NCBI GenBank assembly: GCA_964594735.1
Contig: CAZQMS010000005.1
Span: 19,150 to 83,149, forward strand
Direction: 5' to 3'
DNA length: 64,000 bases
From: an uncultured Candidatus Saccharibacteria bacterium
Lineage (GTDB): Bacteria; Patescibacteriota; Minisyncoccia; Phycocordibacterales; UBA2100
Shown here: piece after piece, positions 1-64,000 of the stretch
Numbering within the stretch: position 1 is the stretch's first letter
Layout of the letters: every line of letters starts with the position of its first letter
Notes under the pieces: generated by a model
What the model was told of the DNA's origin: nothing
Databases searched by the model: none
What the model saw: only the letters and a program-made list of their open reading frames with translations
Translations under genes and position numbers: made by a program

Positions 1-32
1 CCGAATGGTTCTGGGGACTTGGCATCGTCGCA

Positions 33-404
33 GTGTGTGTCGCGGTGACGAGTATCCTCTTTGGGGATTTCCTTTTTGCGCTTGTCATACTCATGGCAGC
101 GGTCACGCTCGCGCTTCTCGCGAGGAGGCCGCCGCACCTTTCAGAATTTGAGATATCAGAAAAAGGTATTCGCATCGACGACGTCCTGCACCGCTACGAA
201 ACCATTCTCGCCTTCTGGGTCACCGACGAGCACGAGGGTGCAGAGCTCCTCATCGATACGACAAAGTGGCTCTCTCCGAACCTCGTTATTCCGATAGAGG
301 GCGTCGACGCGGCTGCTGTCCGCGCGTACCTCAAGGAACGCGTCGAGGAGCGCGTGATGAAAGAGTCGCCTGCGCACCGCATTCTTGAATTTTTCGGGCT
401 CTAA
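33..404 (+). CDS. hypothetical protein (hydrophobic N-terminus; may be clipped by the window edge)
   Basis: ORF from the track; no recognisable motif; the 3' end overlaps the stop of the convergent gene by 4 nt. Confidence 0.3.
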   Translation: MCVAVTSILFGDFLFALVILMAAVTLALLARRPPHLSEFEISEKGIRIDDVLHRYETILAFWVTDEHEGAELLIDTTKWLSPNLVIPIEGVDAAAVRAYLKERVEERVMKESPAHRILEFFGL

Positions 405-2881
405 TTCGAAATCTTGAACGCGGTCGCGGTGAGCGCGTCGTCTACGTATCCACCTGTGGGCGTCCAGAGCGATGCCTGAATTCGGTACGATTTACCGACA
501 ATGAGGTCTTGGTGACAGACGTCCGAAGAGTTTGGATTACAGCTGCCAGCGGATGTCGGCAACACCCAGGTGAAAGATCCCTCCGTATCCAACTCATCCT
601 CGATAAGCGCGGTGAAGTGTCCGCTCGCGACATCGACGAGCCAGAGTTCGACGACAGAACCACTCGGCACAGTGCCCGCGTCCCACGAGACAGTGGCGGT
701 GTCGCCGTGCTTCACATTGGTCTTACCGTCGATAGACGAAGAGACGGTCATCGCTGACGTCGAGGTCCCGTTGCCGACAATGATTTCTATGGCGGTTTCC
801 TTTTCCGCGCCACCTATCGTCTCGCATGTGAGCAGCACGGTCGTATCCCGACTTATCGGCGATGTCGTTGCGGTACCATTGATGCTCGTATTATTTTCAT
901 TCGCGAGACTAAAGCCTGGCATCTGCGGACTCCAGACCTGACAGGATTTCATTCCGCTTGTCACCCATCCAATGCGCGATGATTCACCCGCTTGCACGGT
1001 GCGCGGATTCGCGATGAGGACAATGGTCGGCCTCGCAATCTGCACCGAGCACTCAGCGCGCGCCGTGAGATTCTCGTTGCGGCATGTGAGGGCAAAGTTT
1101 ACTGCGCTTGCGCTTTCGGGTGCCTCCGTCACCGCCACGGTGGAAGTGCCGGAGGTCTTGTTGTCGGTCGAGAAACCGGGCCCCGCCCCCGTGCTACCCG
1201 TGGCACCCCCACACGAATACGATATGGCGACCGACATCCCGACGTCTATAACTTTCGGTTGGCACGACATCTGCGCACTCGGTGGCGTTGCGTTGCTCGG
1301 TACGCACTGCCAATTCGATGTGCACTGCCTGCCGTTTTGCGCCTGTGTCGTCACCGGACGCCACGAACCATTGCATCCGCTGGTCGGTTGTGGCGGCGCT
1401 GCTGGGCACGTGTTTTGATTCTGATTCGGCGTACATGGCGTCGGCGGCACGGGTGCTGGCGGCGGCGTGATGCCAAATGCGGCGGCTCGTTGCCGATCAT
1501 AATTGTGCTGCTGGAGCTGGTAGTTGTACTGCTGGAGTTGTATCTGGTACTGCTGCTGTTGCTGCTGGTACGCATTCGGGTCCGACGCGCACTGCTGCGC
1601 AGGCGCCGCTGCCGCACCGGTAAGACCCTTCATGAGCCCCTGCAAGAAATTGCCGAGTGCACCCATTGCATTACCCCCTCCACTTGGTGATTGTGCTCCA
1701 GGATTTCCTGAAGAACTTCCGTCATTCTGTTTGCAGTTCTTCAATACCTCACATCCGGGTTGCCGGGTGAACGTATCCTGCTGACGACTGCATGTGGCAC
1801 CTCCGTCAACGGGTGTGCAAGCGAATCCGCTACGCTGGAGGGCTTCTCGCTCAGTTTGATTTTGCGCAGCTGCAGTACACACTCCATTTACACAGCGGAC
1901 GTCTATATTGTCTATATTGTCCGCTGATGTCGGCAGTATGCCACTAGCCTGCGACTCTCGAAGTTCATTGAGTTGCTGTGACAGTTCTTGCTGACGCGTT
2001 TCATTTGCGGCGATTGTGCGCTTAAGCTCATCTGCTTCCGTACATGCGGGAGAACCCGACTCGAAACACTGGCTCGTCAATTGATCTACCCGTGCATTGA
2101 TGCGTTCCGTGTCATTGCCCAAATTGTCGAGGTCCTTGCGAATCCTTTGCTCTTCCGCACGATACGCGTCGTTCAGAGTACCTCCACCCGTTACACCCCC
2201 TTGCGTCTGTGCTCCAGGGACCACGTCCGCGCCGGGCAGTGCTGAACCGCTCTGCGACGCAAATGCGGGTGCTTGCGCAGATAATACTTGACCATTCTCA
2301 AACACCTTCGGTTCGGTACATTTCGGGTCTGGTCGCGCACCCTCAACAAGCGGCTGCTCATTACATATGGTGATTTTGCACTTGCCCGGCGTTGGCACGT
2401 CTACGCTCGCGGTTGTTGTCATCCGCACGGATCCGTCGAGATTGATGGTGGCCGTACCTGCTCTCCCTGTGCACATGAAGTCATTCTCTGTCTTCGGTGT
2501 CTTGCCTACTGACTCCGGTTTGGCCACCGCGCCGAAACAGCTGTCCACGACACCACTTTTTGCAGCCTCGCCACCTCGGGCGGTAGAAACAACTTCGCCA
2601 GGTTCTCCGTTATTTTTTACCGCCTGTGATATCGCCTCCGAACAACTCTTAGGTGCGGCATCATTTAAATAGGTGGTCGCTTCAGTACTTGCCAATTGCG
2701 AGCGCACCGACGCAACAGGTCCGCCTGGTACCACGTATTTCGCGAGTACCATCGCGGAGCTAAGTACCGCCACGAATACAAGAGCGGCCAAGATTGAATA
2801 GCCCGCCTGACTGCACAGCCGAGGCAGGCCGCGACTGGTGAAGCGCCTTGTCATATCGCAATCATGCGCCCCAGGAGGCAT
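401..2881 (-). CDS. large secreted or surface protein, Cys-rich with poly-Gln/Tyr and Pro-rich low-complexity segments
   Basis: 826 aa. N-terminal hydrophobic anchor (ILAALVFVAVLSSAMVLA), many Cys, a QQQQQQYQIQLQQYNYQLQQ tract and a PPAPVPPTP segment. Alternative start at M10 (2854). Confidence 0.55.
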   Translation of the reverse strand: MPPGAHDCDMTRRFTSRGLPRLCSQAGYSILAALVFVAVLSSAMVLAKYVVPGGPVASVRSQLASTEATTYLNDAAPKSCSEAISQAVKNNGEPGEVVSTARGGEAAKSGVVDSCFGAVAKPESVGKTPKTENDFMCTGRAGTATINLDGSVRMTTTASVDVPTPGKCKITICNEQPLVEGARPDPKCTEPKVFENGQVLSAQAPAFASQSGSALPGADVVPGAQTQGGVTGGGTLNDAYRAEEQRIRKDLDNLGNDTERINARVDQLTSQCFESGSPACTEADELKRTIAANETRQQELSQQLNELRESQASGILPTSADNIDNIDVRCVNGVCTAAAQNQTEREALQRSGFACTPVDGGATCSRQQDTFTRQPGCEVLKNCKQNDGSSSGNPGAQSPSGGGNAMGALGNFLQGLMKGLTGAAAAPAQQCASDPNAYQQQQQQYQIQLQQYNYQLQQHNYDRQRAAAFGITPPPAPVPPTPCTPNQNQNTCPAAPPQPTSGCNGSWRPVTTQAQNGRQCTSNWQCVPSNATPPSAQMSCQPKVIDVGMSVAISYSCGGATGSTGAGPGFSTDNKTSGTSTVAVTEAPESASAVNFALTCRNENLTARAECSVQIARPTIVLIANPRTVQAGESSRIGWVTSGMKSCQVWSPQMPGFSLANENNTSINGTATTSPISRDTTVLLTCETIGGAEKETAIEIIVGNGTSTSAMTVSSSIDGKTNVKHGDTATVSWDAGTVPSGSVVELWLVDVASGHFTALIEDELDTEGSFTWVLPTSAGSCNPNSSDVCHQDLIVGKSYRIQASLWTPTGGYVDDALTATAFKISN

Positions 2882-2953
2882 AACAGCAATGAGAACATGG
2901 CAGAAAGATGTGGAAAAAGCGCGAAATAGTGGTACATTTCCTCTGTTCTAGAC

Positions 2954-3025
2954 GCTCTCGTCGTTCAATGGATAGGACGCATCCTTGCGGAGGATGTAAT
3001 GTAGGTTCGATTCCTACCGAGAGCA
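2954..3025 (+). tRNA. tRNA-Arg, anticodon GCG (unusual; A34 would normally be expected)
   Basis: Hand-folded cloverleaf: acceptor GCTCTCG/CGAGAGC (7/7), D-stem GTTC/GGAC with loop AATGGATA (A20 present), anticodon stem CATCC/GGATG with loop TTGCGGA, T-arm GTAGG-TTCGATT-CCTAC, discriminator A. Followed directly by a terminator. Confidence 0.7.
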
Positions 3026-3035
3026 CACGTCAAAA

Positions 3036-3068
3036 AGAAACAGCCCCGTTCGGGGCCGTTTCTTTTTG
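3036..3068. terminator. bidirectional rho-independent terminator shared by the tRNA-Arg (+) and rpsT (-)
   Basis: GAAACAGCCCCG-TT-CGGGGCCGTTTC hairpin flanked by AAAAAG on the 5' side and TTTTT on the 3' side. Confidence 0.8.
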
Positions 3069-3074
3069 AGGGGT

Positions 3075-3341
3075 TTATTTCGTGAGGGCACCCACTCGCT
3101 TCGAAACGCGAGATTTCATCCGCGCTGCGGTGTTGGGTTTGATGGTTCCGTTTTTGGCGGCCTTATCTATCGCCTGGTAGAGGTCGGGCAGCGCCTTTGC
3201 TGCCTCGGCTCCGTTTTTGGCGGCGACCATTTTCTCCACCTGCTTGAGGGTGTCTTTCATCGCCTTTTTGAGGCGCGCATTGAAAACGCGGCGCTTCTCC
3301 GCCACGCGCTGTGCCTTTTTAGCTGAGCTCGTATTTGCCAT
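3075..3341 (-). CDS. rpsT: 30S ribosomal protein S20
   Basis: MANTSSAKKAQRV...ARLKKAMK... gives the typical S20 N-terminus and length (88 aa). Confidence 0.9.
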   Translation of the reverse strand: MANTSSAKKAQRVAEKRRVFNARLKKAMKDTLKQVEKMVAAKNGAEAAKALPDLYQAIDKAAKNGTIKPNTAARMKSRVSKRVGALTK

Positions 3342-3405
3342 GTCACGAGATACTACGATACTTCCCCGCTCTTAGCAAGATTCGGCCAGTGCTATGATTG
3401 AAGCC

Positions 3406-3972
3406 ATGATTGGCTACATCCGCGGTACCGTGCACGCCGTCCGTCCTGCCTTTCTCATCGTGGATGCCCAGGGTGTCGGGTACAAGGTCTTCACGCTCAA
3501 GGAGACGCTCGCCCGGGCCAAGGAGGGCACCTGGGGTTTCTGGACACACCTGGCTGTCCGCGAAGACGCGCTCGATCTCTATGGCTTCACCGACGAGGAG
3601 GAGCTCCGCTTCTTCGAGCTACTTCTCACGGTCTCCGGTATCGGCCCTCGCTCGGCGCTCGGAATACTCGACATCGCGTCCGTCGAGACGCTCAAATCAG
3701 CCATAGGTGCTGGCAACGCCGGGTACCTCACCAATGTCTCGGGTATCGGCAAGAAGACGGCAGAAAAAATCGTGCTCGAACTCAAAGACAAAGTAAAAGG
3801 CGGCGAGTTCTCCTCGGCAGGCGCGCTCAAGGGCGACGAAGAAGCACTCGAAGCGATGCGCAGCCTCGGATACAGCGCCGCAGAGGCGCGCGATGTGCTG
3901 CGCAAAGTCCCGCCCGAAGTCGAAAGTGGAAGCGCCCGATTGCGTGAGGCACTCAAGCTGCTCGGGCGGTAA
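3406..3972 (+). CDS. ruvA: Holliday junction DNA helicase RuvA
   Basis: MIGYIRGTV...GVGYKVF...SGIGPRSALGIL match the RuvA family. The track start is 3394, but the second ATG at 3406 gives the canonical MIG-R/Y N-terminus and leaves TATGAT 7 nt upstream. Confidence 0.9.
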   Translation: MIGYIRGTVHAVRPAFLIVDAQGVGYKVFTLKETLARAKEGTWGFWTHLAVREDALDLYGFTDEEELRFFELLLTVSGIGPRSALGILDIASVETLKSAIGAGNAGYLTNVSGIGKKTAEKIVLELKDKVKGGEFSSAGALKGDEEALEAMRSLGYSAAEARDVLRKVPPEVESGSARLREALKLLGR

Positions 3973-3976
3973 TCCT

Positions 3977-5218
3977 ATGCTGAGAAAATTTATTCCTGAG
4001 TCGTTGCGCTCCACATACCATCTCGCACTCGCACTTCTGGGCGCAGCGCTCTACGGATTCCCCTCTCGTCGCATCCGCGTCATCGGCGTGACAGGTACCA
4101 AAGGCAAGACGAGTACAAGCGAGATGATATCCGCCATCTTCGAGGCGGCGGGTGAAAAGACCGCGCTCATCAATTCTATCCGCATCAAAGTCGACCAAAG
4201 AAAAGAGCGCAATACTGGCGGCAGGTCGATGCCTGGCCGCGCCCAGCTCCAGCGCTTTCTGCGCGCCGCGGTACGCGCGGGATGCACGGTCGCCATTATC
4301 GAAATGACATCTGAAGGTGCGCGGCAACACCGTCACCGCGGTATCGAACTCGACGGTCTCGCTTTTCTCAACCTTGCGCCTGAACACATCGAATCGCACG
4401 GCTCGTACGAAGCCTACTCCGACGCGAAATTCGAACTTGGGAAAGCTCTCGCCGCATCGCCGAAAAACCCGCGCGTCGTCATCGCCAATGCCGACGACAA
4501 AGAGTCCGCGCGCTACCTCGCGCTCCCCGTCGAGACGCGAATCGCTTTTTCTCTGACCAAACATGAACCGTGGCACGCGTCCGCTTCGATGGGCACGTTC
4601 ACCTACGAAGGGCGCACCATATCCGTGCCACTCCCGGGAGAATTCTCACTCAAGAATGCGCTGGCAGCCGCGGAGATGTGCTACGCATTCGGCGCAAGCC
4701 TCGATGCGATAGAGCGTGGCCTCGCTGCACTGACACGCATACCGGGACGTGCGGAAAAGATTGATGAGGGCCAGAACTTCGCTGTCGTCGTCGACTACGC
4801 GCATACGCCGGATTCGCTCAAAGCACTGTACGATGCATTTTCCGCGCAGCGCCGCATCTGTGTCGTGAGCGCCACGGGCGGTGGACGCGACACCTGGAAG
4901 CGCCCTGTCATGGGAAAAATTGCGGATGAGATGTGCGACGAGGTCATCGTGACTGATGAAGACCCGTACGATGAGAGCCCGGTCTCGATTATGGAAAGTG
5001 TCGCGCGCGGCATGGAGCGCAAGCCTCGCATCATTCCCGACCGCCGCGAAGCAATCGCGGCAGCTCTTAGTCTCGCAAAATCGGGCGATGCTGTACTCCT
5101 CACGGGCAAAGGGACTGACCAGTACATTCATCGTGCACACGGGTATGCGGAGCCATGGGACGACGCGCGCATCGCGCGAGAAGAATTGAAAAAATTGCTC
5201 GCTGCAAGACGGGTATAA
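3977..5218 (+). CDS. murE: Mur ligase family protein, MurE-like UDP-N-acetylmuramoyl-tripeptide synthetase
   Basis: GVTGTKGKTST P-loop and a DYAHTPD-type motif of Mur ligases. The start is trimmed to the first ATG after the ruvA stop. Confidence 0.75.
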   Translation: MLRKFIPESLRSTYHLALALLGAALYGFPSRRIRVIGVTGTKGKTSTSEMISAIFEAAGEKTALINSIRIKVDQRKERNTGGRSMPGRAQLQRFLRAAVRAGCTVAIIEMTSEGARQHRHRGIELDGLAFLNLAPEHIESHGSYEAYSDAKFELGKALAASPKNPRVVIANADDKESARYLALPVETRIAFSLTKHEPWHASASMGTFTYEGRTISVPLPGEFSLKNALAAAEMCYAFGASLDAIERGLAALTRIPGRAEKIDEGQNFAVVVDYAHTPDSLKALYDAFSAQRRICVVSATGGGRDTWKRPVMGKIADEMCDEVIVTDEDPYDESPVSIMESVARGMERKPRIIPDRREAIAAALSLAKSGDAVLLTGKGTDQYIHRAHGYAEPWDDARIAREELKKLLAARRV

Positions 5219-5300
5219 TCCCATGAGATAGACATACCGATGCGCGCACGCGCTCGAACATTTCGAATAAACGAAGTGCGTTGATACGAACGGTGCAAAT

Positions 5301-5316
5301 ATCTCACGGGGTATAA
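5301..5316 (+). promoter_or_regulatory. conserved motif ATCTCACGGGGTATAA (TATAAT 7 nt before the ATG)
   Basis: One of about 7 copies of a 16-nt motif in this window; probable -10 region of a leaderless transcript. Confidence 0.45.
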
Positions 5317-5323
5317 TAATCGA

Positions 5324-6301
5324 ATGCTCCGTACCGTCCTCAAGTATGTCCTTATCGGGATGGTGCTCCTCGTGATTATCGGGTGGCTCTGGAGCGGCGG
5401 GTGGCGCGGTGTCACGAGCTTCGTGCGCACCATACCCAACCCCCTCGACATTCTCTTCGGCACGAGCACGTCTACATACGAGGTGCGACTCCCGTGGGCC
5501 ATCGGAGTACCGCAGGGCCCAGACATCGAATTGTATTTGAACGAGGGCGCTGCGAGCTACGATGCAGGGACCCCGGAGGAGCAGCTCGCCGAGCTCGAGA
5601 GCGCGTACAAGACTCTACAAGAAGAAGTCGCGAAGCAAGCGCGCTCACCGCACGCGGGCAAAGTGAAACTCTATCGCGCAAGCGCGACCGAATCTTCGGC
5701 GAGCGACGAACATGTCGTACTCGAAGCACACAGTGGTGTATCACTTCAGGGCTGGTCGCTCGCGAGCATGGTAAGCGGCGTCCGCGTGATGCTCCCGTAT
5801 GCCACACCGCTCTATCGGCAAAATAGCGTCAACACCGCATACCCCGTCGTCATGGAGCCTGGCACGACAGCGATTGTCGCGACGGGCTTCTCTCCGGCAG
5901 GTGTGTCATTGCGTGAGAATCGTTGCATGGGCTACCTCTCCTCGTCGCTCAACTTCAGTCCGCGCATTGAGCACTCCTGCCCATCGCCGTCGGATGGCAT
6001 GGCTCTCACCGACCAAAACCTACAGCGCTACGGCGGCGAGTGCATCGACTACGTGCGCACCATGCCACAGTGCACGACTCCATCGACAATTCCAGCATCA
6101 CTCTCCGCAGCGTGTCGCATCTACGTCGCAAATACGTTTACTTACAACGGCTGCATCGACGCGCACCGCGCACAGAGCGGCTTTGAATCGGACACGTGGC
6201 GACTGTACATCGGCTCAGCTGGTGAGATATGGCGCAATGAGCACGACGCAATACGTCTTCTCGATGAGCGCGGACTCACTGTCGACGCTATTATCTACTG
6301 A
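5324..6301 (+). CDS. membrane-anchored protein with a lamin-tail-domain-like segment
   Basis: N-terminal TM (VLIGMVLLVIIGWLW); EHVVLEAHSGVSLQGWSL...VVMEPGTTAIV resembles PF00932 LTD. Confidence 0.45.
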   Translation: MLRTVLKYVLIGMVLLVIIGWLWSGGWRGVTSFVRTIPNPLDILFGTSTSTYEVRLPWAIGVPQGPDIELYLNEGAASYDAGTPEEQLAELESAYKTLQEEVAKQARSPHAGKVKLYRASATESSASDEHVVLEAHSGVSLQGWSLASMVSGVRVMLPYATPLYRQNSVNTAYPVVMEPGTTAIVATGFSPAGVSLRENRCMGYLSSSLNFSPRIEHSCPSPSDGMALTDQNLQRYGGECIDYVRTMPQCTTPSTIPASLSAACRIYVANTFTYNGCIDAHRAQSGFESDTWRLYIGSAGEIWRNEHDAIRLLDERGLTVDAIIY

Positions 6302-6789
6302 TTACTTAGCGCGAAGAGTGCCACGCCCGCAGCGACAGAGACGTTGAGAGATTCTTTTGTGCCGCGCATTGGTATTTCGATAATGTCATCGCACGCGCCA
6401 CGCAGGCTAGAAGACATGCCACGGACTTCGTTGCCGAGCACGAGCAACGTCTTTTCAGGTGCGCGGAAAGTGCGGTAGTCGACGGCGCGCTCGTCTTGTT
6501 CGAGCCCCACAATACCCCACCCCTCCTTCTTCAATCGACGCAGCACGCTTCCTGGCGTTTTCGAATACTCCCATCGGAGCGCCCCCTCGGCGCCGAGCGC
6601 CGTTTTAGCGATGTCTTTTTGCGGTCGGCCGAACCGGTCGAGCGGAGTGGGTGTGTAGCCCGAGAGGTAAACAGCCGAAGCGCCCGCCGCATCTGCGGTG
6701 CGAAATATGGAGCCGACGTTGTGCGCACTGCGTATGTTGTGCAAAAGGACGGCAATCTCATTCATAGCCATACCATATACCAGATACAA
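6295..6789 (-). CDS. SpoU/TrmH-family RNA 2'-O-methyltransferase
   Basis: LLHNIRSAHNVGSIFRTADAAG...LVLGNEVRG...NVSVAAGVALF are SpoU motifs. The track start is TTG; the likely true start is the ATG at M7 or M9. Confidence 0.8.
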   Translation of the reverse strand: MYLVYGMAMNEIAVLLHNIRSAHNVGSIFRTADAAGASAVYLSGYTPTPLDRFGRPQKDIAKTALGAEGALRWEYSKTPGSVLRRLKKEGWGIVGLEQDERAVDYRTFRAPEKTLLVLGNEVRGMSSSLRGACDDIIEIPMRGTKESLNVSVAAGVALFALSNQ

Positions 6790-6809
6790 AATACGATATA
6801 CTACCAGTC

Positions 6810-7154
6810 ATGCTTTCCCTCTTCCCCGACCTCCTCTTCCTCGCACCGTTTTCCGCACTCGCTCTGCGCGTTGCCCTCGCGGCACTTCTCGCGCTCACCG
6901 CCTGGAGACATGTCTCAGAGCCTCAGAACCTCGCGCGAGCGTGGGCGATTCTGGAGATCGCGGCGGCTGTTGCCATCTTCGTCGGCGCCTGGACGCAGGC
7001 AGCCGCGCTCGCGGCAGCGGTGTGGCTCTTCGCAAGCCTCTTTGTGAAAGAGATGCGCGCGTTCCCCAAGAGCACGGCCGTGCTCGCCATCATCATCGCG
7101 CTCTCACTCGTCGTCACAGGTCCTGGTCCGTTTTCTTTCGATTTACCACTCTAA
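6810..7154 (+). CDS. small DoxX-like membrane protein
   Basis: 114 aa with 3-4 hydrophobic helices; TATACT lies 7 nt upstream of the ATG. Confidence 0.45.
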   Translation: MLSLFPDLLFLAPFSALALRVALAALLALTAWRHVSEPQNLARAWAILEIAAAVAIFVGAWTQAAALAAAVWLFASLFVKEMRAFPKSTAVLAIIIALSLVVTGPGPFSFDLPL

Positions 7155-7194
7155 GTCTCGCGTTTCCAAGACTGAGTGTTATATTTCCGTCTAA

Positions 7195-7267
7195 CCGCCC
7201 GTAGCTCAGTCGGTAGAGCACCTGCCTTTTAAGCAGAGGGTCGTTGGTTCGATTCCAACCGGGCGGA
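7195..7267 (+). tRNA. tRNA-Lys (anticodon UUU)
   Basis: Cloverleaf: CCGCCCG acceptor, GCTC-AGTCGGTA-GAGC D-arm, anticodon loop CTTTTAA, T-arm GTTGG-TTCGATT-CCAAC; closely similar to E. coli tRNA-Lys. Confidence 0.9.
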
Positions 7268-7292
7268 CACGAGCAAAGCGAGAGCCGCCCGA

Positions 7293-7312
7293 GCAATGTG
7301 CCTGCGCACATT
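7293..7312 (+). terminator. hairpin CAATGTGC-CTGC-GCACATTG downstream of tRNA-Lys
   Basis: Perfect 8-bp stem; weak U-tract (CGTGTT). Confidence 0.35.
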
Positions 7313-7328
7313 GCGTGTTGGAATCGAA

Positions 7329-7399
7329 CGGCGGAGCGATGCCGAGCCAGTAGACGAGGCCGCGAGCCGGTGCCCAGCCCGAGTCGAGCGACGGCGAGG
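7329..7399. repeat. copy 1 of a dispersed ~70-nt intergenic repeat (second copy at 43026-43098)
   Basis: CGGCGGAGCGATGCCGAGCCAGTAGACGAGGCCGCGAGCCGGTGCCCAG...GCGACGGCGAGG is about 85% identical to the copy at 43 kb. Confidence 0.5.
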
Positions 7400-7435
7400 T
7401 GAGAGGCGCGGGCGATTCCTATATACTTAACAATT

Positions 7436-8200
7436 ATGGACATTCTCCAGGCAATACTACTCGGCATCATCGAAGGCCTCACGGAGTTCTTGCCCGTCTC
7501 TTCGACCGGTCACCTCATTCTCGCCACGGAACTCCTCGGCATCCCGCAGACTGACGTGGTCAAGAGTTTCAATATCGCCATCCAGCTCGGGGCGATTTGC
7601 GCCGTTGTCGCGCTCTATTTCAAATCATTCTTTGATATCGAACTTCTCAAGAAACTCTTCATCGGCTTTCTCCCCACGGGCATCTTGGGCTTTCTCCTCT
7701 ACCCTTTTATCAAGGGTTACTTGCTGGGCAACCCCATGATTGTGGTGGCCGCGCTCTTCGTCGGCGGCATCGCACTTCTCGTATTTGAATATTTTTACCG
7801 ATCCTCAGAAGTGCAATCGGGTATTTCAGACATCACGTACGGTCAAGCTGTGGTCGTCGGTCTTTTCCAATCTGTCGCGATGATTCCCGGCGTATCGCGC
7901 TCCGCGGCGACGATTGTCGGCGGCCTGCTCGCAGGGATTCCACGTGGAACAATCGTCGAATTCTCCTTTCTCCTCGCAGTACCTACCATGCTCGCCGCAA
8001 CTGGCTACGACATTATGAAAAGTGCCAATCTCTTTTCAGCATCAGATGCAGTGGTACTTTTCGTCGGCTTCATCGTCTCGTTTGCTGTTGCGCTCCTCTC
8101 GATGCACGCACTCATCAGCTTTGTGCGCTCGCACACATTTGTACCATTCGGCATCTACCGCATAGTCCTCGCCGCGGTATTTTTCCTCGTTGTACTCTAA
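7436..8200 (+). CDS. uppP: undecaprenyl-diphosphatase
   Basis: MDILQAILLGIIEGLTEFLPVSSTGHL is the canonical UppP/BacA N-terminus; TATACT lies 8 nt upstream. Confidence 0.9.
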   Translation: MDILQAILLGIIEGLTEFLPVSSTGHLILATELLGIPQTDVVKSFNIAIQLGAICAVVALYFKSFFDIELLKKLFIGFLPTGILGFLLYPFIKGYLLGNPMIVVAALFVGGIALLVFEYFYRSSEVQSGISDITYGQAVVVGLFQSVAMIPGVSRSAATIVGGLLAGIPRGTIVEFSFLLAVPTMLAATGYDIMKSANLFSASDAVVLFVGFIVSFAVALLSMHALISFVRSHTFVPFGIYRIVLAAVFFLVVL

Positions 8201-8209
8201 AACTCTCGA

Positions 8210-9958
8210 CTAGAGAGCGATGTTGACTGTCACGTAGTCCGTGACCGGTGTCCCATTTGGAGAGAGGCAGGAGATGGTAAAGGTCGTTGCACCGGTGAGC
8301 GCGACAGTGGACGCGCCGCCTGAGAGCGTCGTCTGCGAGAAGCTTCCGTCGGGGCTTGTTACGAGACAGCTCGCGACGCCCTGCGAAGTCCAGAATATAG
8401 ACGCGCGTGAGCCGAGCGGCACAGAGGCCGGTACCGACCAGATGCGCACTACCGCCGGGACCGATGGCACGGTCGTCGTACTTGCTGCGGGAGTCGTCTG
8501 CTGCTGCGGCGCGGGTTGCGATTGCGATTGTGTCACGGTCACCGTAGGTTGCTGCGCGGGCGGCGGGTTGCCCACCTGATAGCCACGCGCGATGCAGAGG
8601 CCGTCGAAGAAATTGGCCGGGAGTACGTACGAGAGCACACTCGTCGCCCACGGCCGCGCGCGACAGATGCTTGCCACGACGCCCTGCGGCTGACCGCTAA
8701 ATGTGTCCGAACCGAAGAAGCCGGCGACTTCCGTGTTGCCGGTCTGGTTGCGCGAACCGGCGATTATCGTGCCGCCGCTCGAGAATATTTGTATATCGCC
8801 GCGCAGACCGGGAATGAGGTATGCGGGATTTGCGAAAATAGCTGCTGTAGTGCTTGCGCCCTGCGAGACGACGACGGTCGCAGAGCCCAGCTGGATGCAG
8901 CCGCTCGTGCAGTTGGCCTGCGCACTCGCCGTGTGCCGCAAGAGTCGCACCGTGTATGTGCCCGCAGTAGTGTATGTGTGCGTATTCTGCCCTGGAGCAG
9001 TGCACGCGCCACCCGAGGTTGTGCAGGTGTTCGCCGCTTCTTTCGCGCCGTCGCCAAAGTCAATCGTCGCTGCGCCATTTGCACCATTTTCGTATGTGGA
9101 AAACACTACGGTGAGCGGCGATGCGCCACTGTTCGGCGACGCGATGATGCTCGCGGTCGGATTGGTGACTGTTGGCGTCGTCGTCGCCGGGGTCGTGGTC
9201 GGCGTGGGCGTCGTCGGGGTACTTGTGGTGTCGCACTGACTATAGAGTGCGGCGAATGGCCCCGTGCACGGATTGCCGCCCCCCGTGTCCCCCGAGCCAA
9301 TCACCGTGGTCGAGCAGTAATTCGTACCGCCCGGCCCATTGACCGTCATGGTGTACGCAGTAGTGCCTGACACAGTCACCGACTGCGAGCCAAACGCGTT
9401 GACCGCGCCGATTTCAGGAGCGATGGACGACGTGTTGACGGTGCCGCTCGTCGACCATGTGAGTGTGGCGGTGGTAGATGAAGCGGTGGAAGAGGTGTTG
9501 CTCGCAGAAATTGTGCACGACGGCAGCTGGTTGGCGAGCGGGTCGCCCACGCCACTTGTGGGAGGCGTCGCAGGTGGCTGCTGCCCACCGCCCTGCTGCA
9601 TGAGCTTGCCCATGAGATCGCCGAGAATCTTCGCCACCTGGTCGAGCCCAAAGCCGTCCTTTCCACTAGTTCCGGTCGCTTTGCATACACCAGGGGCACT
9701 GCTCACGCATTGACCTGTTGTTGAAAAATTACTCGTCAGGTCCTTACATGTAATGGTCATGCATGGGACGCATTTGGGGTCCTTAGGACTTGGTACGCAT
9801 TTTCCTGGGTAGCAATACTGAGCGGCACAAAATGCATCAGCCTCCGTTCCTAGCGCATGAGTACTCTGTGCTGCGAACAGCAGTAGAGCTACTGCAAAGA
9901 CAGCGACCGCTATGATTGTCGCCACAAGAGTTATCAGCGCCGACGCGCGTACCTTCAT
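8210..9958 (-). CDS. secreted Cys-rich surface protein with a Thr/Pro-rich linker
   Basis: Signal peptide (ITLVATIIAVAVFAVALLLFAAQSTHA), many Cys, and a TPTTPTPTTTPATTTPT tract. Confidence 0.5.
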   Translation of the reverse strand: MKVRASALITLVATIIAVAVFAVALLLFAAQSTHALGTEADAFCAAQYCYPGKCVPSPKDPKCVPCMTITCKDLTSNFSTTGQCVSSAPGVCKATGTSGKDGFGLDQVAKILGDLMGKLMQQGGGQQPPATPPTSGVGDPLANQLPSCTISASNTSSTASSTTATLTWSTSGTVNTSSIAPEIGAVNAFGSQSVTVSGTTAYTMTVNGPGGTNYCSTTVIGSGDTGGGNPCTGPFAALYSQCDTTSTPTTPTPTTTPATTTPTVTNPTASIIASPNSGASPLTVVFSTYENGANGAATIDFGDGAKEAANTCTTSGGACTAPGQNTHTYTTAGTYTVRLLRHTASAQANCTSGCIQLGSATVVVSQGASTTAAIFANPAYLIPGLRGDIQIFSSGGTIIAGSRNQTGNTEVAGFFGSDTFSGQPQGVVASICRARPWATSVLSYVLPANFFDGLCIARGYQVGNPPPAQQPTVTVTQSQSQPAPQQQTTPAASTTTVPSVPAVVRIWSVPASVPLGSRASIFWTSQGVASCLVTSPDGSFSQTTLSGGASTVALTGATTFTISCLSPNGTPVTDYVTVNIAL

Positions 9959-9971
9959 TGCTCAAATAATA

Positions 9972-10595
9972 TCACGCAATCGAGAGCACAAATCGCTCAA
10001 GTGCATATTCGAGCTCTTCACCCCGCCGCCTCGCTTCATGCGGAAGTTCGGCAAGCTCGGCGACGAGCTTGCGAGCCTTCTCTGACCCTCCGCGCAGATA
10101 GTATTGCTTCGCCGCCCAAAAAAGGACGCCATGAATAGCTTCGGGCGCTTTCCCTGCTATAAGCTCGCGCTGATAGCCCACCCACAGGTCTTTCTTCTTT
10201 CCATTTTGAAGCGCGTTGGCGAGTGCAAAAATCGTTTCCTGTTTTTTTGTCGCTTTCGTATCGAAGTGCTCAAAGACTTCCGCGTACTTCTCTATACTTT
10301 TGCGCGTCGCGGCATCGAGCGCGCCCTCGAGCATGAAAAAGATCTCGGCAGATTTTGCGAGTCGTGAGAGCTCTGCTTGGAGAACCACTCGCATCTCGTC
10401 GTTCTGGTACACGTGCTCCAATACGACGACCCTCTTCTCGTCGAACATGCCCGGGCCACGCAGTGCCGCATCGAGGTCGGCGAGCGGGTGCGCGTCGGTG
10501 ATGCGCAGCACGCTCATACCTTTCTGTTTTTCCACAGCTGCATTCAGCGCCGCGCGCGCTTTTTCCGTATCGGTACCGCTAAAGAAATACAACAT
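9972..10595 (-). CDS. holA: DNA polymerase III delta subunit-like (short HolA)
   Basis: MLYFFSGTDTEKARAAL has the HolA-type N-terminus; 207 aa. Confidence 0.5.
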   Translation of the reverse strand: MLYFFSGTDTEKARAALNAAVEKQKGMSVLRITDAHPLADLDAALRGPGMFDEKRVVVLEHVYQNDEMRVVLQAELSRLAKSAEIFFMLEGALDAATRKSIEKYAEVFEHFDTKATKKQETIFALANALQNGKKKDLWVGYQRELIAGKAPEAIHGVLFWAAKQYYLRGGSEKARKLVAELAELPHEARRRGEELEYALERFVLSIA

Positions 10596-10659
10596 GTGCA
10601 GGAGGTATTTAGTATGTGGTATTTAGTATGCGGTATCGGCTCATACGATATACCAGGTA

Positions 10660-13080
10660 CTATGCACGAGGCACTTTTTTTACGGAGCCCCAGTCCTTGC
10701 CGAGTGAAATCTCGGCAATTATCGGCACGCCCGAGAGCAATTTTGGGTCGACCACACTCTCCATCACATCCCGGAGCGTGCGCGCTATCGTCTCTGCCTC
10801 TTTTTCGTCGACTTCATAGACAAGTTCGTCGTGCACCTGCAGGAGGAGCCGCGCCTTATCCACCCACCCTTTTTTCTGTATGAGTTCTTCCGCCTCTACC
10901 ATCGCGCGCTTGATGATGTCGGATTGGGTACCCTGCATCGGCGCGTTGACCGCCATGCGCTCGGCCTGTGCGCGGAGTCCTGGGAGCGCTGATTTGAGCC
11001 CGGGGTAATATCTTCGCCTCCCGAAAAGGGTCTCGGTGTACCCTTGCCGTGCAGCATCCGCTTTCGTCTTCTCGATGTACCGTGCGATGCCAGCAAAGTT
11101 TTTGAAGTAGTCGTCGAGAAACTTCGCGGCTTCTTCGCGCGAGATGCCTGCACCGAGATTCTGCCGGAGCGCGTTGACTCCCATGCCATAGAGAATGCCG
11201 AAATTGATGACCTTGGCTCTCCGGCGCATTTCCCTATCCACGTGCTCCGGTGGCACGCCAAAGACCTGCGCGGCGGTCGCCGTGTGCACGTCTTCGCCGC
11301 GCTGGAAAATCCCGACGAGCTTTTCGTCGCCCGAAAGCCCTGCAGCAATGCGGAGCTCTATCTGCGAATAGTCTATCGCCGCGAGCAGGTAGCCCTTCTC
11401 AGCCACGAATGCGTTGCGAATGCGCTTGCCGTACTCCGTGCGAATCGGAATGTTCTGGAGATTCGGCCCCTCGCTCGCCATGCGCCCGGTCGCAGCACCC
11501 GCCTGGAGAAATTGGGCATGGAGCCGACCGTCTTTTGCGACGAGCGCCGGAATCTTGTCTATATATGTAGAGAGAAGCTTCTGGAGTTCGCGGTACGCAA
11601 GGATGTCGCCAATCACGGGGTGGAGGTCCGCCATTTTCGAGAGCTCTTCTTCGCGTGTCGTGCGTGCTCCTGTCGCGGTCTTCTTTTGCTTGCCGCTCCC
11701 TATTTTTAGCTCGTCGTAGAGTACGCTCCCGAGTTGCTTCGGGGAATTTATGTTGAACTCATGCCCCACATGCTGGTAGATGCGCCCCGCAATCTCGCCG
11801 AGCCCCTTTGTGTACTCTTTTGAGAGCGACTTGAGATACGCGGTGTCGACTTTGATGCCGACCTCGTGCATCTTTTTCACGATTGGTATGAGCGGCTTTT
11901 CTATCGACTCATATATGCCCACGAGCTTCCCTGTCTCGCGCAGTTGCGCGAATATTTTTTCGCGCGCCTTTTCGAAGTCGTCGGTATTCGCGAAGTCGAG
12001 AATGTCTTGCACATCCGGCGTGGTGAGATCGCTGCGCAAGAGCCAGAGCGCAAGCGCCGTCTCTTCGAGCGCCACCGCGTCGACTTGCTTGCCCGAAAAA
12101 TCTGCATGCTTCTCTGCAGCCTCGATTTTCAGAGCATCTTTGAGACGCTCTTTGAGCGAGCGGAATTCATACGCGTCGAGAAGCGGCACGATGCTCCCCG
12201 CATGGTCCTCGATGTGCCAGTGACGCTCAGGTAGCTTGAATTCTATCGGTACATCTGGATGAATCGTGGCGAGCTGTTTGGAAAAAGCGGCATCGGATTT
12301 ACCGGCAAGAAGCAGCTCGATGGTGCGCGCCTTTACGCCGCGCTTCGCGAGCCGGTCGGCGCCCTTCTCGAGCTCTTTGTAGATTGCGTCGACACTGCCA
12401 AACTCTTGGATGAGCTCTGTCGCCGTCTTCTCCCCGATACCGCGAATCCCGGGAATGTTGTCCGACGGGTCTCCGCGGAGCGCTTTGTAATCCACCATCT
12501 GCGCTGCAGAAAATCCGTAGCGCTCTTCGACGGCTTTCTCGTCGTACATCACCGTGTCGGAGAGTCCCTTGCGGAGCGTGAACACGCGCACGCGCGGCGC
12601 CACAAGCTGAAGCGTGTCCATATCCCCCGTCGCAATAATCGTCTCGATATCAGAGCGACCGCCGAGCTGCTTGACCATCGTGCCGAGCACGTCGTCGGCC
12701 TCGTATCCAGGGCACGCGTACACCGGCACGCCAAAAGCTTCGAGCACTTCGGGTGCTTTGCCGAGCTGGTCGATGAGCTCGTCGTCGGCTTTCACACGCT
12801 TTGCCTTGTACGCTTCGAATGCATCATGCCGGTGCGTCTTTCCCGGCAGATCGCGCGCCGCGACGATGTAGTCGGGCTTGAGGTCGGACACTATTTTGAG
12901 AAGCATGATGATGAGCCCGTAGAGTGCACCGGTAGGCTCGCCCTTGCTGTTGGAAAAATCGGGAATCGCGTGGTACGCGCGATGCAGTATCGCGTGCGAA
13001 TCAAGAATCACGAGCCGCTCGGTATCCTTACCCTCCGGCGCCGCATTATGAGATGTCTTTTTCGACGCTTTTTTGGCCAT
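10660..13080 (-). CDS. polA: DNA polymerase I
   Basis: 5'-3' exonuclease N-terminus, RRAKVINFGILYGMG and LLQVHDELVYEV polymerase motifs. The start is trimmed to the ATG at 13080; TAGAAT lies 8 nt upstream. Confidence 0.9.
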   Translation of the reverse strand: MAKKASKKTSHNAAPEGKDTERLVILDSHAILHRAYHAIPDFSNSKGEPTGALYGLIIMLLKIVSDLKPDYIVAARDLPGKTHRHDAFEAYKAKRVKADDELIDQLGKAPEVLEAFGVPVYACPGYEADDVLGTMVKQLGGRSDIETIIATGDMDTLQLVAPRVRVFTLRKGLSDTVMYDEKAVEERYGFSAAQMVDYKALRGDPSDNIPGIRGIGEKTATELIQEFGSVDAIYKELEKGADRLAKRGVKARTIELLLAGKSDAAFSKQLATIHPDVPIEFKLPERHWHIEDHAGSIVPLLDAYEFRSLKERLKDALKIEAAEKHADFSGKQVDAVALEETALALWLLRSDLTTPDVQDILDFANTDDFEKAREKIFAQLRETGKLVGIYESIEKPLIPIVKKMHEVGIKVDTAYLKSLSKEYTKGLGEIAGRIYQHVGHEFNINSPKQLGSVLYDELKIGSGKQKKTATGARTTREEELSKMADLHPVIGDILAYRELQKLLSTYIDKIPALVAKDGRLHAQFLQAGAATGRMASEGPNLQNIPIRTEYGKRIRNAFVAEKGYLLAAIDYSQIELRIAAGLSGDEKLVGIFQRGEDVHTATAAQVFGVPPEHVDREMRRRAKVINFGILYGMGVNALRQNLGAGISREEAAKFLDDYFKNFAGIARYIEKTKADAARQGYTETLFGRRRYYPGLKSALPGLRAQAERMAVNAPMQGTQSDIIKRAMVEAEELIQKKGWVDKARLLLQVHDELVYEVDEKEAETIARTLRDVMESVVDPKLLSGVPIIAEISLGKDWGSVKKVPRA

Positions 13081-13504
13081 CAATCGTGATTCTACGCCCA
13101 TCCCCATCAATGTCGAAGCGTATCCGTATCGCATCCGTCGGAATGCACCCCGGGACACGTTCAGGCCATTCAATAAGTATGAGATTGCCGGAATCTGCGA
13201 GAAGCTCGTCCCAGCCGATAGCGCGGAGCTCATCGCCACCTTTCAAACGGTACGCATCTATATGTATGAGCTTCTGAAAAGACTGCGCCTCGAGGGCGTA
13301 GACTTTTTCGAGCACAAACGTCGGACTCTGCACGGACTCGGTCACCCCAAGAGCGCGCGCAATCCCTTGCGCAAACGTCGTTTTCCCGGCGCCGAGTTCC
13401 CCCGAGAGAGTGACCACACGCGCCCCACTTCGCGACTGGAGGGTGCGCGCGAAGTCCGCCGCACGTGACTGCATCTCTTCGCCTGTGCGTGCCGTGAGTT
13501 CCAT
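13046..13504 (-). CDS. tsaE: tRNA threonylcarbamoyladenosine biosynthesis protein TsaE
   Basis: GELGAGKTTFAQGIARALGV...SPTFVL...IDAYRL; overlaps the polA start by 35 nt. Confidence 0.8.
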   Translation of the reverse strand: MELTARTGEEMQSRAADFARTLQSRSGARVVTLSGELGAGKTTFAQGIARALGVTESVQSPTFVLEKVYALEAQSFQKLIHIDAYRLKGGDELRAIGWDELLADSGNLILIEWPERVPGCIPTDAIRIRFDIDGDGRRITIDGQKSVEKDIS

Positions 13505-13526
13505 GCAGCCAGTGTACAATGACTGA

Positions 13527-15221
13527 ATGGCGACACAATTCAACGACAAAAAGGCCGAGGAGCGGCTTGGTGAACTTCACAAGAAAGAAGAGGAACAGCT
13601 CGCCGAGATGCTCTCGCACAAGTACGGTATCGAGTACGTCGACCTCACGAGCAAATCCATCGACACCGACGCACTCCGACTCGTGCCCGAGAACGAAGCA
13701 CGCGCGACGGAAGTCGCCCCGTTCCGTAAGGTCAACAAAATCATCTTCATCGGTATGCGCTCACCCGAGCGGCCGGATTCGCTGAAGACGGTGCAGGCGG
13801 TCGAGCGGCTCGGCTACGAGGTGCGCCGCTTCATGGTCTCGCAGGCATCTCTCGAACATGCGTGGGACCGCTACCACGACCTCTCGTACGCGACCGAGAC
13901 AGAGGCCGGCATCCTCACGCTCTCGAGCGAGACCATCCAGCAGATGCTCGACAAGCTCAAGACACTGCAGGATGTAAAGGCTGAAATCAATTCCCACGCG
14001 GGGAGCAAGGACACGCACCGCATCTCGCGCGTGCTCGAGGTCATCATGGCAGGCGCGATGAGCCTGGGAGCTTCCGATGTGCACCTCGAACCGGAAGACG
14101 GCGGTGTGCGCATGCGCTACCGCCTCGACGGCGTCCTCGTGGAAGTCCTTATGTTCGACCTGCCGACGTACGCACTTATCTCGAGCCGCCTCAAGCTCCT
14201 CTCCGGCCTCAAGCTCAACATAAAGAACGCTGCGCAAGACGGCCGCTTCTCTATCGTGGTCGGCGGCAAGGAAGTCGAGATACGCGCCTCCGTGCTTCCG
14301 GGCTCGATAGCAGAGACGATAGTGATGCGTATTCTCGACCCGCAGACCATCGCGCTCCCTATGGAAGCGCTCGGTTTCGACAAATACCTCATGGATATTT
14401 TCAATCACGAGATTCAAAAGCCCAACGGCATGATTCTCAACACGGGACCGACCGGAAGCGGTAAGACGACGACGCTCTACGCATTTCTCAAGCAGGTACA
14501 CAAACCCGAAATAAAAATCGTCACCATCGAAGACCCGGTCGAGTACCACCTGCCCGGCATCGTGCAGACGCAGGTATCAAAAGAGTACACATTTGCCCAG
14601 GGGCTCCGCTCCGTCCTGCGCCAAGACCCCGACATCATCATGGTCGGCGAAATCCGCGATGCGGAAGTCGCCTCGACGGCGGTGCACGCCTCGCTCACCG
14701 GTCACCTCGTCTTCTCCACACTGCACACCAACGATGCCGCGGGCACGTTCCCCCGCCTCGTCGACATGGGTGTCGCGCCCGACATCTTGGGCGCAGCGGT
14801 CACCACCGCGATGGCACAGCGTCTCGTGCGCCGACTGTGCCCCGCGTGCCGTCAGGAAGCGCCGATAACGGGTGAGATAAAGGCGAAAATGGACCAGTTG
14901 CTCGCGAAAGTCCCGCACGCAGATGAAATACCGCAAACGCGCGACAAGATGTACCTCCCCAAAGGCTGCGATAAGTGCGGAGGCCTCGGCTACAAGGGCC
15001 GCATCGCGGTCGTCGAGGTGATTCTGATGGATAGAGAGATAGAAGCGTGCGTGCGCACATCATCGAGCGAGCGCGACATCTGGGCGGCGGCCAAACACCA
15101 AAACATCCGACGCATGGCGCAAGATGGCGCGGTAAAAATCTTGCAGGGCGTCACATCCTTCGACGAACTCTCCCGTGTCGTCGACCTCAACGACGAAGTG
15201 ATGCTCGGAATGATTTCGTAA
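13527..15221 (+). CDS. pilB: type IV pilus / type II secretion assembly ATPase (PilB/GspE family)
   Basis: GPTGSGKTTT Walker A, a tetracysteine CPACRQE...CDKCGG and a GspE-type N-terminus; TACAAT lies 6 nt upstream. Confidence 0.9.
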   Translation: MATQFNDKKAEERLGELHKKEEEQLAEMLSHKYGIEYVDLTSKSIDTDALRLVPENEARATEVAPFRKVNKIIFIGMRSPERPDSLKTVQAVERLGYEVRRFMVSQASLEHAWDRYHDLSYATETEAGILTLSSETIQQMLDKLKTLQDVKAEINSHAGSKDTHRISRVLEVIMAGAMSLGASDVHLEPEDGGVRMRYRLDGVLVEVLMFDLPTYALISSRLKLLSGLKLNIKNAAQDGRFSIVVGGKEVEIRASVLPGSIAETIVMRILDPQTIALPMEALGFDKYLMDIFNHEIQKPNGMILNTGPTGSGKTTTLYAFLKQVHKPEIKIVTIEDPVEYHLPGIVQTQVSKEYTFAQGLRSVLRQDPDIIMVGEIRDAEVASTAVHASLTGHLVFSTLHTNDAAGTFPRLVDMGVAPDILGAAVTTAMAQRLVRRLCPACRQEAPITGEIKAKMDQLLAKVPHADEIPQTRDKMYLPKGCDKCGGLGYKGRIAVVEVILMDREIEACVRTSSSERDIWAAAKHQNIRRMAQDGAVKILQGVTSFDELSRVVDLNDEVMLGMIS

Positions 15222-15241
15222 CTTTACAACATATCGGTGGT

Positions 15242-15691
15242 ATGGCATGGTACCTCCCAGCCACAGGAGGTCCCATGGTCAGCATGATCAGAGCACGTTC
15301 GCGCGACGAGACGGTCGCCGACGAGCGCATTGTGAAGCGCGGCATCCCCTTCTTCGACACAGCATACCCCGGATGGCGGCGCATTCTCTACTTCTCGCCT
15401 GTCGAGATCGCGCATCCGAATCGGTGTCCGCTATCAATTCTCGAAACGGTGTCGCGCATTGCGCACCAGGAGAATTTCACACTGCGCAACCTGAACGACG
15501 AGCGCATCAAGTCGCTGGTGCGCATGAAGAACACGATTTCGTACAAAAGAGCACTGCAGGCACGGGGCATGTCGCTCGCCGACGGTGTCGCATGCGGCCT
15601 CGCTCGCGCAGACGACGATCCGAAGACGTTCTACGCGACACTGCGCGACCGGTGGAAACTCCACTACAGTCCCGACAACTGGATGTTCTGA
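15242..15691 (+). CDS. hypothetical protein
   Basis: The ORF is trimmed to begin after the pilB stop. Alternative ATG at 15275 with AGGAGG 4 nt upstream. Confidence 0.35.
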   Translation: MAWYLPATGGPMVSMIRARSRDETVADERIVKRGIPFFDTAYPGWRRILYFSPVEIAHPNRCPLSILETVSRIAHQENFTLRNLNDERIKSLVRMKNTISYKRALQARGMSLADGVACGLARADDDPKTFYATLRDRWKLHYSPDNWMF

Positions 15692-15754
15692 CGTTCCAAC
15701 TCGTGTCGAAATGCAGAGGGCGTCGCTCCTATCGGAGCGGCGCCTGAAACTTTT

Positions 15755-16219
15755 TTACTGAGAAGCGCGGATGAATTTTCTCGCCGCGAGGTTGATGATG
15801 TAGATGTTGGCCATGGTCGAGAGGAGACCAAGACCCGTCCCGAGTGTGAGAAACATTCCCGAGCCGTACGCCTGGTACGCGACGATGCTCCACGTGAGGA
15901 GTGAGAAGAAAATGTTGTAGGCAAGTACGTACATCACCACAGCTCGCGCGTCGCGGATGGCGTACGTCTTGCTTACGTAGTTGCCCGCGTATCTCCCCAG
16001 AAAATACAGGGCCGGAATCCAGAGCACGTACGTAAACATTTCATACGCGAGGCCGGAGAATTTGAGGACGAATTGCGTGAGCCCGAGAAATGTCAGCGAG
16101 AAGAGCACCATGAGGATGCCGAGCGTGAGCGTGAATGTCGCGCCGATGTACCAGCTTCCCGACTGCTTCTTCGTGAGCATGTTGCGTATCGTAGCAGCGT
16201 CGGCGCGCTTCGCGCCCAC
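15755..16219 (-). CDS. polytopic membrane protein, hypothetical
   Basis: 4-5 hydrophobic helices. Confidence 0.4.
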   Translation of the reverse strand: MGAKRADAATIRNMLTKKQSGSWYIGATFTLTLGILMVLFSLTFLGLTQFVLKFSGLAYEMFTYVLWIPALYFLGRYAGNYVSKTYAIRDARAVVMYVLAYNIFFSLLTWSIVAYQAYGSGMFLTLGTGLGLLSTMANIYIINLAARKFIRASQ

Positions 16220-16536
16220 ACACTGTGCACAGCTTTTTACACCATAAAACCCCGTTGCCTGCTGGCAGCGGGGTGTTATGTTTCCTCGTAGAGGAAATCA
16301 TTTGGAGATGCACACTATCGGGTGATGCTTTTGTAGGAAAAGTTGCAGCTGGAACCTGAGGATAGTGGCAGCGGCGCCACCACGTCCTCGGCAAAGCCAC
16401 CATCACCCGATGCTATGCGTCTCCAAAAGAGAAAAGCCCTCACAAAGGGCTTCTACCCTCTAATATAGCATATTAGAAATATTTGTCAATCCCGGCCTCA
16501 TCTCGCCCGCCTTGCGGTCCAGAAGAGCCCACCGAT

Positions 16537-17550
16537 ATGACCGACACTCCCGATACTCCCCAAAAGTCCCCCCGCAGCCTCGACCAGGCACTTCGCCCTG
16601 AGTCGTGGAAGGAATACATTGGCCAAGAGGCCATCAAGGAAAATCTCCGCATCCTCCTCACCGCCGCCAAGAGCCGCAACCATCAGCCCGAGCACGTCCT
16701 CCTCTATGGCCCGCCGGGCCTCGGCAAGACGACGCTCTCACACCTCATGGCCAAAGAGATAGGCGCGAGCCTCAAAAGCACGTCGGGACCCGCTATCGAG
16801 CGCGTGGGCGACCTCGCCTCCATCCTCACCAATCTCTCACCGGGTGACGTCCTCTTTATAGATGAAATTCACCGCCTCAATCGCACGATTGAAGAAGTCC
16901 TCTACCCCGCCATGGAAGCGGGCGTGCTCGATATCGTCATCGGCAAAGGTCCGGCAGCGCGCACGGTGCAGCTCGAGCTGCCTCCATTCACGCTCATCGC
17001 CGCGACGACGCGCATCTCGATGCTCTCCGCGCCGCTTCGCTCGCGCTTCTCAGGCGGCACATTCCGCCTCCAGTACTACACCGATGCGGCGATAGCAGAA
17101 ATCCTCCGCCGCTCGGCAAAAATTCTCGGCATCGAGATAGACGCGGATTCGCTCATGGAAATTGCACGGCGCTCTCGCGCGACGCCGCGCACCGCCAACT
17201 ATCTTTTGAAGCGCGCACGCGACTTCGCGTCGGTAAACGAAGAAACATTACACCTCAAGACCGTGAAGAAAGCGCTCGCGCTGCTCGAGATAGATGAAAT
17301 GGGACTCAACCAAACCGACCGCGACATCCTCACGCTCCTATGCGAGAAGTTCAACGGTGGCCCGGTGGGCCTGAAAACAATTGCAGCCGCGCTTTCCGAA
17401 GAAGAAGCGACGATAGAAGAGGTCAACGAGCCCTACCTCATGCAAACGGGCCTCATCGAGCGGACTCCGCGCGGCCGAACGGTCACGAAGAAGGGCTACG
17501 CACACTTGGGCTTCGACAAATCGGGCTCTTCGCAAGCAAAGCTCATGTAG
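16537..17550 (+). CDS. ruvB: Holliday junction DNA helicase RuvB
   Basis: LLYGPPGLGKTTL Walker A, FIDEIHRL, and a RuvB C-terminal winged-helix domain; the start is trimmed to the ATG at 16537. Confidence 0.9.
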   Translation: MTDTPDTPQKSPRSLDQALRPESWKEYIGQEAIKENLRILLTAAKSRNHQPEHVLLYGPPGLGKTTLSHLMAKEIGASLKSTSGPAIERVGDLASILTNLSPGDVLFIDEIHRLNRTIEEVLYPAMEAGVLDIVIGKGPAARTVQLELPPFTLIAATTRISMLSAPLRSRFSGGTFRLQYYTDAAIAEILRRSAKILGIEIDADSLMEIARRSRATPRTANYLLKRARDFASVNEETLHLKTVKKALALLEIDEMGLNQTDRDILTLLCEKFNGGPVGLKTIAAALSEEEATIEEVNEPYLMQTGLIERTPRGRTVTKKGYAHLGFDKSGSSQAKLM

Positions 17551-17667
17551 TTGCGGCTTCATTTGCCAAGGAGTAGTGTTGCATCGGACAATAGTGTCCG
17601 AGAGGGTTCAAGGACCCGCGCCCCAAGGGGCTAGGAGCCAAGGCTCCGAAACTCAGAGGAGGTTACA

Positions 17668-18240
17668 GTGGCATCAGACTTCCGCGTCAATTCAATTCAC
17701 GAGGATAGAATCAAGAATCTTGGCCAGCAAATGGACTCGCTGCGCGAAGCTTTCTGGACTGCCGCCCGAGAGAAAAACGACGCCGTGGCCGCAGCTCTGT
17801 TGGAGGGCTTGTTGCAGAAGTGCCAAGAGTTCTCTGACGATCCGCTGGTACGTATCTATTGCAGGGGGGACACTGCGAAGAAACTGTTGCTTGAATTCAT
17901 AGAAAAAAGCGGTTACGACCCGATGGTCGTGCCAATCACCGCCCAAAAACTCTGCGACGCCGTCGTGTCATGCTGGATCGAAGTGGCGGGCACCTACGAT
18001 CATGATTTTCACGGCGCAATCGCATGCGCGGGATTGACCGCAAGTGAGGTTGCATTGCTCATGGCGAAGTCCGTCAGGGCGCACGTCGGCAAATACACAC
18101 ACGCTATACGTGAATGGCGGTTCGTCCGCCACTACAAGGGAACGGTACCCGATGCCGTCATACGCGTACTCGCACATTCCATCGTGCGGAAGAGTGACGG
18201 CGCAGAGGTACTCGCCATGTTAAAGGCACACGCGGCATAG
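17668..18240 (+). CDS. hypothetical protein (cassette A downstream of ruvB)
   Basis: 190 aa with no known motif. GTG start with GAGGAGG 5 nt upstream, which is unlike most genes here. Confidence 0.5.
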   Translation: MASDFRVNSIHEDRIKNLGQQMDSLREAFWTAAREKNDAVAAALLEGLLQKCQEFSDDPLVRIYCRGDTAKKLLLEFIEKSGYDPMVVPITAQKLCDAVVSCWIEVAGTYDHDFHGAIACAGLTASEVALLMAKSVRAHVGKYTHAIREWRFVRHYKGTVPDAVIRVLAHSIVRKSDGAEVLAMLKAHAA

Positions 18241-18256
18241 ACTGGTGCGGATGCAA

Positions 18257-18293
18257 CGGCCGGTGGGAGCAATCCCCCCGGCCGTGACTTTTT
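18257..18293 (+). terminator. rho-independent terminator ending cassette A
   Basis: CGGCCGGTGGGA-GCAA-TCCCCCCGGCCG (12 bp with 1 mismatch) followed by TGACTTTTTAT. Confidence 0.65.
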
Positions 18294-18295
18294 AT

Positions 18296-18372
18296 GCGGC
18301 CGCACCGTGACCGACAAGGGCTATAAGCACTTGGGTTTTGAGAAACCAGGGCAACAAAAGATCATCGATTGA
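18296..18372 (+). repeat. decayed copy of the ruvB 3' end (remnant 1)
   Basis: Translates in frame as RTVTDKGYKHLGFEKPGQQKIID*, compared with the RuvB C-terminus RTVTKKGYAHLGFDKSGSSQAKLM*. Confidence 0.65.
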
Positions 18373-18425
18373 CGCGAGCCTCCTGCTTGCGCAGAATGCC
18401 GCGAGTTCATAGAAGGGAGGCTTCC

Positions 18426-19316
18426 ATGGCCGCAACATACGCGCGGGACATGCGACTGATTCAGGCGGCCGTCGAAGCAATCGACAAGGCACAGCTCACG
18501 GAATCCATACGGCATGTACTGGGGAAATTCCGTGTCGAATCGATTCAGCTTCAGCTCCGCAAGTTGCCCGTAATTCACGTGAGCAACGAAGTGGTGTACG
18601 GGAGAGAGCACCCGATCTCTGTCGTGTCGGGAGAAGCGAGCATCTACACGCATAGCTGCACGGTCTTCGCGCCGGGGCTCGCACGGCGCCGTTCGCACGG
18701 CTTCGGACTCAACCTGTCAGTGCTCGAAGTGGTGGTGCATGAAGTCACGCACCGCATCTCGGGAGAACGCGTGGCAAAGGGTACGCATATCGACGGTGGC
18801 GCTCAGTACAAAACCACGCGCTACCACAATGGTCTTCGTGAATCGCTGATCGTGGATGGTATGGAGGCTATCGAAAACAACATCATGCTCAACGAGGGGG
18901 TGACGCAGTATTTTGCACTCGAAGTCATGCGTGAGTACCTGCGTCGCGGCTGGTACATGCAGGTCTCAAAGCCGGAAGTCGGTATGTACTTCGAGCAGGT
19001 TGAGCGCGGCGTCCGCGGCGCGTTTTATCCGGCAGCAGTCACCTACGTGGAGGCTCTCGCGAAACGTCTCGCACAGCCACTTGGATCGCGAGAAAAGGCG
19101 TACCACCGCCTTTTGCGCGCATACTTCCGTGCGGAACCAATCCTGCACGACAAGGAGTGGCGTGAGCTGTTGGTAGCGTCGGGAGTCTACGGCATCCTCA
19201 AGAGGGCACGCGGCGCAAGACACCGCGACCTTGCAGGCTTCACCACCCAGATCGCCAGCGGCATGATTGACCGCGGCGTGTGGGAAAGCATCGAGACCGA
19301 AGAAGTGCCGGTTTGA
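18426..19316 (+). CDS. putative HExxH zinc metallopeptidase (cassette B)
   Basis: VVHEVTHRI (HExxH) followed by IMLNEGVTQYFA, which resembles the gluzincin WLNEG third-ligand motif. GGGAGG lies 5 nt upstream of the ATG. Confidence 0.5.
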   Translation: MAATYARDMRLIQAAVEAIDKAQLTESIRHVLGKFRVESIQLQLRKLPVIHVSNEVVYGREHPISVVSGEASIYTHSCTVFAPGLARRRSHGFGLNLSVLEVVVHEVTHRISGERVAKGTHIDGGAQYKTTRYHNGLRESLIVDGMEAIENNIMLNEGVTQYFALEVMREYLRRGWYMQVSKPEVGMYFEQVERGVRGAFYPAAVTYVEALAKRLAQPLGSREKAYHRLLRAYFRAEPILHDKEWRELLVASGVYGILKRARGARHRDLAGFTTQIASGMIDRGVWESIETEEVPV

Positions 19317-19337
19317 AGCGCGTTCTTTCACCGAAAG

Positions 19338-19375
19338 CGGCCGGCGGGAGCAATCCCACCGGCCGTGACTTTTTA
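19338..19375 (+). terminator. rho-independent terminator ending cassette B
   Basis: CGGCCGGCGGGA-GCAA-TCCCACCGGCCG followed by TGACTTTTTAT; a near-identical copy of the element at 18257. Confidence 0.65.
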
Positions 19376-19376
19376 T

Positions 19377-19450
19377 GCGGCCGCACCGTGACCGACAAAG
19401 GCTACGCCCACCTTGGTATAGAGCACCAGCGGAACAATAGTTTATTTTGA
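19377..19450 (+). repeat. decayed copy of the ruvB 3' end (remnant 2)
   Basis: Translates as RTVTDKGYAHLGIEHQRNNSLF*; the 70 nt 19335-19404 are about 94% identical to 18254-18323. Confidence 0.65.
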
Positions 19451-19645
19451 ACTTAAGAATTCCTTTTAAAAGCTTATAAATTCTACTTTGTTATGGGTCT
19501 TAAAAAAACTCTACTTAAGCCATTATATGAGCTTCTTGAGTTTGCTTCTAACGGGAGCTGGGCGCGGGCGGGGCGAGATGGCGGTGGGGATAAGAGGAGG
19601 GCCCGCGGTGAAGAGGCGCGTACAATAGGTGCACACGCACGGTAG

Positions 19646-19677
19646 CGAAAGAGGTCTCCTTTCGGAGACCTCTTTCG
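19646..19677 (+). other. perfect 14-bp inverted repeat (CGAAAGAGGTCTCC-TTTC-GGAGACCTCTTTCG) in a 600-nt non-coding stretch
   Basis: Seen directly; followed by a U-rich stretch TTCTCGG. Possible sRNA terminator or structured RNA. Confidence 0.4.
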
Positions 19678-20059
19678 TTCTCGGCCATTTCGGATTGATG
19701 GTGGGCAAAGTCCGCCTTGATACGATCTCCACGTACTTCCCCCAACACCTCAATGCTCTGACCGACTGTTCCCGCATTAGTCGCAAACTTGCGCATGGAC
19801 TCATCCGGGGAACTTGCTCCCTCGGGCAGACACGTTTCCGTGGGACCCGGGGAACCGACCGACGCACGGTAAGGCGCATCGATAAGAGAAATGTACATCA
19901 CGAAAAAATGCGCAATTTTAATGAAAAGGACAACTTCGGGGGAATACGAGTGGACAAGTATGTGGATATGGCTGTGCACAAACCCTGCTTTACGCTGGGG
20001 ATAGGCGTGATTCACTGAAACAAGTGAGGGGTAGAGCCCCCAATGGAGGAGGTGCTGCG

Positions 20060-20338
20060 ATGCCAGCGAACGCGTCAGAAGATTTCCACAAGCAGCTCGA
20101 GGGGTACGGGCTGACCACCGCGAGCATTCTCTATCGGATGCCCGACCATCGTGCCCTCCTCCAGACGTACATCTGGCAAGAATACGACCTCTTCCCAAAA
20201 TTCCCGGAGCTGAAGAAGTTCCTCGAGTTCTGGCGGGCGAACCTCGACGGGCCGCTCCACTCGGTGCAAGTCGCGCACACCAAGCTCATCAAACCCGTGG
20301 AGCTCAAGCTCGTCGGCAGCGAATTCCGATTGCACTGA
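20060..20338 (+). CDS. Usg-like family protein (PF06233-like, recalled from memory)
   Basis: LEGYGLTTASILYRMPDHRALLQTYIWQEYDLFPKFPELKKFLEFWRANLDGPLHSV matches my memory of Usg proteins. GGAGGAGG lies 7 nt upstream. Confidence 0.5.
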   Translation: MPANASEDFHKQLEGYGLTTASILYRMPDHRALLQTYIWQEYDLFPKFPELKKFLEFWRANLDGPLHSVQVAHTKLIKPVELKLVGSEFRLH

Positions 20339-20361
20339 CCGCACGATGTTCCCCAGAATTC

Positions 20362-20388
20362 GCAGCGCCACGTTGGCGCTGCTTTTTT
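20362..20388 (+). terminator. rho-independent terminator of the Usg-like gene
   Basis: GCAGCGCCA-CGT-TGGCGCTGC followed by TTTTTTG. Confidence 0.85.
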
Positions 20389-20418
20389 GCAATCTCTTGC
20401 TATTCCCTACCCGCCCGA

Positions 20419-20491
20419 CCGAATGACATCGGTCATTCGGGCTGGTACCCTAACTGAGTTCATCGTTATTCGTACTTCGCGATTCGTACTT
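20419..20491 (+). promoter_or_regulatory. perfect 9-bp hairpin plus tandem 12-nt direct repeat upstream of yebC
   Basis: CCGAATGAC-ATCG-GTCATTCGG, then ATTCGTACTTCG-CG-ATTCGTACTTCG, ending 9 nt before the ATG. Confidence 0.3.
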
Positions 20492-20499
20492 CGACTTCT

Positions 20500-21030
20500 A
20501 TGGCCGGTCACAACAAGTGGGCGCAGATAAAAAGGCAAAAGGGCGCGGCCGACAAAGCCAAGAGCAACCTCTGGGGAAAGCTCGGTAAGCGTATCGCGGT
20601 GGAGAGCAAACTCGCCAAGGGTGATGTCGACGCACCGGGTCTGCGCGCGGCGATTGAGCGCGGCAAAAAGGCCAACATGCCGAAAGACACGATAGACCGC
20701 GCGGTTGCCAAAGGTACTGCCGCCGACGCAGCGCAGATGGAAAGCATTCTCTACGAAGCGTACGGGCCGGGCGGCGCGGCTATTCTGATACAAGTCCTCA
20801 CCGATTCGCGCAATCGCGCCGCGCAAGAGATAAAACATCTTTTGAGCAAAAACGGTATCGCGCTCGCCTCGCCGGGGAGTGCCGCTTGGGCATTTGAGAA
20901 AACCGCAGAGGGCTACGAGCCCAAGACCACGGTGCAGCTGAGCGAATCCGACGATGCGCAGCTGATGAAAATCATGGGAGAGATAGACGACTACGACGAC
21001 GTTGAAGACGTGTACACCAACGCCGTCTAG
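20500..21030 (+). CDS. yebC: YebC/PmpR family transcriptional regulator (short, 176 aa)
   Basis: MAGHNKWAQIKRQKGAADKAK is the YebC N-terminus. Confidence 0.85.
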   Translation: MAGHNKWAQIKRQKGAADKAKSNLWGKLGKRIAVESKLAKGDVDAPGLRAAIERGKKANMPKDTIDRAVAKGTAADAAQMESILYEAYGPGGAAILIQVLTDSRNRAAQEIKHLLSKNGIALASPGSAAWAFEKTAEGYEPKTTVQLSESDDAQLMKIMGEIDDYDDVEDVYTNAV

Positions 21031-21605
21031 CCGAGAAGGAAGCCAGCGGTCGCGCCGACGAGGACCGCGAGTCCGCCGACGATGCTCATGCGAAGCGCAG
21101 AGCGCACGACACCTGCGCGCGAGAGCCTCCCGCTCCACGCACCGAGGACAAAGAGCGCGATGATGGATACATATATGGAATATTGAAATGCGCTGTCACC
21201 GAGCCAGATGTACGGCGCGAGCGGGATGAGTCCCGCGACAAAGTACGAGGCAAACATTGTGCTTCCTGCCTTGAATGATTCCCCGGGACTCGTACGCTTG
21301 CGCGTCTCAAGTTCCTCAACCGAGGCTTCCGAGAGGAAGCTCCCCGCCGCCATCGACACAGCCTCGACGAAAATAAGGACAACGCCCGTGAGGATTATCG
21401 TTTCGCGTGGGACTTCCGCTATCGCAATACCGGAGAGGAGGCCCACCGTCGAGACGAGTCCGTCCTCCACGCCGAAAATGAGGTTGCGGAAATATATTGA
21501 AGTCCACTCGCGAGCTGCGCGCATCTCTCGTATCGTAACACCTACACGAGGCACACCCCGTGAGATACGAACTTCCGGGGAATATACAGAATGGTGCGTA
21601 CTCAT
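21027..21605 (-). CDS. VIT1/CCC1 family membrane protein (putative Fe/Mn transporter)
   Basis: FGVEDGLVSTVGLLSGIAIA and TM helices typical of PF01988. Confidence 0.65.
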   Translation of the reverse strand: MSTHHSVYSPEVRISRGVPRVGVTIREMRAAREWTSIYFRNLIFGVEDGLVSTVGLLSGIAIAEVPRETIILTGVVLIFVEAVSMAAGSFLSEASVEELETRKRTSPGESFKAGSTMFASYFVAGLIPLAPYIWLGDSAFQYSIYVSIIALFVLGAWSGRLSRAGVVRSALRMSIVGGLAVLVGATAGFLLG

Positions 21606-21640
21606 ATCGCACTCACGGAGGGGAAAAATCGGATAGGGTT

Positions 21641-21656
21641 ATCTCACGGGGTATAC
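21641..21656 (+). promoter_or_regulatory. conserved motif ATCTCACGGGGTATAC (7 nt before the ruvC ATG)
   Basis: Motif copy; a degenerate half copy ACTCACGGAGGGG sits 30 nt upstream. Confidence 0.45.
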
Positions 21657-21663
21657 TTTTGGC

Positions 21664-22176
21664 ATGAGAGTGCTCGCTATCGACCCTGGGTATGGGCGCT
21701 GCGGCGTCGCGCTCCTCGAGAGGCAGGGCGGCAAAGATGTACTGCTCTACTCCGACTGTATTGAGACCCATTCGAGTGAAGAATTCACCCAGCGCCTGAA
21801 TACAGTCGCTTCGGAGTGTCGGCGGCTTATGCGCGAACACGCGCCCGATTGTCTCGCGATGGAGAAGCTGTATTTTGCAAAGAGCCGCACGACAGGACTG
21901 CGCGTCGCGGAGGTGCGGGGCGCCCTCCTCGCCCTTGCCGGAGAGCACGCACTCCCCGTCTTTGAGTACTCACCATCGGAGGTCAAGAGCGCTGCCGCGG
22001 GGCACGGGGGCGCGGACAAGAAGCACGTCATCAAAATGATTCATGCGCTTGTAAAAATCATGAAGCCCATACGTCTAGATGACGAATATGACGCTATTGC
22101 TGTCGGGGTTACTCATTTGGCGATGCATCGCTCGCTTGCGGCGCGTGCACTTCAATCGGAGCCCGAAAAACGATAG
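21664..22176 (+). CDS. ruvC: crossover junction endodeoxyribonuclease RuvC
   Basis: MRVLAIDPGYGRCGVAL...DAIAVGVTH. Confidence 0.85.
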   Translation: MRVLAIDPGYGRCGVALLERQGGKDVLLYSDCIETHSSEEFTQRLNTVASECRRLMREHAPDCLAMEKLYFAKSRTTGLRVAEVRGALLALAGEHALPVFEYSPSEVKSAAAGHGGADKKHVIKMIHALVKIMKPIRLDDEYDAIAVGVTHLAMHRSLAARALQSEPEKR

Positions 22177-22191
22177 AATGAGCAGTACTGT

Positions 22192-24600
22192 ATGACTGCC
22201 CGAATTTTTAGGCGTACGAGGCGCCTTTTCTCTCATCTCCCCGAGTGGCTACGCCTCGCTGTTGTCGGTCTCGTCGCACTCGGATTCTTCACGCTTGCGA
22301 GCGTCACCGCATGGGCAGCTTTTACCCCTATCCCTTCGATAGACAACTTCGAGAATCGCGCGGTCTCGCAGTCGACCAAAATATTCGACCGCACCGGCAA
22401 CATCGTACTTTTCGACGTTCACGGCAGCATGCGCCGTACGGCCATCCCCCTCGACGACATCTCGCCCAATATCCAGAAAGCGACCATCGCTATCGAAGAC
22501 GCGACATTTTATACGCACTACGGCTTCCGCCCTCTCGCATTTATGCGCGCGGTGTGGGTCAACCTCACCACCGGCGACCTGCTCGGCGGCCAGGGCGGCT
22601 CGACGATTACGCAGCAGGTGGTAAAAAACGCGCTACTCACGCAGGACAAAAAAATAACCCGCAAGATAAAAGAAATCATTCTCGCCATCAGGCTCGAGCG
22701 TGTCTACACCAAAGACCAGATTCTCACGACGTACCTCAACGAAAATCCGTACGGCGGGACAATCTACGGCGTCCAGGAAGCGAGTCAGTATTTCTTTGGC
22801 GTCGACGCGAGCGACGTGACGCTCGCACAATCGGCGTACCTCGCCGCGCTGCCCCAGGCACCCACGCGCTACTCCCCCTATGGCAACAATCGCGACCTCC
22901 TCGAACGCCGCAAGGACCTCGTGCTCGACAGGATGCTCGAGCACCAGTTCATCACCGCGGATGAGCACGAGCAAGCGAAAGCGGAGATTGTGCAGTTTAA
23001 AGACGAGGCCGATGCGGGCATCAAGGCACCACACTTTGTCTTCTACATACGCGAGTACCTCGAGAGCAAGTACGGCGTCGACGCAGTGAATCGTGAGGGG
23101 CTTCGCGCCATCACGACACTCGACTACGACCTGCAGAAAAAAGCAGAGGAAATCGTCGCTCAGTATGCGCCAGGTATGGAGGCCAACTTCAACGCAAGCA
23201 ACCAAGGCATGGTCGCCATCGAGCCCACGTCTGGACAAGTGCTCGCCATGGTGGGCTCGCGCGGCTACTTCGACGACCGCATCGACGGCAAGGTCAACGT
23301 GACCACCTCGTACCAACAGCCGGGCTCGGCGTTCAAGCCATTCGTCTACGCCGCGGCACTCGAAAAAGGTTACACACCCGACACGATTCTCTTCGACCTT
23401 CCAACACAATTCTCGACGAGGTGCCAGCCATACGAAGTCACCAACTCGACACCGCCGTGCTACGCACCGACAAGTTTCGATGGACAGTTTAAAGGTCCGG
23501 TAACGATTCGTCAGGCGCTCGCGATGTCGCTCAACGTGCCAGCGGTGAAAGCCATGTACCTCGTGGGCATGGATGGTGCGCTCAATATGGCTGGGCGCGT
23601 CGGGCTCACGACACTCACCGCTGCGCGCGACTACGGACTCTCGCTCGTTCTCGGAGGTGGCGATGTGACACTGCTAGAGCTCACAAGTGCATACGGCGTC
23701 TTCGCCAACGACGGCGCGCGCAACCCGCACACCGCAATCCTGCGCGTGGAGGACATGAACGGCAACGTGCTTGAGGAATACAAAAAGGAGGAGGCGCGCG
23801 TCGTCGACCAGCAAGTAGCGCGCCAGATAAGCGACATCCTCTCCGACAACGAGGCACGCACACCGGAATTCGGCGCCAATTCCCCGCTCTACTTCCCCGG
23901 CAAAGATGTCGCTGCGAAGACCGGTACGACCAACGATTACTGGGATGTGTGGATTATGGGCTACACCCCGGGCATCGCTGCAGGTGCGTGGGCCGGCAAC
24001 AACGACAACGAGCCGCTCGAAAAGCGTATCGCCGCATTTATCATCGCGCCGATGTGGCACGATTTCATGGAGTACGCGATGGAGAAGTATCCCGCCGGAG
24101 ATTTCGTCGAGCCATCTCCCGACGCGGAGGCAGATTCACTCCACCCAGTGCTACGCGGCCAGTGGAACTCGTCGCCGGGCGAAGGTGTACACGAAATACT
24201 CTACTGGGTGAGTAAGGACAATCCGCGCGGAGGAGGCACTTCTCGCGGTGACGGACAGATGCCGTATTGGGATTTACCCGTACAGGCCTGGGCCACTGGT
24301 CAGTTCCTCGGCGGTGCGACGACACCAGGCCAAGGCAGTGGCTTCCGCATCCTCTCTCCAACACCGGGAAGCTTTACACCACTCTTACAACCGCTTTCCA
24401 TAACCGCGTTCTACCCGTTCCCCCAAAACGTCGTGCAGGTATCGTACTACCTCAACGGCCAGCCTATTGGGGCTTCCAGCCAGCCGCCGTACGCGATTAC
24501 CTTTGTGCCTACCCTCCCGGGCCCTGCCACTCTCCAGGCAGCTGTGCAGACGATTCTCGGCGGCACCGAAGTCACGAGTGTCCCCATCACGATTCAATAG
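22192..24600 (+). CDS. class A penicillin-binding protein (transglycosylase plus transpeptidase)
   Basis: N-terminal TM, GT51 motifs (GGSTITQQVVKN, RKIKE) and the SxxK motif SAFKPFVYAAAL. Confidence 0.85.
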   Translation: MTARIFRRTRRLFSHLPEWLRLAVVGLVALGFFTLASVTAWAAFTPIPSIDNFENRAVSQSTKIFDRTGNIVLFDVHGSMRRTAIPLDDISPNIQKATIAIEDATFYTHYGFRPLAFMRAVWVNLTTGDLLGGQGGSTITQQVVKNALLTQDKKITRKIKEIILAIRLERVYTKDQILTTYLNENPYGGTIYGVQEASQYFFGVDASDVTLAQSAYLAALPQAPTRYSPYGNNRDLLERRKDLVLDRMLEHQFITADEHEQAKAEIVQFKDEADAGIKAPHFVFYIREYLESKYGVDAVNREGLRAITTLDYDLQKKAEEIVAQYAPGMEANFNASNQGMVAIEPTSGQVLAMVGSRGYFDDRIDGKVNVTTSYQQPGSAFKPFVYAAALEKGYTPDTILFDLPTQFSTRCQPYEVTNSTPPCYAPTSFDGQFKGPVTIRQALAMSLNVPAVKAMYLVGMDGALNMAGRVGLTTLTAARDYGLSLVLGGGDVTLLELTSAYGVFANDGARNPHTAILRVEDMNGNVLEEYKKEEARVVDQQVARQISDILSDNEARTPEFGANSPLYFPGKDVAAKTGTTNDYWDVWIMGYTPGIAAGAWAGNNDNEPLEKRIAAFIIAPMWHDFMEYAMEKYPAGDFVEPSPDAEADSLHPVLRGQWNSSPGEGVHEILYWVSKDNPRGGGTSRGDGQMPYWDLPVQAWATGQFLGGATTPGQGSGFRILSPTPGSFTPLLQPLSITAFYPFPQNVVQVSYYLNGQPIGASSQPPYAITFVPTLPGPATLQAAVQTILGGTEVTSVPITIQ

Positions 24601-24607
24601 GAAACAG

Positions 24608-24997
24608 TCAACGTAAAACGGCCGACGACCAACACGAGTGCTTGGATGCAGATTTTAGATGTTTGCTGAAACCACCAAGTTGTCGCGATAATTCCTCACA
24701 ATCTGCTCGAATTTCACCGAGCTGCTCGTCCGTTATCAAATTCTCGCGTCGAGCGATCTCGCACGCTGCCATGGACTCGTTAATGGAGCCCAATGCAATG
24801 GTGACGTACCGATTGAAATCCTTATCAGAGCTCTTTGCTGAGCCCTCGGCAATGTTTAAAGCCACGGACAGGGAGCTTCGTCGCACTTGATCGGTAAGAT
24901 ACTGAAATTCGCGGGGGAATGATCTGGTTACAGCAACGATTTTCGAATGGAAACGAATACCATCCTGGTAGATCTTCACTTCTCGAAACCGAAACAT
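24608..24997 (-). CDS. four-helix-bundle protein (TIGR02436; the so-called 23S rRNA intervening-sequence protein family)
   Basis: FRFREVKIYQ...F.SKIV.VTRSFP...LTDQVRRSSLSVALNIAEGSAK...F.RYVTIALGSINE. Confidence 0.7.
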   Translation of the reverse strand: MFRFREVKIYQDGIRFHSKIVAVTRSFPREFQYLTDQVRRSSLSVALNIAEGSAKSSDKDFNRYVTIALGSINESMAACEIARRENLITDEQLGEIRADCEELSRQLGGFSKHLKSASKHSCWSSAVLR

Positions 24998-25033
24998 ACG
25001 GCTTGTTGAAAGTTGAATGTTTGATGTTGGTAG

Positions 25034-26131
25034 TTATCTATTCAGTGGCATCACGAGGTACGTGAAGCTGCTATCGGAGACGCCGCGGATAACGAGCGGT
25101 CTACCGGGGCCGGAGAATCCGAGCACGACGGAATCTGATTGTATTGTCGCCAGACAATCTGATATGTACCCGATATGGAAGTTGATATCGAGATCGTCCC
25201 CCGCGAGCGCCGCATCAATACTGTCGGACATCTCACCCACATCTGCACTACGTGCCGTGGCAGTGAAAATCTTCTTCTTTGGGTAGATGTGTAGGCCGAC
25301 GTGCATCTCCTGACCAGAGAAGACGCGTGCCTTGCGGAGCATTTCGGCAAGATCATTCTTAAGTACCGTCGCTTCCGAGGTGAACTTCTTGGGGATAATT
25401 TCTTTGTAGTTAGGAAATGTCGCATCGACGACACGAGATACGAACCTTGTTCCACTCCCAATGACCACCAATTGCGCATCATCCGTCGAAAGCGCGACAG
25501 TGTCGTCACTGAGCCTCTCGAGCACATGGACGAGCTCTAGGGCGTGTTTAAGCGGAATGAGAAGCTCTCCCGATGTGCGCGCACCTGTCTCCGAAACCAT
25601 TTTCTCCGCAAGTCGGAATGAATCAGTGGCAACGCACACCATCGAACCATCCTGCATTGAGATGTAGATACTTCCGAGATCGGGTCGAATCATCGACGGC
25701 GAAGCTGCGTATGCGACCGATTGAATACCGTGGATAAGTCTCTCACGCGCGAGTGTAATCTCTTTTTTCCCACTCTCGCTCGAGAGCACTGGAAATTCTT
25801 CATGGGGGACAGCTTTGATAAGGGTCTTTGTCCCTCTTGATTCGATGAGGAGGTTACCATCTTCAGTCGAAAGCGTCACTTTGTCGCCTCCAATAGCGCG
25901 GATTGTTTGGGAGAGGATTGCTGCGGATACTGCTACCGTACCTTTTTCTTCAACATCACCTGCGACAGATATTTCTATCCCCGCCTCAAGATTGGTCGCT
26001 TTTAAATTTATATCCTTTGCTCCCTCGATGAGTACACACGAAAGAATAGGAAGTGACTCTTTTTTTCCTGTAATGCGTTCTGCCATGAGAATCGCATTAA
26101 GAATCTTTTCTTTTGTTGTTGTGAGTTTCAT
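25034..26131 (-). CDS. dnaN: DNA polymerase III beta sliding clamp
   Basis: 365 aa in three-domain clamp layout, located downstream of dnaA. Confidence 0.85.
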   Translation of the reverse strand: MKLTTTKEKILNAILMAERITGKKESLPILSCVLIEGAKDINLKATNLEAGIEISVAGDVEEKGTVAVSAAILSQTIRAIGGDKVTLSTEDGNLLIESRGTKTLIKAVPHEEFPVLSSESGKKEITLARERLIHGIQSVAYAASPSMIRPDLGSIYISMQDGSMVCVATDSFRLAEKMVSETGARTSGELLIPLKHALELVHVLERLSDDTVALSTDDAQLVVIGSGTRFVSRVVDATFPNYKEIIPKKFTSEATVLKNDLAEMLRKARVFSGQEMHVGLHIYPKKKIFTATARSADVGEMSDSIDAALAGDDLDINFHIGYISDCLATIQSDSVVLGFSGPGRPLVIRGVSDSSFTYLVMPLNR

Positions 26132-26442
26132 ATTCTTTTCATTCTTTAAATAACTATTACTACTATTAGTACTGTGTACAGCGGGGATAACCGTAAAAAA
26201 TGGCGGAGTGGAGAGATGAAATAGTGCAACGGAGGGTGTTGAAAACTTCTGCGCGAACTAGGAACAAGGTGTGTGTAAGTGGTGTTGGTGAAGAAACGCT
26301 GAAGTTGTACGCATGTTGTCCCACCCACTGTTCGAGTAGTTGTACAGCGTTCTCCACAGGATATACCACCATGTTGTGCACAACAGTAGAGCCGCCGATT
26401 GCGTGGGAAGCGGCGGGTGTGTGAGGAGAAAATCGCATAGGC
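26132..26442. other. candidate oriC (dnaA-dnaN spacer with an AT-rich DNA-unwinding element and DnaA-box-like sites)
   Basis: A 44-nt AT-rich stretch (26132-26175) in a 60% GC genome; TTCTCCACA (1 mismatch to TTATCCACA) and TGTGCACAA / TGTGTACAG repeats. Confidence 0.45.
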
Positions 26443-27795
26443 CTACGCGTGGATGAGGGTGCGGATGTGGTCGAGTTCTTGCTCAAGTGAGTTGTTGCTC
26501 TTTATCTCCTCTTTGATTTTTTCGCACGAGTGGATGACTGTGGTGTGGTCGCGGCCGCCGAGCTTCTCCCCTATTGAAGGGTATGAGACGCTAAATTCTT
26601 CACGAAGGACGTACATGATGATCTGTCTCGGCTTGACCACCTCCTTTTTGCGCGTCTTTTCGTAGATGCTTTTCTCGGGGACTTCGTAATACTGCGCGAT
26701 GCGGCGCACCACCTCATCTATAGAGACGCCACGATTCGGCTTCACATTGTGTTTGATGAGGGCGCGTACGTCGGCGTGCGATATCGCTTTGCCCTTGAGC
26801 TGCGATTTGCACACAATCATATTGAGAACACCTTCAAGTTCGCGGATGTTGCCGCGCACGTTCTCAGCGATGTACTGGATGATGTCTTCCGGTATGGAAA
26901 AACCGTGCTGCTCTATTTTTGCCTTGATGATGGCGATGCGGCTCTCTACATCGGGCTCCGGTATCTCCGCGATGACACCGGCGGCGAAGCGGCCTTTGAG
27001 GCGCTCCTCAAAGCCCGGGAGGAGCGATGGGTGTTTATCTGACGAGAAGACAATTTGTTTGTTGTTGTCGTGAAGTGCGTTGAAGAGGTGGAAGAGTTCT
27101 TCCTGGGTCTTCTCTGTGTTTGCGATGAACTGGATGTCGTCCATGATGAGGACATCGTACTGACGGTACTGGTCTTTGAAGTTGTTGGCGCGTCCCGCAC
27201 GCACGGCGTTGATGTAATCAATCGCGAAGCGCTCCGATGTGACGTAGAGCACTTTTTTGTTCGCGTGCTGTTTCTTGAAATGATTGCCAACCGCTTGGAT
27301 GAGGTGGGTCTTGCCGTGACCTGTCGAGCCGTAGATGAAAAGCGGATTGTACGTGAGGCCCGGGCGATCTATCACCGCCTTTGCTGCCGCGTGGGCAAGC
27401 TGATTGAAGGGGCCGACGACAAATGTCTCAAATGTGTAGCGTGGGTTGAGGTTGTCGCGCTTGTCTATATAGAGAGACTGGAGGTCGAACGACGCGTTCT
27501 CCTGGGGCTTTTCAGCGCGCGGCGCCCTGCGCTCGGCACTCGGGGCACTGCGATGAACGACGTACTCGACGGTGCGAATAGTGTTGTCGAGGCTACGGAG
27601 TGCCTTGAGGATGAGCTTGTGGTGTTTCTCGAGCAGCCACTCTTTCACAATCTTCGACGGCACGGCCACCTGCACTGTCCCCGACTCGCGGTTTGCGATG
27701 TCAGTATTGCGAAACCAAGTGCGGAAGGAGGCTTGTGATGTTCCTAATTCTATTTGGACCAATGCGTTCTGCCATAGTTCTCGATTGGTCATCAT
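26443..27795 (-). CDS. dnaA: chromosomal replication initiator DnaA
   Basis: GSTGHGKTHL Walker A, AAA+ sensor motifs and a C-terminal DNA-binding domain. The track start is TTG at 27804; the ATG at 27795 is likelier. Confidence 0.9.
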   Translation of the reverse strand: MMTNRELWQNALVQIELGTSQASFRTWFRNTDIANRESGTVQVAVPSKIVKEWLLEKHHKLILKALRSLDNTIRTVEYVVHRSAPSAERRAPRAEKPQENASFDLQSLYIDKRDNLNPRYTFETFVVGPFNQLAHAAAKAVIDRPGLTYNPLFIYGSTGHGKTHLIQAVGNHFKKQHANKKVLYVTSERFAIDYINAVRAGRANNFKDQYRQYDVLIMDDIQFIANTEKTQEELFHLFNALHDNNKQIVFSSDKHPSLLPGFEERLKGRFAAGVIAEIPEPDVESRIAIIKAKIEQHGFSIPEDIIQYIAENVRGNIRELEGVLNMIVCKSQLKGKAISHADVRALIKHNVKPNRGVSIDEVVRRIAQYYEVPEKSIYEKTRKKEVVKPRQIIMYVLREEFSVSYPSIGEKLGGRDHTTVIHSCEKIKEEIKSNNSLEQELDHIRTLIHA

Positions 27796-27962
27796 AGATA
27801 TCAACAGCGAATGAAGCTCACGTATTATACGCGTGCAGCTTTCGCTGGGAAGCGCCGCGGGAGTGTTACGACATGTTCACAACCTGTGTACAACCTGTTG
27901 ATTACTTTTTCGCCCACCATCGCTGTTGCCATGTGCCAGATTTTGCCGTATAGTCCGAAGTC

Positions 27963-28097
27963 ATGAGACGAACCTATCAGCCGAAGAAGCGCAAGCGAGC
28001 GAAAACACATGGTTTCCGCTCCCGCACGACGACTACCAAGGGGCAAAAGGTGCTCCGCAGGCGTCGTCAGAAGGGACGCAAGCGCCTCTCCGCATAG
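27963..28097 (+). CDS. rpmH: 50S ribosomal protein L34
   Basis: [44 protein letters not shown] (44 aa, translated by hand; below the ORF-track size cutoff). TATAGT lies 8 nt upstream. Confidence 0.9.
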
Positions 28098-28099
28098 CG

Positions 28100-28426
28100 A
28101 TGCCCAAAAAGAACCGCCTCAGCGGTGCCGAAATACGGCGGATACGCTCCCCTCGCCGCTCCCACGGCGAACTTTTCTCACTGTCCGTCTCCCCCTCGGA
28201 TGGTGCGGAGGCTAAGTTCGCATGCGTGGTATCCAAGAAGGTTGCGAGTTCGGCCGTGCGGCGCAATACGATAAAGCGCAGGTGCCGCGACATATTTCGC
28301 GGCAGCCTCGTAAGCCTCCCCGCAGGTTCCTACATACTCTATGCCAAGAAGGGTGCCGCCGAGGCATCGTACGCGGCGATGGCCGAGGATCTTGCGAAGC
28401 TCCTGCGGGGGCTGCGTAGCGCATAA
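28100..28426 (+). CDS. rnpA: ribonuclease P protein component
   Basis: MPKKNRLSGAEIRRI...IKRRCRDIFR; starts 3 nt after the rpmH stop. Confidence 0.85.
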   Translation: MPKKNRLSGAEIRRIRSPRRSHGELFSLSVSPSDGAEAKFACVVSKKVASSAVRRNTIKRRCRDIFRGSLVSLPAGSYILYAKKGAAEASYAAMAEDLAKLLRGLRSA

Positions 28427-28465
28427 GGAGAAGCGGCGGTACAATACGCCCCAACATCCCCGGCC

Positions 28466-29206
28466 ATGATTAGCTCCATTTTCCATACACTCGTCTACGA
28501 CCCGATATACAACGCGCTCGTATTCTTCGTCGATGTCGTACCAGGGCACGATGTCGGGCTCGCGGTCATCATTGTGACCATCATTGTGCGCGTCATTCTC
28601 TACCCGCTTTCGAAGAAGGCCATCAAAGCGCAGATGGACATGAAGCGCATTGCGCCGGAGATTGAGGAGATAAAGAAGAAGTTCAAAGACAAGCCCGAAG
28701 AGCAAGGTCGCGCGATATTCGCGCTCTATCGAGAGCGTGGCGTAAGTCCTTTCGCCGGTCTCTTTCTCCTCCTCATTCAGCTTCCGATTCTGCTCGGGCT
28801 CTATTTTGTCTTTGCGCAGGGCGGCTTGCCGAGCATCAACGCCGACCTTTTGTACTCTTTCGTGCCGACGCCGCCGTCAGTGGACATGGAGTTTCTCGGC
28901 CTTATCGACATGGCCGGCAAGAGCCTCGTCCTTGCCCTGCTCGCGGGCGTGACGCAATTTATCTATACACGTCTATCTATGGGGCCGCGCGGCTCGGCGG
29001 TAGCCGCGGAAGCGTCGTTCTCCGCGGAAATGGCGCGCACTTTCGACTTGCAGGCGCGCTACGCACTGCCCCTCATCGTCGCGGGCATCGCCTACTTCAT
29101 TGCGGCAGCGGCCCCCCTCTACTGGCTGACGAGTAACCTGTTCATGATAGGCCAAGAGCTCCTCTCCGGTCGCCGGTTCAACCCCAAGACCGAAAAGGAC
29201 TCGTAG
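28466..29206 (+). CDS. yidC: membrane protein insertase YidC (short, monoderm type)
   Basis: 246 aa; YidC/Oxa1 core TM helices with a conserved RVILYPL-like segment. Confidence 0.85.
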   Translation: MISSIFHTLVYDPIYNALVFFVDVVPGHDVGLAVIIVTIIVRVILYPLSKKAIKAQMDMKRIAPEIEEIKKKFKDKPEEQGRAIFALYRERGVSPFAGLFLLLIQLPILLGLYFVFAQGGLPSINADLLYSFVPTPPSVDMEFLGLIDMAGKSLVLALLAGVTQFIYTRLSMGPRGSAVAAEASFSAEMARTFDLQARYALPLIVAGIAYFIAAAAPLYWLTSNLFMIGQELLSGRRFNPKTEKDS

Positions 29207-29296
29207 CCGTACTCCCACAGACGACCTATACTCAGGGGGCAAACGCGCCCGATATTAGAACACGCGCCCCATGGCCTCCGTATTGCCGAGAGTCTA

Positions 29297-29311
29297 CCTC
29301 ACGGGGTCTAC
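29297..29311 (+). promoter_or_regulatory. degenerate motif copy CCTCACGGGGTCTAC followed by a 26-codon mini-ORF starting ATGAGAT
   Basis: Seen directly; pairs with the full motif 100 nt downstream. Confidence 0.35.
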
Positions 29312-29397
29312 CCCATGAGATGTCCGCCGCCTGCCCACCGCATCGCTAGTTTTCGCATTACGACATATGTTTTCAGCTCAGGTATTGCCGATTAACT

Positions 29398-29413
29398 ATC
29401 TCACGGGGTATAG
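29398..29413 (+). promoter_or_regulatory. conserved motif ATCTCACGGGGTATAG (9 nt before the jag ATG)
   Basis: Motif copy. Confidence 0.45.
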
Positions 29414-29421
29414 TGCCCTCC

Positions 29422-29892
29422 ATGGATTACGCTCCCGAAGTCGAAAAAACTATTAAAGAGATGCTCGACACGCTCGGCGCGTCGTACTCAGCGGTGACGA
29501 AATCCGAAGTTGCTGGGCAAACGATTTTCACCATCGAGACGGAGGATGCCCGCAAGCTTATCGGCATGCACGGCGACACTATCCATGCCATAGACATGCT
29601 CGTGAAGAAAATACTCGAAAAGCGCATGCCGCTTCCTGAGGGTGAGGAGGCGCCGATGTTCCTCGTCGATGTCAACGACTACCGTGCGAAACAAATACGC
29701 GACTTGCAGACAAAGGCTCTCATGATGGCCGAGCGCGCGCGTTCATTCCAATACGATGTGGAACTCTCACCCATGAGCGCGTACGAACGCCTCATTGTGC
29801 ACACAGCACTCCAAGACGCTCCCAATGTGAAGACAGAGTCTCAAGGCGAAGGGAGAAATCGGAGGGTGGTAATCAAATACGCGGCAGATTAG
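29422..29892 (+). CDS. jag: Jag/KhpB R3H-domain RNA-binding protein
   Basis: C-terminal R3H-like segment (YERLIVHTALQD) in the rpmH-rnpA-yidC-jag context. The track start is GTG at 29413; the ATG at 29422 is preferred. Confidence 0.7.
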   Translation: MDYAPEVEKTIKEMLDTLGASYSAVTKSEVAGQTIFTIETEDARKLIGMHGDTIHAIDMLVKKILEKRMPLPEGEEAPMFLVDVNDYRAKQIRDLQTKALMMAERARSFQYDVELSPMSAYERLIVHTALQDAPNVKTESQGEGRNRRVVIKYAAD

Positions 29893-29899
29893 CACTGCC

Positions 29900-30460
29900 C
29901 TACCATCCGCTTCCACCACCCCCGCTAGAGCCGGCCCCACTTGAACCGGTGCCGGTACTGCCGGGCGCTGTTGCTGGCGCAGCAGGTAGAGAGTTTGCGG
30001 GTGCTTGATTGGTCGCAGCTGGGCGTGTGGGCGTCACGATTTGCACCTTGTTGGCGTTTCGGAACACATTTAGATCCAGTAAATTCGGATTAATCTGGCG
30101 CAGAATGAGCCATATTGAAAGCAGCAGCAAAAGACCGAGAATCACATCGCCGATGACCTGCTTCGCGTGTGACTTCTGGTGGAATGCATCGGTGGTCATG
30201 TACAGGTAGCCTGCAAAGGCGAGCCGGAGTACGCCAAGAATTGCGCCCACCGCAATCATCGCAACGAACACCTTGTTGAAAAAGTCCGCAAGAGACCCAT
30301 TCGTTCCATACAGATCTCCGAGGCGAGTGCCACCGGGAGCGGGGGCGAGCGGTACGAAAGTCTGGGCGGTTGCCATGCTCGCGCTAATGACGAATAACGT
30401 TCCCGCTATTGTAATCGCGAGCAGGAGGTGGGGTATGTACTCGGTTCGTCTCATAATCAT
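29900..30460 (-). CDS. small membrane protein, candidate VirB2/TrbC-like pilin
   Basis: Signal peptide followed by two hydrophobic helices and a Gly/Ser-rich tail; last gene of the secretion cluster. The start is trimmed to the ATG at 30460. Confidence 0.35.
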   Translation of the reverse strand: MIMRRTEYIPHLLLAITIAGTLFVISASMATAQTFVPLAPAPGGTRLGDLYGTNGSLADFFNKVFVAMIAVGAILGVLRLAFAGYLYMTTDAFHQKSHAKQVIGDVILGLLLLLSIWLILRQINPNLLDLNVFRNANKVQIVTPTRPAATNQAPANSLPAAPATAPGSTGTGSSGAGSSGGGGSGW

Positions 30461-31698
30461 CGGTCTAGCGTGAGCATCCACAGTGTTTTGTCTGTCTTGT
30501 TGCTGAAGGCGATGTGCGTGCCGGCGCTGTTGATGCGCGGCTCTTCCACATCGAGCGGCGTGCCGAAGTCTGGCGTGAAAATTTGCTCGGCGGTGTTGGC
30601 AGAGACGTCGATGCGCCACCATGCATCCGCAGTGTGCACCGAGCCATCGTACCAGCCGCGTACAAACGCACCCGTCGGCCGTGTCTGGGGTACTGCACAG
30701 TACAGAATGAGTCGCGAGTCGGGTGCCCACACACATTTTTCCACTACCGTGCGCACGGGTAGCGCTATGTCCGCACTCGCAGCGCTTACGCGCGCAAAGA
30801 GCGCGAGCGAGCCACCAGAGGAGCTGCTGAAAGCTACGGCGCTCGAGTTGGTGCGCGGGAGGAACATGAGGCCAGGGATATTCCCTACGACGCGTTCGAG
30901 TGCGCCGGATGGGAGCACGCGGAACGCGAATCCTGCGACGTCATCCGACGCCTTCTGTACAACGTACCGCGTACCGTCTGGGAGCACGAGTGCTCGCCAG
31001 TCGGAGAGCGCCGACGTGAGGATGCGCTTTTGGCCTGCTGCCTTCCAGTCGGCAGTAATACCGGCGGATCCATCAGACTCACGCACGATGAAGAATATCT
31101 CTCCAGCATCGTCGCGGACTGCAACCGATACCACACCAGTTGGGAGGAATACACCCTCGAGCTTGTTCGGAGTGTCCCCCGCTGCCGGAGACGTGCTCGT
31201 CCCTATACGCGCAGCGAAAGCCGTACTTCCCCCCGCGTCGTCGAGTGCGCGCAGCACGACAGAGCCATCAGAGGCAAAATGTGCCTCGAGAACCTTCGGA
31301 ATGAGTGTATTCGTGAGGCGCTCTATCTTGGTCTCGTTGGGGTCAGCGACGAGGATGTTGCCGGAGGCGCGTTCCGCGAAGTAGAGGCGCGGACTCGAGC
31401 TCGCGAACCCGAGACCAGCAACGGGTGTGCGAGTTATCTGCCAGAGCTGCGGAGCCTCGGAAGACGCCGATGATTCATTCTGAACGATAGACCCGACGAT
31501 GCCACTGACAAGGTTTGAAATTCCGCTCCCGATACCGGCGCCAAAAGTCTCGCTCGCGCCAAATCCACGTGCCGCGTCTTGCGACTCCGTCGTCGAGATT
31601 TGTTGATTGACGAAGATGTACCACCCCGCGAGGCCGCCAAGCGCCGTGACGACGATGCCAGCGACTACGAAGCGGATGAGGGTCATGTTCATTTTCAT
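30457..31698 (-). CDS. membrane-anchored protein with a probable beta-propeller ectodomain
   Basis: N-terminal TM; stop overlaps the next start by 4 nt. Confidence 0.4.
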   Translation of the reverse strand: MKMNMTLIRFVVAGIVVTALGGLAGWYIFVNQQISTTESQDAARGFGASETFGAGIGSGISNLVSGIVGSIVQNESSASSEAPQLWQITRTPVAGLGFASSSPRLYFAERASGNILVADPNETKIERLTNTLIPKVLEAHFASDGSVVLRALDDAGGSTAFAARIGTSTSPAAGDTPNKLEGVFLPTGVVSVAVRDDAGEIFFIVRESDGSAGITADWKAAGQKRILTSALSDWRALVLPDGTRYVVQKASDDVAGFAFRVLPSGALERVVGNIPGLMFLPRTNSSAVAFSSSSGGSLALFARVSAASADIALPVRTVVEKCVWAPDSRLILYCAVPQTRPTGAFVRGWYDGSVHTADAWWRIDVSANTAEQIFTPDFGTPLDVEEPRINSAGTHIAFSNKTDKTLWMLTLDR

Positions 31699-31704
31699 AC
31701 TGAT

Positions 31705-32742
31705 TTATTGCTGTGGTGCGAAAGGATTTGTTCCCTCCACGCCGCCGGCGCGGGAGAATGTGACCTGCCACGCCGCATTGGTGCCGAAAAAGAAGTTGCT
31801 TATATGTGTAACCTCCAGCTCGACGGTAGCGACCCCTGTCGACCCCTGTGAATTGATGGTGATTTGAGACGGTAATTCCTTGTGACTTGCGATGTCCTGC
31901 TGATTTACGCGCCAGGCGTACGAAAGACGCGAGTCATTTTCTGATGTTGCAGGGGCAAAATATGGTATCGCAAGAAACGTCAGCTCCGTCTCCGGCGTAA
32001 ACGCGCTCGCGCCAAACGCCCTGTGGTAGAGGGGGCCGAAGAGCGGGTGATTCTCGTAGAGCTGGATGTGTGTGTCGGGACTCGGTATACGTGTGCTCGC
32101 GCGCGCAGATATGGCACCGTCAGGAGTGCGCGCTTCTACGGAGAATGTGTCGTCGCTGAAGAGCGTCCTGCCGTCGACTACGAGTGTCGAGCGCCCCTTA
32201 CCTGAGAACGAGCCGAGCACGATGTTTCCTTTGCGCCAGGTGTAGATGAGGTCCTTTTCTGCGATTCGCGTCCCATTCTGTACAAACGTGGGGTATGCGA
32301 CAAATGTGATGTTTGCACCCGGAGATGGTAGCGTGCGTCCCCCATAAAAGGCGGGAGTAAACCCGTCGGCTTCCCACAGAAGGTCGAGGGATGCGGGGGT
32401 AATCGTGAGAAAGGCGAGCGCATCCTCATCGCCCGAAATGACCGATGCAGAGACATCGACCGACTCGCCCGCACTTCCGACCTCTATAGAAACGCTCGTG
32501 ACCCCTTCGCCCTCGGTGAGGAGCTCTCCATCGACGCGCCATGAGATAAGACTTTGAGCGAGATCATAGATGGGGCTTTGCAGTGTGAGTCGCACCGTGC
32601 TGTTCGGTACAGGCTGCGCGGGGCTCATCGCGATTGTTACTGCACTTGATGCTCCCGGAATACCCGACTGCGCGCTGACCATCATTGGTACGACGACAGG
32701 CATCGCGAAAATGAACATCAATACTACCGAGACGCGCTTCAT
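31705..32742 (-). CDS. secreted protein, hypothetical
   Basis: Signal peptide MKRVSVVLMFIFAMPVVVPMMVSAQS. Confidence 0.4.
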   Translation of the reverse strand: MKRVSVVLMFIFAMPVVVPMMVSAQSGIPGASSAVTIAMSPAQPVPNSTVRLTLQSPIYDLAQSLISWRVDGELLTEGEGVTSVSIEVGSAGESVDVSASVISGDEDALAFLTITPASLDLLWEADGFTPAFYGGRTLPSPGANITFVAYPTFVQNGTRIAEKDLIYTWRKGNIVLGSFSGKGRSTLVVDGRTLFSDDTFSVEARTPDGAISARASTRIPSPDTHIQLYENHPLFGPLYHRAFGASAFTPETELTFLAIPYFAPATSENDSRLSYAWRVNQQDIASHKELPSQITINSQGSTGVATVELEVTHISNFFFGTNAAWQVTFSRAGGVEGTNPFAPQQ

Positions 32743-34718
32743 ACTTCCTTGAGATCAGAGCTGCTGAGTGATTTCCCGACAGGTGCCGTGTCGGCGCCCG
32801 GTACAGCGGGTGCAGGTATGCTTGCGGCGGCTGGCGGCGGTGCCGTCGGCGACACGGGGCGGATTGATGCAGCTGCGGCTGCGCCCGCGCTCGCTGGTGT
32901 ATCGACCGCATCGAGCTCCTGCTTTGCTTTCTTGATTGCCAGAATCTGCGACGGGTCCGATGTGATGATTTGGTCTTCGGTGTACGAAGCGATGACCTTG
33001 ATAGCGACGTGCTTGAGGCCGGCGAAGAATATACCCTCCCCCACGTCGGACTCGAGCAAGAGGTACTTCTCTTCATCCGAGAGTTTGAACGTCTGCTGCA
33101 CGAGGTCGACCGATGTTGGTGACTGACGCAAGAGGAGTTGAATGGACGAGTTGGTAATCATCGGAATGCCGTAGGGCGAATTGAGGAAGTCGGAGACGTC
33201 CTGCGTGATGGTGGAAATGCCCAGGTAGTATTTTCGACCGCGTTTTGCAATCGAGAAGAGGAAGGATGCGGTGTCCTCGCTGCGCATCATCCACCACGCC
33301 TCGTCGATGACGAGCAGTCGCTTGCGGAGCTCTTTGCGCACCGTATTCCAGATGTGGTGCGTGATGATGTACATAGCGACCGGCTTGAGGTCGTCTTCCA
33401 TGTCGCGCACCGAGAACACCACAAGTTTTTTATTCATGTCGACGTTGGTCGGCCTATTCATAAAGCCGGACCAGGTGCCCTTGGTGTACTTGGAGAGGCG
33501 CTGCACGAGGCTCTCGGAGCCCTCCATGCCCGAGAGGACGAGCTCGAAGTCGGAAAGAAGCGGCGGCTCAACCGCGGCGAAGTTCGCCTCTGGCGTAATG
33601 TCCTTGAGTGCGTATGTCTCCGTGATTGCCTTGTCGATGATGGCGTCCTCCTCCGGCGTCAGGCCGCCGAGCATGATGCGGAAAAGCCCCACGAGGGTGA
33701 TGATGTTGTTGCGCAGCACGTCCGACGGATTTTCATCTTCGCGCGGAATTGCGAGGTCGAAGGGGTTGATGTGGTGTTCGGAGGAAAGTGAAATGTTGAA
33801 GTAGCGGCCGCCGACCGTCTCCGCGAGGTACTCGTATTCCCTCTCAGGGTCGATGACGATGACTTCTGTATCGAACATGAGCGAACGCAGAATCTCAAGC
33901 TTCGTTGTGTACGATTTGCCTGCGCCTGACTTTGCGAATGTGACGCTGTTGTAGTTTTCGAGTGAGAAACGGTCAAACAATATGAGCGATGAATTGTGCC
34001 TGTTGATGCCGTAGAGAATGCCTCTATCTGATGTGAGGTCGAATGAGATGAATGGAAATATCGACGAGAGCGGCGCGGAATTGAGCTTGGTGTGCACATC
34101 GAGCTCATCGGTCGCGAGCGGCAGGACCGAGCGGAATCCCTGCTCCTGCTGGAACAGTGCCGGTCGTATGTACACAAGCCGGGACTCCAAGATGGAGCGC
34201 ACCTCGCTCTCTACCTTGTCGATTTCTTCGCGGGTCGAGCCGTAGATGGTGAGGTACAGACCAACATCGAAGATGCGCTCTTGCGCCTGCTGGAGACTGT
34301 CGCGGAGCTGTTCAAGGTCGGCGTACGCAGTGTCGAGCATGGGGTCGCGGACCATGCCCTTCGCTTCACGCGTCGAAATCTGGCTCTGCACCTCGGCTAC
34401 TTTCTTTTGGAATTTGCGGAGCATCTCGTTGGTATCCATGGGGTGGATGAAAATCGAGATGTCGAGCACCTTGTCCATGTTGATGATAGGCGCGAACCAG
34501 CCCGTCGTGAGAAAGCGCGGGTACGAAATGACAAAGAACGTGCGCGCAATCTTCTCGCCGAGGTCGAGTTCGCGCGAATTGACCTTGAGTGCATGCGGTG
34601 CGATGACGTCCTGCAGGTCGAGGACGCCGCTTTGGTAAATCTCACGCGGAAGCACCGGGAGGATATCCGGAGACTCATCCTTTTTCTTGCCAAATGGAAG
34701 CAGGTCAGTGAGTGCCAT
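32739..34718 (-). CDS. VirB4/TraC/CagE-family type IV secretion ATPase
   Basis: Walker A FAKSGAGKSYTT and Walker B LLVIDEAWWMM; 659 aa. Confidence 0.85.
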   Translation of the reverse strand: MALTDLLPFGKKKDESPDILPVLPREIYQSGVLDLQDVIAPHALKVNSRELDLGEKIARTFFVISYPRFLTTGWFAPIINMDKVLDISIFIHPMDTNEMLRKFQKKVAEVQSQISTREAKGMVRDPMLDTAYADLEQLRDSLQQAQERIFDVGLYLTIYGSTREEIDKVESEVRSILESRLVYIRPALFQQEQGFRSVLPLATDELDVHTKLNSAPLSSIFPFISFDLTSDRGILYGINRHNSSLILFDRFSLENYNSVTFAKSGAGKSYTTKLEILRSLMFDTEVIVIDPEREYEYLAETVGGRYFNISLSSEHHINPFDLAIPREDENPSDVLRNNIITLVGLFRIMLGGLTPEEDAIIDKAITETYALKDITPEANFAAVEPPLLSDFELVLSGMEGSESLVQRLSKYTKGTWSGFMNRPTNVDMNKKLVVFSVRDMEDDLKPVAMYIITHHIWNTVRKELRKRLLVIDEAWWMMRSEDTASFLFSIAKRGRKYYLGISTITQDVSDFLNSPYGIPMITNSSIQLLLRQSPTSVDLVQQTFKLSDEEKYLLLESDVGEGIFFAGLKHVAIKVIASYTEDQIITSDPSQILAIKKAKQELDAVDTPASAGAAAAASIRPVSPTAPPPAAASIPAPAVPGADTAPVGKSLSSSDLKEV

Positions 34719-34801
34719 AGGAATAGTTTACAGGTGACAGTCTACAGTTAACAGTAAAGTATGCATGCGCGTATTGGTTGTTCCTGTCATCTGTAAACTG
34801 T

Positions 34802-35464
34802 TCACTGTGAACTGGGTACTGGCATGGGTTTCCCCTCCTCGCCCGGGTTGAACATCTTGTAGAGAAGCTCTATCGCCTCCTCGGTGCCGAGCTGGACGGT
34901 GCGCACGCCCGTGCGGACCAATCCCTGCTGGACGATGGAAATGCGCTGCTCGAGTTGTGACACCTGTTCTTCAAATGTCCTGTTCTCTGCGGCGGGGTCG
35001 GATTTACCCTTGCCAAATGGCAGGTAGGACGCGGGTCCGGATTTCTTGGTAATAACTGCCGGGTCGTACGGCACGACGACGAAGAAATTTTTCGTCATTA
35101 TGTTGGCCGCCTCGGTGAAACTCTTGATGAACTCGATGTACTCACGAATCTGAATGCGCATGAGGTCGTCGAGTTGCTGCTTGTACTGTGCTTCAAGTGT
35201 CGCGACATACGGGCGGATGTCGAGCATGCGCGACTGGACGAATATCTGTACTGAAAAGTCGAGTGAATTGAGGAAATTTTGGAATTGAACGATGAATGCG
35301 GTCTGCTCGTCTTCGCTCTTGAGCGCGAAATTGATGGACGAGGCGAGGAGCACTGCGCGCAGACCCCCGCTCTTGAGCGACACGACGCCGTCGCGTACCT
35401 CTTGAATCGGCACAAAATCCTGTGTCGATCGAGAGATGGTGCGCTTGTTGGTGGTTTCAGGCAT
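34802..35464 (-). CDS. hypothetical protein of the secretion cluster
   Basis: 220 aa, soluble, no motif. Confidence 0.4.
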   Translation of the reverse strand: MPETTNKRTISRSTQDFVPIQEVRDGVVSLKSGGLRAVLLASSINFALKSEDEQTAFIVQFQNFLNSLDFSVQIFVQSRMLDIRPYVATLEAQYKQQLDDLMRIQIREYIEFIKSFTEAANIMTKNFFVVVPYDPAVITKKSGPASYLPFGKGKSDPAAENRTFEEQVSQLEQRISIVQQGLVRTGVRTVQLGTEEAIELLYKMFNPGEEGKPMPVPSSQ

Positions 35465-35467
35465 GGT

Positions 35468-35983
35468 CTATTGGCGCGGGGCGCTTCTGCGCAGCTGGGT
35501 GACAATGTCTTCGGGTACGCGCAGGCCCCGTACGGGGTCTGAGTCGCTTCTGTCGCGCTCGTCGGTCGTGCCCGCAGCGATGCGTTCGTTGATGTCGAGG
35601 CTCCAGGCAAGCTCGTGGAGCTTGCTGTCGGAGAGTTTGGGCACGTAGACGCTTGCGCTCCCCCGACTCGGCTCTGCCGCCTTTTTAACCTGTGGCTTTT
35701 TCGAGCGCTCGTTGTTCCAGAGGTACAGCTTGGGGTGGAGCATGTAGTAGAAGCTGTTTTCGAGCGCGAGGAGGAACGGGCGGCCGTTGACCTGCATGAA
35801 GGCAAGCGCCGCGGCAAGCCCGAGGACGCCGATGATGAGTGGTGCAGCAGCAAAAAGCGGGAGGATGCGCCACACGACGTATGCAAGACCGAGTCCTCCG
35901 GCGATGAAGACGAATTGCTTAAAGGTGAGAGGCCCCACAATCTTGTCCTCTACCTCGATGAATTGAGGTACTTGGAACTGCAT
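35468..35983 (-). CDS. PrgI-family (VirB3-like) small membrane protein
   Basis: MQFQVPQFIEVEDKIVGPLTFKQFVFIAGGLGLAYVVW is the characteristic PrgI-type N-terminus (from memory), with two TM helices. Confidence 0.55.
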   Translation of the reverse strand: MQFQVPQFIEVEDKIVGPLTFKQFVFIAGGLGLAYVVWRILPLFAAAPLIIGVLGLAAALAFMQVNGRPFLLALENSFYYMLHPKLYLWNNERSKKPQVKKAAEPSRGSASVYVPKLSDSKLHELAWSLDINERIAAGTTDERDRSDSDPVRGLRVPEDIVTQLRRSAPRQ

Positions 35984-36043
35984 GACTCAATTATTATAAC
36001 AGCCCGCACGATGTGTGCGGGCTGTTTAAACGCATATCACTAC

Positions 36044-36628
36044 TTAGATGAGTTGCTCGCGGTACGGGTCGCCCTCTATTGCTTTGCGTTCGTGACTCGC
36101 TACTTGTGGTGCGTACGTAGCGGGGAGCTGTGCGCGCTCAACTTTCTGAGTAGGCGGTGCTGGTGGCGGTGTCGCGGGTGCTATCGGCGCTGCTGCAGGT
36201 GCCGCAGGAGCCTGCACGGGCGCCGTAGGAGCTTCTGAACTACCAAGAACCTGCGTGCGCATCTGCTCTACCCCCGTTTCCTCCGTAGCCTCAGCGTCGG
36301 GGTGTTCCAACTGTCTTTCTAGTTCCTGACGAATGGGCTCGAAGACGAGAGCCGATATCTCCGCAGCGAGGGCTGTTGCCTCTTCTGGAGAGAGTCCGAT
36401 AGACTCTGCTATGTTTTCAGGCAAATTCTCCGAATGGTGAACCCCCAGCAAGGTGAGCTGGACTTCATTTTCTAGTGCCTCCCATTGGTCCAAGTGTAGG
36501 TTGCGTTTTTTGGCCAGTTCTCGCATGTGTGACTGTACGTCGGCAGAAAGAATCGCATCTCGCACGACTTTCGGGAGACTTTCGAAGCGCTCCTGTATCA
36601 GCTGCTTGAATTCGGTGTTCTCGTCCAT
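36044..36628 (-). CDS. hypothetical protein with a Pro/Ala-rich C-terminus
   Basis: ORF only. Confidence 0.35.
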   Translation of the reverse strand: MDENTEFKQLIQERFESLPKVVRDAILSADVQSHMRELAKKRNLHLDQWEALENEVQLTLLGVHHSENLPENIAESIGLSPEEATALAAEISALVFEPIRQELERQLEHPDAEATEETGVEQMRTQVLGSSEAPTAPVQAPAAPAAAPIAPATPPPAPPTQKVERAQLPATYAPQVASHERKAIEGDPYREQLI

Positions 36629-36631
36629 AAT

Positions 36632-39052
36632 TTAGTGATGTGCGGCTCCGCCTCCATGGTCGTCGTGTCCGCCGCCGTGGCTCTCTTGTTTAGGTGTTGT
36701 CGCTGGCTTGGCTTGCGTCTGTGACGAAGGTGCGTGTTCATCGTGGCCATGACCAGCGCCACTCTTCTCCTTTAAGTACTCAGCAATCTTTTTGGCTTCT
36801 TTCTTCTCATGATGTTCCCCGACTTCTTTCTTTGCAAGCTGTGCAAGACGGTCTGACTTCTCGTCGTTCCACTTCGTCACACGCGCAAGGGTATTCGTAA
36901 AGCGTGAATTCGCGAGCGTTGCCGCGAGGTCTGCCTCGCTCTTGAATTCCTTGAGATCGCCTTTTTTGATTGCGCTTGTTTTTGCCTCCGTTTCGATGTT
37001 CTCAATGACCTTGCTGGCCTCTTTGATTCGTTTATCGGCTGCTTCAATACGGCTTTTCTGCTCATTAAGAGTTTTCTCTGCTTCAGCCCGATTAAATCGG
37101 GCGTTGTTCGCGCCCTCTGCGTCGTTAGCTTTTTCAGCGCGTGCGATGTCGAGCTCGGCCTTGACTTTCTTTTCCTGCGCCACTTTATGTTCATTTTCTG
37201 CAGAATCCTTTTCGTTCTTATGTGCGTCAGCCGCCTGAGTTGCCGCGGCGTGCCGTTCATTCAGACTCGGGTTTTTGGCTATTTCCGCCTTGATAGCATC
37301 GACTTCGATAGCCGCCTTTTTCTTGGCGTCAACATGCAGTGCGTCTGCGTCCTCGGCATACTTCTTAGCCCGTTCTTTCAGAGAGCCTTCGAAGCCCTTG
37401 ATTTCTTTCCCTGCAAGTTTTTTTGCATCAATACCAGCCATGCCGCCCACCATACCTCCGAGAGGCGTGCGCATAACGTTCATGTCTGACTTTGCAACAC
37501 CCTTGAATCGGTTAGAGCCGAATTTATAGAGGGATTGTGTCAGACTGCCGTCTGTGGCCTTTGCGGCACGCATTTTCAAAGCGTCACTTGCAGCGAGGCT
37601 GGCGCGTCCGATTGTTTGTCTTCCGGCAAACGCCGCGACGCGGGCGCCGGCAGCGATGCCAAGCGCCGGTATCATTGCTGCCATACTGAAGCCGCTGATG
37701 CCGGAGGAGAACGAGCTCGCGAGCTTAAAGGATGCGAAGAGCATTCCGAGTAGGATGACGTAGTTGAAAAGCGCTCCGACACCGGCATTGCCCTCGTTGG
37801 AAGTCATGAGGCCGCCCAGCGTACTGCCCTGTGTGCTCATCGCTTGCGCCAGACTGAGTGTAACCCATAGCAGTATCATCAAGAGGGGCCCGAAAACAGC
37901 GACATTGATGAGTGATTTCCACCAGGTAGACCATCCGTACTGACTCTCCGCTGCTTTGGGTATCAGGTACGTCGCAAATGCGAGTGATGATGTAATCATC
38001 AGAAATATGAGTAGCACCGCGCGACTGATGATGAGGAGGCACCCGTAGAGCATCACTATTGCGACGCCGAGTAGAAACGTTGCGCTCAATACTCCGTGCA
38101 GAAGGGCGAGCATGCCATCTTTCTTGTCCTCTGCGTTTTTTCGAATGTTGGTGTACACGTCTCCGATGCTCGTGACACCCATCGTGCGTATGAACTGACC
38201 CGCGATGCCATCCTGTTGCTGCGTTGTCGCGACCGATGTTCCGGCGCCCACGAGCGTATTGATTGGTTTTGGAACGACCGAACCACCTGCCGCCACGTAA
38301 AACTGGTACGAGACGAAGTTGGACCCGTCGATGATGAGTTTTGTAAAGAGAAGGCTAAAGTTCATGAGAACCGCGATGACGAGCACGCGGGCTATCATTT
38401 TCTTCTGCCCGAAACTTTCGAGACCGAGAATAATGGAGATCGCGATAAAGACGAATAAGCCGATGATGAGAATGTTGGAAAGGTCGCGGAAGACTGTCCA
38501 TGCGGTGTCTATTGCACCCCGCACGCTCGTCGTGAGGAAGCCGTTGGTCTGATCACCAAAGGCGACGATGGTGTAGTACACGAGCCAATTGAAGAGAAGC
38601 CCGACGACTTCGAGTAGCTTTGCGGACAGGGTGACGAGTATGGTCGCGATGAGCGCACCGAGTGTTCGCCCGAAACACACTATTGGACTCTTGAAGTAGT
38701 CTGTCCAGCTTTCGCAACTCGTAGCGCCTTTGTTGGCCGAGTAATTCTCGGCGTGAGTCCCGGCACCTGTTGGCACTGGGTCTATTCTCTGGGTCTCACT
38801 GGGTTCGCACTCCTGTCCTTCGGAGTCTACGTAGATATATCGCGGCGACTCGGGTGACGAGTTGCTGTCATAAACTGCGCTGGTCGCTCCCACGCACGCC
38901 GCAGCAGATGCGGTTCGTGGTAAAACCGATGCGGTTATCAGAAGGGCCGGAATGATTGCGGCAACGATGCTTGCAGCTGAAAGAGTTCTAGCAAATGTAC
39001 CTGTAGGTTTAATGCGCATACTATTGTCTCCATTCGTTCTTCCAGACATCAA
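36632..39052 (-). CDS. VirB6/TrbL-like polytopic membrane protein with a long Lys/Glu/Ala-rich coiled-coil C-terminus and a His-rich tail
   Basis: Signal or TM followed by 6 or more TM helices, then about 250 aa of a charged helical region ending HGGGHDDHGGGAAHH. Confidence 0.5.
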   Translation of the reverse strand: MMSGRTNGDNSMRIKPTGTFARTLSAASIVAAIIPALLITASVLPRTASAAACVGATSAVYDSNSSPESPRYIYVDSEGQECEPSETQRIDPVPTGAGTHAENYSANKGATSCESWTDYFKSPIVCFGRTLGALIATILVTLSAKLLEVVGLLFNWLVYYTIVAFGDQTNGFLTTSVRGAIDTAWTVFRDLSNILIIGLFVFIAISIILGLESFGQKKMIARVLVIAVLMNFSLLFTKLIIDGSNFVSYQFYVAAGGSVVPKPINTLVGAGTSVATTQQQDGIAGQFIRTMGVTSIGDVYTNIRKNAEDKKDGMLALLHGVLSATFLLGVAIVMLYGCLLIISRAVLLIFLMITSSLAFATYLIPKAAESQYGWSTWWKSLINVAVFGPLLMILLWVTLSLAQAMSTQGSTLGGLMTSNEGNAGVGALFNYVILLGMLFASFKLASSFSSGISGFSMAAMIPALGIAAGARVAAFAGRQTIGRASLAASDALKMRAAKATDGSLTQSLYKFGSNRFKGVAKSDMNVMRTPLGGMVGGMAGIDAKKLAGKEIKGFEGSLKERAKKYAEDADALHVDAKKKAAIEVDAIKAEIAKNPSLNERHAAATQAADAHKNEKDSAENEHKVAQEKKVKAELDIARAEKANDAEGANNARFNRAEAEKTLNEQKSRIEAADKRIKEASKVIENIETEAKTSAIKKGDLKEFKSEADLAATLANSRFTNTLARVTKWNDEKSDRLAQLAKKEVGEHHEKKEAKKIAEYLKEKSGAGHGHDEHAPSSQTQAKPATTPKQESHGGGHDDHGGGAAHH

Positions 39053-40760
39053 GTGTCGCTTGATTGTTCACATTGCACCAGCCGTTTCCCTCTTTCCATG
39101 CCTGCTCCGTATTTGTGCGGAACGTCTCTTGAGTGGCTTGTACGTCGTCTTTGACTTTCTGATCTGCCTGCAATTGCGACTCGTTGTTGCGGATGAGACC
39201 GCGGGCTACCTGGTCGTCGAGTTGCTGGAGCGCGACACGCTGGGCTTCTAGAGATGTGGTGTTTGTGATACCTGCGATGAGTCTGTCGACGCGCTCCACC
39301 GCTTGGTTGGCGCGCAAGACGGCCGCTTCGGTCGAACTCGCCTGAGAACCGAGTGAACTGTTTCTCACGGCTTGAGTAGAAAATGCGGTGGAGGTCGCAA
39401 TTTTCAATTTACCCCCTGTGCCGCAGTTGCCTCCCTCTGTGCATGCTGTTGACTCCGTGCAAGTCTTGTCAGCAGCGAGGGGACCAGCGCAAACCTTTTG
39501 AATGATTGCTTCCCAGCATCCGGCTTCTTTGCTGCGCAGGTCGGTTATCGTCGCCGCAAGAATGGATAGAATGGTTTCTGAAAGCTGTTTGTAGCCGAGT
39601 TCGACGCGTTTTGCGGCGGTGAGGATCTGGAGAGCTGCGTTGGTCGCTGCGTCGCGTAGCCCCGCGTTTGCCTCGCGTACCACCTGGTCCAGATATGAAG
39701 GCTGACTCCCTGTCTGCTGCATGAGTCCTTGGATACCTCGGCTGTCACCGACGACCTGCGCAATCATGCCGGAGAAAAGCGAACCTACCATCTGGTCGAT
39801 GTCGTTGGAATTCTCAAGTTGCCTGTAGCCGCTCTGCAGAAGCTGTGTGATGTTGTCACAGACGATAGAGCCCGGGCTTACCGTGATGCGGTTACCGTAC
39901 TCATCAATGCGCTCCACCGGATGACAGCCCTGCCCCATCTGTACCTGCGTAAGCAAATTATTGGCGGAACTGTTCGCAACGCTGTTGAGTCGTTCGCTCG
40001 CAAGCGTGTACGCGAGTATGGGATCACAGCCTGGTGTCCCGATTGCGCTGAGCGCAGACCATACCGATTTGTCTGGATTCCCCCGGTGGACGGTTGTAAT
40101 ATCGCCAGCGTAGCCACAGTCCAGTATGGAATTCGGCTGGTTGCGGGCGGTAAGATAACTCTGGACAGTTGCACGCCCGACAGGGCCGCGTAGTTCCGGT
40201 TTCAGCGCATTGAAGAAACCGCCATTGACGAGCACTCCGACGACACGATCGCGCTCCACTTGCATCTCCGCTTCAATATCCTGTGGAAAGAATGGATTTC
40301 CGTCCCTCCCTGTGAGGAATGTGGCGAGCCCCTGCTTTGCAAGACCTGCTGTTGCCGCCTCGCGCTGTCTGTTGACCACGCCGCGGAGCACGCACTCCTT
40401 GTATACGAGATAGCCAGTGTTGAGCGTGACAGCCGCGTCGTTGACGGGCACGTACACACCGCCGACAGCAGCGAGCGCGCCGACGCTCATCGAGTGCGAG
40501 CCTTGGAGCGAGCAGCCAAAGACTCCCTGTCGTTTGAATGCGTACGTATCGGAGAAACTAATAGTCGCGTTGATTGCATTCGGGTCTTGCGAGCCCGAAC
40601 CATCGGTAGAAGGGTCGGTGGTCGTACACGTGCCGATGACGATGCCGTTCTCGTTTACTTCCTGTCCGTTGACACACGCTGCAGCGGCGTACTGCGGCAG
40701 CGCAAAAAACATGGCAACGATACCTAGTGCAAGGATGAGTATGTCGCGGCGCAACGTCAT
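39021..40760 (-). CDS. secreted Cys-containing protein, hypothetical
   Basis: Signal peptide ILILALGIVAMFFALPQYAAA; overlaps the downstream gene by 32 nt. Confidence 0.45.
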   Translation of the reverse strand: MTLRRDILILALGIVAMFFALPQYAAAACVNGQEVNENGIVIGTCTTTDPSTDGSGSQDPNAINATISFSDTYAFKRQGVFGCSLQGSHSMSVGALAAVGGVYVPVNDAAVTLNTGYLVYKECVLRGVVNRQREAATAGLAKQGLATFLTGRDGNPFFPQDIEAEMQVERDRVVGVLVNGGFFNALKPELRGPVGRATVQSYLTARNQPNSILDCGYAGDITTVHRGNPDKSVWSALSAIGTPGCDPILAYTLASERLNSVANSSANNLLTQVQMGQGCHPVERIDEYGNRITVSPGSIVCDNITQLLQSGYRQLENSNDIDQMVGSLFSGMIAQVVGDSRGIQGLMQQTGSQPSYLDQVVREANAGLRDAATNAALQILTAAKRVELGYKQLSETILSILAATITDLRSKEAGCWEAIIQKVCAGPLAADKTCTESTACTEGGNCGTGGKLKIATSTAFSTQAVRNSSLGSQASSTEAAVLRANQAVERVDRLIAGITNTTSLEAQRVALQQLDDQVARGLIRNNESQLQADQKVKDDVQATQETFRTNTEQAWKEGNGWCNVNNQATLDVWKNEWRQ

Positions 40761-41668
40761 GGTGTTTTTTGGCCGTAGTAATTGCCGAGTGCATCGAAAG
40801 CGTAGAACATCTTTTGCTCAGCGGTGTTGTAACTGCGCAGGAGGGCGACGGTCGCGAATTCGTCGAGAGTATTCCCTGCCATCGCGTCGAGCGTTGCGTC
40901 GAATAGCGAAAGTGCGTTGAGCACATCGAGGTGGTAGTTGATTGCGTCGCGAGGGGCGACGACTGCCGCCGCGTTCGTGAGCGCTTTGTCGTAGTTGGCA
41001 GCGGCCTCTGCGAGTGTCTTGAGGTGCGCCTCATCGCTCGTCTCGACGTACCGAGCGAAAATATCGAGCTCCGACTCTGTGTTCTCAAGGAGTGGTGCGA
41101 GCGCATCACGCAAATCGCTTCGGTACTCAAGCATCCGATTGTAGGAAATATCGGTGTCTGTCCGCACATCCGCGGAGGTATAGGTTTTGTATGAGATGAC
41201 GGCTTTCACGTTGCGCGCAATACTCTCCGCGACCGCGTCGCCCGCCGCCTCTGAGTACGTACCGCTTTCGACGAGTCCCGCATACTGGCCAACGAGCTGT
41301 GCGACCACGATAGGACCAATCATGGCGATAGGGTCTTCGCCGGATGCATTACTCGTCTCGGATGTAGTCGCGAGACCGAGCAGTACGAGTTCTTGCTGCC
41401 ATGACGCATCGGTGGCAGGAATAGCGGCGCCAGATACAGTGTCGACTTCTGCGACAGCAGGCTGCACTATGTCGGAGACGAGAAGGCGTAGCTGGAAGAG
41501 AAGTGCACCGAGGAGCACCACGACGGCGAGTGCCGCCGTAGCTGTGATTCGTGAGCGGAAAAGAAAATGGAATACACGCACAATATAAGTATACCCCGTT
41601 AGATCGTCGCACCTCTGTGTTTTACCCAGAAAACTAAGGACATTTTGCCTGCATGTGCTTGCACGCAT
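40757..41668 (-). CDS. membrane-anchored protein (the true start is probably near 41585, after the motif)
   Basis: Single TM; distantly similar to the next gene (41750-42625). The 5' part of the track ORF is overlapped by a motif copy. Confidence 0.4.
   Translation of the reverse strand: MRASTCRQNVLSFLGKTQRCDDLTGYTYIVRVFHFLFRSRITATAALAVVVLLGALLFQLRLLVSDIVQPAVAEVDTVSGAAIPATDASWQQELVLLGLATTSETSNASGEDPIAMIGPIVVAQLVGQYAGLVESGTYSEAAGDAVAESIARNVKAVISYKTYTSADVRTDTDISYNRMLEYRSDLRDALAPLLENTESELDIFARYVETSDEAHLKTLAEAAANYDKALTNAAAVVAPRDAINYHLDVLNALSLFDATLDAMAGNTLDEFATVALLRSYNTAEQKMFYAFDALGNYYGQKTP
41589..41604 (-). promoter_or_regulatory. conserved motif ATCTAACGGGGTATAC (minus strand)
   Basis: Inverted partner of the plus-strand copy 77 nt away. 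Confidence 0.4.
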
Positions 41669-41681
41669 GCGACGCGAGGAT

Positions 41682-41697
41682 ATCTAACGGGGTATAC
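41682..41697 (+). promoter_or_regulatory. conserved motif ATCTAACGGGGTATAC (plus strand, with no plus-strand gene downstream)
   Basis: Seen directly. Confidence 0.35.
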
Positions 41698-41749
41698 CGC
41701 GCTCAAAGACGCAAAAGTGTAGATATTCCACCGAATTGCGCGGTTTTTT

Positions 41750-42625
41750 CTACAACCCTCCCCCGCCCGAGAATGTAAAGATGCTGCCCGGGTCACCGGT
41801 CGTGAATTTGACCCCGGCGAGTGCAAGTGTGGTCGCGAGATCATTGAAATGTGACACGAGTGTGTCTGCTTCGACATTGTACGCAGTTATCGCTGCAATG
41901 AATGCGTCGTCACCGTTTGCGTCTGGGACTTTTTCTAGCGCCCTGCCGACCGCGATGTAGCTCTCTGCAAGCGATTTGTGCGGTGAAGCGATGGCACTGG
42001 GCACTTCCTCCATCCCCAGAAGGCTCTCGCCCGCGGTGCGCAGTCCCATTGCGACAAGCTTGACCGACTGCTTCTTCTGCGGATCCTGCCTGTCCTCGGC
42101 CTGGTCGCGCAGCGCGATGGGCGCGTTCCTGTTGGAATCCTCGTAGGTCTGTATGTATGAGGCAGCGTCGTTGCCGTAGGTGAAGAGTGCCTGCTGTTCG
42201 GGTGTGCGAGAAACGGCCGGTGTGTTTGTGGCGATGAGTCCGCGTGGGATAAATGCATACGCGAGGTCGATGTCGGTGGATGCGGTCGTGCTCTTGGTGC
42301 CGGATGGCTCGGCAAGTGAGCTGAGGAGCGACTGGAAGTCGTAGTCTTCAGCAGTCTCGGAATCGGCGGTCGCACCTTGAGTCGGCGGTATATAGATGGG
42401 CGCTCCCCCGCTTCCGCCGCCGGTATTTTGCGTGGCCTGCTGAATGTTTTGTGGCGTGTATGACGTGGGATTCAAAAGCGGCGCACCCGTGCCACCCCAC
42501 ACCGAGAGTGTCCCCGGCGAGACGCTCGCGCGATTCTCCACGACAATGACACCGATGACTATGAGGAGCCCGATAGCGGCGCTCGCGGCGGCATACGGAT
42601 GGCTCGCGAACCACAACATGCGCAC
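41750..42625 (-). CDS. membrane-anchored protein, first gene of the secretion cluster
   Basis: Single TM. The likely ATG is at 42619, with TATTAT 6 nt upstream. Confidence 0.4.
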   Translation of the reverse strand: MRMLWFASHPYAAASAAIGLLIVIGVIVVENRASVSPGTLSVWGGTGAPLLNPTSYTPQNIQQATQNTGGGSGGAPIYIPPTQGATADSETAEDYDFQSLLSSLAEPSGTKSTTASTDIDLAYAFIPRGLIATNTPAVSRTPEQQALFTYGNDAASYIQTYEDSNRNAPIALRDQAEDRQDPQKKQSVKLVAMGLRTAGESLLGMEEVPSAIASPHKSLAESYIAVGRALEKVPDANGDDAFIAAITAYNVEADTLVSHFNDLATTLALAGVKFTTGDPGSIFTFSGGGGL

Positions 42626-42666
42626 ATAATAGCACTCGCTGGGTAGCGCAGTGATACAATGCGCTC

Positions 42667-42987
42667 ATGCTCGCGCGTTCGGTCGCCGCACTCGTGCTCT
42701 CGATTGCACTACTCGCTCCGTCGATTGCCGCGGCGTTTCCCTTTGGTGGACAGGCGTTCATCGTGCGACCCTGCTACAACAACGCCATCTACATCGGGCT
42801 CGGTCCCCCGCGCGGCGGTCCCTTTGTCTGGACGCCGGGCACGCGCACGTACATGTTTGGCCCACCTACGCACGCAGGACAGTGGTTTCTCGGCCTCGCC
42901 GGGATTCCCTACTACTGCATCGTCTCGATTCAACCAGTCATCGTTTGGTCAGGTACCTACATCAACATGATGGGGAGTTCGCGCTAA
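42667..42987 (+). CDS. small secreted protein
   Basis: Signal peptide LVLSIALLAPSIAAA; TGATACAAT lies 6 nt upstream of the ATG. Confidence 0.45.
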   Translation: MLARSVAALVLSIALLAPSIAAAFPFGGQAFIVRPCYNNAIYIGLGPPRGGPFVWTPGTRTYMFGPPTHAGQWFLGLAGIPYYCIVSIQPVIVWSGTYINMMGSSR

Positions 42988-43013
42988 GGAAACAGTGCCT
43001 TCGCACTGTTTCC
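42988..43013 (+). terminator. perfect 10-bp hairpin GGAAACAGTG-CCTTCG-CACTGTTTCC after the small secreted gene (no U-tract)
   Basis: Seen directly. Confidence 0.4.
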
Positions 43014-43025
43014 TAGACGCGAACT

Positions 43026-43098
43026 CGGGCGGAGCGTTGCCGAGCCACCAGGCGAGGCAGCGAGCCGTGGCCAGAAAATTTTGCTCGCGACGGCGAGC
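43026..43098. repeat. copy 2 of the dispersed ~70-nt repeat (see 7329-7399)
   Basis: CGGGCGGAGCGTTGCCGAGCCACCAGGCGAGGCAGCGAGCCGTGGCCAG...GCGACGGCGAGC; it ends in an 8-bp hairpin TTGCTCGC-GACG-GCGAGCAA that could terminate rsmA. Confidence 0.5.
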
Positions 43099-43136
43099 AA
43101 AATAATTGTGGCCGAGTAGGTAGAAAACCGAAGTGT

Positions 43137-43919
43137 TCAAGATAGCGCCTTCGCCACCTCCTTCCACTGCGCAAGCGACATATCTTCCGCGCGTGCTTTC
43201 TCGGGCACGTGTGCGGATTCAAACGCCGAGAGTACCTTTTCCTTGTCGAACATTGTTGCGAGATTGTTCGCAACAAACTTTCTTTTGGAAGCGAAACCGG
43301 CTTTCACGACGCGGAAGAATTGTGCTTCGTCGACATCACGGAAGAAATCTTTAGATATATGTTCCACTGCAAGAATCGCCGAGTCCACGCTCGGTGGTGG
43401 TGAAAAATGTTTCTTTGGGACTTTTTCCACGATGCGCGGCTCTCCGTACGCGCGCACGGAGATGGAGAGAATGCTCCCCTTCTCGCTCACGATGCGCTGG
43501 GCAACTTCTTTTTGAATAAGGAGTGCCATAGTGCGCGGAGGCCTTTGCGCAGTGAGGAATTGTCGAATTATCTCTCCCGTAATGTAGTACGGGATGTTGG
43601 CTGCGAGCACGTAGTTTTCGAGACCGAGACTCTCTGGCGTGACATCGCGCACATCCTCTTGCACGATGCGCAGCCGCCCCTTTGCAATGTCGTTCGGGAA
43701 ATTCTCGCGGAGTATCTGCACGAGCGCGTCATCTTTCTCGACAGCGACGACCGTGCCACCTGCCTGCGCAGGCAGGAGGGCGAGCAGCTCTTTCGTGAGC
43801 GCCCCTTTGCCAGGCCCGATTTCGAGAATCGTCTCGCCCTCATGTGGTACTGCGGCGTGCGCGAGGGCCCGCGCTGCCCACGAGTGAATGAGGAAATGCT
43901 GCCCGAGTCGCTCTCCCAT
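43137..43919 (-). CDS. rsmA: 16S rRNA (adenine1518/1519-N6)-dimethyltransferase
   Basis: GQHFLIH...ILEIGPGKGALT...NIPYYIT. Confidence 0.9.
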   Translation of the reverse strand: MGERLGQHFLIHSWAARALAHAAVPHEGETILEIGPGKGALTKELLALLPAQAGGTVVAVEKDDALVQILRENFPNDIAKGRLRIVQEDVRDVTPESLGLENYVLAANIPYYITGEIIRQFLTAQRPPRTMALLIQKEVAQRIVSEKGSILSISVRAYGEPRIVEKVPKKHFSPPPSVDSAILAVEHISKDFFRDVDEAQFFRVVKAGFASKRKFVANNLATMFDKEKVLSAFESAHVPEKARAEDMSLAQWKEVAKALS

Positions 43920-43928
43920 GTGTGTACC

Positions 43929-45866
43929 CTAGCGAATGGTATCGATATCGTCGAGGAGCGAGCGTTTTTGCGGTGTAACCTGCGCCACGAGCCTCGCATC
44001 GATGTCGTCGATGAATTCCGACGGTATGGTGTACTCGCGCGAGCCGTATTTCATGCGTTCGAGCGCGTACGAGAGAAAAAGGCGCTTCTTTGCACGCGTA
44101 AGGGCAACGTAAAAGAGTCGTCTGTCTTCCTCTGGGTCGCGCTTCTCATCTTCTCGTGTCGAGGGAAAGAGTCCTTGCTCCATGCCGGTGATGAAGACGG
44201 CGTCGAACTCAAGACCTTTCGATGCGTGCACGGTCATCAGTGACACCGCTGGCTTCTCTTCTGCGAGTTCATCTTGGTCGCTCTGGAGCGCCGCTTCTTC
44301 GAGTAGTTTTTCAACGCCCTCCGGTGGGGCAGCATTGTCGTACTTCGTCGAGACGTTGATAAGCTCCTGGATGTTGCCCAGCCGCTCTTCTCCGTCGTCA
44401 CGGCCCTCGTACATTTTTTTCATACCGCTCGCTTCGACTGTGTACCGCACTGCCTCCGACGCGGGGAGTGTATCGATCGCGTGTTTGATGCGCGCGAGTG
44501 TGTCACGGAAGGCCGCGATTTTCGCTTGCGCGGCGCGCGGGAGCTCTGCGTCTTTTCCGGCGAGCACTTTGTCGAGCGTCACTTTGCCGATGCCGCGTGG
44601 CGGGACGGCGATGACGCGAGAGATGTCGATTCTGTTGTGCGGATTCATCGCGGCACGCAGGTACGAGAGGATATCCTTCACCTCCTTTCTTTCGAAAAAG
44701 CGTGTGCCGAGGACGCGGTAGGGAACGGAGAGGTGTAGCATTGCTTCCTCTATCGCGCGCGACTGGAAATTCTCTCGATAGAGCACTGCTATTTCTCCCG
44801 CCGGCGTGCCGCGCTCGATGAGCTCCATCGCCTGGCTCGCGATAAACCACGCTTCGTCGATTTCGTTGCGCGCACCAAAGAGTACGATGGCCTCGCCGGT
44901 CTCTTTGTCAGTGAAAAGCTTTTTCGGGCGCCGCCGTACGTTCTTCTCGATGACCGAGTTTGCCGCAGTGAGAATTGTGTTGGTCGAACGGTAGTTCTGC
45001 TCGAGTAGTACGACTTTTGCGCCGGGAAAGTTGTCCTCGAATCCCAAAAGGTGCTCGATGTCTGCGCCGCGCCAGCTATAAATGTTCTGGTCGGTGTCAC
45101 CGACGACGCAGATGTTACGCTTCTCACCCGCGAGGAGGCGCGCTATTTCATACTGGGCACGATTCGTGTCTTGGTACTCATCGATAGTGAGGTGGGACCA
45201 GCGGTTGGTGAGAAGCGAACGGATACGCTCGGAATTTCGCAGGAGCCGGAGTGTGCGGAAGAGGAGGTCGTCGAAATCGAGTGCACCCTCTTCCAGAAGC
45301 GCCTTCTCGTACACGGGCCAGACTTGCGCGACGGCACGTTCACGGAATGTGCGCGCCTTTGCGGCGAACTCTTCCGGCGAAACGCCGTCGCCTTTCTCGC
45401 GCGATATCGCAGATAGGAATGCGCGTGGTGGCCAGTTTTCAATACCGAGACGCTCCACTTCTGCCTTCACCGCGCGGAGGCTGTCGTCCCTGTCCCAGAT
45501 GGTAAAGCCGCGCGGGAGCCCCGCCTCTTGGTGGAACTCGCGCAGCAGCCTCACGCCGAGCGCATGGAACGTCGTCATGAGCGGCATCCCGCCGCCTTCC
45601 GGCAGGAGCGCGCGCACGCGCTCGCGCATTTCCCCCGCTGCCTTATTGGTAAACGTGACCGCCAGTATCTTGTGGGCAGGTGTCCCGTTCTCTATTAAAT
45701 GAGCGATGCGGTGCGTGATGGTCTTGGTCTTGCCCGCCCCGGCTCCGGCGACGATAAGAATGGGCCCGTCGGTGTGGAGGACCGCCTCTTTCTGACGGTC
45801 GTTCAGGCCTTCGAGACTTGTCCCATTAGATAAGGAGTCGGATTTCTTTGGTTCGTCATGGGTCAT
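43929..45866 (-). CDS. pcrA: ATP-dependent DNA helicase PcrA/UvrD family
   Basis: AGAGAGKTKTITHRIA Walker A, and TFTNKAAGEMRERV. Confidence 0.85.
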   Translation of the reverse strand: MTHDEPKKSDSLSNGTSLEGLNDRQKEAVLHTDGPILIVAGAGAGKTKTITHRIAHLIENGTPAHKILAVTFTNKAAGEMRERVRALLPEGGGMPLMTTFHALGVRLLREFHQEAGLPRGFTIWDRDDSLRAVKAEVERLGIENWPPRAFLSAISREKGDGVSPEEFAAKARTFRERAVAQVWPVYEKALLEEGALDFDDLLFRTLRLLRNSERIRSLLTNRWSHLTIDEYQDTNRAQYEIARLLAGEKRNICVVGDTDQNIYSWRGADIEHLLGFEDNFPGAKVVLLEQNYRSTNTILTAANSVIEKNVRRRPKKLFTDKETGEAIVLFGARNEIDEAWFIASQAMELIERGTPAGEIAVLYRENFQSRAIEEAMLHLSVPYRVLGTRFFERKEVKDILSYLRAAMNPHNRIDISRVIAVPPRGIGKVTLDKVLAGKDAELPRAAQAKIAAFRDTLARIKHAIDTLPASEAVRYTVEASGMKKMYEGRDDGEERLGNIQELINVSTKYDNAAPPEGVEKLLEEAALQSDQDELAEEKPAVSLMTVHASKGLEFDAVFITGMEQGLFPSTREDEKRDPEEDRRLFYVALTRAKKRLFLSYALERMKYGSREYTIPSEFIDDIDARLVAQVTPQKRSLLDDIDTIR

Positions 45867-45905
45867 AAAAGGACAATAGTCTCCGTATCGGCGTTAGATG
45901 TGCCT

Positions 45906-45921
45906 ATCTAACGGGGTAGAC
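45906..45921 (+). promoter_or_regulatory. motif variant ATCTAACGGGGTAGAC followed by a 4-codon mini-ORF (ATGGGGCGACTATAG)
   Basis: Preceded by the inverted half-site CGTTAGAT. Confidence 0.35.
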
Positions 45922-46320
45922 ATGGGGCGACTATAGCACGGTGCCACGCCTCATATTGAGAATGGCTCAACAGAGCCATATAATCGCTTGACTTTCGTGT
46001 TATCCACCGCCCCGCTCGATTATGAATTGACGCTGAACACCCCCCACAGGTATTGTTTATACCAACGGTGGCACATACCGACACTACAGTTCTGGCTCTC
46101 TCTGCAATAGCGAGGTTCTAAGCCAAAGGGAAGCTCATCCGCCCGTGCCGTCGCCAAAATTAGGCTTATTTCGGGCATACAACGTGACTTCCCGGGGGGT
46201 CGAAAGACTTCGCCGGGGAAGAAATATCGCTCAGCAAGGCTCGTCGCGACGGCAGTTTCACTCATTTCGCTCATATTTGTTGTCGGCAGTCTCTACCCCG
46301 CGGTTGCGCGGGCGTCTGTT

Positions 46321-47259
46321 TTGAGTGCGATTCTCGCTTCAATAAAAGGCAGCTTCGCGAGTGCGGGTACCGTACCGCAAAGCGGCAATCTGCAGACCAT
46401 GGGCTTCCTTAAGCCCGCTATGAATATCGATCCGGCGCCGGCACGCGGAGGTGGTGACATACAGATTATTGATGATTCCGCACTGCTTCCCGAGGAGGGT
46501 CCAGCGGGCACCATCGCAGACATTGAGAAGCCAAAGAATTCGACCATCAGCACGTATACGGTGCGCGAGGGAGACACGCTCTCCGGTATCGCACTTATGT
46601 TCGACGTCTCACCCAACACCATCAAGTGGGCAAATGACATTCCGACCAGTGGGACCATACGCGTAGGTCAGCAGCTCACCATTCTCCCAGTCACGGGTGT
46701 ACGGTACACGGTGAAAAAGGGCGACACGCTTGCGGCGATTGCAAAGAAGTACAGTGCAGATGCCACCGATGTCGCCAACTACAACGGTATCGAAGGCGCA
46801 CTCGCCGTGGGCGACGTCATCATAATCCCCAATGGCGAAATGCGTATCGAGACGCCGGCACGCGCTGTCGCGAAAGCTACGGGGCCCGTGACGTACACGA
46901 CGGGTACGCAGGTGGGTTACTACGCTTCACCCATCGCACGGTACGTAAAAACACAGGGCATACACGGGTACAACGGCATCGATCTCGGTGCGGCTGCAGG
47001 CACGCCCGTCATGGCTTCTGCCGCGGGCGAAGTTATCGTCGCCAAGGGCAGCGGGTACAACGGTGGATACGGCCTCTACGTCGTTATCCAGCACGGCAAC
47101 GGCTCACAGACACTCTACTCGCACCTCTCGCGTCTTGGCACGAGCGCTGGTGAATTCGTCGAGCAAGGTCAGGTCATCGGCTATGTCGGCTCGACTGGCC
47201 GCTCCACCGGTCCGCACCTCCACTTTGAGATACGCAACGGCATCCGAAATCCTTTATAA
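46321..47259 (+). CDS. LysM-domain (x2) M23 family peptidoglycan peptidase. The N-terminus probably extends upstream
   Basis: Two LysM repeats (TYTVREGDTLSGIA, RYTVKKGDTLAAIA) and M23 motifs (HGYNGIDLGA...GYVGSTGRSTGPHLHFE). The track start is TTG. Confidence 0.8.
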   Translation: MSAILASIKGSFASAGTVPQSGNLQTMGFLKPAMNIDPAPARGGGDIQIIDDSALLPEEGPAGTIADIEKPKNSTISTYTVREGDTLSGIALMFDVSPNTIKWANDIPTSGTIRVGQQLTILPVTGVRYTVKKGDTLAAIAKKYSADATDVANYNGIEGALAVGDVIIIPNGEMRIETPARAVAKATGPVTYTTGTQVGYYASPIARYVKTQGIHGYNGIDLGAAAGTPVMASAAGEVIVAKGSGYNGGYGLYVVIQHGNGSQTLYSHLSRLGTSAGEFVEQGQVIGYVGSTGRSTGPHLHFEIRNGIRNPL

Positions 47260-47381
47260 CGTACGCCCAGTATGCACTCTTTTTTAAGCGCAGCGTTTAA
47301 TTTCCTTCGATTTCTGATGTAAGCCGCCCCTGCCTTCGAGAAGGTTTGGCGCATTCGCTTCTGCAGTGTATCCTAAGGTAC

Positions 47382-48389
47382 GTGTCAAAACTGACCGTAG
47401 ACGTAATTGTCGACCTCCAGTACGGAGACTGCGGCAAAGGTAAAATCTCCCACTATTTAAGTCATAAGAATTCATACACCCACGTACTCCGCTACAACGG
47501 CGGGTGCAACGCGGGGCACACGATATTCCACAAGGGGAAGAAATTCGTGACGCACCACATCCCTGCGGGCGTGTTCTTTGGGGTACGTTCCGTGATAGGC
47601 AACGGGTGCGTGCTCGACCCGGAACAGTTTTTCCGCGAAATCGAGATGCTCGAGGAGGGCGGCGTGCGCACCAAAAATAAGATTTTCATCGCGGGCAATA
47701 CGCATGTCATCACGAACGCGCACAAGACGGAAGACAGAAAGAAGGGCGGCAAGATAGGCACGACTGGTCGGGGTAATGGTCCCGCGTACCGCGACAAGTA
47801 CGGCCGCACTGGTGTACATGCGGCGAGTGTCGCGAGGCTTAAGCCCTATATCATCGACCTATACGCAGAGTGGCATGCCGCAAAGAAGCCCGTCACGATT
47901 CTCGCTGAAGGTGCGCAGGGATTCGGGCTCGACATCGATTGGGGCGACTACCCCTTCGTCACTTCGAGCCACTGCACGACAGCGGGCGCGCTCCTCAACG
48001 GACTTCCTGCGACAGCGGTGCGCGACGTATGGGGCGTAGCAAAAATCTACGAGACGTATGTAGGCAGCAAGAAATTTCAGCCGAAGGGCGACGTGTTCGA
48101 CAAAATTGGCGACATTGGCGAAGAGTTTGGCTCGACAACGGGCCGCAGAAGGCAGTGCAATTGGATGAACATGCAGACTCTGGAGCGTGCCGTGCGCGTC
48201 AACGGTGTGACGCATCTCGTTTTCAACAAAATGGACGTACTCCGAGAAGTGGGACAATGGGCAGTGATAGACGGCGGTAAGGTTCGAAAGTTTGGCTCAG
48301 AGAACGCGATGAAGCAGTTCGTCACGAAACGGCTGAAGCCACTCGGACTCAAAAGGCTCTATTTTTCAGAGCACAAAGATCGCATTTAG
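47382..48389 (+). CDS. purA: adenylosuccinate synthetase
   Basis: QYGDCGKGK P-loop, and GGCNAGHT. The start is trimmed to the GTG that gives MSKLTVDVIVDLQYGD, with TATCCT 7 nt upstream. Confidence 0.85.
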   Translation: MSKLTVDVIVDLQYGDCGKGKISHYLSHKNSYTHVLRYNGGCNAGHTIFHKGKKFVTHHIPAGVFFGVRSVIGNGCVLDPEQFFREIEMLEEGGVRTKNKIFIAGNTHVITNAHKTEDRKKGGKIGTTGRGNGPAYRDKYGRTGVHAASVARLKPYIIDLYAEWHAAKKPVTILAEGAQGFGLDIDWGDYPFVTSSHCTTAGALLNGLPATAVRDVWGVAKIYETYVGSKKFQPKGDVFDKIGDIGEEFGSTTGRRRQCNWMNMQTLERAVRVNGVTHLVFNKMDVLREVGQWAVIDGGKVRKFGSENAMKQFVTKRLKPLGLKRLYFSEHKDRI

Positions 48390-49180
48390 CGCGAGACGTG
48401 CGTGCGGAAGAGGTGCGCCGCGACGGGCATGGCGACGACGATAATGCCGATGCACCACACTACCGCAAGCCAGCCGTGATTTTCTATCGGTACGCCGACC
48501 ATGAGCGCGCGCAGGGCTTCAATCACATGGGTCACAGGCTGATTTTCAGCGAAAAGGCGGAGTGCCCAGGGCATGCTCTCTGTCGGGACGAATGCTGCAC
48601 TCGCAAAAGTGAGCGGGAAAATGACGAAGAACCCCATCCACTGCACCGCCTCGACGGTGCGCGCGAGGAGTCCCATAATGGCGGCAATCCAAGAGATTGC
48701 GAAGCTAAAGAGCAGGATGAGACCCACAATGAGAAGCCAGTCTGTAGCCGATGCTTCCGGCCTAAAGCCGACGAGGAATGCGACGATGAGCATCACGCAG
48801 GATTGAATCATGTTGCGGAAAAGGTCTGCGACGACATGTCCCGTAATCACGGCTCCGCCGAAAATGGGAAGTGACTTGATACGGTCGATGATGCCGCGCT
48901 GGAGATCTGCCGCGACGGAGAGCGACGTCGTGAGTGATCCGAATGCTACGCTCTGCACGAGAATACCCGCCACCAGGAAGTTGACGTATGAGATACCGCC
49001 GGTTTCTATGGCACCGCCGAACACGTAGCGAAAGAGCAGCATGAACATAATCGGCTGAATGGTGAGCCCGAGTATCTGGTCTTTGTTTTTCAGAATGTGT
49101 CGCAAGCTGCGCTTGATAAGCACCCCCGAGTCGGCGAGTAGCCAATAGAGTTTCGAATGCTGCTGTGTGAGGTGGTTCAT
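48386..49180 (-). CDS. ABC-2 type transporter permease
   Basis: 6 TM helices in the ABC-2 pattern; 4-nt overlap with the ATPase gene. Confidence 0.7.
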   Translation of the reverse strand: MNHLTQQHSKLYWLLADSGVLIKRSLRHILKNKDQILGLTIQPIMFMLLFRYVFGGAIETGGISYVNFLVAGILVQSVAFGSLTTSLSVAADLQRGIIDRIKSLPIFGGAVITGHVVADLFRNMIQSCVMLIVAFLVGFRPEASATDWLLIVGLILLFSFAISWIAAIMGLLARTVEAVQWMGFFVIFPLTFASAAFVPTESMPWALRLFAENQPVTHVIEALRALMVGVPIENHGWLAVVWCIGIIVVAMPVAAHLFRTHVSR

Positions 49181-50130
49181 ATGGTTGGTTCTTCTTTCTG
49201 TGCCTCATGACCGGTAAGTCGGAGGAATACGTCGTCGAGCGTTGGTTTGTGTACCGACATGCTATCGAGTTCGATGTGCTCTGCCGCGAGTGCATCAAGG
49301 ATTGCTTTTACAGAGCGGACGCTTCCGTCGGTAGAGACGCTAATCAGGCGCTCATCTTCAATCACCTTGATACCCTCTCCTTTTACAACCGACGTCGCTT
49401 TCGCAAAATCACTCTCTTGCGCGATGACGAGCTCGACACGTTCGTCCCCCACTTGCTTCTTCAGCTCGTCCGCGGTGCCGTGTGCGATGACTCTCCCGCC
49501 GTCGATGACCGCAATTTTATCCGCGAGTCTATCAGCCTCTTCGAGATACTGAGTAGTGAGGAGAATGGTTGTGCCACCACGCATCAGCTCTTCGATGACG
49601 TCCCACATGGCGATTCTGCTGCGTGGGTCGAGCCCTGTCGTCGGCTCGTCGAGGAAGATTATGGGAGGTGTTGCGACGAGCGAGAGTGCGAGGTCGAGAC
49701 GTCGGCGCATGCCGCCAGAGTACGTCTTTGCGTCGCGCTCGGCCGCATCAGCGAGATTGAATTGCTCGAGGAGTTCCTGAGCGCGTCGTTTGCTCGCCTC
49801 GCGGCCGAGGTGGTAGAGCTCGCCCATCATCTCGAGGTTCTGCCGGCCGGTGAGGTATTCGTCGACGGCCGCATATTGACCCGTGAGTCCGATGACGCGA
49901 CGCACACTCTCGGGGTCGGTGCGTACATTGTGCCCCTCGACGAGCGCGTCGCCGGAATCCGCCTGCAGGAGCGTGCTCAATATCTTTACTGTGGTCGTCT
50001 TGCCTGCGCCGTTGGGTCCCAGAAGCGCGAGCATTGTTCCTCGCTCCACGGTGAGGTCAATGCCCTTGAGGACTTCTACGCTCTTAAAATTTTTGTGAAG
50101 GTCGCGTATTTCGATCGCTGCAGTACTCAT
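49177..50130 (-). CDS. ABC transporter ATP-binding protein (DrrA-like)
   Basis: GPNGAGKTTT Walker A, the LSGGMRRRL signature, and ILLDEPT. Confidence 0.85.
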   Translation of the reverse strand: MSTAAIEIRDLHKNFKSVEVLKGIDLTVERGTMLALLGPNGAGKTTTVKILSTLLQADSGDALVEGHNVRTDPESVRRVIGLTGQYAAVDEYLTGRQNLEMMGELYHLGREASKRRAQELLEQFNLADAAERDAKTYSGGMRRRLDLALSLVATPPIIFLDEPTTGLDPRSRIAMWDVIEELMRGGTTILLTTQYLEEADRLADKIAVIDGGRVIAHGTADELKKQVGDERVELVIAQESDFAKATSVVKGEGIKVIEDERLISVSTDGSVRSVKAILDALAAEHIELDSMSVHKPTLDDVFLRLTGHEAQKEEPTI

Positions 50131-50178
50131 ATGTGGCTCGCATCATACGCGTATTTCAAGAAAATACACGTGAATATC

Positions 50179-50763
50179 TTACTGCTGTGAAGGTGTAAGA
50201 TTTGTCGCCTGCCCGTTGAGGTAGATTTGCACCCGCTGTACGCTTGCGAATTGTAGTACGGTCTCCTCTATCTGTATCTGAGCTCTCGGGTCATCACACA
50301 CGCCAGCGAGCCCGGAGAGCGAGCCTGTGAGATAGATGTTGGCAGTGCCGTTTACAACGGTCGCGCGGTCAAATTTGAGTGTCTCATTTGTGCGGTCAAT
50401 AAAATTGAAGAATCTCCCGACGCTCGTCGTGGAATACCCGAAGAGTCGCTGCATGGCGGCTGTAAGTGGCGCTGTGGTCGGCGTGATATCAACGGGGACG
50501 AGTACCACCCTGTCACACCCGCGCTGTTTTCCTGCTGTCGTGCCCTCAGTATCGAGCATCGCAATCTGCACGCGCGATACGGTACTCGGCGTCGACGTAG
50601 CAGGCGTGCTCGTCGGTGTCGTGGTGGGAGTGGTCGTGCTTGGTGTCGATGTTGGCGTGGTCGTGGCGACAGAGCCCCCACCGCTCGTGAGTAGGTACCA
50701 GCTCCCGAACACAACGATTAATCCGACTACACCTATAGTCGCGATGAGTGTATGTTGATTCAT
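50179..50763 (-). CDS. membrane-anchored protein with a Thr/Pro-rich linker
   Basis: The start is trimmed to MNQHTLIATIGVVGLIVVF; a TTTPTSTPSTTTPTTTPTSTP linker follows. Confidence 0.4.
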   Translation of the reverse strand: MNQHTLIATIGVVGLIVVFGSWYLLTSGGGSVATTTPTSTPSTTTPTTTPTSTPATSTPSTVSRVQIAMLDTEGTTAGKQRGCDRVVLVPVDITPTTAPLTAAMQRLFGYSTTSVGRFFNFIDRTNETLKFDRATVVNGTANIYLTGSLSGLAGVCDDPRAQIQIEETVLQFASVQRVQIYLNGQATNLTPSQQ

Positions 50764-50803
50764 CCAACGACTGTACGCTCTGCAGATGAAAATTGAAAGA
50801 AGC

Positions 50804-52372
50804 TCAGATTTCGCGCTGGCGGTACTGGAGCGCTTCGAGCATATGGATGGATTCGATGGTCTCGCTTCCTGCGAGGTCGGCAATCGTACGAGCGAGCTTT
50901 ATCGTGCGGTGGTAACCGCGCGCGGACAGTTTCATCTGCCGCGCTGCATGCATGAGCGTGTCCTCGGCTTTAGCCGTGAGGCCTGCGAGCGATTCGATTT
51001 CTTTCGGTCCCATGTCAGCATTGGTCGACACATCTCGCAGTCCCTTAAATCGTTCACGCTGTTTCATCCGCGCTTTCGCGATGCGTTCGCGCACCATCCT
51101 GGTCTGGTCGTCAGTCTGTTTCTTTTTGATGGCAAGACTCTCGGGCGGCATTTCGCCGACTTGCACCCACATATCGATGCGGTCTGCTACAGGTCCCGAG
51201 ATTTTTCGCTTGTACTTTTCGATGACGTGCGGCATGCAGCGGCAATCGCCCTGGCCGGTCAGGCGCGAACCACTCTTGCCGCACGGGCACGGGTTGAGCG
51301 CGGCGACGAGCATGAAGTTCGCGGGGAACGTCGCTGAGCCGCGCGCGCGTGCAACCGAGACCTGTGCGTCTTCGAGCGGTTCGCGTAGTGCGTTGACGAC
51401 GTCGCGGTGAAACTCAGGGAATTCATCGAGGAACAGTAATCCGCGATGTGCGAGCGTCACTTCTCCCGGGCGCGGTATCGTGCCGCCGCCGATGAGCGAT
51501 GCATAGCTCGACGTGTGGTGCGGTGCTCGGAAAGGTGGCCGGCGCACAGGCTTCTCCGTGGCTCCGGCGAGTGAGTGAATCGCCGTGACCTCGATGACCT
51601 CGTCCTCGGTGAGGTCTGGGAGGAGCGATGAAGCCGTGCGCGCGAGCATTGTCTTCCCTGTACCGGGCGGACCCCACAGAGCGATGTTGTGTCTGCCCGC
51701 CGCAGCAATTTCGAGCCCGCGTTTGGCGCCCTCTTGTCCGCGGATGTCACTCAGTGAAACGTCCTCGACTATTTCTTGTGCATCGAATGGCGTGGCGACA
51801 TACGGTGAGAGCGTAAATTGTGCGTGCTCATCCAAGTGTGCGACGAGGTCAAGGAGGGACCGGACGGGATAGACGGTGATGGCAGAGACGAGTGCCGCTT
51901 CAGCGGCGTTCTCCTCGGGTATATACAGTTCAGATATCCCGCTCTCGCGCGCGAGCAGCGCTATCGAGAGTGCTCCTCGAATAGGTCTCACTGTGCCGTC
52001 GAGCGCAAGTTCGCCGGCGAACAGTTTTCCTTCTCTTGAGAAATTAATTTGTTCAGATGCAAGTAGAAACGAGAGTGCGAGCGGCAAGTCGAAAGCGGAA
52101 CCCTCCTTTTTTAGATCTGCGGGAGCAAGTGAAAGAACGATTTTCTTGTTACTCCTCTTTGGCGACTCGAATTCTTCGTCGGTGTTTTTGATTGCTGCCG
52201 CAAGTCTGTCTTTCGCTTCATCTACTGCTTTATCTGCGAGTCCAACTATGGTGAACGCGTGCAATCCTTTCACAATGTCGCACTCAACAGTTATGAGATG
52301 CGCGTGGGGTAGCGCAGGCTGCGCGCCGAGCACTCTCGCGAATCCGGACTCGATTGACTGTCGTGCGGACAC
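50804..52372 (-). CDS. comM: YifB/ComM family Mg-chelatase-like AAA+ ATPase
   Basis: N-terminal Lon-like domain, WGPPGTGKTMLA, and a C-terminal ComM domain. Confidence 0.85.
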   Translation of the reverse strand: MSARQSIESGFARVLGAQPALPHAHLITVECDIVKGLHAFTIVGLADKAVDEAKDRLAAAIKNTDEEFESPKRSNKKIVLSLAPADLKKEGSAFDLPLALSFLLASEQINFSREGKLFAGELALDGTVRPIRGALSIALLARESGISELYIPEENAAEAALVSAITVYPVRSLLDLVAHLDEHAQFTLSPYVATPFDAQEIVEDVSLSDIRGQEGAKRGLEIAAAGRHNIALWGPPGTGKTMLARTASSLLPDLTEDEVIEVTAIHSLAGATEKPVRRPPFRAPHHTSSYASLIGGGTIPRPGEVTLAHRGLLFLDEFPEFHRDVVNALREPLEDAQVSVARARGSATFPANFMLVAALNPCPCGKSGSRLTGQGDCRCMPHVIEKYKRKISGPVADRIDMWVQVGEMPPESLAIKKKQTDDQTRMVRERIAKARMKQRERFKGLRDVSTNADMGPKEIESLAGLTAKAEDTLMHAARQMKLSARGYHRTIKLARTIADLAGSETIESIHMLEALQYRQREI

Positions 52373-52435
52373 GCCGTCATTGTAGCAAGCGGTACACCAA
52401 CAAAGTGCGCCGCTTTGTGCACATGTTGTACTGCG

Positions 52436-52819
52436 TCAAATTTCTTCTGCGTGTTCGACGAGTGTGCGTGCAGCCGGATTGGCTTTGAGGCGCTCCAGTG
52501 GAATCGGTTCGCTGCTCACCTCGCAAATACCGTAGACTCCCTCATCCATTTTCTCGAGAGCATCGACGATATCGCGATGGCGTGTTTCTAGTTCTTCTAC
52601 GAGCGGTACATTTGTTGCGAGTTCCTCTATCTGGTCAGCGACGTCGTTGGGATCGGCCTCCATGCCCTCGAAGCCGCTACTCGCGCCCACCCAATCTCCC
52701 GTCTCATCGAGGACGCGTCCATGACTCGACAGTTCTTCTTCGAGCTCTTCTTTCTCCGCCTCCATGCGGGCGCGCAATTCCTCTAAATCTACCTGTGCAA
52801 TTTTTGGTACGTGAGCCAT
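52436..52819 (-). CDS. DksA/TraR-family protein (Cys-poor variant)
   Basis: Coiled-coil N-terminus and a C-terminal CEVSSEPIPLERLKANPAARTLVEH that aligns with the DksA zinc-finger region but keeps only 1 of the 4 Cys. Confidence 0.55.
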   Translation of the reverse strand: MAHVPKIAQVDLEELRARMEAEKEELEEELSSHGRVLDETGDWVGASSGFEGMEADPNDVADQIEELATNVPLVEELETRHRDIVDALEKMDEGVYGICEVSSEPIPLERLKANPAARTLVEHAEEI

Positions 52820-52907
52820 GGTGCGATGCAGATTAAAAATAGTACGTGTTAAAGATGTGCATTCGATGAACGAATGTGGGCATGATACATGAGGGAATCG
52901 GCGCGTG

Positions 52908-54089
52908 CTAGAGCTGGCGCTGTGCCTGAAGTCGCGAGAGGAGTTCTGTAAATGTGTACGGGCTCTCTGCGATGATGAGGAGTCCGCGGGTCGGGAAAGA
53001 ATAGTAGAGTGCGACGGCTCCGCTGTCGTCGGTGAGGGCGCGCACATCATAATTGCGCATCACAACATCGCCGAACGTCCTTTTTTGCACGAGCCCGTCG
53101 GCTCCGGCGGTGAGGTCTGGGACGCGCACAAAGGCGGGTGCGAGGTCTGCATTGATTGTCCCCTCCCACGCGAGCATGCCCGCGAACGCGCGGTCGTACG
53201 ACGTGACCGGGACGACGAGAAGCGGAGCATTCTTGTCGACGGTGTGAAGTCCGAAGAAGAAATCTTGCGAGAGTGCGCGCATAAGTTCTTCCGGCGGGTG
53301 CGCGCCGAGCGCCGCGAGAAATTCGGAGAGCGTCGCGAGCCGCGTCACTTCTCCCTCTGTCGTGAGACTTGTCGATAGGGGTGCAATGCGCGTGATTGAG
53401 CCGAGGGATGCACTGGAGGCGCCGCGCGCATCCGCGAGAAGGTTTTTCAGCTGCGTGGGGGATTGGCCGGCGAGCGCGAGTGACACGGTCTGTTCCGCAA
53501 AAACGAGCGAACTGGTCGGCTGCTCGGGAAGCGGCGCTGTACTCCCCTGCACGACGAAGTACACACCGCCGAGCGCTGCGGCTCCGAGAAAAAGAAGCAG
53601 CGCACCAGCAAAGAGAGAATTTTTTACACTGCTCGAGCGTTTCGTTGTGGCAAACACGGGAGGCTTCGCCTTCTCTTGTTCAAGCGCCGCTGCTCTCACG
53701 ACCGATATTTTTTGGTCGTGCACGACCTGCTGCAGGTCATGCTTGAGCGTGTGGACGCTCTGGACGGCATCGTTCGACGCAGGTGCCGCTCCCGATGGAG
53801 TTTGCTGCGGCGGCTCCGCCTGCTCCGCGGGTGCAGCGCCAGAGAGAAGTGTATCGATGTCTTTCGCCGGTACAGCTGCACGTTTCCCTTGGCCGGCCGC
53901 TGGGTCGCGGCGCTCGGGCAGCTTCACGTCCTGCAAAATCTTCTTCATGTCCGCCTGTATAGAAAGCGGCGCGGGCGCACCCTCAGAGGGTGCGCCCGTA
54001 GGAATCGCCGAAGAATCCGCCTGCGGCTGAGCGTTAGAAGCGTCTGCGTGGTCTGTCTTCCCCTGAGTCTCGTCTACCATGATTTTCAC
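52908..54089 (-). CDS. hypothetical protein with a central TM helix
   Basis: ORF only. Confidence 0.35.
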   Translation of the reverse strand: MKIMVDETQGKTDHADASNAQPQADSSAIPTGAPSEGAPAPLSIQADMKKILQDVKLPERRDPAAGQGKRAAVPAKDIDTLLSGAAPAEQAEPPQQTPSGAAPASNDAVQSVHTLKHDLQQVVHDQKISVVRAAALEQEKAKPPVFATTKRSSSVKNSLFAGALLLFLGAAALGGVYFVVQGSTAPLPEQPTSSLVFAEQTVSLALAGQSPTQLKNLLADARGASSASLGSITRIAPLSTSLTTEGEVTRLATLSEFLAALGAHPPEELMRALSQDFFFGLHTVDKNAPLLVVPVTSYDRAFAGMLAWEGTINADLAPAFVRVPDLTAGADGLVQKRTFGDVVMRNYDVRALTDDSGAVALYYSFPTRGLLIIAESPYTFTELLSRLQAQRQL

Positions 54090-56298
54090 CGCCCTGCGCC
54101 GGCTGGAGCCCCTTTTTCGAAGCCCATTCCGGATCAGCTGCTTTGATAGAGAGATTATACCGTCCTTTCTCGTCGATTTCTTTCAAGACCACAGGGACGA
54201 TGTCGCCGATTTTTACCGCTTCGGCAATAGATGCGATGCGGAACGGTGCAACTTCTGACACGTGCACGAGACCATCGGTGTTGGGGCCGATTTTCACGAA
54301 CGCCCCGAAGTCCATCATGCGCACGACCTCGCCTTCAAACCTGTCGCCGACCATGTATTCGCGCGTGAGGTCGACAATTTCCTTCATCGCCGCCTCTGCC
54401 GCGCCGTTTTTACCGGTGACGTATACCGTACCGTCATCTTCAATCGTGATGTCGTCGCAGAGTGTGCGTTCACGGATGCCATTGATTGTTTTGCCGCCGG
54501 GGCCGATGACGAGGCCGATTTGGTCGACCTTGACCTTGGTGGTCAGAATTTTCGGAGCGCGCACGCTGATGTCCGCGCGCGGCTCAGGAATTGCTTTGCG
54601 GATGACGTCGAGAATCTGGAGGCGCGCCTTTTTCGCCTGCTCGAAAGCTTGCGCGAGCACCTTGAGCGGTACGCCTTCGACTTTGACGTCCATTTGCACC
54701 GCGGTCACACCTTCGGATGTACCGGCCACCTTGAAGTCCATGTCGCCATGGTGGTCTTCCGGACCCTGGATATCGGTCAGCACTGCATACTGAAACTTCC
54801 GACTACCAACTTCCAACTCTCGAACTCCAGTACCAAGCTTGTTGTCAGTTCCCTGTTGGCTGTTGCTCGTTGAAACCGACATCATACCCATCGCGATGCC
54901 CGCGACGGGGCGCGTGATAGGCACGCCCGCGTCCATGAGCGCGAGCGTCCCTGCGCACACCGTCCCCATGGATGTTGAGCCGTTGGAGGCGAGGCACTCG
55001 GATACGATGCGCACCGTGTACGGGAAGACTTCTTTGCTCGGTTGTACTGCGCGGAGCGCTTTTTCTGCGAGCGCACCGTGGCCTGTCATGCGACGGTTCA
55101 TGCCACCCACGCGCCCTGTCTCTCCGACACTAAACGGCGGGAAGTTGTAGTGGAGCATGAACGCTTTCTTGGTGTCCTGGTACTCGATGGTGTCGATGAG
55201 CTGCGCATCGCCCGGGCCGCCGAGCGTGAGCGCCGCGAGCACGTGTGTCTCGCCGCGGTAAAAGAGACCGCTGCCGTGAATTACGGGCGAGAGGCCGCCT
55301 GCCTGCGCATAGAGCGGGCGTATTTCATCGAGTGCGCGACCGTCCACGCGCTTGCCCTCCTGTATTGCGAGGTTGTGGACGAATTCGTCGACCGTGTGCT
55401 CGAAGTGTGCGTCGAAGCGCGCTGGCTGCACATCGGGAAGGCGCTCTTTCGCGGCCTTCATCCACTCTGATTTGAATTCATTGATGTGGTGCTTGGTGAG
55501 TGCGCCCTTAGTCTCGAGGAGTTTCGGTGTGACGGTCTCCTCGAAGAGTGCGACGACTTCGGCCGGCGTCTCTGGTGGCGTGTATGGCATTTTCTCCTTG
55601 CCGATTTCAGACGCAATCTGCTTCTGCCATGCCTGTATTTTCTCGATCTCTTCTGAAGCCTTCGCGAGCGCTTTCTCGAGTGTGCTTTCGCTCACTTCAT
55701 TGGCACCCACTTCGATCATGTTGATGAGGCCGTCCTTACCGCACGCGAGGAGATCCATGCGCATTCCTTCAGCCTCGCGCTCTTTGTACGTCGGATTCAC
55801 GATGAAGTCCGCGCCGTTTACCCCGAGCTCTGTCGAGGGGAGCTCGATGCGCACCGCCGATGCCGGACCGTTCCACGGAATGTCCGAGCACGCGAGCGCG
55901 AGCGACGCTGCGTTGATGGCAAGAACGTCTGTGTCGTAATCCTCTATGGAGAGCACTGTGATGATGACCTGCACCTCGCGCTTCATCCCCTTGGGGAAGA
56001 GCGGACGAATCGTGCGGTCCACCATGCGGCCTGAGAGAATCGCCTCGTCGGAGGGCCTCCCCTCGCGGCGCATAAAGCGGCTGCCCAAAATGGCGCCCGC
56101 GGCGTAGAACTTCTCTTCGTACTCGACGGAGAGCGGGAAATAGTCCTTGTCGCTCTCGCGGCCGAGGACCACCGTCGCGAGGACGGTGCTGTTGCCGAGG
56201 CGCATGAGAACCGAGCCGTTGGCCTGGTTGGCCCAGTCGTTGAACTCTGCTGATAAAGTCTGCCCCCCGATGGAGAGCGAATACTCTTTTTTCTGCAT
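54034..56298 (-). CDS. pnp: polyribonucleotide nucleotidyltransferase
   Basis: Two RNase PH domains plus KH and S1 domains; 754 aa. Confidence 0.9.
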   Translation of the reverse strand: MQKKEYSLSIGGQTLSAEFNDWANQANGSVLMRLGNSTVLATVVLGRESDKDYFPLSVEYEEKFYAAGAILGSRFMRREGRPSDEAILSGRMVDRTIRPLFPKGMKREVQVIITVLSIEDYDTDVLAINAASLALACSDIPWNGPASAVRIELPSTELGVNGADFIVNPTYKEREAEGMRMDLLACGKDGLINMIEVGANEVSESTLEKALAKASEEIEKIQAWQKQIASEIGKEKMPYTPPETPAEVVALFEETVTPKLLETKGALTKHHINEFKSEWMKAAKERLPDVQPARFDAHFEHTVDEFVHNLAIQEGKRVDGRALDEIRPLYAQAGGLSPVIHGSGLFYRGETHVLAALTLGGPGDAQLIDTIEYQDTKKAFMLHYNFPPFSVGETGRVGGMNRRMTGHGALAEKALRAVQPSKEVFPYTVRIVSECLASNGSTSMGTVCAGTLALMDAGVPITRPVAGIAMGMMSVSTSNSQQGTDNKLGTGVRELEVGSRKFQYAVLTDIQGPEDHHGDMDFKVAGTSEGVTAVQMDVKVEGVPLKVLAQAFEQAKKARLQILDVIRKAIPEPRADISVRAPKILTTKVKVDQIGLVIGPGGKTINGIRERTLCDDITIEDDGTVYVTGKNGAAEAAMKEIVDLTREYMVGDRFEGEVVRMMDFGAFVKIGPNTDGLVHVSEVAPFRIASIAEAVKIGDIVPVVLKEIDEKGRYNLSIKAADPEWASKKGLQPAQGGENHGRRDSGEDRPRRRF

Positions 56299-56534
56299 TT
56301 TCTTGGGTGACGAACGGACCTGCCCCGCTGTGAGTCCAGCATTTCCCGGAAGTGTCTCAATTCCTGATTACGTTGTCCGGCGAATGCAGACGACAGAATC
56401 AAAAATTGAGGACTCTACTACGGGGTTTCAGTGAACTACCTCGGAACCAATCTACTCGTCACAACTACTACTAAGAACTCCACTATGCCATATACGTACG
56501 GATATGGCCATGAAGAGCGCTCCCGCTAAACGGC

Positions 56535-57542
56535 GTGGTAGGATGGCGCATCATGATGCGGCTTTTCGCCATTCCCTCGATCGTGACGCTCGCGGTCTTT
56601 GCGGCCGCATTCTACTGGGGTGGCCTCTCTGCACTCTTTCTGGTGGCGCTCCTCGCGATACTCGAAACGACGCTTTCTTTCGACAATGCGGTCGTCAACG
56701 CAAAGGTACTGCAGCGCATGACGCCAGAGTGGCAAGCTCGGTTTCTCACCTGGGGAATCATCATTGCGGTGTTCGGGACGAGATTCGTCTTCCCTATCCT
56801 CATCGTCGCAGCAGCAGCTGCACTATCTCCCGTCGCCGTGACGCTTCTCGCGTTCAATGACCCGGTCGCGTACGGTGCGCACCTCGCCGCATCGCATGTC
56901 GCTATCGCGGCGTTTGGTGCAGCATTCCTCCTCCTCGTTTCTCTGAAATATTTTTTCAATCAGAGGAAGACAGTGCACTGGATAAAGGTGGTGGAAAAGC
57001 ATCTCTCGCGCTGGGGCGGTATCGAAGCCATAGAAATAGCGCTCGTGCTGGCGACGCTTGCGGTGTGTTCGTACTTCATTCCGCATGAAGCCGCGACGCT
57101 CCTTCTCTCCGGCATTATCGGTGTGATTGTATTCGTGTTCGTCGAAGGTATCGCCCAATCGTTTGAAGTCGAAGGCGCTTCCGCTGCAGCTGCAGGCGGG
57201 CTCGCGCTCTTTATCTATCTCAACGTGCTCGACTCCGCATTCTCCCTCGACGGCGTCATTGGCGCTTTTGCCGTGACCAACAATCTGCCCGTCATCATCG
57301 CAGGTCTCGGCATTGGCGCACTCTTCGTCCGCACATTTACCATCGCGCTCGTCCGTGCCAAGACTCTCGAAGCGCTTCCCTACCTCGAGCACGGCGCACA
57401 CTGGGCGATTTTTGGTCTCGCACTCGCCATGCTCGCCAATATGTTTGTCCACGTGCCCGAAGTCATTACGGGTCTCGTCGGACTCGTTTTCGTCGCGCTT
57501 GCCTACTACTCCAGCCGCCGCGAGATGCGCGCCGCATGGTGA
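56535..57542 (+). CDS. TerC-family integral membrane protein
   Basis: LETTLSFDNAVVNA-type motif, repeated in the second half of the protein. The true start is possibly the ATG at 56553. Confidence 0.55.
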   Translation: MVGWRIMMRLFAIPSIVTLAVFAAAFYWGGLSALFLVALLAILETTLSFDNAVVNAKVLQRMTPEWQARFLTWGIIIAVFGTRFVFPILIVAAAAALSPVAVTLLAFNDPVAYGAHLAASHVAIAAFGAAFLLLVSLKYFFNQRKTVHWIKVVEKHLSRWGGIEAIEIALVLATLAVCSYFIPHEAATLLLSGIIGVIVFVFVEGIAQSFEVEGASAAAAGGLALFIYLNVLDSAFSLDGVIGAFAVTNNLPVIIAGLGIGALFVRTFTIALVRAKTLEALPYLEHGAHWAIFGLALAMLANMFVHVPEVITGLVGLVFVALAYYSSRREMRAAW

Positions 57543-57571
57543 GTAGCTGATACTGCTCTATACGTGACGCT

Positions 57572-59278
57572 TCAATCGAGGAGCAGACGCGCGAGGCGGA
57601 TGTCTTCGAAGGAGTGCGCGCCTCTCAGTGCTTTGAATATTGGAGTGAGCTGCATCGTCTTACTTTTTTTGAACGCCGCGTGAATAGTAGCGATTTTTTT
57701 CGCGTCTTTCTTTGGCACAAGCTTTTCTATCTCGGCGAGACTGAGCGTGCCGCGTTCTTTGAGCTCTTCGAGGTGCGAAATGATGGTCTCGGGTTTGAGG
57801 CTGCGCGCCTTCGCAATATCTTGGATAGATTTTTCGGTGCGTGCGAGTGCGAGCGTGGCCTCATAGGTATCGACTTTCTCCGTCTGTTTCTTTCGTGCAC
57901 CTCCGCGTGGATTTCCCCCGACCGCCGTGACGAACGCATCCGCGTAAGAAGTGTGCTCGGCTTTCGCCATCTCTTCAAATCGTTTGCGCGCTGCGGCGGA
58001 GGCCCACTTGAAGTCGCGGTCGCGCTTCACGATGTCCGGATGCACGAGGAGTGCGCGGTCGTTGTAGCCGACGAGGTGGAGTGATTGGAGGGTGCGTACG
58101 CGCGAGAGTGCGACGTACCCTTGCCCGTATTCAAATGCCGATGCGAGGTCGACCGCTGCGGCGTCGAGCGTCATGCCTTGGCTTTTGTGCACCGTGATTG
58201 CCCACGCGAGTCGAAGCGGTACCTGCGTAATGCGCGCGAGCACCTTCCCGCCGTCGGTCACGGACCATTCTGCGGGCTCGACCTCGAGTGTGCGCCCCGT
58301 ATTCGTTCTCACGATGGGTCCGAGTGCGCCGAAGCCCGTCACTTCGCCAAGCGTGCCGTTGGCGTAGAGGCCATCCATGCTGTTTTTCGTGAACATGACC
58401 CGTGCACCGACTTTCAGCGTGAGTGTCTCGGGAGAAAGGCAGCCGCGCTTCAGTGTCTCGACGAGGTGTGCGCTGCCTTTGGCGAGCATGGCGTACGAGC
58501 GCGATGTGCCGTCGATGCGCGCGAGTCGCTGGTCGTTCTCGCGATCCGCATTGGCATTGTGTGTGTAGAGCCGCGCCACATGCTCGGGCACGTCGCCCTC
58601 GTCGGTGGCACGCGATGAGAGCATCTCGTGGTGCGCGTCTTCTATGGAGCCGCTTCGAATCGCGTCGAGAAGGTGCAGGAACTCCTGGTCACTTTGCCGG
58701 TGTTGTTCCGAGAGGTAACACACGAGCGGATTCGCTGCTTCCCAGGCGCTCGATGTGAAAGCAAAGAGCGCGCTGGGCTTCGGCGCGGGCGCCTCACGCC
58801 CCGTCTCGAAATCAATCGACGGGCTCGCTGCGATGTCTTTCGAGACGGGCGGCAACTGGAAAAAATCGCCGACAAAGACGACCTGCATCCCGCCCCAGGG
58901 CTTTTCGCTACTTTTGAGTGCGCGGATGGCGGTCTCGACCATCGAGAGCGTGCGCGCATCTATCATCGAGATTTCGTCGAGAATGAGTACGCGCGCACTC
59001 TGCGCGCGCCGCACGAGTCGCTCACGCGTCAGCATCTCGTCGAGATCGTACTTCGTGAGTTCGCGCCTCACCCCGATGCCCGACCACGCGTGAATCGTCA
59101 TGCCACCGACATGCGTCGCGGCGATACCCGTCGATGCGGTCACTGCAGGCTCGATGCCGCGTTCGCGGAGCCACTCGATGTACGCATTGATCGTGTGCGT
59201 CTTCCCGCTCCCCGGCTTGCCTGTGAGAAACACATTGGCGCCGGTTTGAAGGATGGAAAGAGCGGTCGCCTGCTTCAT
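57572..59278 (-). CDS. Pif1/RecD2-like SF1 DNA helicase with a C-terminal helix-turn-helix-like extension
   Basis: LTGKPGSGKTH, LILDEISM, VFVGDFFQLPPV, and VHKSQGMTLD. Confidence 0.75.
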   Translation of the reverse strand: MKQATALSILQTGANVFLTGKPGSGKTHTINAYIEWLRERGIEPAVTASTGIAATHVGGMTIHAWSGIGVRRELTKYDLDEMLTRERLVRRAQSARVLILDEISMIDARTLSMVETAIRALKSSEKPWGGMQVVFVGDFFQLPPVSKDIAASPSIDFETGREAPAPKPSALFAFTSSAWEAANPLVCYLSEQHRQSDQEFLHLLDAIRSGSIEDAHHEMLSSRATDEGDVPEHVARLYTHNANADRENDQRLARIDGTSRSYAMLAKGSAHLVETLKRGCLSPETLTLKVGARVMFTKNSMDGLYANGTLGEVTGFGALGPIVRTNTGRTLEVEPAEWSVTDGGKVLARITQVPLRLAWAITVHKSQGMTLDAAAVDLASAFEYGQGYVALSRVRTLQSLHLVGYNDRALLVHPDIVKRDRDFKWASAAARKRFEEMAKAEHTSYADAFVTAVGGNPRGGARKKQTEKVDTYEATLALARTEKSIQDIAKARSLKPETIISHLEELKERGTLSLAEIEKLVPKKDAKKIATIHAAFKKSKTMQLTPIFKALRGAHSFEDIRLARLLLD

Positions 59279-59309
59279 GCCGCGAATTCTATCAAAAGCT
59301 GCAGTGCAA

Positions 59310-59337
59310 AACGGCTCGACCGATAGGTCGAGCCGTT
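59310..59337 (-). terminator. perfect 12-bp hairpin AACGGCTCGACC-(4 nt)-GGTCGAGCCGTT between the NYN and helicase genes
   Basis: On the minus strand it is followed by TTGCACTGCAGCTTTTG and then by TAGAAT 7 nt before the helicase ATG. Confidence 0.45.
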
Positions 59338-59355
59338 GTCCCGCTGCACCGGAGA

Positions 59356-59970
59356 TTATTCAACTCCGGTAATTTTTGAGATGTCGCGAATCTGATTCTG
59401 CACATCCTTTTCAGATGTGTCTTCGGGCGCTGCCATGGCGCGCGGGCGGCGCATGCCGGCTCGGTAGTTGAGGAGGTAGCGCTTCGGGTCTTGGTCGAGG
59501 TCGAGGAAGTGGTCGGTGTGCTCTTTGAGTTTGCCCGATGTCGAGCGGCCAAAAGAGACTACTTCCACCTGGCATCCGCCGTGTGTGCGGAGGTACTCGA
59601 CGAGTGGAATGAAGTCGCCGTCGCCGGTGAAAAGTATCACCGTGTCGAGCTTGGGCGCCATGGTAATCGCGTCGACAGCCATGCCGACGTCCCAATCGGC
59701 TTTCTTCGCACCACCGAAGAAGACCTGGAGGTCCTTGGTGCGGGTCTCGATGCCGATTTTGGCGAGGGCTTCGAAGAAGCCCTTCTCTTCACCGCTCTCC
59801 GTGGTGACCACGTACGCGCGGGCGCGAATGAGTCGGCGTCCTGCGACGGCATCTTTGAGAAGATTGCCGAAATTTACGCGCGCATGATACAGATTCTTCG
59901 CGCTGTGATAGAGGTTTTGCGTGTCGATAAAGACGCCGACGCGCTGCTCTGGGTGTTTAATAATAGCCAT
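59356..59970 (-). CDS. NYN-domain (LabA-like, PF01936) protein, putative ribonuclease
   Basis: VFIDTQNLYHS...DVGMAVDAI...ILFTGDGDFIPLV. Confidence 0.75.
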   Translation of the reverse strand: MAIIKHPEQRVGVFIDTQNLYHSAKNLYHARVNFGNLLKDAVAGRRLIRARAYVVTTESGEEKGFFEALAKIGIETRTKDLQVFFGGAKKADWDVGMAVDAITMAPKLDTVILFTGDGDFIPLVEYLRTHGGCQVEVVSFGRSTSGKLKEHTDHFLDLDQDPKRYLLNYRAGMRRPRAMAAPEDTSEKDVQNQIRDISKITGVE

Positions 59971-60095
59971 AAAGAATAGCTTGTAGCTGTTAGCTTATAG
60001 AAAAATGCTCAAACTTTGTAAAAGACTTCGACCAGTCTAGCTCCGAAGCGATACGCAGGCAAAACCCCTGCAAGCTTTCAGCTTCAAGCTGATAG

Positions 60096-60362
60096 CTACT
60101 TTTTGAGGCCGAGTTTCTTGACGAGCGTGCCGTATGCGCGCTTGTTCGTCTCCTCAAGATACTTGAGGTGCCTGCGGCGGTCTGCAACGAGACCCAAAAG
60201 CCCGCGGCGAGAGTGCGTATCCTTGCGATTCTTATCCAAATGAGCGGACAGCTCTTCAATGCGGCGTGTCAAAATAGCCACCTGCACCTCCGGAGAACCA
60301 GTGTCCGTATCGTGCCGGCGTGTTTTGCCTATCTCATTCTGCTTCTTGCGCTTCGTGAGCAT
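60096..60362 (-). CDS. rpsO: 30S ribosomal protein S15
   Basis: MLTKRKKQNEI...GSPEVQVAILTRRI...HSRRGLL; the start is trimmed to M10 of the track ORF. Confidence 0.9.
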   Translation of the reverse strand: MLTKRKKQNEIGKTRRHDTDTGSPEVQVAILTRRIEELSAHLDKNRKDTHSRRGLLGLVADRRRHLKYLEETNKRAYGTLVKKLGLKK

Positions 60363-60433
60363 GGATAAAGGATAGCACAACAAAGCCATATTAGCAAGGT
60401 GCCGGCGTATGAAGGGCTCCTCATAGAACGCAC

Positions 60434-60455
60434 CACACCCCCTCGCGGGGGTGTG
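60434..60455 (-). promoter_or_regulatory. 9-bp perfect hairpin CACACCCCC-TCGC-GGGGGTGTG in the rpsO 5' region
   Basis: No U-tract on either strand; candidate S15 autoregulatory structure. Confidence 0.3.
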
Positions 60456-60476
60456 AAAAAGCGCTCAAAATATGGC

Positions 60477-60971
60477 TTATTCCGTCGTGGTCGCTGCAGG
60501 CTGCTTCACGGATACGAGCCGGACATTGAAGATTATCGTCGAGTTGGCGGGGATGATGATGTTGCCTGATGCATCTTTTACGTCTTGAGCGCCGTAGCCG
60601 AGGGATGGCGGGATGGCGATGAGGCGCTCTCCGCCCTCTTTCATGCCGTTGACGCCGATTTGGAAGCCCGGAATCATGCCTTCATTGCCCAAAATAAAGG
60701 TGAGCGGCTCGTTGCCGTGTGCGGCAGAGCTGTCGAAGACCGTGCCGTCGGTCAGCTGGCCGACGTAGAGCACCGAGACTTCAGAGCCCGGGACTGCCTG
60801 TGCGCCGGTGCCTTCAGTCACCTCCTGCGCCTGGACCTGGTCCGACGTCTCTAGATTCTGCTGCGCCGTTTGGTCAGTCGATGCCGCGCCCGTCCCCATA
60901 GATGTGTATATAAAGTATCCTCCAACCGCGACTGCGAGAATCACAACCGCGCCGATTATGTATTTAATCAT
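60477..60971 (-). CDS. membrane-anchored FKBP-type peptidyl-prolyl isomerase
   Basis: TM MIKYIIGAVVILAVAVGGYFI followed by an FKBP domain (GYGAQDVKDASGNIIIPANSTIIFNVRLV). Confidence 0.75.
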   Translation of the reverse strand: MIKYIIGAVVILAVAVGGYFIYTSMGTGAASTDQTAQQNLETSDQVQAQEVTEGTGAQAVPGSEVSVLYVGQLTDGTVFDSSAAHGNEPLTFILGNEGMIPGFQIGVNGMKEGGERLIAIPPSLGYGAQDVKDASGNIIIPANSTIIFNVRLVSVKQPAATTTE

Positions 60972-61039
60972 ACGAGTAGGATACAGCCTGCTGGCGAGGC
61001 TGCAAGCCCGCGAGTGTGCCTTTTTGGTACAGTGCATAC

Positions 61040-62200
61040 ATGGAACCGCTCGCTTCGCAGATACGCCCGCAAACACTCGACGAGTTCGTGGGGCAAGAGC
61101 ACGTGACTGGCGCGGGTAAGCCACTGCGCGTCGCAATAGAAAAGAAAGAACTGTTCTCTTTTATATTGTGGGGACCTCCCGGCAGCGGCAAGACGACGCT
61201 CGCGCGTATCTACGCGACTGCACTCGATGCCGAATTCCACGAAATCTCCGCTGTGGAGGCGGGCAAAGATGACATCAAGCGCGTACTTCCACGGCGTGGC
61301 ACACTCGCGATACGAAAGCCCGTGATCCTTTTCGTCGACGAAATTCATCGTTTCAACAAAGCGCAGCAAGACTTCCTGCTCCCCTTTGTTGAGCGCGGCG
61401 ACATCACACTTATCGGTGCGACTACCGAGAACCCGAGCTTCGAAATTATTTCTCCGCTCCTCTCGCGTTGCCGCGTCTTCGTCCTTGCGGAGCATTCGGA
61501 AAAAGAAATGGAGAAAATCCTCAAGCGGACAAAAATCAAGCTGCCAAAAGATGCCCGTGCGTGGCTCATCCAGATGGCCGGCGGTGATGCGCGCGCGGCG
61601 ATAACGGCGCTCGAGACCGCAAGCAAGCTGTACGGAGAGATAACAGTGAGTGCATTGAAAGAAGCGATCCAATCGAAGCACCTGCGCTACGATAAAAAAG
61701 GCGAAGAGCATTACAACACTATCTCCGCTTTCATTAAATCGATGCGCGCGGGGCAGCCCGACGCCGCGCTCTACTATCTCGCGCGCATGGTCGATGCGGG
61801 AGAAGATCCGAAGTTTATTGCGAGGCGCATGGTGGTCTTCGCGAGCGAAGACATCGGGCTCGCACAACCCACCGCGCTCGTGGTTGCCAACGCCGTGTTT
61901 GAGGCGGTCAACAAAATCGGTTACCCGGAGGCGACGATTACGCTTGCGCACGGCGTCGCGTACCTGTCGCTCTGCAAAAAAGACCGACGCGCGTACGATG
62001 CGATCTTCGCCGCGCTCGACGATGTGAAAAAGCTCGGCAACCTTCCCATCCCACTGCGCGTGCGCAACGCGTCGACAAAATTGATGAAAGAGCTCGGCTA
62101 CCACAAAGGCTACAAGCTGTACGATAAGGAAATTTATCTCCCCGACCAGCTCAAAAAGAGAAAGTATCTCGAAGATGATAAAAAAAGTGGGGAGGCCTGA
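61040..62200 (+). CDS. rarA: replication-associated recombination protein A (AAA+ ATPase)
   Basis: LWGPPGSGKTTLA, FVDEIHRFNK and the MgsA C-terminal domain; the start is trimmed to MEPLASQIRPQTLDEFVGQ. Confidence 0.9.
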   Translation: MEPLASQIRPQTLDEFVGQEHVTGAGKPLRVAIEKKELFSFILWGPPGSGKTTLARIYATALDAEFHEISAVEAGKDDIKRVLPRRGTLAIRKPVILFVDEIHRFNKAQQDFLLPFVERGDITLIGATTENPSFEIISPLLSRCRVFVLAEHSEKEMEKILKRTKIKLPKDARAWLIQMAGGDARAAITALETASKLYGEITVSALKEAIQSKHLRYDKKGEEHYNTISAFIKSMRAGQPDAALYYLARMVDAGEDPKFIARRMVVFASEDIGLAQPTALVVANAVFEAVNKIGYPEATITLAHGVAYLSLCKKDRRAYDAIFAALDDVKKLGNLPIPLRVRNASTKLMKELGYHKGYKLYDKEIYLPDQLKKRKYLEDDKKSGEA

Positions 62201-62216
62201 GGCCTCCCCTTTCGCC
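62189..62216 (+). terminator. rho-independent terminator with the rarA stop codon in the loop
   Basis: GGGGAGGCC-TGA-GGCCTCCCC followed by TTTCGCC. Confidence 0.75.
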
Positions 62217-62542
62217 GCTGATGTTGCGGCATTACGCGTGTTGCTGCGTCGAGTCCGACGCGCTGCGGCCGGCGGATTGCTGGCCAGTGGACTCGGGAAT
62301 TGCGCCCGTGTCCATGTGCGCATCGCGCTGTGCTGACAACTCAGACTGCCGCACTTTCGTACGCACTGTGTTCCCCGCTTGTGCTCGCTGCCTTGCCGCC
62401 GCAACGTGTCTCATGATTCTGCGCTTCATGGCTCACCCCAAATCAAGTCCGCCGTCATTGGCTGCGGCCAGTATAGTTCATACATTATTTCTTTTCGCGG
62501 CGCGAGTGGCGCGATTCTGTGGATTGGCGGTGCACAAGTGCG

Positions 62543-63949
62543 CTAGCGCGAAGGGAGGATGATGTTTCGCAAGAATGAGAACAGGTTCCTAAGTTCTTTT
62601 GCGCCATTGGTCACGACGAGCTCGAGGAACGATGGCGAAGTGGACCCCATCTTTTTCGGTTCGGGTACAGGCACGACGCTCGGGTACACCTCTGCACTAT
62701 CTATAGTGGCAGCGCGCCCACGCGGTACCGTATTTTCGGAAACCCATGCCGCTTTTTCGCGCCCCACGTCGGCGAATATCTGCGGACTTTGTACCGGCTT
62801 GGTTGCTGAATCTGCGACGCGCGCGCCTGGCTGTGCGGCCGGCGCAGCAGGACGTGCGGGTGCTAGCGGTGTCTCCGTATTTTGCGCTACGCCATCGCTG
62901 AAAGGCGGATTCGCAACCGCGGGCATAGGCACGATGCGCTCGGCTGGCTCACGTGTCTCGACGACGTACCTATCCGGCTGGATGCGCGCGAGGAAGCTGC
63001 GGATAGCATCGAGTGACCCCTGCCCTATTGCTTCGAGCAGCTCCGGAATTGGCACAGCGAAGAAGCTGTCGACGATGGAGATGCTTCGCGCGCTTGTTGA
63101 TGCTGCGCGGAAGTTGGCAGTCGTCTCGACAGAAAGCGTCGGGCGCAATACAAAAGTCTGCTTGGCGAGATTGGGCGCTGTGCTCGTCGCGTCTCGCAGT
63201 TGTCCAAAATTCGGCTGTGCCTGCTGTGGCAATTCTCGCGGCCTCTCTACGCCGCCCAGATTCGCGCCCGCGAGTTCCGCAGGAGTCTCGATAGATGCAG
63301 CGGTGCCGACTTCCGCCGCGAGCATGCGCAGCACATCGGTGCGCACGAGGCTGCCGATAGCGGGGCGCTCATCTGCGCCAAGCGGAAAGCTTATGAAACG
63401 CGCGCTCGTACTCGCAGCGAGGACGTAGCTCTGAGGAAGTGAGGGGACGAACACGAGCTGGGGCTGCGCCTGAGGCAGTGGCGTCTGCAGGACGACCGTG
63501 ACGGGACGCGGCACTTGCTGCACAATCTGCACCACTGTGTTTTGCACCGGCGCGGGTTGCACGACACGCGTGACGACGCTCGTCATAGAAGAGACAAAAG
63601 AATTGAAGAACGATTCTGCGCCGAACGCGCGGTTGACGGTGCTTCGGATGAGCGACGGACGCGGTGCCGTCGGAGATGATGGCTGCTGTGAAACCGGTCC
63701 TGTCGGTCGGGGTCCGCCGAACCCGCCGCTCTGAAACGTCTGCTGCATCGTCGGGGCTGGCGCCGGAGCCGCAATGCCGCCGGTGGGAAACGTTTGACTT
63801 GGTGCCGGTGATGTCGGCCGAATTCCTACGAATGTTCCTTGGTTCAATGCTGGTCCCGTAACGGGTTGCGCGGTAGAGACTTCAGCATACGTCGCAGGCT
63901 GACGAATAGTCGGCATGGGTGCTTGTCCGGTGCTGTTTCCGCTTTGCAA
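62543..63949 (-). CDS. Pro/Gln-rich hypothetical protein (the 5' end may lie beyond the window)
   Basis: 468-aa low-complexity ORF that runs up to the right edge of the window. Confidence 0.35.
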   Translation of the reverse strand: MQSGNSTGQAPMPTIRQPATYAEVSTAQPVTGPALNQGTFVGIRPTSPAPSQTFPTGGIAAPAPAPTMQQTFQSGGFGGPRPTGPVSQQPSSPTAPRPSLIRSTVNRAFGAESFFNSFVSSMTSVVTRVVQPAPVQNTVVQIVQQVPRPVTVVLQTPLPQAQPQLVFVPSLPQSYVLAASTSARFISFPLGADERPAIGSLVRTDVLRMLAAEVGTAASIETPAELAGANLGGVERPRELPQQAQPNFGQLRDATSTAPNLAKQTFVLRPTLSVETTANFRAASTSARSISIVDSFFAVPIPELLEAIGQGSLDAIRSFLARIQPDRYVVETREPAERIVPMPAVANPPFSDGVAQNTETPLAPARPAAPAAQPGARVADSATKPVQSPQIFADVGREKAAWVSENTVPRGRAATIDSAEVYPSVVPVPEPKKMGSTSPSFLELVVTNGAKELRNLFSFLRNIILPSR

Positions 63950-64000
63950 CGGGACATTGGGAACTGATCCGCTGGTTTGGCCGGGTGAGACTGGTGCTGT

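What the first reader, a model, noticed from the sequence alone, without database searches (positions are those of the whole stretch)
18426..19316. Cassette B encodes an HExxH protein with a gluzincin-like NEG third-ligand motif
VVHEVTHRI is a canonical HExxH. About 50 residues downstream, IMLNEGVTQYFA resembles the WLNEG(F/V)A motif that supplies the third zinc ligand in M1-type gluzincins. The protein has no signal peptide or TM segment. It sits in a putatively acquired cassette next to a 190-aa protein of unknown function, so it may be a toxin, an ImmA-like regulator protease, or an anti-defence function.
Basis: partly seen in the sequence, partly recalled or inferred. Interest (0 to 1): 0.55.

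Follow-up and report, generated by a model that had tools for sequence, protein, structure and literature searches.

The report
Unclassified zinc-protease-like gene beside ruvB
The gene encodes a 296-residue cytoplasmic protein that looks like a zinc protease and belongs to a very rare, unnamed family seen here only in tiny "candidate phyla radiation" bacteria; its zinc-site residues are the only invariant ones in the family, but its fold matches no solved structure and its biological role is unknown.

Summary
Window 18426-19316 (+) is a 296-aa ORF with HEVTH at residues 105-109 and LNEG at 155-158, and it has no signal peptide or TM segment. Exhaustive searches found only about 30 relatives, none matching Pfam, NCBIfam, PADLOC, PHROGs or a PDB sequence. 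Across 28 members (14-50% identity) the only invariant residues are H105, E106, H109, G136, E157 and T160. This supports a Glu-zincin site: two His and one Glu bind zinc, and E106 acts as the base. The "M1-type" reading holds only at motif level. The His-to-Glu spacing is 47 residues (23-69 in the family) against 18 in M1, there is no GxMEN motif, and the M1 model scores below threshold. High-confidence AlphaFold models gave no significant Foldseek match; the three weak best hits were all zincins. The gene is not a recent arrival. It lies downstream of ruvB in three related genomes, has host-like codon usage and is under purifying selection (dN/dS 0.16), though it evolves fast. ORF A is an ORFan inserted between ruvB and this gene, not a partner. 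Nothing supports the ImmA, toxin or anti-defence readings. In two lineages the gene is flanked by copies of the 3' end of the upstream essential gene, which hints at cassette-like insertion.

The parts
18426..19316 (+). ORF B: 296-aa predicted cytoplasmic Glu-zincin-like protein, the subject of the finding
   Evidence: ORF list and sequence. Orthologues of the same length at 50% identity. dN/dS of 0.16 between two orthologues. AlphaFold model with pLDDT 90.4.
18738..18752 (+). Codons for H105-E106-V-T-H109: predicted zinc ligands H105 and H109 and catalytic base E106
   Evidence: Invariant in 28 of 28 family members. Lies inside helix 95-111 of the model. The Peptidase_M1 profile matches this stretch.
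18765..18878 (+). Codons for residues 114-151: a four-strand beta-meander inserted between the HExxH helix and the Glu helix. It contains the invariant G136.
   Evidence: DSSP strands 114-123, 126-135, 138-143 and 146-151. The length varies, giving a His-to-Glu spacing of 23-69 residues across the family. It is absent from the model of P0027.
18891..18905 (+). Codons for N156-E157-G158-V159-T160: E157 is the predicted third zinc ligand, at the N-terminus of helix 153-174
   Evidence: E157 and T160 are invariant, and G158, V159 and N156 are conserved in 82-93% of members. The motif matches SEGFTEYFAR of a solved M61 aminopeptidase, though not significantly.
18387..18420 (+). Conserved upstream element TTGCGC-N17-TAGAAG (promoter-like) followed by the GGGAGG ribosome-binding site
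   Evidence: The block TTGCGCAGAATGCCGCGAG...ATA is conserved upstream of the gene in the window, L002 and L003. The consensus scanner did not call it. Promoter function is inferred.
19337..19375 (+). Intrinsic-terminator-like hairpin with a T-run that closes the ORF B unit
   Evidence: Folds at -25.6 kcal/mol, z -4.0. An orthologous hairpin follows the gene in L002 and L003.
18296..18372 (+). Orphan copy of the ruvB 3' end ('tail 2', ...GRTVTDKGYKHLGFEKPGQQKIID*) directly upstream of ORF B
   Evidence: Aligns with the functional ruvB 3' end that precedes the orthologue in L003. Belongs to repeat families D1 and D2.
19377..19450 (+). Second orphan copy of the ruvB 3' end ('tail 3', ...GRTVTDKGYAHLGIEHQRNNSLF*) directly downstream of the ORF B terminator
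   Evidence: A 104-nt direct repeat with 18257-18360, z about 50 against shuffles. The 61-nt core is found only twice in the window, with 0 expected.
18256..18294 (+). Terminator-like hairpin that closes the ORF A unit. The 61-nt stretch made of this hairpin plus the start of the following ruvB tail is 59/61 identical to the equivalent stretch after ORF B.
   Evidence: Folds at -24.9 kcal/mol. Repeat D1.
17668..18240 (+). ORF A: a 190-aa ORFan inserted between ruvB and ORF B. It is not a conserved partner.
   Evidence: Only a self-hit among 5.8 billion clusters. Absent from L002-L005. No family hit.
16483..17550 (+). ruvB. Its last ~80 nt (17471-17550) form the sequence copied twice downstream.
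   Evidence: RuvB translation is 85-91% identical to the RuvB of L003-L005. Repeat D2.

Best explanation
ORF B encodes a soluble, stand-alone, zinc-dependent hydrolase of the Glu-zincin type, most probably a peptidase. It founds a previously unclassified family seen here only in Parcubacteria-type CPR genomes or unassigned metagenome contigs. Proposed mechanism: H105 and H109 on helix 95-111 and E157 at the start of helix 153-174 bind one zinc ion; E106 activates the zinc-bound water; the near-invariant Y171 and/or Y201 stabilise the transition state. A variable beta insert (residues 114-151, with invariant G136) between the two ligand helices probably shapes the substrate cleft. The gene is a self-contained unit (conserved promoter-like element, Shine-Dalgarno site, ORF, terminator) that needs no adjacent partner. 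It is a resident but fast-evolving accessory gene in a recombination-prone spot downstream of ruvB. Shown: the motifs, their invariance, family rarity, purifying selection, the predicted secondary-structure topology, and the synteny and repeats. Inferred: zinc binding, peptidase activity, the roles of the Tyr residues and the insert, and promoter function. The substrate is unknown.
For: Family size and classification. The family is tiny: 18 representatives among 1.84 billion proteins and about 30 sequences in all, none with a Pfam domain.

Conservation. The only invariant residues in 28 members are H105, E106, H109, G136, E157 and T160. All columns conserved in at least 70% of members cluster on the two motif helices, plus Y171 and Y201.

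Structure. AlphaFold models are confident: pLDDT 90.4 and pTM 0.89 for the query, and 80.6 for the minimal member P0027. Both show the zincin order: a three-strand sheet, then the HExxH helix, then the Glu helix.

Weak hits. Three independent best hits are all MA-clan zincins: Pfam Peptidase_M1 at E 0.014; the only PDB sequence hit to the active-site profile, an M61 aminopeptidase matching both motifs, at E 0.94; and the top Foldseek hit, mini-zincin 2ejq, at probability 0.84 (PMC3890501).

Localisation and selection. There is no TM segment or signal peptide. dN/dS is 0.16 and GC3 is host-like.

No partner. The neighbours differ in every lineage.
Against: No statistically significant match to any peptidase family or fold was found. 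Pfam is below threshold. NCBIfam gave nothing. PDB sequence searches gave nothing below E 0.6. Foldseek against the PDB gave E of at least 0.5 for both models. The M1 match obtained after in-silico deletion does not generalise. Model coordinates could not be inspected, so the convergence of H105, H109 and E157 on one site is not verified. Some zincin-like HExxH proteins are not peptidases.
Confidence: 0.6

Rival explanations
1. The gene is cargo of a small mobile cassette, acting as an effector, toxin or anti-defence protease. The HExxH gene would travel as a one-gene unit that inserts into the 3' end of essential genes while supplying a replacement end, and its protease would act on host, competitor or phage proteins.
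For: In the window the gene is bounded by two copies of the ruvB 3' end (104-nt repeat, z about 50). In L006/L007 a distant homologue is bounded by a 26-nt copy (24/26) of the frr 3' end including the stop codon, z 8.6. ORF A occupies a similar unit whose 61-nt 3' end is 59/61 identical. The protein evolves much faster than its neighbours: 34-50% identity against 85-91% for RuvB. One homologue, P0024, lies near a Y1 transposase and a large serine recombinase.
Against: No flanking repeats were found in the other eight distinct contexts tested (L007, L009 and L013 duplicate L006, L008 and L012). The gene is syntenic after ruvB in three related genomes. No recombinase motif was found in the window. 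There are no relatives in viral contigs, phages or plasmids and no PADLOC or PHROGs hit. There is no secretion signal and no conserved immunity-like neighbour.
Confidence: 0.15
2. The protein is a metal-dependent hydrolase acting on a non-peptide substrate, or a non-catalytic metal-binding protein, that uses a zincin-like HExxH...E site.
For: No significant similarity to any characterised peptidase. From general knowledge, some zincin-like HExxH proteins (for example the DUF45/YgjP type) are reported as nucleotide hydrolases.
Against: The invariant Glu inside the HExxH (the catalytic base) and the M1/M61-like 'xEG(V/F)TE..AR' helix are hallmarks of peptidases of clan MA. Family pI ranges from 4.7 to 9.6, which argues against a family-wide nucleic-acid-binding role.
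Confidence: 0.12
3. The protein is an ImmA/IrrE-type regulatory protease that cleaves a cognate repressor.
Against: No Peptidase_M78/COG2856 hit for any of the first 19 members. No adjacent HTH or Xre-type gene in the window or in L002-L009 and L012-L018. No prophage context.
Confidence: 0.04
4. The protein is a protease functionally tied to ribosome recycling or rescue, for example degrading products of stalled translation.
For: Three distant homologues directly follow frr (L006), smpB (L008, 1-nt gap) or a GTPase ending in an EFG_C domain (L018).
Against: This is a post-hoc pattern in 3 of about 11 contexts, in genomes where roughly one gene in seven is translation-related (the rough binomial estimate is my own). 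In L018 a terminator and a separate promoter-like sequence lie between the two genes. The window lineage places the gene after ruvB instead.
Confidence: 0.05

Closest known systems
Peptidase families M1 (aminopeptidase N / LTA4H, Pfam PF01433) and M61 (glycyl aminopeptidase), clan MA(E)
   Same: An HExxH helix is followed by a helix that carries the third-ligand Glu in an 'xEG(V/F)(T/A)' context. The query's HExxH region is the only Pfam hit. With the insert removed, both motifs align to M1 profile positions 65-112 at 29.3 bits. The family's Glu helix 'FNEGVTEkLAREV' matches 'FSEGFTEYFARRL' of the M61 structure 7xyo.
   Different: The His-to-Glu spacing is 47 residues (23-69 in the family), whereas M1 has 18 (spacing from general knowledge). 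There is no GxMEN motif and none of the N-terminal beta or C-terminal helical domains of M1. The protein has 296 residues against about 870 in E. coli PepN. All scores are below threshold on the native sequence. The deletion effect is seen in only 1 of 10 other members, and hhalign against PepN gives 0.7% probability.
Mini-zincins / minimal zincin scaffolds (DUF1025: Acel_2062 3E11, TTHA0227 2EJQ; PMC3890501)
   Same: Small soluble proteins of unknown substrate with a three-stranded sheet before the HExxH helix. 2ejq_A is the top Foldseek hit for the query model (probability 0.84, TM 0.49 on the target).
   Different: The hit is not significant (E 0.52). Mini-zincins use the Asp-zincin motif HExxHxxGxxD and have about 110 residues. 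Here the third ligand is a distant Glu and the protein has a ~110-residue C-terminal helical bundle.
ImmA/IrrE (M78, COG2856) regulatory metalloproteases
   Same: Cytoplasmic, about 150-300 residues, with HExxH plus a downstream Glu.
   Different: No sequence-family hit, no paired HTH repressor gene and no mobile-element or prophage setting.
Integron gene cassettes, and integrative elements that target and restore the 3' end of a gene (comparison for the context only, from general knowledge)
   Same: One-gene units lie in tandem, each ending in a conserved hairpin-containing sequence, downstream of a fixed site. The displaced copies of the target gene's 3' end look like attL/attR products.
   Different: No integrase was found in the window. 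The hairpins look like ordinary intrinsic terminators. The orthologous gene in L003 and L005 lacks the downstream repeat. There are only two units.

Membership tests
Glu-zincin (gluzincin) metallopeptidases, clan MA(E) | HExxH motif with both His and the Glu conserved | tested here: met
   H105, E106 and H109 are invariant in 28 of 28 members.
Glu-zincin (gluzincin) metallopeptidases, clan MA(E) | Third zinc ligand is a Glu on the helix that follows the HExxH helix | tested here: met
   E157 is the only invariant His, Asp or Glu residue downstream of the HExxH. It lies at the N-terminus of helix 153-174, after helix 95-111. The same holds in the P0027 model: E153 in helix 149-170. Spatial convergence of the three residues was not checked because no coordinates were available.
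Glu-zincin (gluzincin) metallopeptidases, clan MA(E) | Zincin fold recognisable by structure comparison | tested here: inconclusive
Glu-zincin (gluzincin) metallopeptidases, clan MA(E) | Bound zinc and peptidase activity | not testable with these tools
   This needs biochemistry.
Peptidase M1 (PF01433) | Score at or above the Pfam gathering threshold | tested here: not met
   15.4 bits against a cut-off of 27.7, with only 21 residues aligned. Only 1 of 19 members shows even this match.
Peptidase M1 (PF01433) | HExxH-x18-E spacing (general knowledge) | tested here: not met
   The spacing is 47 residues in the query and 23-69 in the family.
Peptidase M1 (PF01433) | GxMEN exopeptidase motif upstream of the HExxH (general knowledge) | tested here: not met
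   Only a Gly (G69, 36 residues upstream) is conserved, and only within the 19-sequence alignment. No M-E-N follows it.
ImmA/IrrE (M78/COG2856) | Family model hit and an adjacent HTH repressor gene | tested here: not met
   No M78 hit. No neighbouring HTH gene in the window or in related loci.
Two-gene toxin-immunity or toxin-antitoxin module with ORF A | Conserved co-occurrence of the two genes | tested here: not met
   ORF A has no homologue anywhere. Orthologues of ORF B occur without it.
Known anti-phage defence or phage protein families | Match to PADLOC or PHROGs models, or presence in phage or plasmid records | tested here: not met
   No hits.

The most novel reading that the evidence does not exclude
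The HExxH gene and ORF A would be cargo of a so far undescribed kind of miniature, integrase-less gene cassette in CPR bacteria. Each unit would consist of a replacement 3' end for the target gene, a promoter-like element, one ORF and a hairpin terminator. It would insert into the 3' end of essential genes (ruvB here, frr in L006) and build integron-like tandem arrays while keeping the target gene intact. The fast-evolving zincin would then be a mobile accessory protease, an effector or an anti-defence factor.
Probability: 0.15. Interest if true: 0.7.

Novelty: new variant of a known kind. Interest (0 to 1): 0.33.

Why it matters
If confirmed, this would be a new metallopeptidase family, a candidate new MEROPS family. 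It has an unusual variable beta insert between its zinc ligands and an overall fold that has no detectable counterpart among solved structures. It was found here only in Parcubacteria-type CPR genomes or unassigned metagenome contigs; these organisms have small genomes in which most accessory genes are unexplained. On its own this is a modest addition, because uncharacterised HExxH proteins are common and this family is extremely rare. The setting is more interesting. The region downstream of ruvB is a hot spot where one-gene units are flanked by copies of the essential gene's 3' end, and a distant homologue shows the same signature at frr. That pattern could reveal how these genomes acquire single genes.

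Tried and rejected
Family libraries with no usable hit:
- Pfam, NCBIfam, PADLOC and PHROGs scans of ORF B, ORF A and family members. The only match was Peptidase_M1, below threshold.
- PDB sequence searches with the single protein, the full profile and the active-site-only profile. Nothing reached E below 0.6.

Structure searches:
- Foldseek of the query model against the PDB and BFVD, and of the insert-less member P0027 against the PDB, found nothing significant.

M1 homology:
- In-silico removal of the beta insert restored M1 spacing and raised the query to 29.3 bits.
- I rejected this as evidence of family-level homology, because only 1 of 10 other members responds and hhalign against E. 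coli PepN aligns only the HExxH.

Partner and mobile-element ideas:
- ORF A as a partner: rejected, because it is an ORFan.
- ORF B as a recently acquired foreign gene: rejected on synteny and composition.
- A recombinase in the window: simple motif scans found none.
- Viral, phage and plasmid relatives: none.

Other leads:
- The 'ArfC' neighbour in L017 as a ribosome-rescue link: not verifiable in the Pfam copy at hand and unsupported by a literature search.
- The gene downstream of the L018 homologue as a tandem paralogue: rejected.
- A family-wide nucleic-acid-binding character: rejected, because pI ranges from 4.7 to 9.6.

Full report
OBSERVATION. Window 18426-19316 (+) is an intact 296-codon ORF. 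It has an ATG start six bases after GGGAGG and a TGA stop. HEVTH occupies residues 105-109 and LNEG residues 155-158, with 47 residues between H109 and E157. The protein has no hydrophobic segment (highest 19-residue Kyte-Doolittle mean 0.92) and no signal-like N-terminus. HExxH alone means little, because ten such strings occur in long ORFs in the six frames of this window. The question is whether the motifs are conserved.

FAMILY. The word-indexed search of 5.8 billion protein clusters found only the protein itself and two 50%-identical, same-length relatives. An exhaustive phmmer scan of 1.84 billion representatives found 18 proteins with E up to 1e-3, all 281-346 residues long. A profile search added nine more. 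None carries a Pfam domain, and the named members are annotated 'hypothetical protein' in Candidatus Kaiserbacteria and Paceibacterota MAGs. In the 28-sequence alignment (14-50% identity to the query, mean column identity 24%) the invariant columns, apart from the initiator Met, are H105, E106, H109, G136, E157 and T160. Every column conserved in at least 70% of members lies on or next to the two motif helices (L97, L100, N156, G158, V159, E161, A164, E166, Y171, L172) or is D20, G92, Y201 or V208. Conservation is therefore concentrated on the predicted metal site, as expected for an enzyme. E157 is the only invariant candidate for a third ligand. There is no HExxHxxGxxH/D extension, so the site is of the Glu-zincin type and not the Met- or Asp-zincin type.

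COMPARISON WITH KNOWN FAMILIES. The only Pfam match of the native protein is Peptidase_M1: 15.4 bits (cut-off 27.7), covering 21 residues around the HExxH. No other member matches any peptidase model, and NCBIfam gives nothing. The best variants then reach 29.3 and 28.5 bits (E about 1e-6) over M1 profile positions 65-112, which span both motifs. The same operation on ten other members gave an M1 hit in only one (18.5 bits). hhalign of the family profile against the E. coli PepN catalytic domain aligned only the HExxH (probability 0.7%). A profile restricted to the active-site region hit one PDB sequence only, an M61 aminopeptidase (7xyo). There HEMFH and FSEGFTEYFARRL align to the family's two motifs, but at E 0.94. 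The three weak best hits from three methods are thus all clan-MA zincins. That agrees with a Glu-zincin site whose Glu helix resembles M1/M61. Membership of M1 itself fails on threshold, spacing and the absent GxMEN motif.

GENOMIC SETTING. The window carries a PilB-like ATPase, ruvB (16483-17550), ORF A, ORF B, a Usg-like gene, yebC, a VIT1-family gene, ruvC and a class A PBP. Related loci come from Kaiserbacteria and Paceibacterota. Orthologues of ORF B lie directly downstream of ruvB in L003 and L005, and one gene further away in L004. ORF B is therefore resident at this position in the clade. Its GC (0.588) and GC3 (0.70) match those of neighbouring housekeeping genes. ORF A has no homologue anywhere and is absent from those loci, so it is the newcomer and not a functional partner.

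REPEAT STRUCTURE. The repeats are real. The last ~80 nt of ruvB recur as orphan fragments at 18296-18372 and 19377-19450. Each follows a strong terminator-like hairpin (-25 kcal/mol). The two 61-nt 'hairpin + junction + tail start' segments are 59/61 identical and unique in the window. The first orphan fragment aligns with the functional ruvB end that precedes the orthologue in L003. It follows that ORF A, together with a new ruvB end, was inserted at the codons for ...RGR|TVT....

A distant homologue, P0021 in L006/L007, follows frr. It is flanked by a 26-nt duplicate (24/26) of the frr 3' end including the stop codon, with z 8.6. The eight other distinct contexts tested show no such repeats: L002, L003, L004, L005, L008 (after smpB), L010 (near a Y1 transposase and a serine recombinase), L012 (between a putative D-Ala-D-Ala carboxypeptidase (named by eye, not tested) and mraY) and L014, as well as L016-L018. 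Neighbours differ from lineage to lineage, so no conserved operon partner exists. No recombinase motif was found in the window. No relative occurs in viral contigs, phages or plasmids.

EVOLUTION. In the same genome pairs RuvB is 85-91% identical while the HExxH protein is 34-50% identical. Between the two closest orthologues (L002 and L003) dN/dS is 0.16. The gene is therefore functional and under purifying selection, but it evolves much faster than the core genes, as many accessory genes do.

INTERPRETATION. The best-supported reading (confidence about 0.6) is a soluble, stand-alone Glu-zincin hydrolase, most likely a peptidase. H105, H109 and E157 would be the zinc ligands and E106 the general base. 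Y171 or Y201 would be candidate transition-state stabilisers. The variable beta insert, with its invariant G136, would shape the substrate cleft. The substrate and the biological role remain unknown.

The ImmA/IrrE reading fails because there is no family hit and no repressor partner. A toxin-immunity pair with ORF A fails because the two genes do not co-occur. Defence or anti-defence roles have no positive evidence. The idea that the gene is cargo of a small cassette that targets the 3' ends of essential genes is not excluded. The flanking duplications at ruvB and frr and the near-identical 3' ends of the ORF A and ORF B units favour it. The lack of repeats elsewhere, the stable synteny and the absence of a recombinase weaken it. 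A link to ribosome recycling or rescue (neighbours frr, smpB and an EFG_C-type GTPase) is a post-hoc pattern of low weight. The 'ArfC' label in L017 could not be verified or tied to ribosome rescue.

VERDICT. This is a new, very rare sequence family of a known kind (zincin-type metallohydrolases) with an unusual ligand spacing and insert and no detectable structural counterpart by the one method that could be run. Interest is modest for the protein itself, and somewhat higher for the cassette-like architecture around it.

Noticed in passing
window 17471-19450: The 3' end of ruvB is present three times: one functional copy and two orphan copies (18296-18372 and 19377-19450). Each orphan follows a near-identical terminator hairpin. 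This bounds two one-gene units (ORF A, 825-nt period; ORF B, 1081-nt period), like a miniature cassette array with junctions at GCGGCCG(C/A)AC.
   Followed up: partly
L006 5959-5984 and 6876-6901 (same in L007): A distant homologue of the HExxH gene is flanked by a 26-nt direct repeat (24/26). The repeat is the 3' end of the upstream frr gene including its stop codon. This is a second, independent case of an essential-gene tail duplicated around this gene family.
   Followed up: partly
window 19451-20044: About 600 bp between the second orphan ruvB tail and the Usg-like gene contain no recognisable gene (no Pfam hits for the ORFs, no Rfam hit). The stretch holds an AT-rich segment (about 19440-19520) and a perfect 14-bp inverted repeat at 19646-19677. 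The YGGT-like gene that follows the HExxH gene in L002-L005 is missing from the whole window, so this region has been rearranged.
   Followed up: partly
window 20045-20338; L005 8679-8969: A Usg-like protein (PF06233, E 2e-40) is encoded next to yebC. From my own recollection, not tested here, this family is mostly known from proteobacteria, yet it is conserved in these CPR genomes.
   Followed up: no
window 16298-16327 and 16401-16430: A 30-nt inverted repeat (83% complementary, 73 nt between the arms) lies in the intergenic region just upstream of ruvB.
   Followed up: no
window 25000-28000: GC content drops to 0.49-0.53 against about 0.57-0.60 elsewhere, and the GC skew shifts. This may be a foreign or otherwise atypical segment.
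   Followed up: no
L010 14-1690, 4308-4733 and 5169-6266: The family member P0024 (365 aa, the longest His-to-Glu spacing) lies in a contig with a large serine recombinase and a Y1 (IS200/IS605-type) transposase. This is the only clearly mobile-element context found for the family.
   Followed up: no
L005 6986-7687 and 7804-8562: Two tandem paralogous genes (233 and 252 aa, 25% identical) of unknown function lie between the HExxH gene and the Usg-like gene. This is another sign that the region downstream of ruvB is variable.
   Followed up: no
L001 (= window 18288-19388): An independent short-read assembly (Logan, SRR15237806) breaks its contig exactly inside the 40-nt stretch shared by the two repeat copies. 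This confirms that the repeat is present in the raw data and is not an artefact of this assembly.
   Followed up: yes

Follow-up and report, generated by a model that had tools for sequence, protein, structure and literature searches.

A probable Patescibacteria-clade type IV secretion system encoded on the chromosome, beside the replication-origin genes, in a Candidatus Kaiserbacteria genome

[quoted passage not shown] The genome is placed in Candidatus Kaiserbacteria, class Paceibacteria, and the cluster lies beside the replication-origin genes, as its counterparts do in most ultra-small Patescibacteria. This kind of system is already published: Quiñonero-Coronel et al. 2025 describe the same system, dnaA-proximal, with a pilin and without a relaxase (PMC12102498). 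The finding is correct, not new. An earlier note had proposed a monoderm/CPR-type, T4SS-like apparatus; HMM matches, a fold match, domain scans, synteny and the published description all agree with this.

Eleven tightly packed open reading frames, all on the minus strand, fill the region; the packing is operon-like and bears out the proposed eleven-gene operon. The genes (g1 to g11) had been called mostly overlapping, which is a slight overstatement: the 4-nt and 29-32-nt overlaps exist, but only four of the ten junctions overlap. Three are 4-nt ATGA overlaps (g2/g3, g8/g9 and g10/g11). The fourth, of 29-32 nt between g3 and g4, depends on a g4 start at 39049 or 39052; it disappears with an alternative ATG at 39019 that is preceded by GGAG. 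At the remaining six, 3-83 nt separate the genes.

The signature motor of a T4SS, a VirB4-family ATPase, is encoded by g8 (32739-34718, 659 aa). Its product matches P-loop_TraG (5.7e-24) as well as AAA_10, DUF87 and TraC_F_IV in Pfam, and the C-terminal domain of VirB4 in the PDB (4ag5, E 1.3e-40). With 365.8 bits it exceeds the cut-off (325 bits) of conju_CD1110, the curated NCBIfam model of the CD1110 family, and both motifs ascribed to it beforehand were found, Walker A as AKSGAGKS and Walker B as LLVIDE. The adjacent g7 (34802-35464, 220 aa) was, like g5, left undescribed in the earlier note, which missed that it is a soluble, TrsD-like, detached N-terminal domain of VirB4. In NCBIfam it matches VirB4_plasma (E 1.7e-10, profile 97-233), TrsD (2.1e-6), conju_CD1110 (2.4e-6, profile 2-118) and TIGR00929 (profile 5-179). 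On three full-length VirB4 models, g7 and g8 cover regions that complement each other: VirB4 is split into two genes.

Two further genes would complete the translocon of the cytoplasmic membrane. The product of g6 (35468-35983, 171 aa) is a membrane protein of the PrgI/VirB3 type, as had been suggested, with two helices and an extended C terminus; its hydrophobic hairpin spans residues 25-61 and its match to PrgI (PF12666, E 1.1e-9, 39.2 bits) exceeds the gathering score of 27. The polytopic protein encoded by g4 (36632-39049) may be an extended VirB6-like channel subunit, an assignment to which the window protein by itself lends weak support. It begins with a Cys-containing loop, continues with a helical membrane domain and a charged tail resembling a coiled coil, and has a His-rich C terminus; about 8-9 hydrophobic segments precede the tail of ~325 aa, which has 35% K/R/E/D, ends His-rich and matched only coiled-coil proteins. 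The VirB6/TrbL-like protein of the earlier note is recovered in this architecture, but the window protein gave no match in Pfam or to VirB6/TrbL HMMs, so that in the HMM searches on the ORFs VirB4 passes its cut-off and VirB6 does not match. The assignment follows instead from 2 of 32 orthologues that match TrbL/VirB6 (PF04610, best E 7.7e-5) and from a fold match. In an AlphaFold2 model of residues 100-500 (pLDDT 81.6), the top three PDB matches found with Foldseek are TrwI/VirB6 chains of R388 (prob 1.0, 1.0 and 0.97; E 0.04-0.12; TM 0.41-0.47 on target length), a resemblance of predicted folds that is weak but specific. A VirB8-like or VirB1-like component was not identified within the cluster.

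The terminal gene g11 (29900-30460, 186 aa) starts at the ATG at 30460; the longest-ORF start at 30736 is not used. By homology its product is predicted to be a Sec-exported, VirB2-type T4SS pilin. The alignment reveals a signal peptide and two hydrophobic helices; an INP motif is conserved, and the C-terminal tail varies. The window protein matches T4SS_pilin (PF18895) with E 8.3e-5 and 23 bits, under the gathering score of 26.6; 29 of 32 orthologues match this model (best E 1.1e-10), in line with the two-helix pilin-like protein originally described. TrbC/VirB2 was matched by five of the 32, and in NCBIfam there is a weak match to a mycoplasma ICE pilin-like family. g11 is the single pilin gene of the 64-kb window.

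One flank of the cluster carries dnaN, dnaA, rnpA, yidC and jag, the other rsmA and uvrD. The synteny comparison with CPR VirB4 loci found the block uvrD-rsmA-cluster-jag-yidC-dnaA-dnaN kept in order in 80 species-level Paceibacteria genomes, and the GC content of the cluster equals that of its flanks. Domain scans of the cluster and of the 20 larger window ORFs outside it found no relaxase, coupling protein (T4CP; VirD4), VirB11 or integrase; the immediate flanks, checked for a relaxase or T4CP, hold housekeeping genes instead. Taken together, the cluster is not a mobile element. Because relaxase, T4CP and VirB11 are absent from it, it is probably not conjugative either, as the earlier note had argued, and the core-genome synteny agrees. 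It is very improbable that it represents the mating-pair-formation module of a conjugative element whose relaxase and coupling protein lie outside the window. g8 does pass the model of the CD1110-family conjugative-transposon ATPases and VirD4 homologues occur elsewhere in many Patescibacteria genomes, in most genomes far from virB4 (PMC12102498); a T4CP or relaxase may thus lie beyond the 64 kb. However, the same housekeeping neighbours recur in 80 species, neither integrase nor relaxase was found within 64 kb, and the GC content is that of the flanks; moreover, according to PMC12102498, there are only 109 relaxases among 3,035 Patescibacteria genomes and the VirB4 phylogeny follows taxonomy. 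The conserved synteny in the core genome refutes the conjugative element. The cluster is apparently oriented head-on to the replication origin. Its nearest hydrolase is a LysM-M23 peptidase at 46321-47259, none being encoded inside, and a PilB-type ATPase is encoded apart from it at 13527-15221.

The identity of VirB4 (g8) across the 80 genomes is 75-95%. Median identities are 78% for VirB4, 62.5% for g7, 55.5% for DnaA and 40% for DnaN, the VirB4 figure being biased upward, since similarity to VirB4 was the criterion for choosing the loci; with this bias in mind, the motor appears to be under strong purifying selection. Among the 80 loci g6 was detectable in 77, g7 in 78, g9 in 78 and g10 in 70. 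The exposed proteins g1-g3 share 27-50% identity where VirB4 shares ~90% and thus seem to evolve fast; plausibly, they make host-specific contacts.

These and the other envelope proteins would be lineage-specific additions to the apparatus. The paralog-like, membrane-anchored pair of the earlier note is found in g1 (41750-42619, 289 aa), with an N-terminal hydrophobic helix (segment 10-28) and a helical C-terminal domain, and g2 (40757-41668; 303 aa if the longest ORF is taken, though translation may begin later), with an N-terminal hydrophobic anchor. Their families match in profile-profile comparison (96.7% probability, E 4.5e-10, 138 columns), which suggests remote paralogues; BLASTP did not detect the kinship. 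No match was found for g1 in Pfam or NCBIfam, or for g2 in Pfam, NCBIfam or PDB sequences. g1 evolves fast, being detectable by tblastn in 16 of the 80 loci at 27-45% identity. The secreted Cys-containing protein described before corresponds to g3 (39021-40760, 579 aa), a Cys-rich helical protein without recognisable family or fold: it has a signal-like N terminus, mostly long helices and 14 Cys, with Cys 83, 123, 215, 415 and 562 invariant. All of its 407 homologues are unnamed or "hypothetical" and lack Pfam domains except for an occasional added FN3. Its AlphaFold2 model (pLDDT 77) has helices of up to 68 residues, and neither fold nor profile search of the PDB gave a significant match. Further downstream, g9 (31705-32742, 345 aa) has a signal-like N terminus and probably encodes a secreted beta-rich protein with Ig-like domains; its family profile matches an Ig-like domain of phage T4 Hoc (E 1.5e-4) and its Pfam match to PKD_6 is sub-threshold. 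g10 (30457-31698, 413 aa), with an N-terminal anchor (hydrophobic segment 7-25), probably encodes a TolB-like beta-propeller. The "secreted and beta-propeller proteins" of the earlier note are therefore retained with a qualification: the signal-like N terminus of g9 is present, but the propeller of g10 is read from marginal matches (E 0.014-0.07), the top 12 in the PDB all being TolB.

In the cytoplasmic accessory protein g5 (36044-36628, 194 aa), the N-terminal domain is helical and conserved, the Pro/Ala-rich linker varies in length, and an invariant motif, DPYRE, lies 2-4 residues before the C terminus. This motif occurs at no other position in the window or the loci; the tail is present in 62 of the 66 loci with the region available and is kept in 119 of the best 150 members of a family of 3004 representatives. 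No Pfam, NCBIfam or PDB match was found. It is tempting to speculate that the tail docks on the ATPase module, with g5 as adaptor, regulator or substrate. Such a layout of folded domain, disordered linker and conserved extreme C-terminal peptide is substrate-like and would suit an exporter of effectors into or onto the host, comparable to the T4CP-less Ptl of Bordetella and VirB of Brucella, with g5 or the small secreted neighbour as substrate. T4SSs that export proteins without a T4CP do exist (PMC12102498, PMC12857230), and Wang et al. raised protein export among other possibilities (PMC10633639). Nevertheless, we consider a dedicated effector exporter unlikely. g5 occurs once per locus, has a conserved N-terminal domain and keeps a fixed place between virB6 and virB3, so a structural subunit fits better than an effector; no toxin or enzyme domain was found among the cluster proteins in Pfam or NCBIfam. 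The divergently transcribed neighbour at 42667-42987 on the plus strand encodes its own signal peptide, so its export would not need the T4SS. As had been stated, it is a real gene for a small secreted protein (106 aa, Gly/Pro-rich, two invariant Cys), conserved at 37-68% identity across 14 related loci, always between rsmA and g1 in Kaiserbacteria-like genomes, and without match in Pfam or NCBIfam. It may be linked to the apparatus.

The role of the Patescibacteria T4SS has been termed "completely unknown" (PMC11665869). According to the mechanism that we propose, VirB4 would supply the power to build a VirB2 pilus or conduit that crosses the wall and the single membrane where the host cell is contacted. 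Instead of serving conjugation, the assembled apparatus would transport macromolecules between host and epibiont; the direction could be uptake of host material or export of effectors. Tubular structures at a host interface, possibly T4SS pili, have been reported (bioRxiv 10.64898/2026.06.21.733656). The earlier note had favoured a surface or attachment structure; in the strict form of this proposal, the cluster builds an attachment organelle only, which tethers the epibiont to its host by a pilus or surface structure and is not used for transport. In favour of it, the cluster encodes a VirB2-type pilin along with several fast-evolving exposed proteins, and conjugative pili are mainly attachment organelles (PMC12857230). 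But adhesion, together with motility, is ascribed to type IV pili in Patescibacteria (PMC10633639, PMC12857230), the window encodes a PilB-type ATPase elsewhere, and a VirB6 channel subunit with a strongly conserved VirB4 motor suggests translocation; attachment alone is therefore improbable.

A sub-case of the proposed translocation system, with the direction fixed, is a ComB- or archaeal Ced-like import machine by which host nucleic acids or other macromolecules feed an organism unable to make nucleotides. An import role has been proposed on the grounds that Southlakia can do without comEC but not without the T4SS (PMC11665869, PMC12857230). The parts list is ComB-like, with VirB2, B3, B4 and B6 present and VirD4, VirB11 and relaxase absent; g8 gives a weak, partial match to the model of the DNA-import ATPase CedB (E 5e-9); an RNA-feeding parasite has T4SS-pilus-like tubes (bioRxiv 10.64898/2026.06.21.733656); and the motor is highly conserved, as a core nutritional function would predict. 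However, VirB7-B10 of ComB are absent from the cluster, the CedB match is limited to the P-loop core, and neither Pfam nor NCBIfam revealed a nuclease or nucleic-acid-binding domain in the cluster proteins. Import is thus a possibility that we regard only tentatively.

ComB of Helicobacter pylori likewise combines VirB2-like, VirB3, VirB4 and VirB6 proteins without VirD4, VirB11 or relaxase and is not used for conjugation, but it is a diderm DNA-uptake system that has VirB7-B10 and cooperates with ComEC. The homology would lie in the common VirB core, and import by the window cluster is hypothetical. The MPF-FATA systems compared (TrsD/TrsE of pGO1, PrgH/I/J of pCF10, the C. difficile CTn CD1110 family and mycoplasma ICE) resemble the cluster in the CD1110-type VirB4, the TrsD-like split N-terminal domain, PrgI, the VirB6/PrgH-type polytopic protein and the lack of outer-membrane core components. 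Unlike them, the cluster has no relaxase, T4CP, VirB1-like hydrolase or PrgB-type adhesin, encodes a VirB2-type pilin, which is generally absent from Gram-positive systems, and is a core chromosomal locus rather than part of a mobile element. Closer is the T4SS of the saccharibacterium Southlakia epibionticum (Saccharimonadia; SEML1_0006-0019), likewise origin-proximal and chromosomal, with Gram-positive-like subunits and VirB2-like pilins, and neither a coupling protein nor a relaxase is recognisable in its cluster; it differs in having six divergent pilins in an array, where the window has a single pilin gene, and peptidase and lysozyme genes next to it, where the window cluster contains no hydrolase (PMC10633639). 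Wang et al. 2023 found this homologue, including its pilins, essential for epibiotic growth; essentiality is shown for the Southlakia T4SS only (PMC10633639). From the Patescibacteria-clade T4SS in its Paceibacteria arrangement, as described in the accessible text of PMC12102498, the cluster does not differ in kind: VirB4, a TrsD-like protein, PrgI/VirB3, VirB6 and a VirB2-like pilin are common to both, relaxase and T4CP are likewise absent nearby, and dnaA, dnaN, rnpA and ksgA (rsmA) adjoin. To that text the present analysis adds the DPYRE-tailed g5, the split of VirB4 into g7 and g8, the probable paralogy of g1 and g2, the pair of a putatively Ig-like g9 and a TolB-like g10, and the apparent head-on orientation to the origin.

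The stretch from 29900 to 42625 contains eleven minus-strand ORFs with operon-like spacing, numbered g1 to g11 in the order of transcription. This observation of an eleven-gene, operon-like cluster, made in the earlier note from the sequence, is confirmed by ORF analysis. The genes were also said to be mostly overlapping. This is true for the g2/g3, g8/g9 and g10/g11 junctions, which are 4-nt ATGA overlaps, and for g3/g4, with an overlap of 29-32 nt depending on whether g4 starts at 39049 or 39052, but the remaining six junctions are gaps of 3-83 nt. An alternative ATG of g4 at 39019, preceded by GGAG, would abolish the g3/g4 overlap. The start of g11 was placed at 30460, as opposed to the longest-ORF start at 30736. 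Scans for sigma-70 promoters and intrinsic terminators across the cluster gave counts not above those in shuffled sequence and, therefore, no conclusion on transcript boundaries is drawn. Upstream of g1 (41750-42619) lies a divergent ORF on the plus strand (42667-42987); the two start codons are just 47 nt apart (42619-42667). Since a -10-like element sits within about 8 nt of each start (TATTAT on the minus, TGATACAAT on the plus strand), the sequence suggests that both transcripts are leaderless or have a very short leader.

g8 (32739-34718) is, by homology, a VirB4-family ATPase. It scores 365.8 bits on the NCBIfam model conju_CD1110 (curated cut-off 325), matches Pfam P-loop_TraG (5.7e-24) as well as AAA_10 and DUF87, and aligns to the solved VirB4 C-terminal domain (PDB 4ag5) with an E value of 1.3e-40. 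The Walker A (AKSGAGKS) and Walker B (LLVIDE) motifs reported before are indeed both present. Among curated models, the best match is to a family of FATA type. The protein is 75-95% identical to VirB4 of Kaiserbacteria and other Paceibacteria, and thousands of close relatives exist, of which the labelled ones belong to Candidatus Kaiserbacteria, Paceibacterota or Patescibacteria.

Two genes, g7 (34802-35464) and g5, were missing from the first description. g7 encodes a soluble protein of 220 aa with matches to TrsD (2.1e-6) and to the N-terminal region of each of three full-length VirB4 models; the scores are under the full-length cut-offs, as a fragment would give. g7 covers positions 2-118 of conju_CD1110, 97-233 of VirB4_plasma and 5-179 of TIGR00929; g8 covers 182-733, 293-893 and 265-724, respectively. 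Because the two proteins cover complementary regions of all three models, g7 and g8 are read as a split VirB4 with g7 as the TrsD-like part. Comparison of g7 with g8 by hhalign gave no similarity above 20% probability, which fits coverage of different VirB4 parts and not a duplication.

g6 (35468-35983), two genes upstream of g8, reaches 39.2 bits against PF12666 PrgI (gathering score 27); its earlier assignment as PrgI/VirB3 is thus borne out at the level of homology. The VirB6/TrbL-like nature ascribed to g4 (36632-39049) is less clear-cut. The protein is polytopic and does carry a charged tail (325 aa, 35% charged) with a His-rich end, but the protein of the window itself has no HMM match in Pfam or NCBIfam. 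PF04610 TrbL/VirB6 is matched by 2/32 g4 orthologues (best E 7.7e-5), and a sequence-profile search of the PDB returned coiled-coil proteins alone, through the tail. In an AlphaFold2 model of the membrane domain (pLDDT 81.6), the top three PDB matches are all R388 TrwI/VirB6 chains (prob 1.0, 1.0 and 0.97; E 0.04-0.12; TM 0.41-0.47). From the orthologues and the model, it is likely but not proven that g4 is VirB6.

The terminal gene, g11 (29900-30460), had been taken for a two-helix pilin-like protein, and its alignment shows a signal peptide, two hydrophobic helices and a conserved INP motif. g11 itself scores 23 bits against PF18895 T4SS_pilin, just under the gathering score of 26.6, and a PDB sequence-profile search gave nothing relevant; 29/32 of its orthologues match PF18895 (best 1.1e-10) and five match TrbC/VirB2. 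By these matches, g11 is the VirB2-like pilin encoded near virB4. VirB7-B10 homologues were not detected in the cluster with Pfam or NCBIfam, a VirB8-like subunit (PrgL/TraM/TcpC, NTF2-like) was not matched among the cluster proteins by HMM or PDB profile, although g1, g2, g9 or g10 may yet prove to be a VirB8 relative by fold, and no hydrolase domain indicative of a VirB1-like peptidoglycan hydrolase was found across g1-g11 with Pfam and NCBIfam. A protein with LysM and Peptidase_M23 domains is encoded at 46321-47259 (plus strand), 3.7 kb upstream of the cluster and beyond rsmA and uvrD. M23/LysM-containing VirB1-like proteins near virB4 are described for Paceibacteria in a recent survey (PMC12102498). 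The LysM-M23 protein may stand in for the absent VirB1; an ordinary role in cell division is just as conceivable for this hydrolase.

Apart from g5, the remaining genes encode putative envelope proteins. Both g1 and g2 (40757-41668) have membrane anchors, and the paralogy suspected earlier was recovered in profile-profile comparison alone: their C-terminal 138 residues match with 96.7% probability (E 4.5e-10, hhalign), whereas BLASTP gave nothing significant. On this basis, g1 and g2 are remote paralogues. A PDB sequence-profile search with g2 gave nothing relevant. g3 (39021-40760), previously described as a secreted Cys-containing protein, does have a signal-like N-terminus and 14 Cys. Its 407 homologues are unnamed or hypothetical throughout and have no Pfam domain except an occasional added FN3. 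Long helices predominate in the predicted model; neither fold nor sequence profile gave a match in the PDB, and the Foldseek hits were non-significant elongated helical bundles (NheA, colicin Ia, vinculin; prob below 0.2). g9 (31705-32742) has Ig-like domains (Hoc, E 1.5e-4). For g10 (30457-31698), TolB beta-propeller matches are consistent and agree with the beta-propeller protein proposed earlier, but they are marginal (E about 0.014). The divergent ORF at 42667-42987 is, judged by its conservation, a real gene for a small secreted protein, as had been supposed; the role of substrate or subunit of the apparatus suggested for it is speculative.

The window is ordinary chromosome. To the left of the cluster are two tRNAs and genes for a Mur ligase, PolA, RuvB and a class A PBP, followed by dnaN (25034-26131), dnaA (26443-27804), rnpA, yidC and jag; beyond it are rsmA, uvrD and genes for the LysM-M23 peptidase, ComM, PNPase and a PIF1 helicase. 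A location near dnaA, dnaN, rnpA and ksgA with no relaxase nearby is the Paceibacteria pattern, and a VirB4 scan with one genome per GTDB species, which yielded 80 loci from Paceibacteria-type MAGs, revealed that the arrangement is kept in all 80 genomes. GC content is 0.54-0.58 in the cluster versus 0.51-0.60 in the flanks. A relaxase (MOB), a VirD4/TcpA-type coupling protein, VirB11 and an integrase were all absent from the cluster and from the 20 larger outside ORFs scanned in the 64-kb window, in line with the earlier statement on VirD4, relaxase and VirB11. A conjugative element, already thought unlikely, is rejected in view of this absence of relaxase, coupling protein and integrase among the ORFs scanned together with the core-genome synteny, the block being fixed between housekeeping genes in 80 species. 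The sole T2SSE-family ATPase of the window (13527-15221, plus strand) has an MshEN domain, and its sequence marks it as the PilB-type ATPase of a type IV pilus and not as VirB11. Since this PilB-like ATPase is encoded separately, 15 kb away, the cluster is not a type IV pilus locus either. A 582-aa PKD-domain surface protein is also encoded in the window (8210-9958, minus strand); it and the PilB/GspE-type ATPase, both 15-20 kb from the T4SS, probably belong to a separate type IV pilus/adhesin repertoire of the epibiont. Four large minus-strand ORFs of 393-826 aa (401-2881, 52908-54089, 60968-62404 and 62543-63949) have no Pfam match at E <= 0.001 and are possibly surface proteins; in the 826-aa ORF, a hydrophobic segment is present at the N-terminus.

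The cumulative GC skew has its minimum at about 24.8 kb, next to dnaN/dnaA, and the replication origin is therefore probably located there. Given that inferred origin, the rightward fork would move in the direction in which rnpA, yidC and jag are transcribed, and the 12.7-kb T4SS operon on the opposite strand would be head-on to replication. The cluster is on the dnaA strand, opposite yidC/jag, in every locus that includes these genes.

Throughout the 80 loci, tblastn of the window proteins gave the order uvrD-rsmA-(small ORF)-g1...g11-jag-yidC-dnaA-dnaN, and the sole variation is in g10 relative to g11: in most Paceibacteria outside the Kaiserbacteria-like group (L021 and L026-L080), the pilin gene follows g9 and precedes g10 instead of coming after it. 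In some loci, L031, L032 and L054 among them, g9 and g10 are separated by a further 2-3 kb, which may house additional pilin genes. Conservation is very uneven. The median identity is 78% for VirB4 (g8), 62.5% for g7 and 49% for g6, compared to 55.5% for DnaA and 40% for DnaN; it drops to 38% for g11, 35% for g5, 31% for g9 and 27% for both g10 and g4. g1-g3 are detectable in only the roughly 20 closest genomes; their identity there is 24-53%, against about 90% for VirB4. Selection of the loci by VirB4 similarity inflates the VirB4 identity to some extent, but DnaA trails by a wide margin. The strongest constraint is on the split VirB4, which in these VirB4-selected loci is more conserved than DnaA, and the exposed g1-g3 evolve fast. 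Altogether, this is the picture of a core machine passed on vertically, in which the cytoplasmic motor is ultraconserved and the exposed parts diverge rapidly.

g5 (36044-36628) encodes a cytoplasmic protein whose helical N-terminal domain is conserved, whereas the Pro-rich linker varies; the alignment shows an invariant DPYRE (DPY[RH]E) 2-4 residues from the C-terminus. A six-frame scan found exactly one ORF with this tail in each locus, in every case between g4 and g6, and no second one elsewhere in the window. Where the region was available, 62 of 66 loci have the gene with its tail. The family comprises 3004 representatives at 50% clustering, and the tail is retained in 119 of the best 150 of these; some relatives have 2-3 copies of the N-terminal domain. 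g5 has no match in Pfam, NCBIfam or the PDB, and a literature search for the motif returned unrelated strings alone. The tail is plausible as a docking peptide or secretion signal, and we favour a structural or adaptor role of g5 because of its single copy and fixed position. One could go further and regard the split VirB4 (g7 and g8), the Ig-like g9/TolB-like g10 envelope pair and the cytoplasmic g5 as an undescribed conserved architecture of the Paceibacteria T4SS, in which DPYRE would dock into the ATPase module to gate or feed the channel and so replace the coupling protein in an importer of host macromolecules; we consider this rather improbable. The invariant C-terminal DPYRE peptide of g5 gives a concrete starting point for experiments on interactions and secretion signals.

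A large part of bacterial diversity belongs to Patescibacteria, which are dependent on host cells; few of their machines are known to be essential to this lifestyle, and the T4SS is one of them. By homology, the cluster encodes a VirB4/VirB3/VirB6 membrane translocon, with VirB6 likely only, and a VirB2-type pilin; it is non-conjugative and sits in the core chromosome of a monoderm. Its function is speculative. VirB4 may power the construction of a pilus or conduit where the cell contacts its host, and macromolecules would pass through this structure. Import of host material appears slightly more probable than export of effectors or adhesion alone, since the set of parts resembles ComB, the motor is as conserved as a core metabolic function would be and adhesion is already credited to type IV pili. 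Reviews call the role of the Patescibacteria T4SS unknown and suggest that it either delivers effectors or takes up molecules of the host (PMC11665869, PMC12857230), and a 2026 preprint describes tubular structures, possibly T4SS pili, at an interface between parasite and host and makes the case that the parasite feeds on host RNA (bioRxiv 10.64898/2026.06.21.733656).

The interpretation as a T4SS is supported, and the cluster is a correctly identified member of a published kind, with nothing new in kind. In the survey by Quiñonero-Coronel et al. 2025 (PMC12102498), 2,417 of 3,035 Patescibacteria genomes have VirB4, and these VirB4 proteins form a monophyletic Patescibacteria clade nested in MPF-FATA; virB4 is associated with TrsD, VirB3/PrgI, VirB6 and VirB2-like pilins, relaxases are near-absent, and the Paceibacteria cluster is close to dnaA, dnaN, rnpA, ksgA and rpmH. 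In Southlakia, the genes SEML1_0006-0019, including pilins, are essential for epibiotic growth and encode no recognisable coupling or relaxase proteins (Wang et al. 2023, PMC10633639). What our comparison yields is a cleaner parts list for the Paceibacteria version of the system, with the g5 DPYRE family and the split-VirB4 reading as useful by-products; the latter has a counterpart in TrsD/TrsE of pGO1, in which VirB4 is split in the same way as in g7 and g8.
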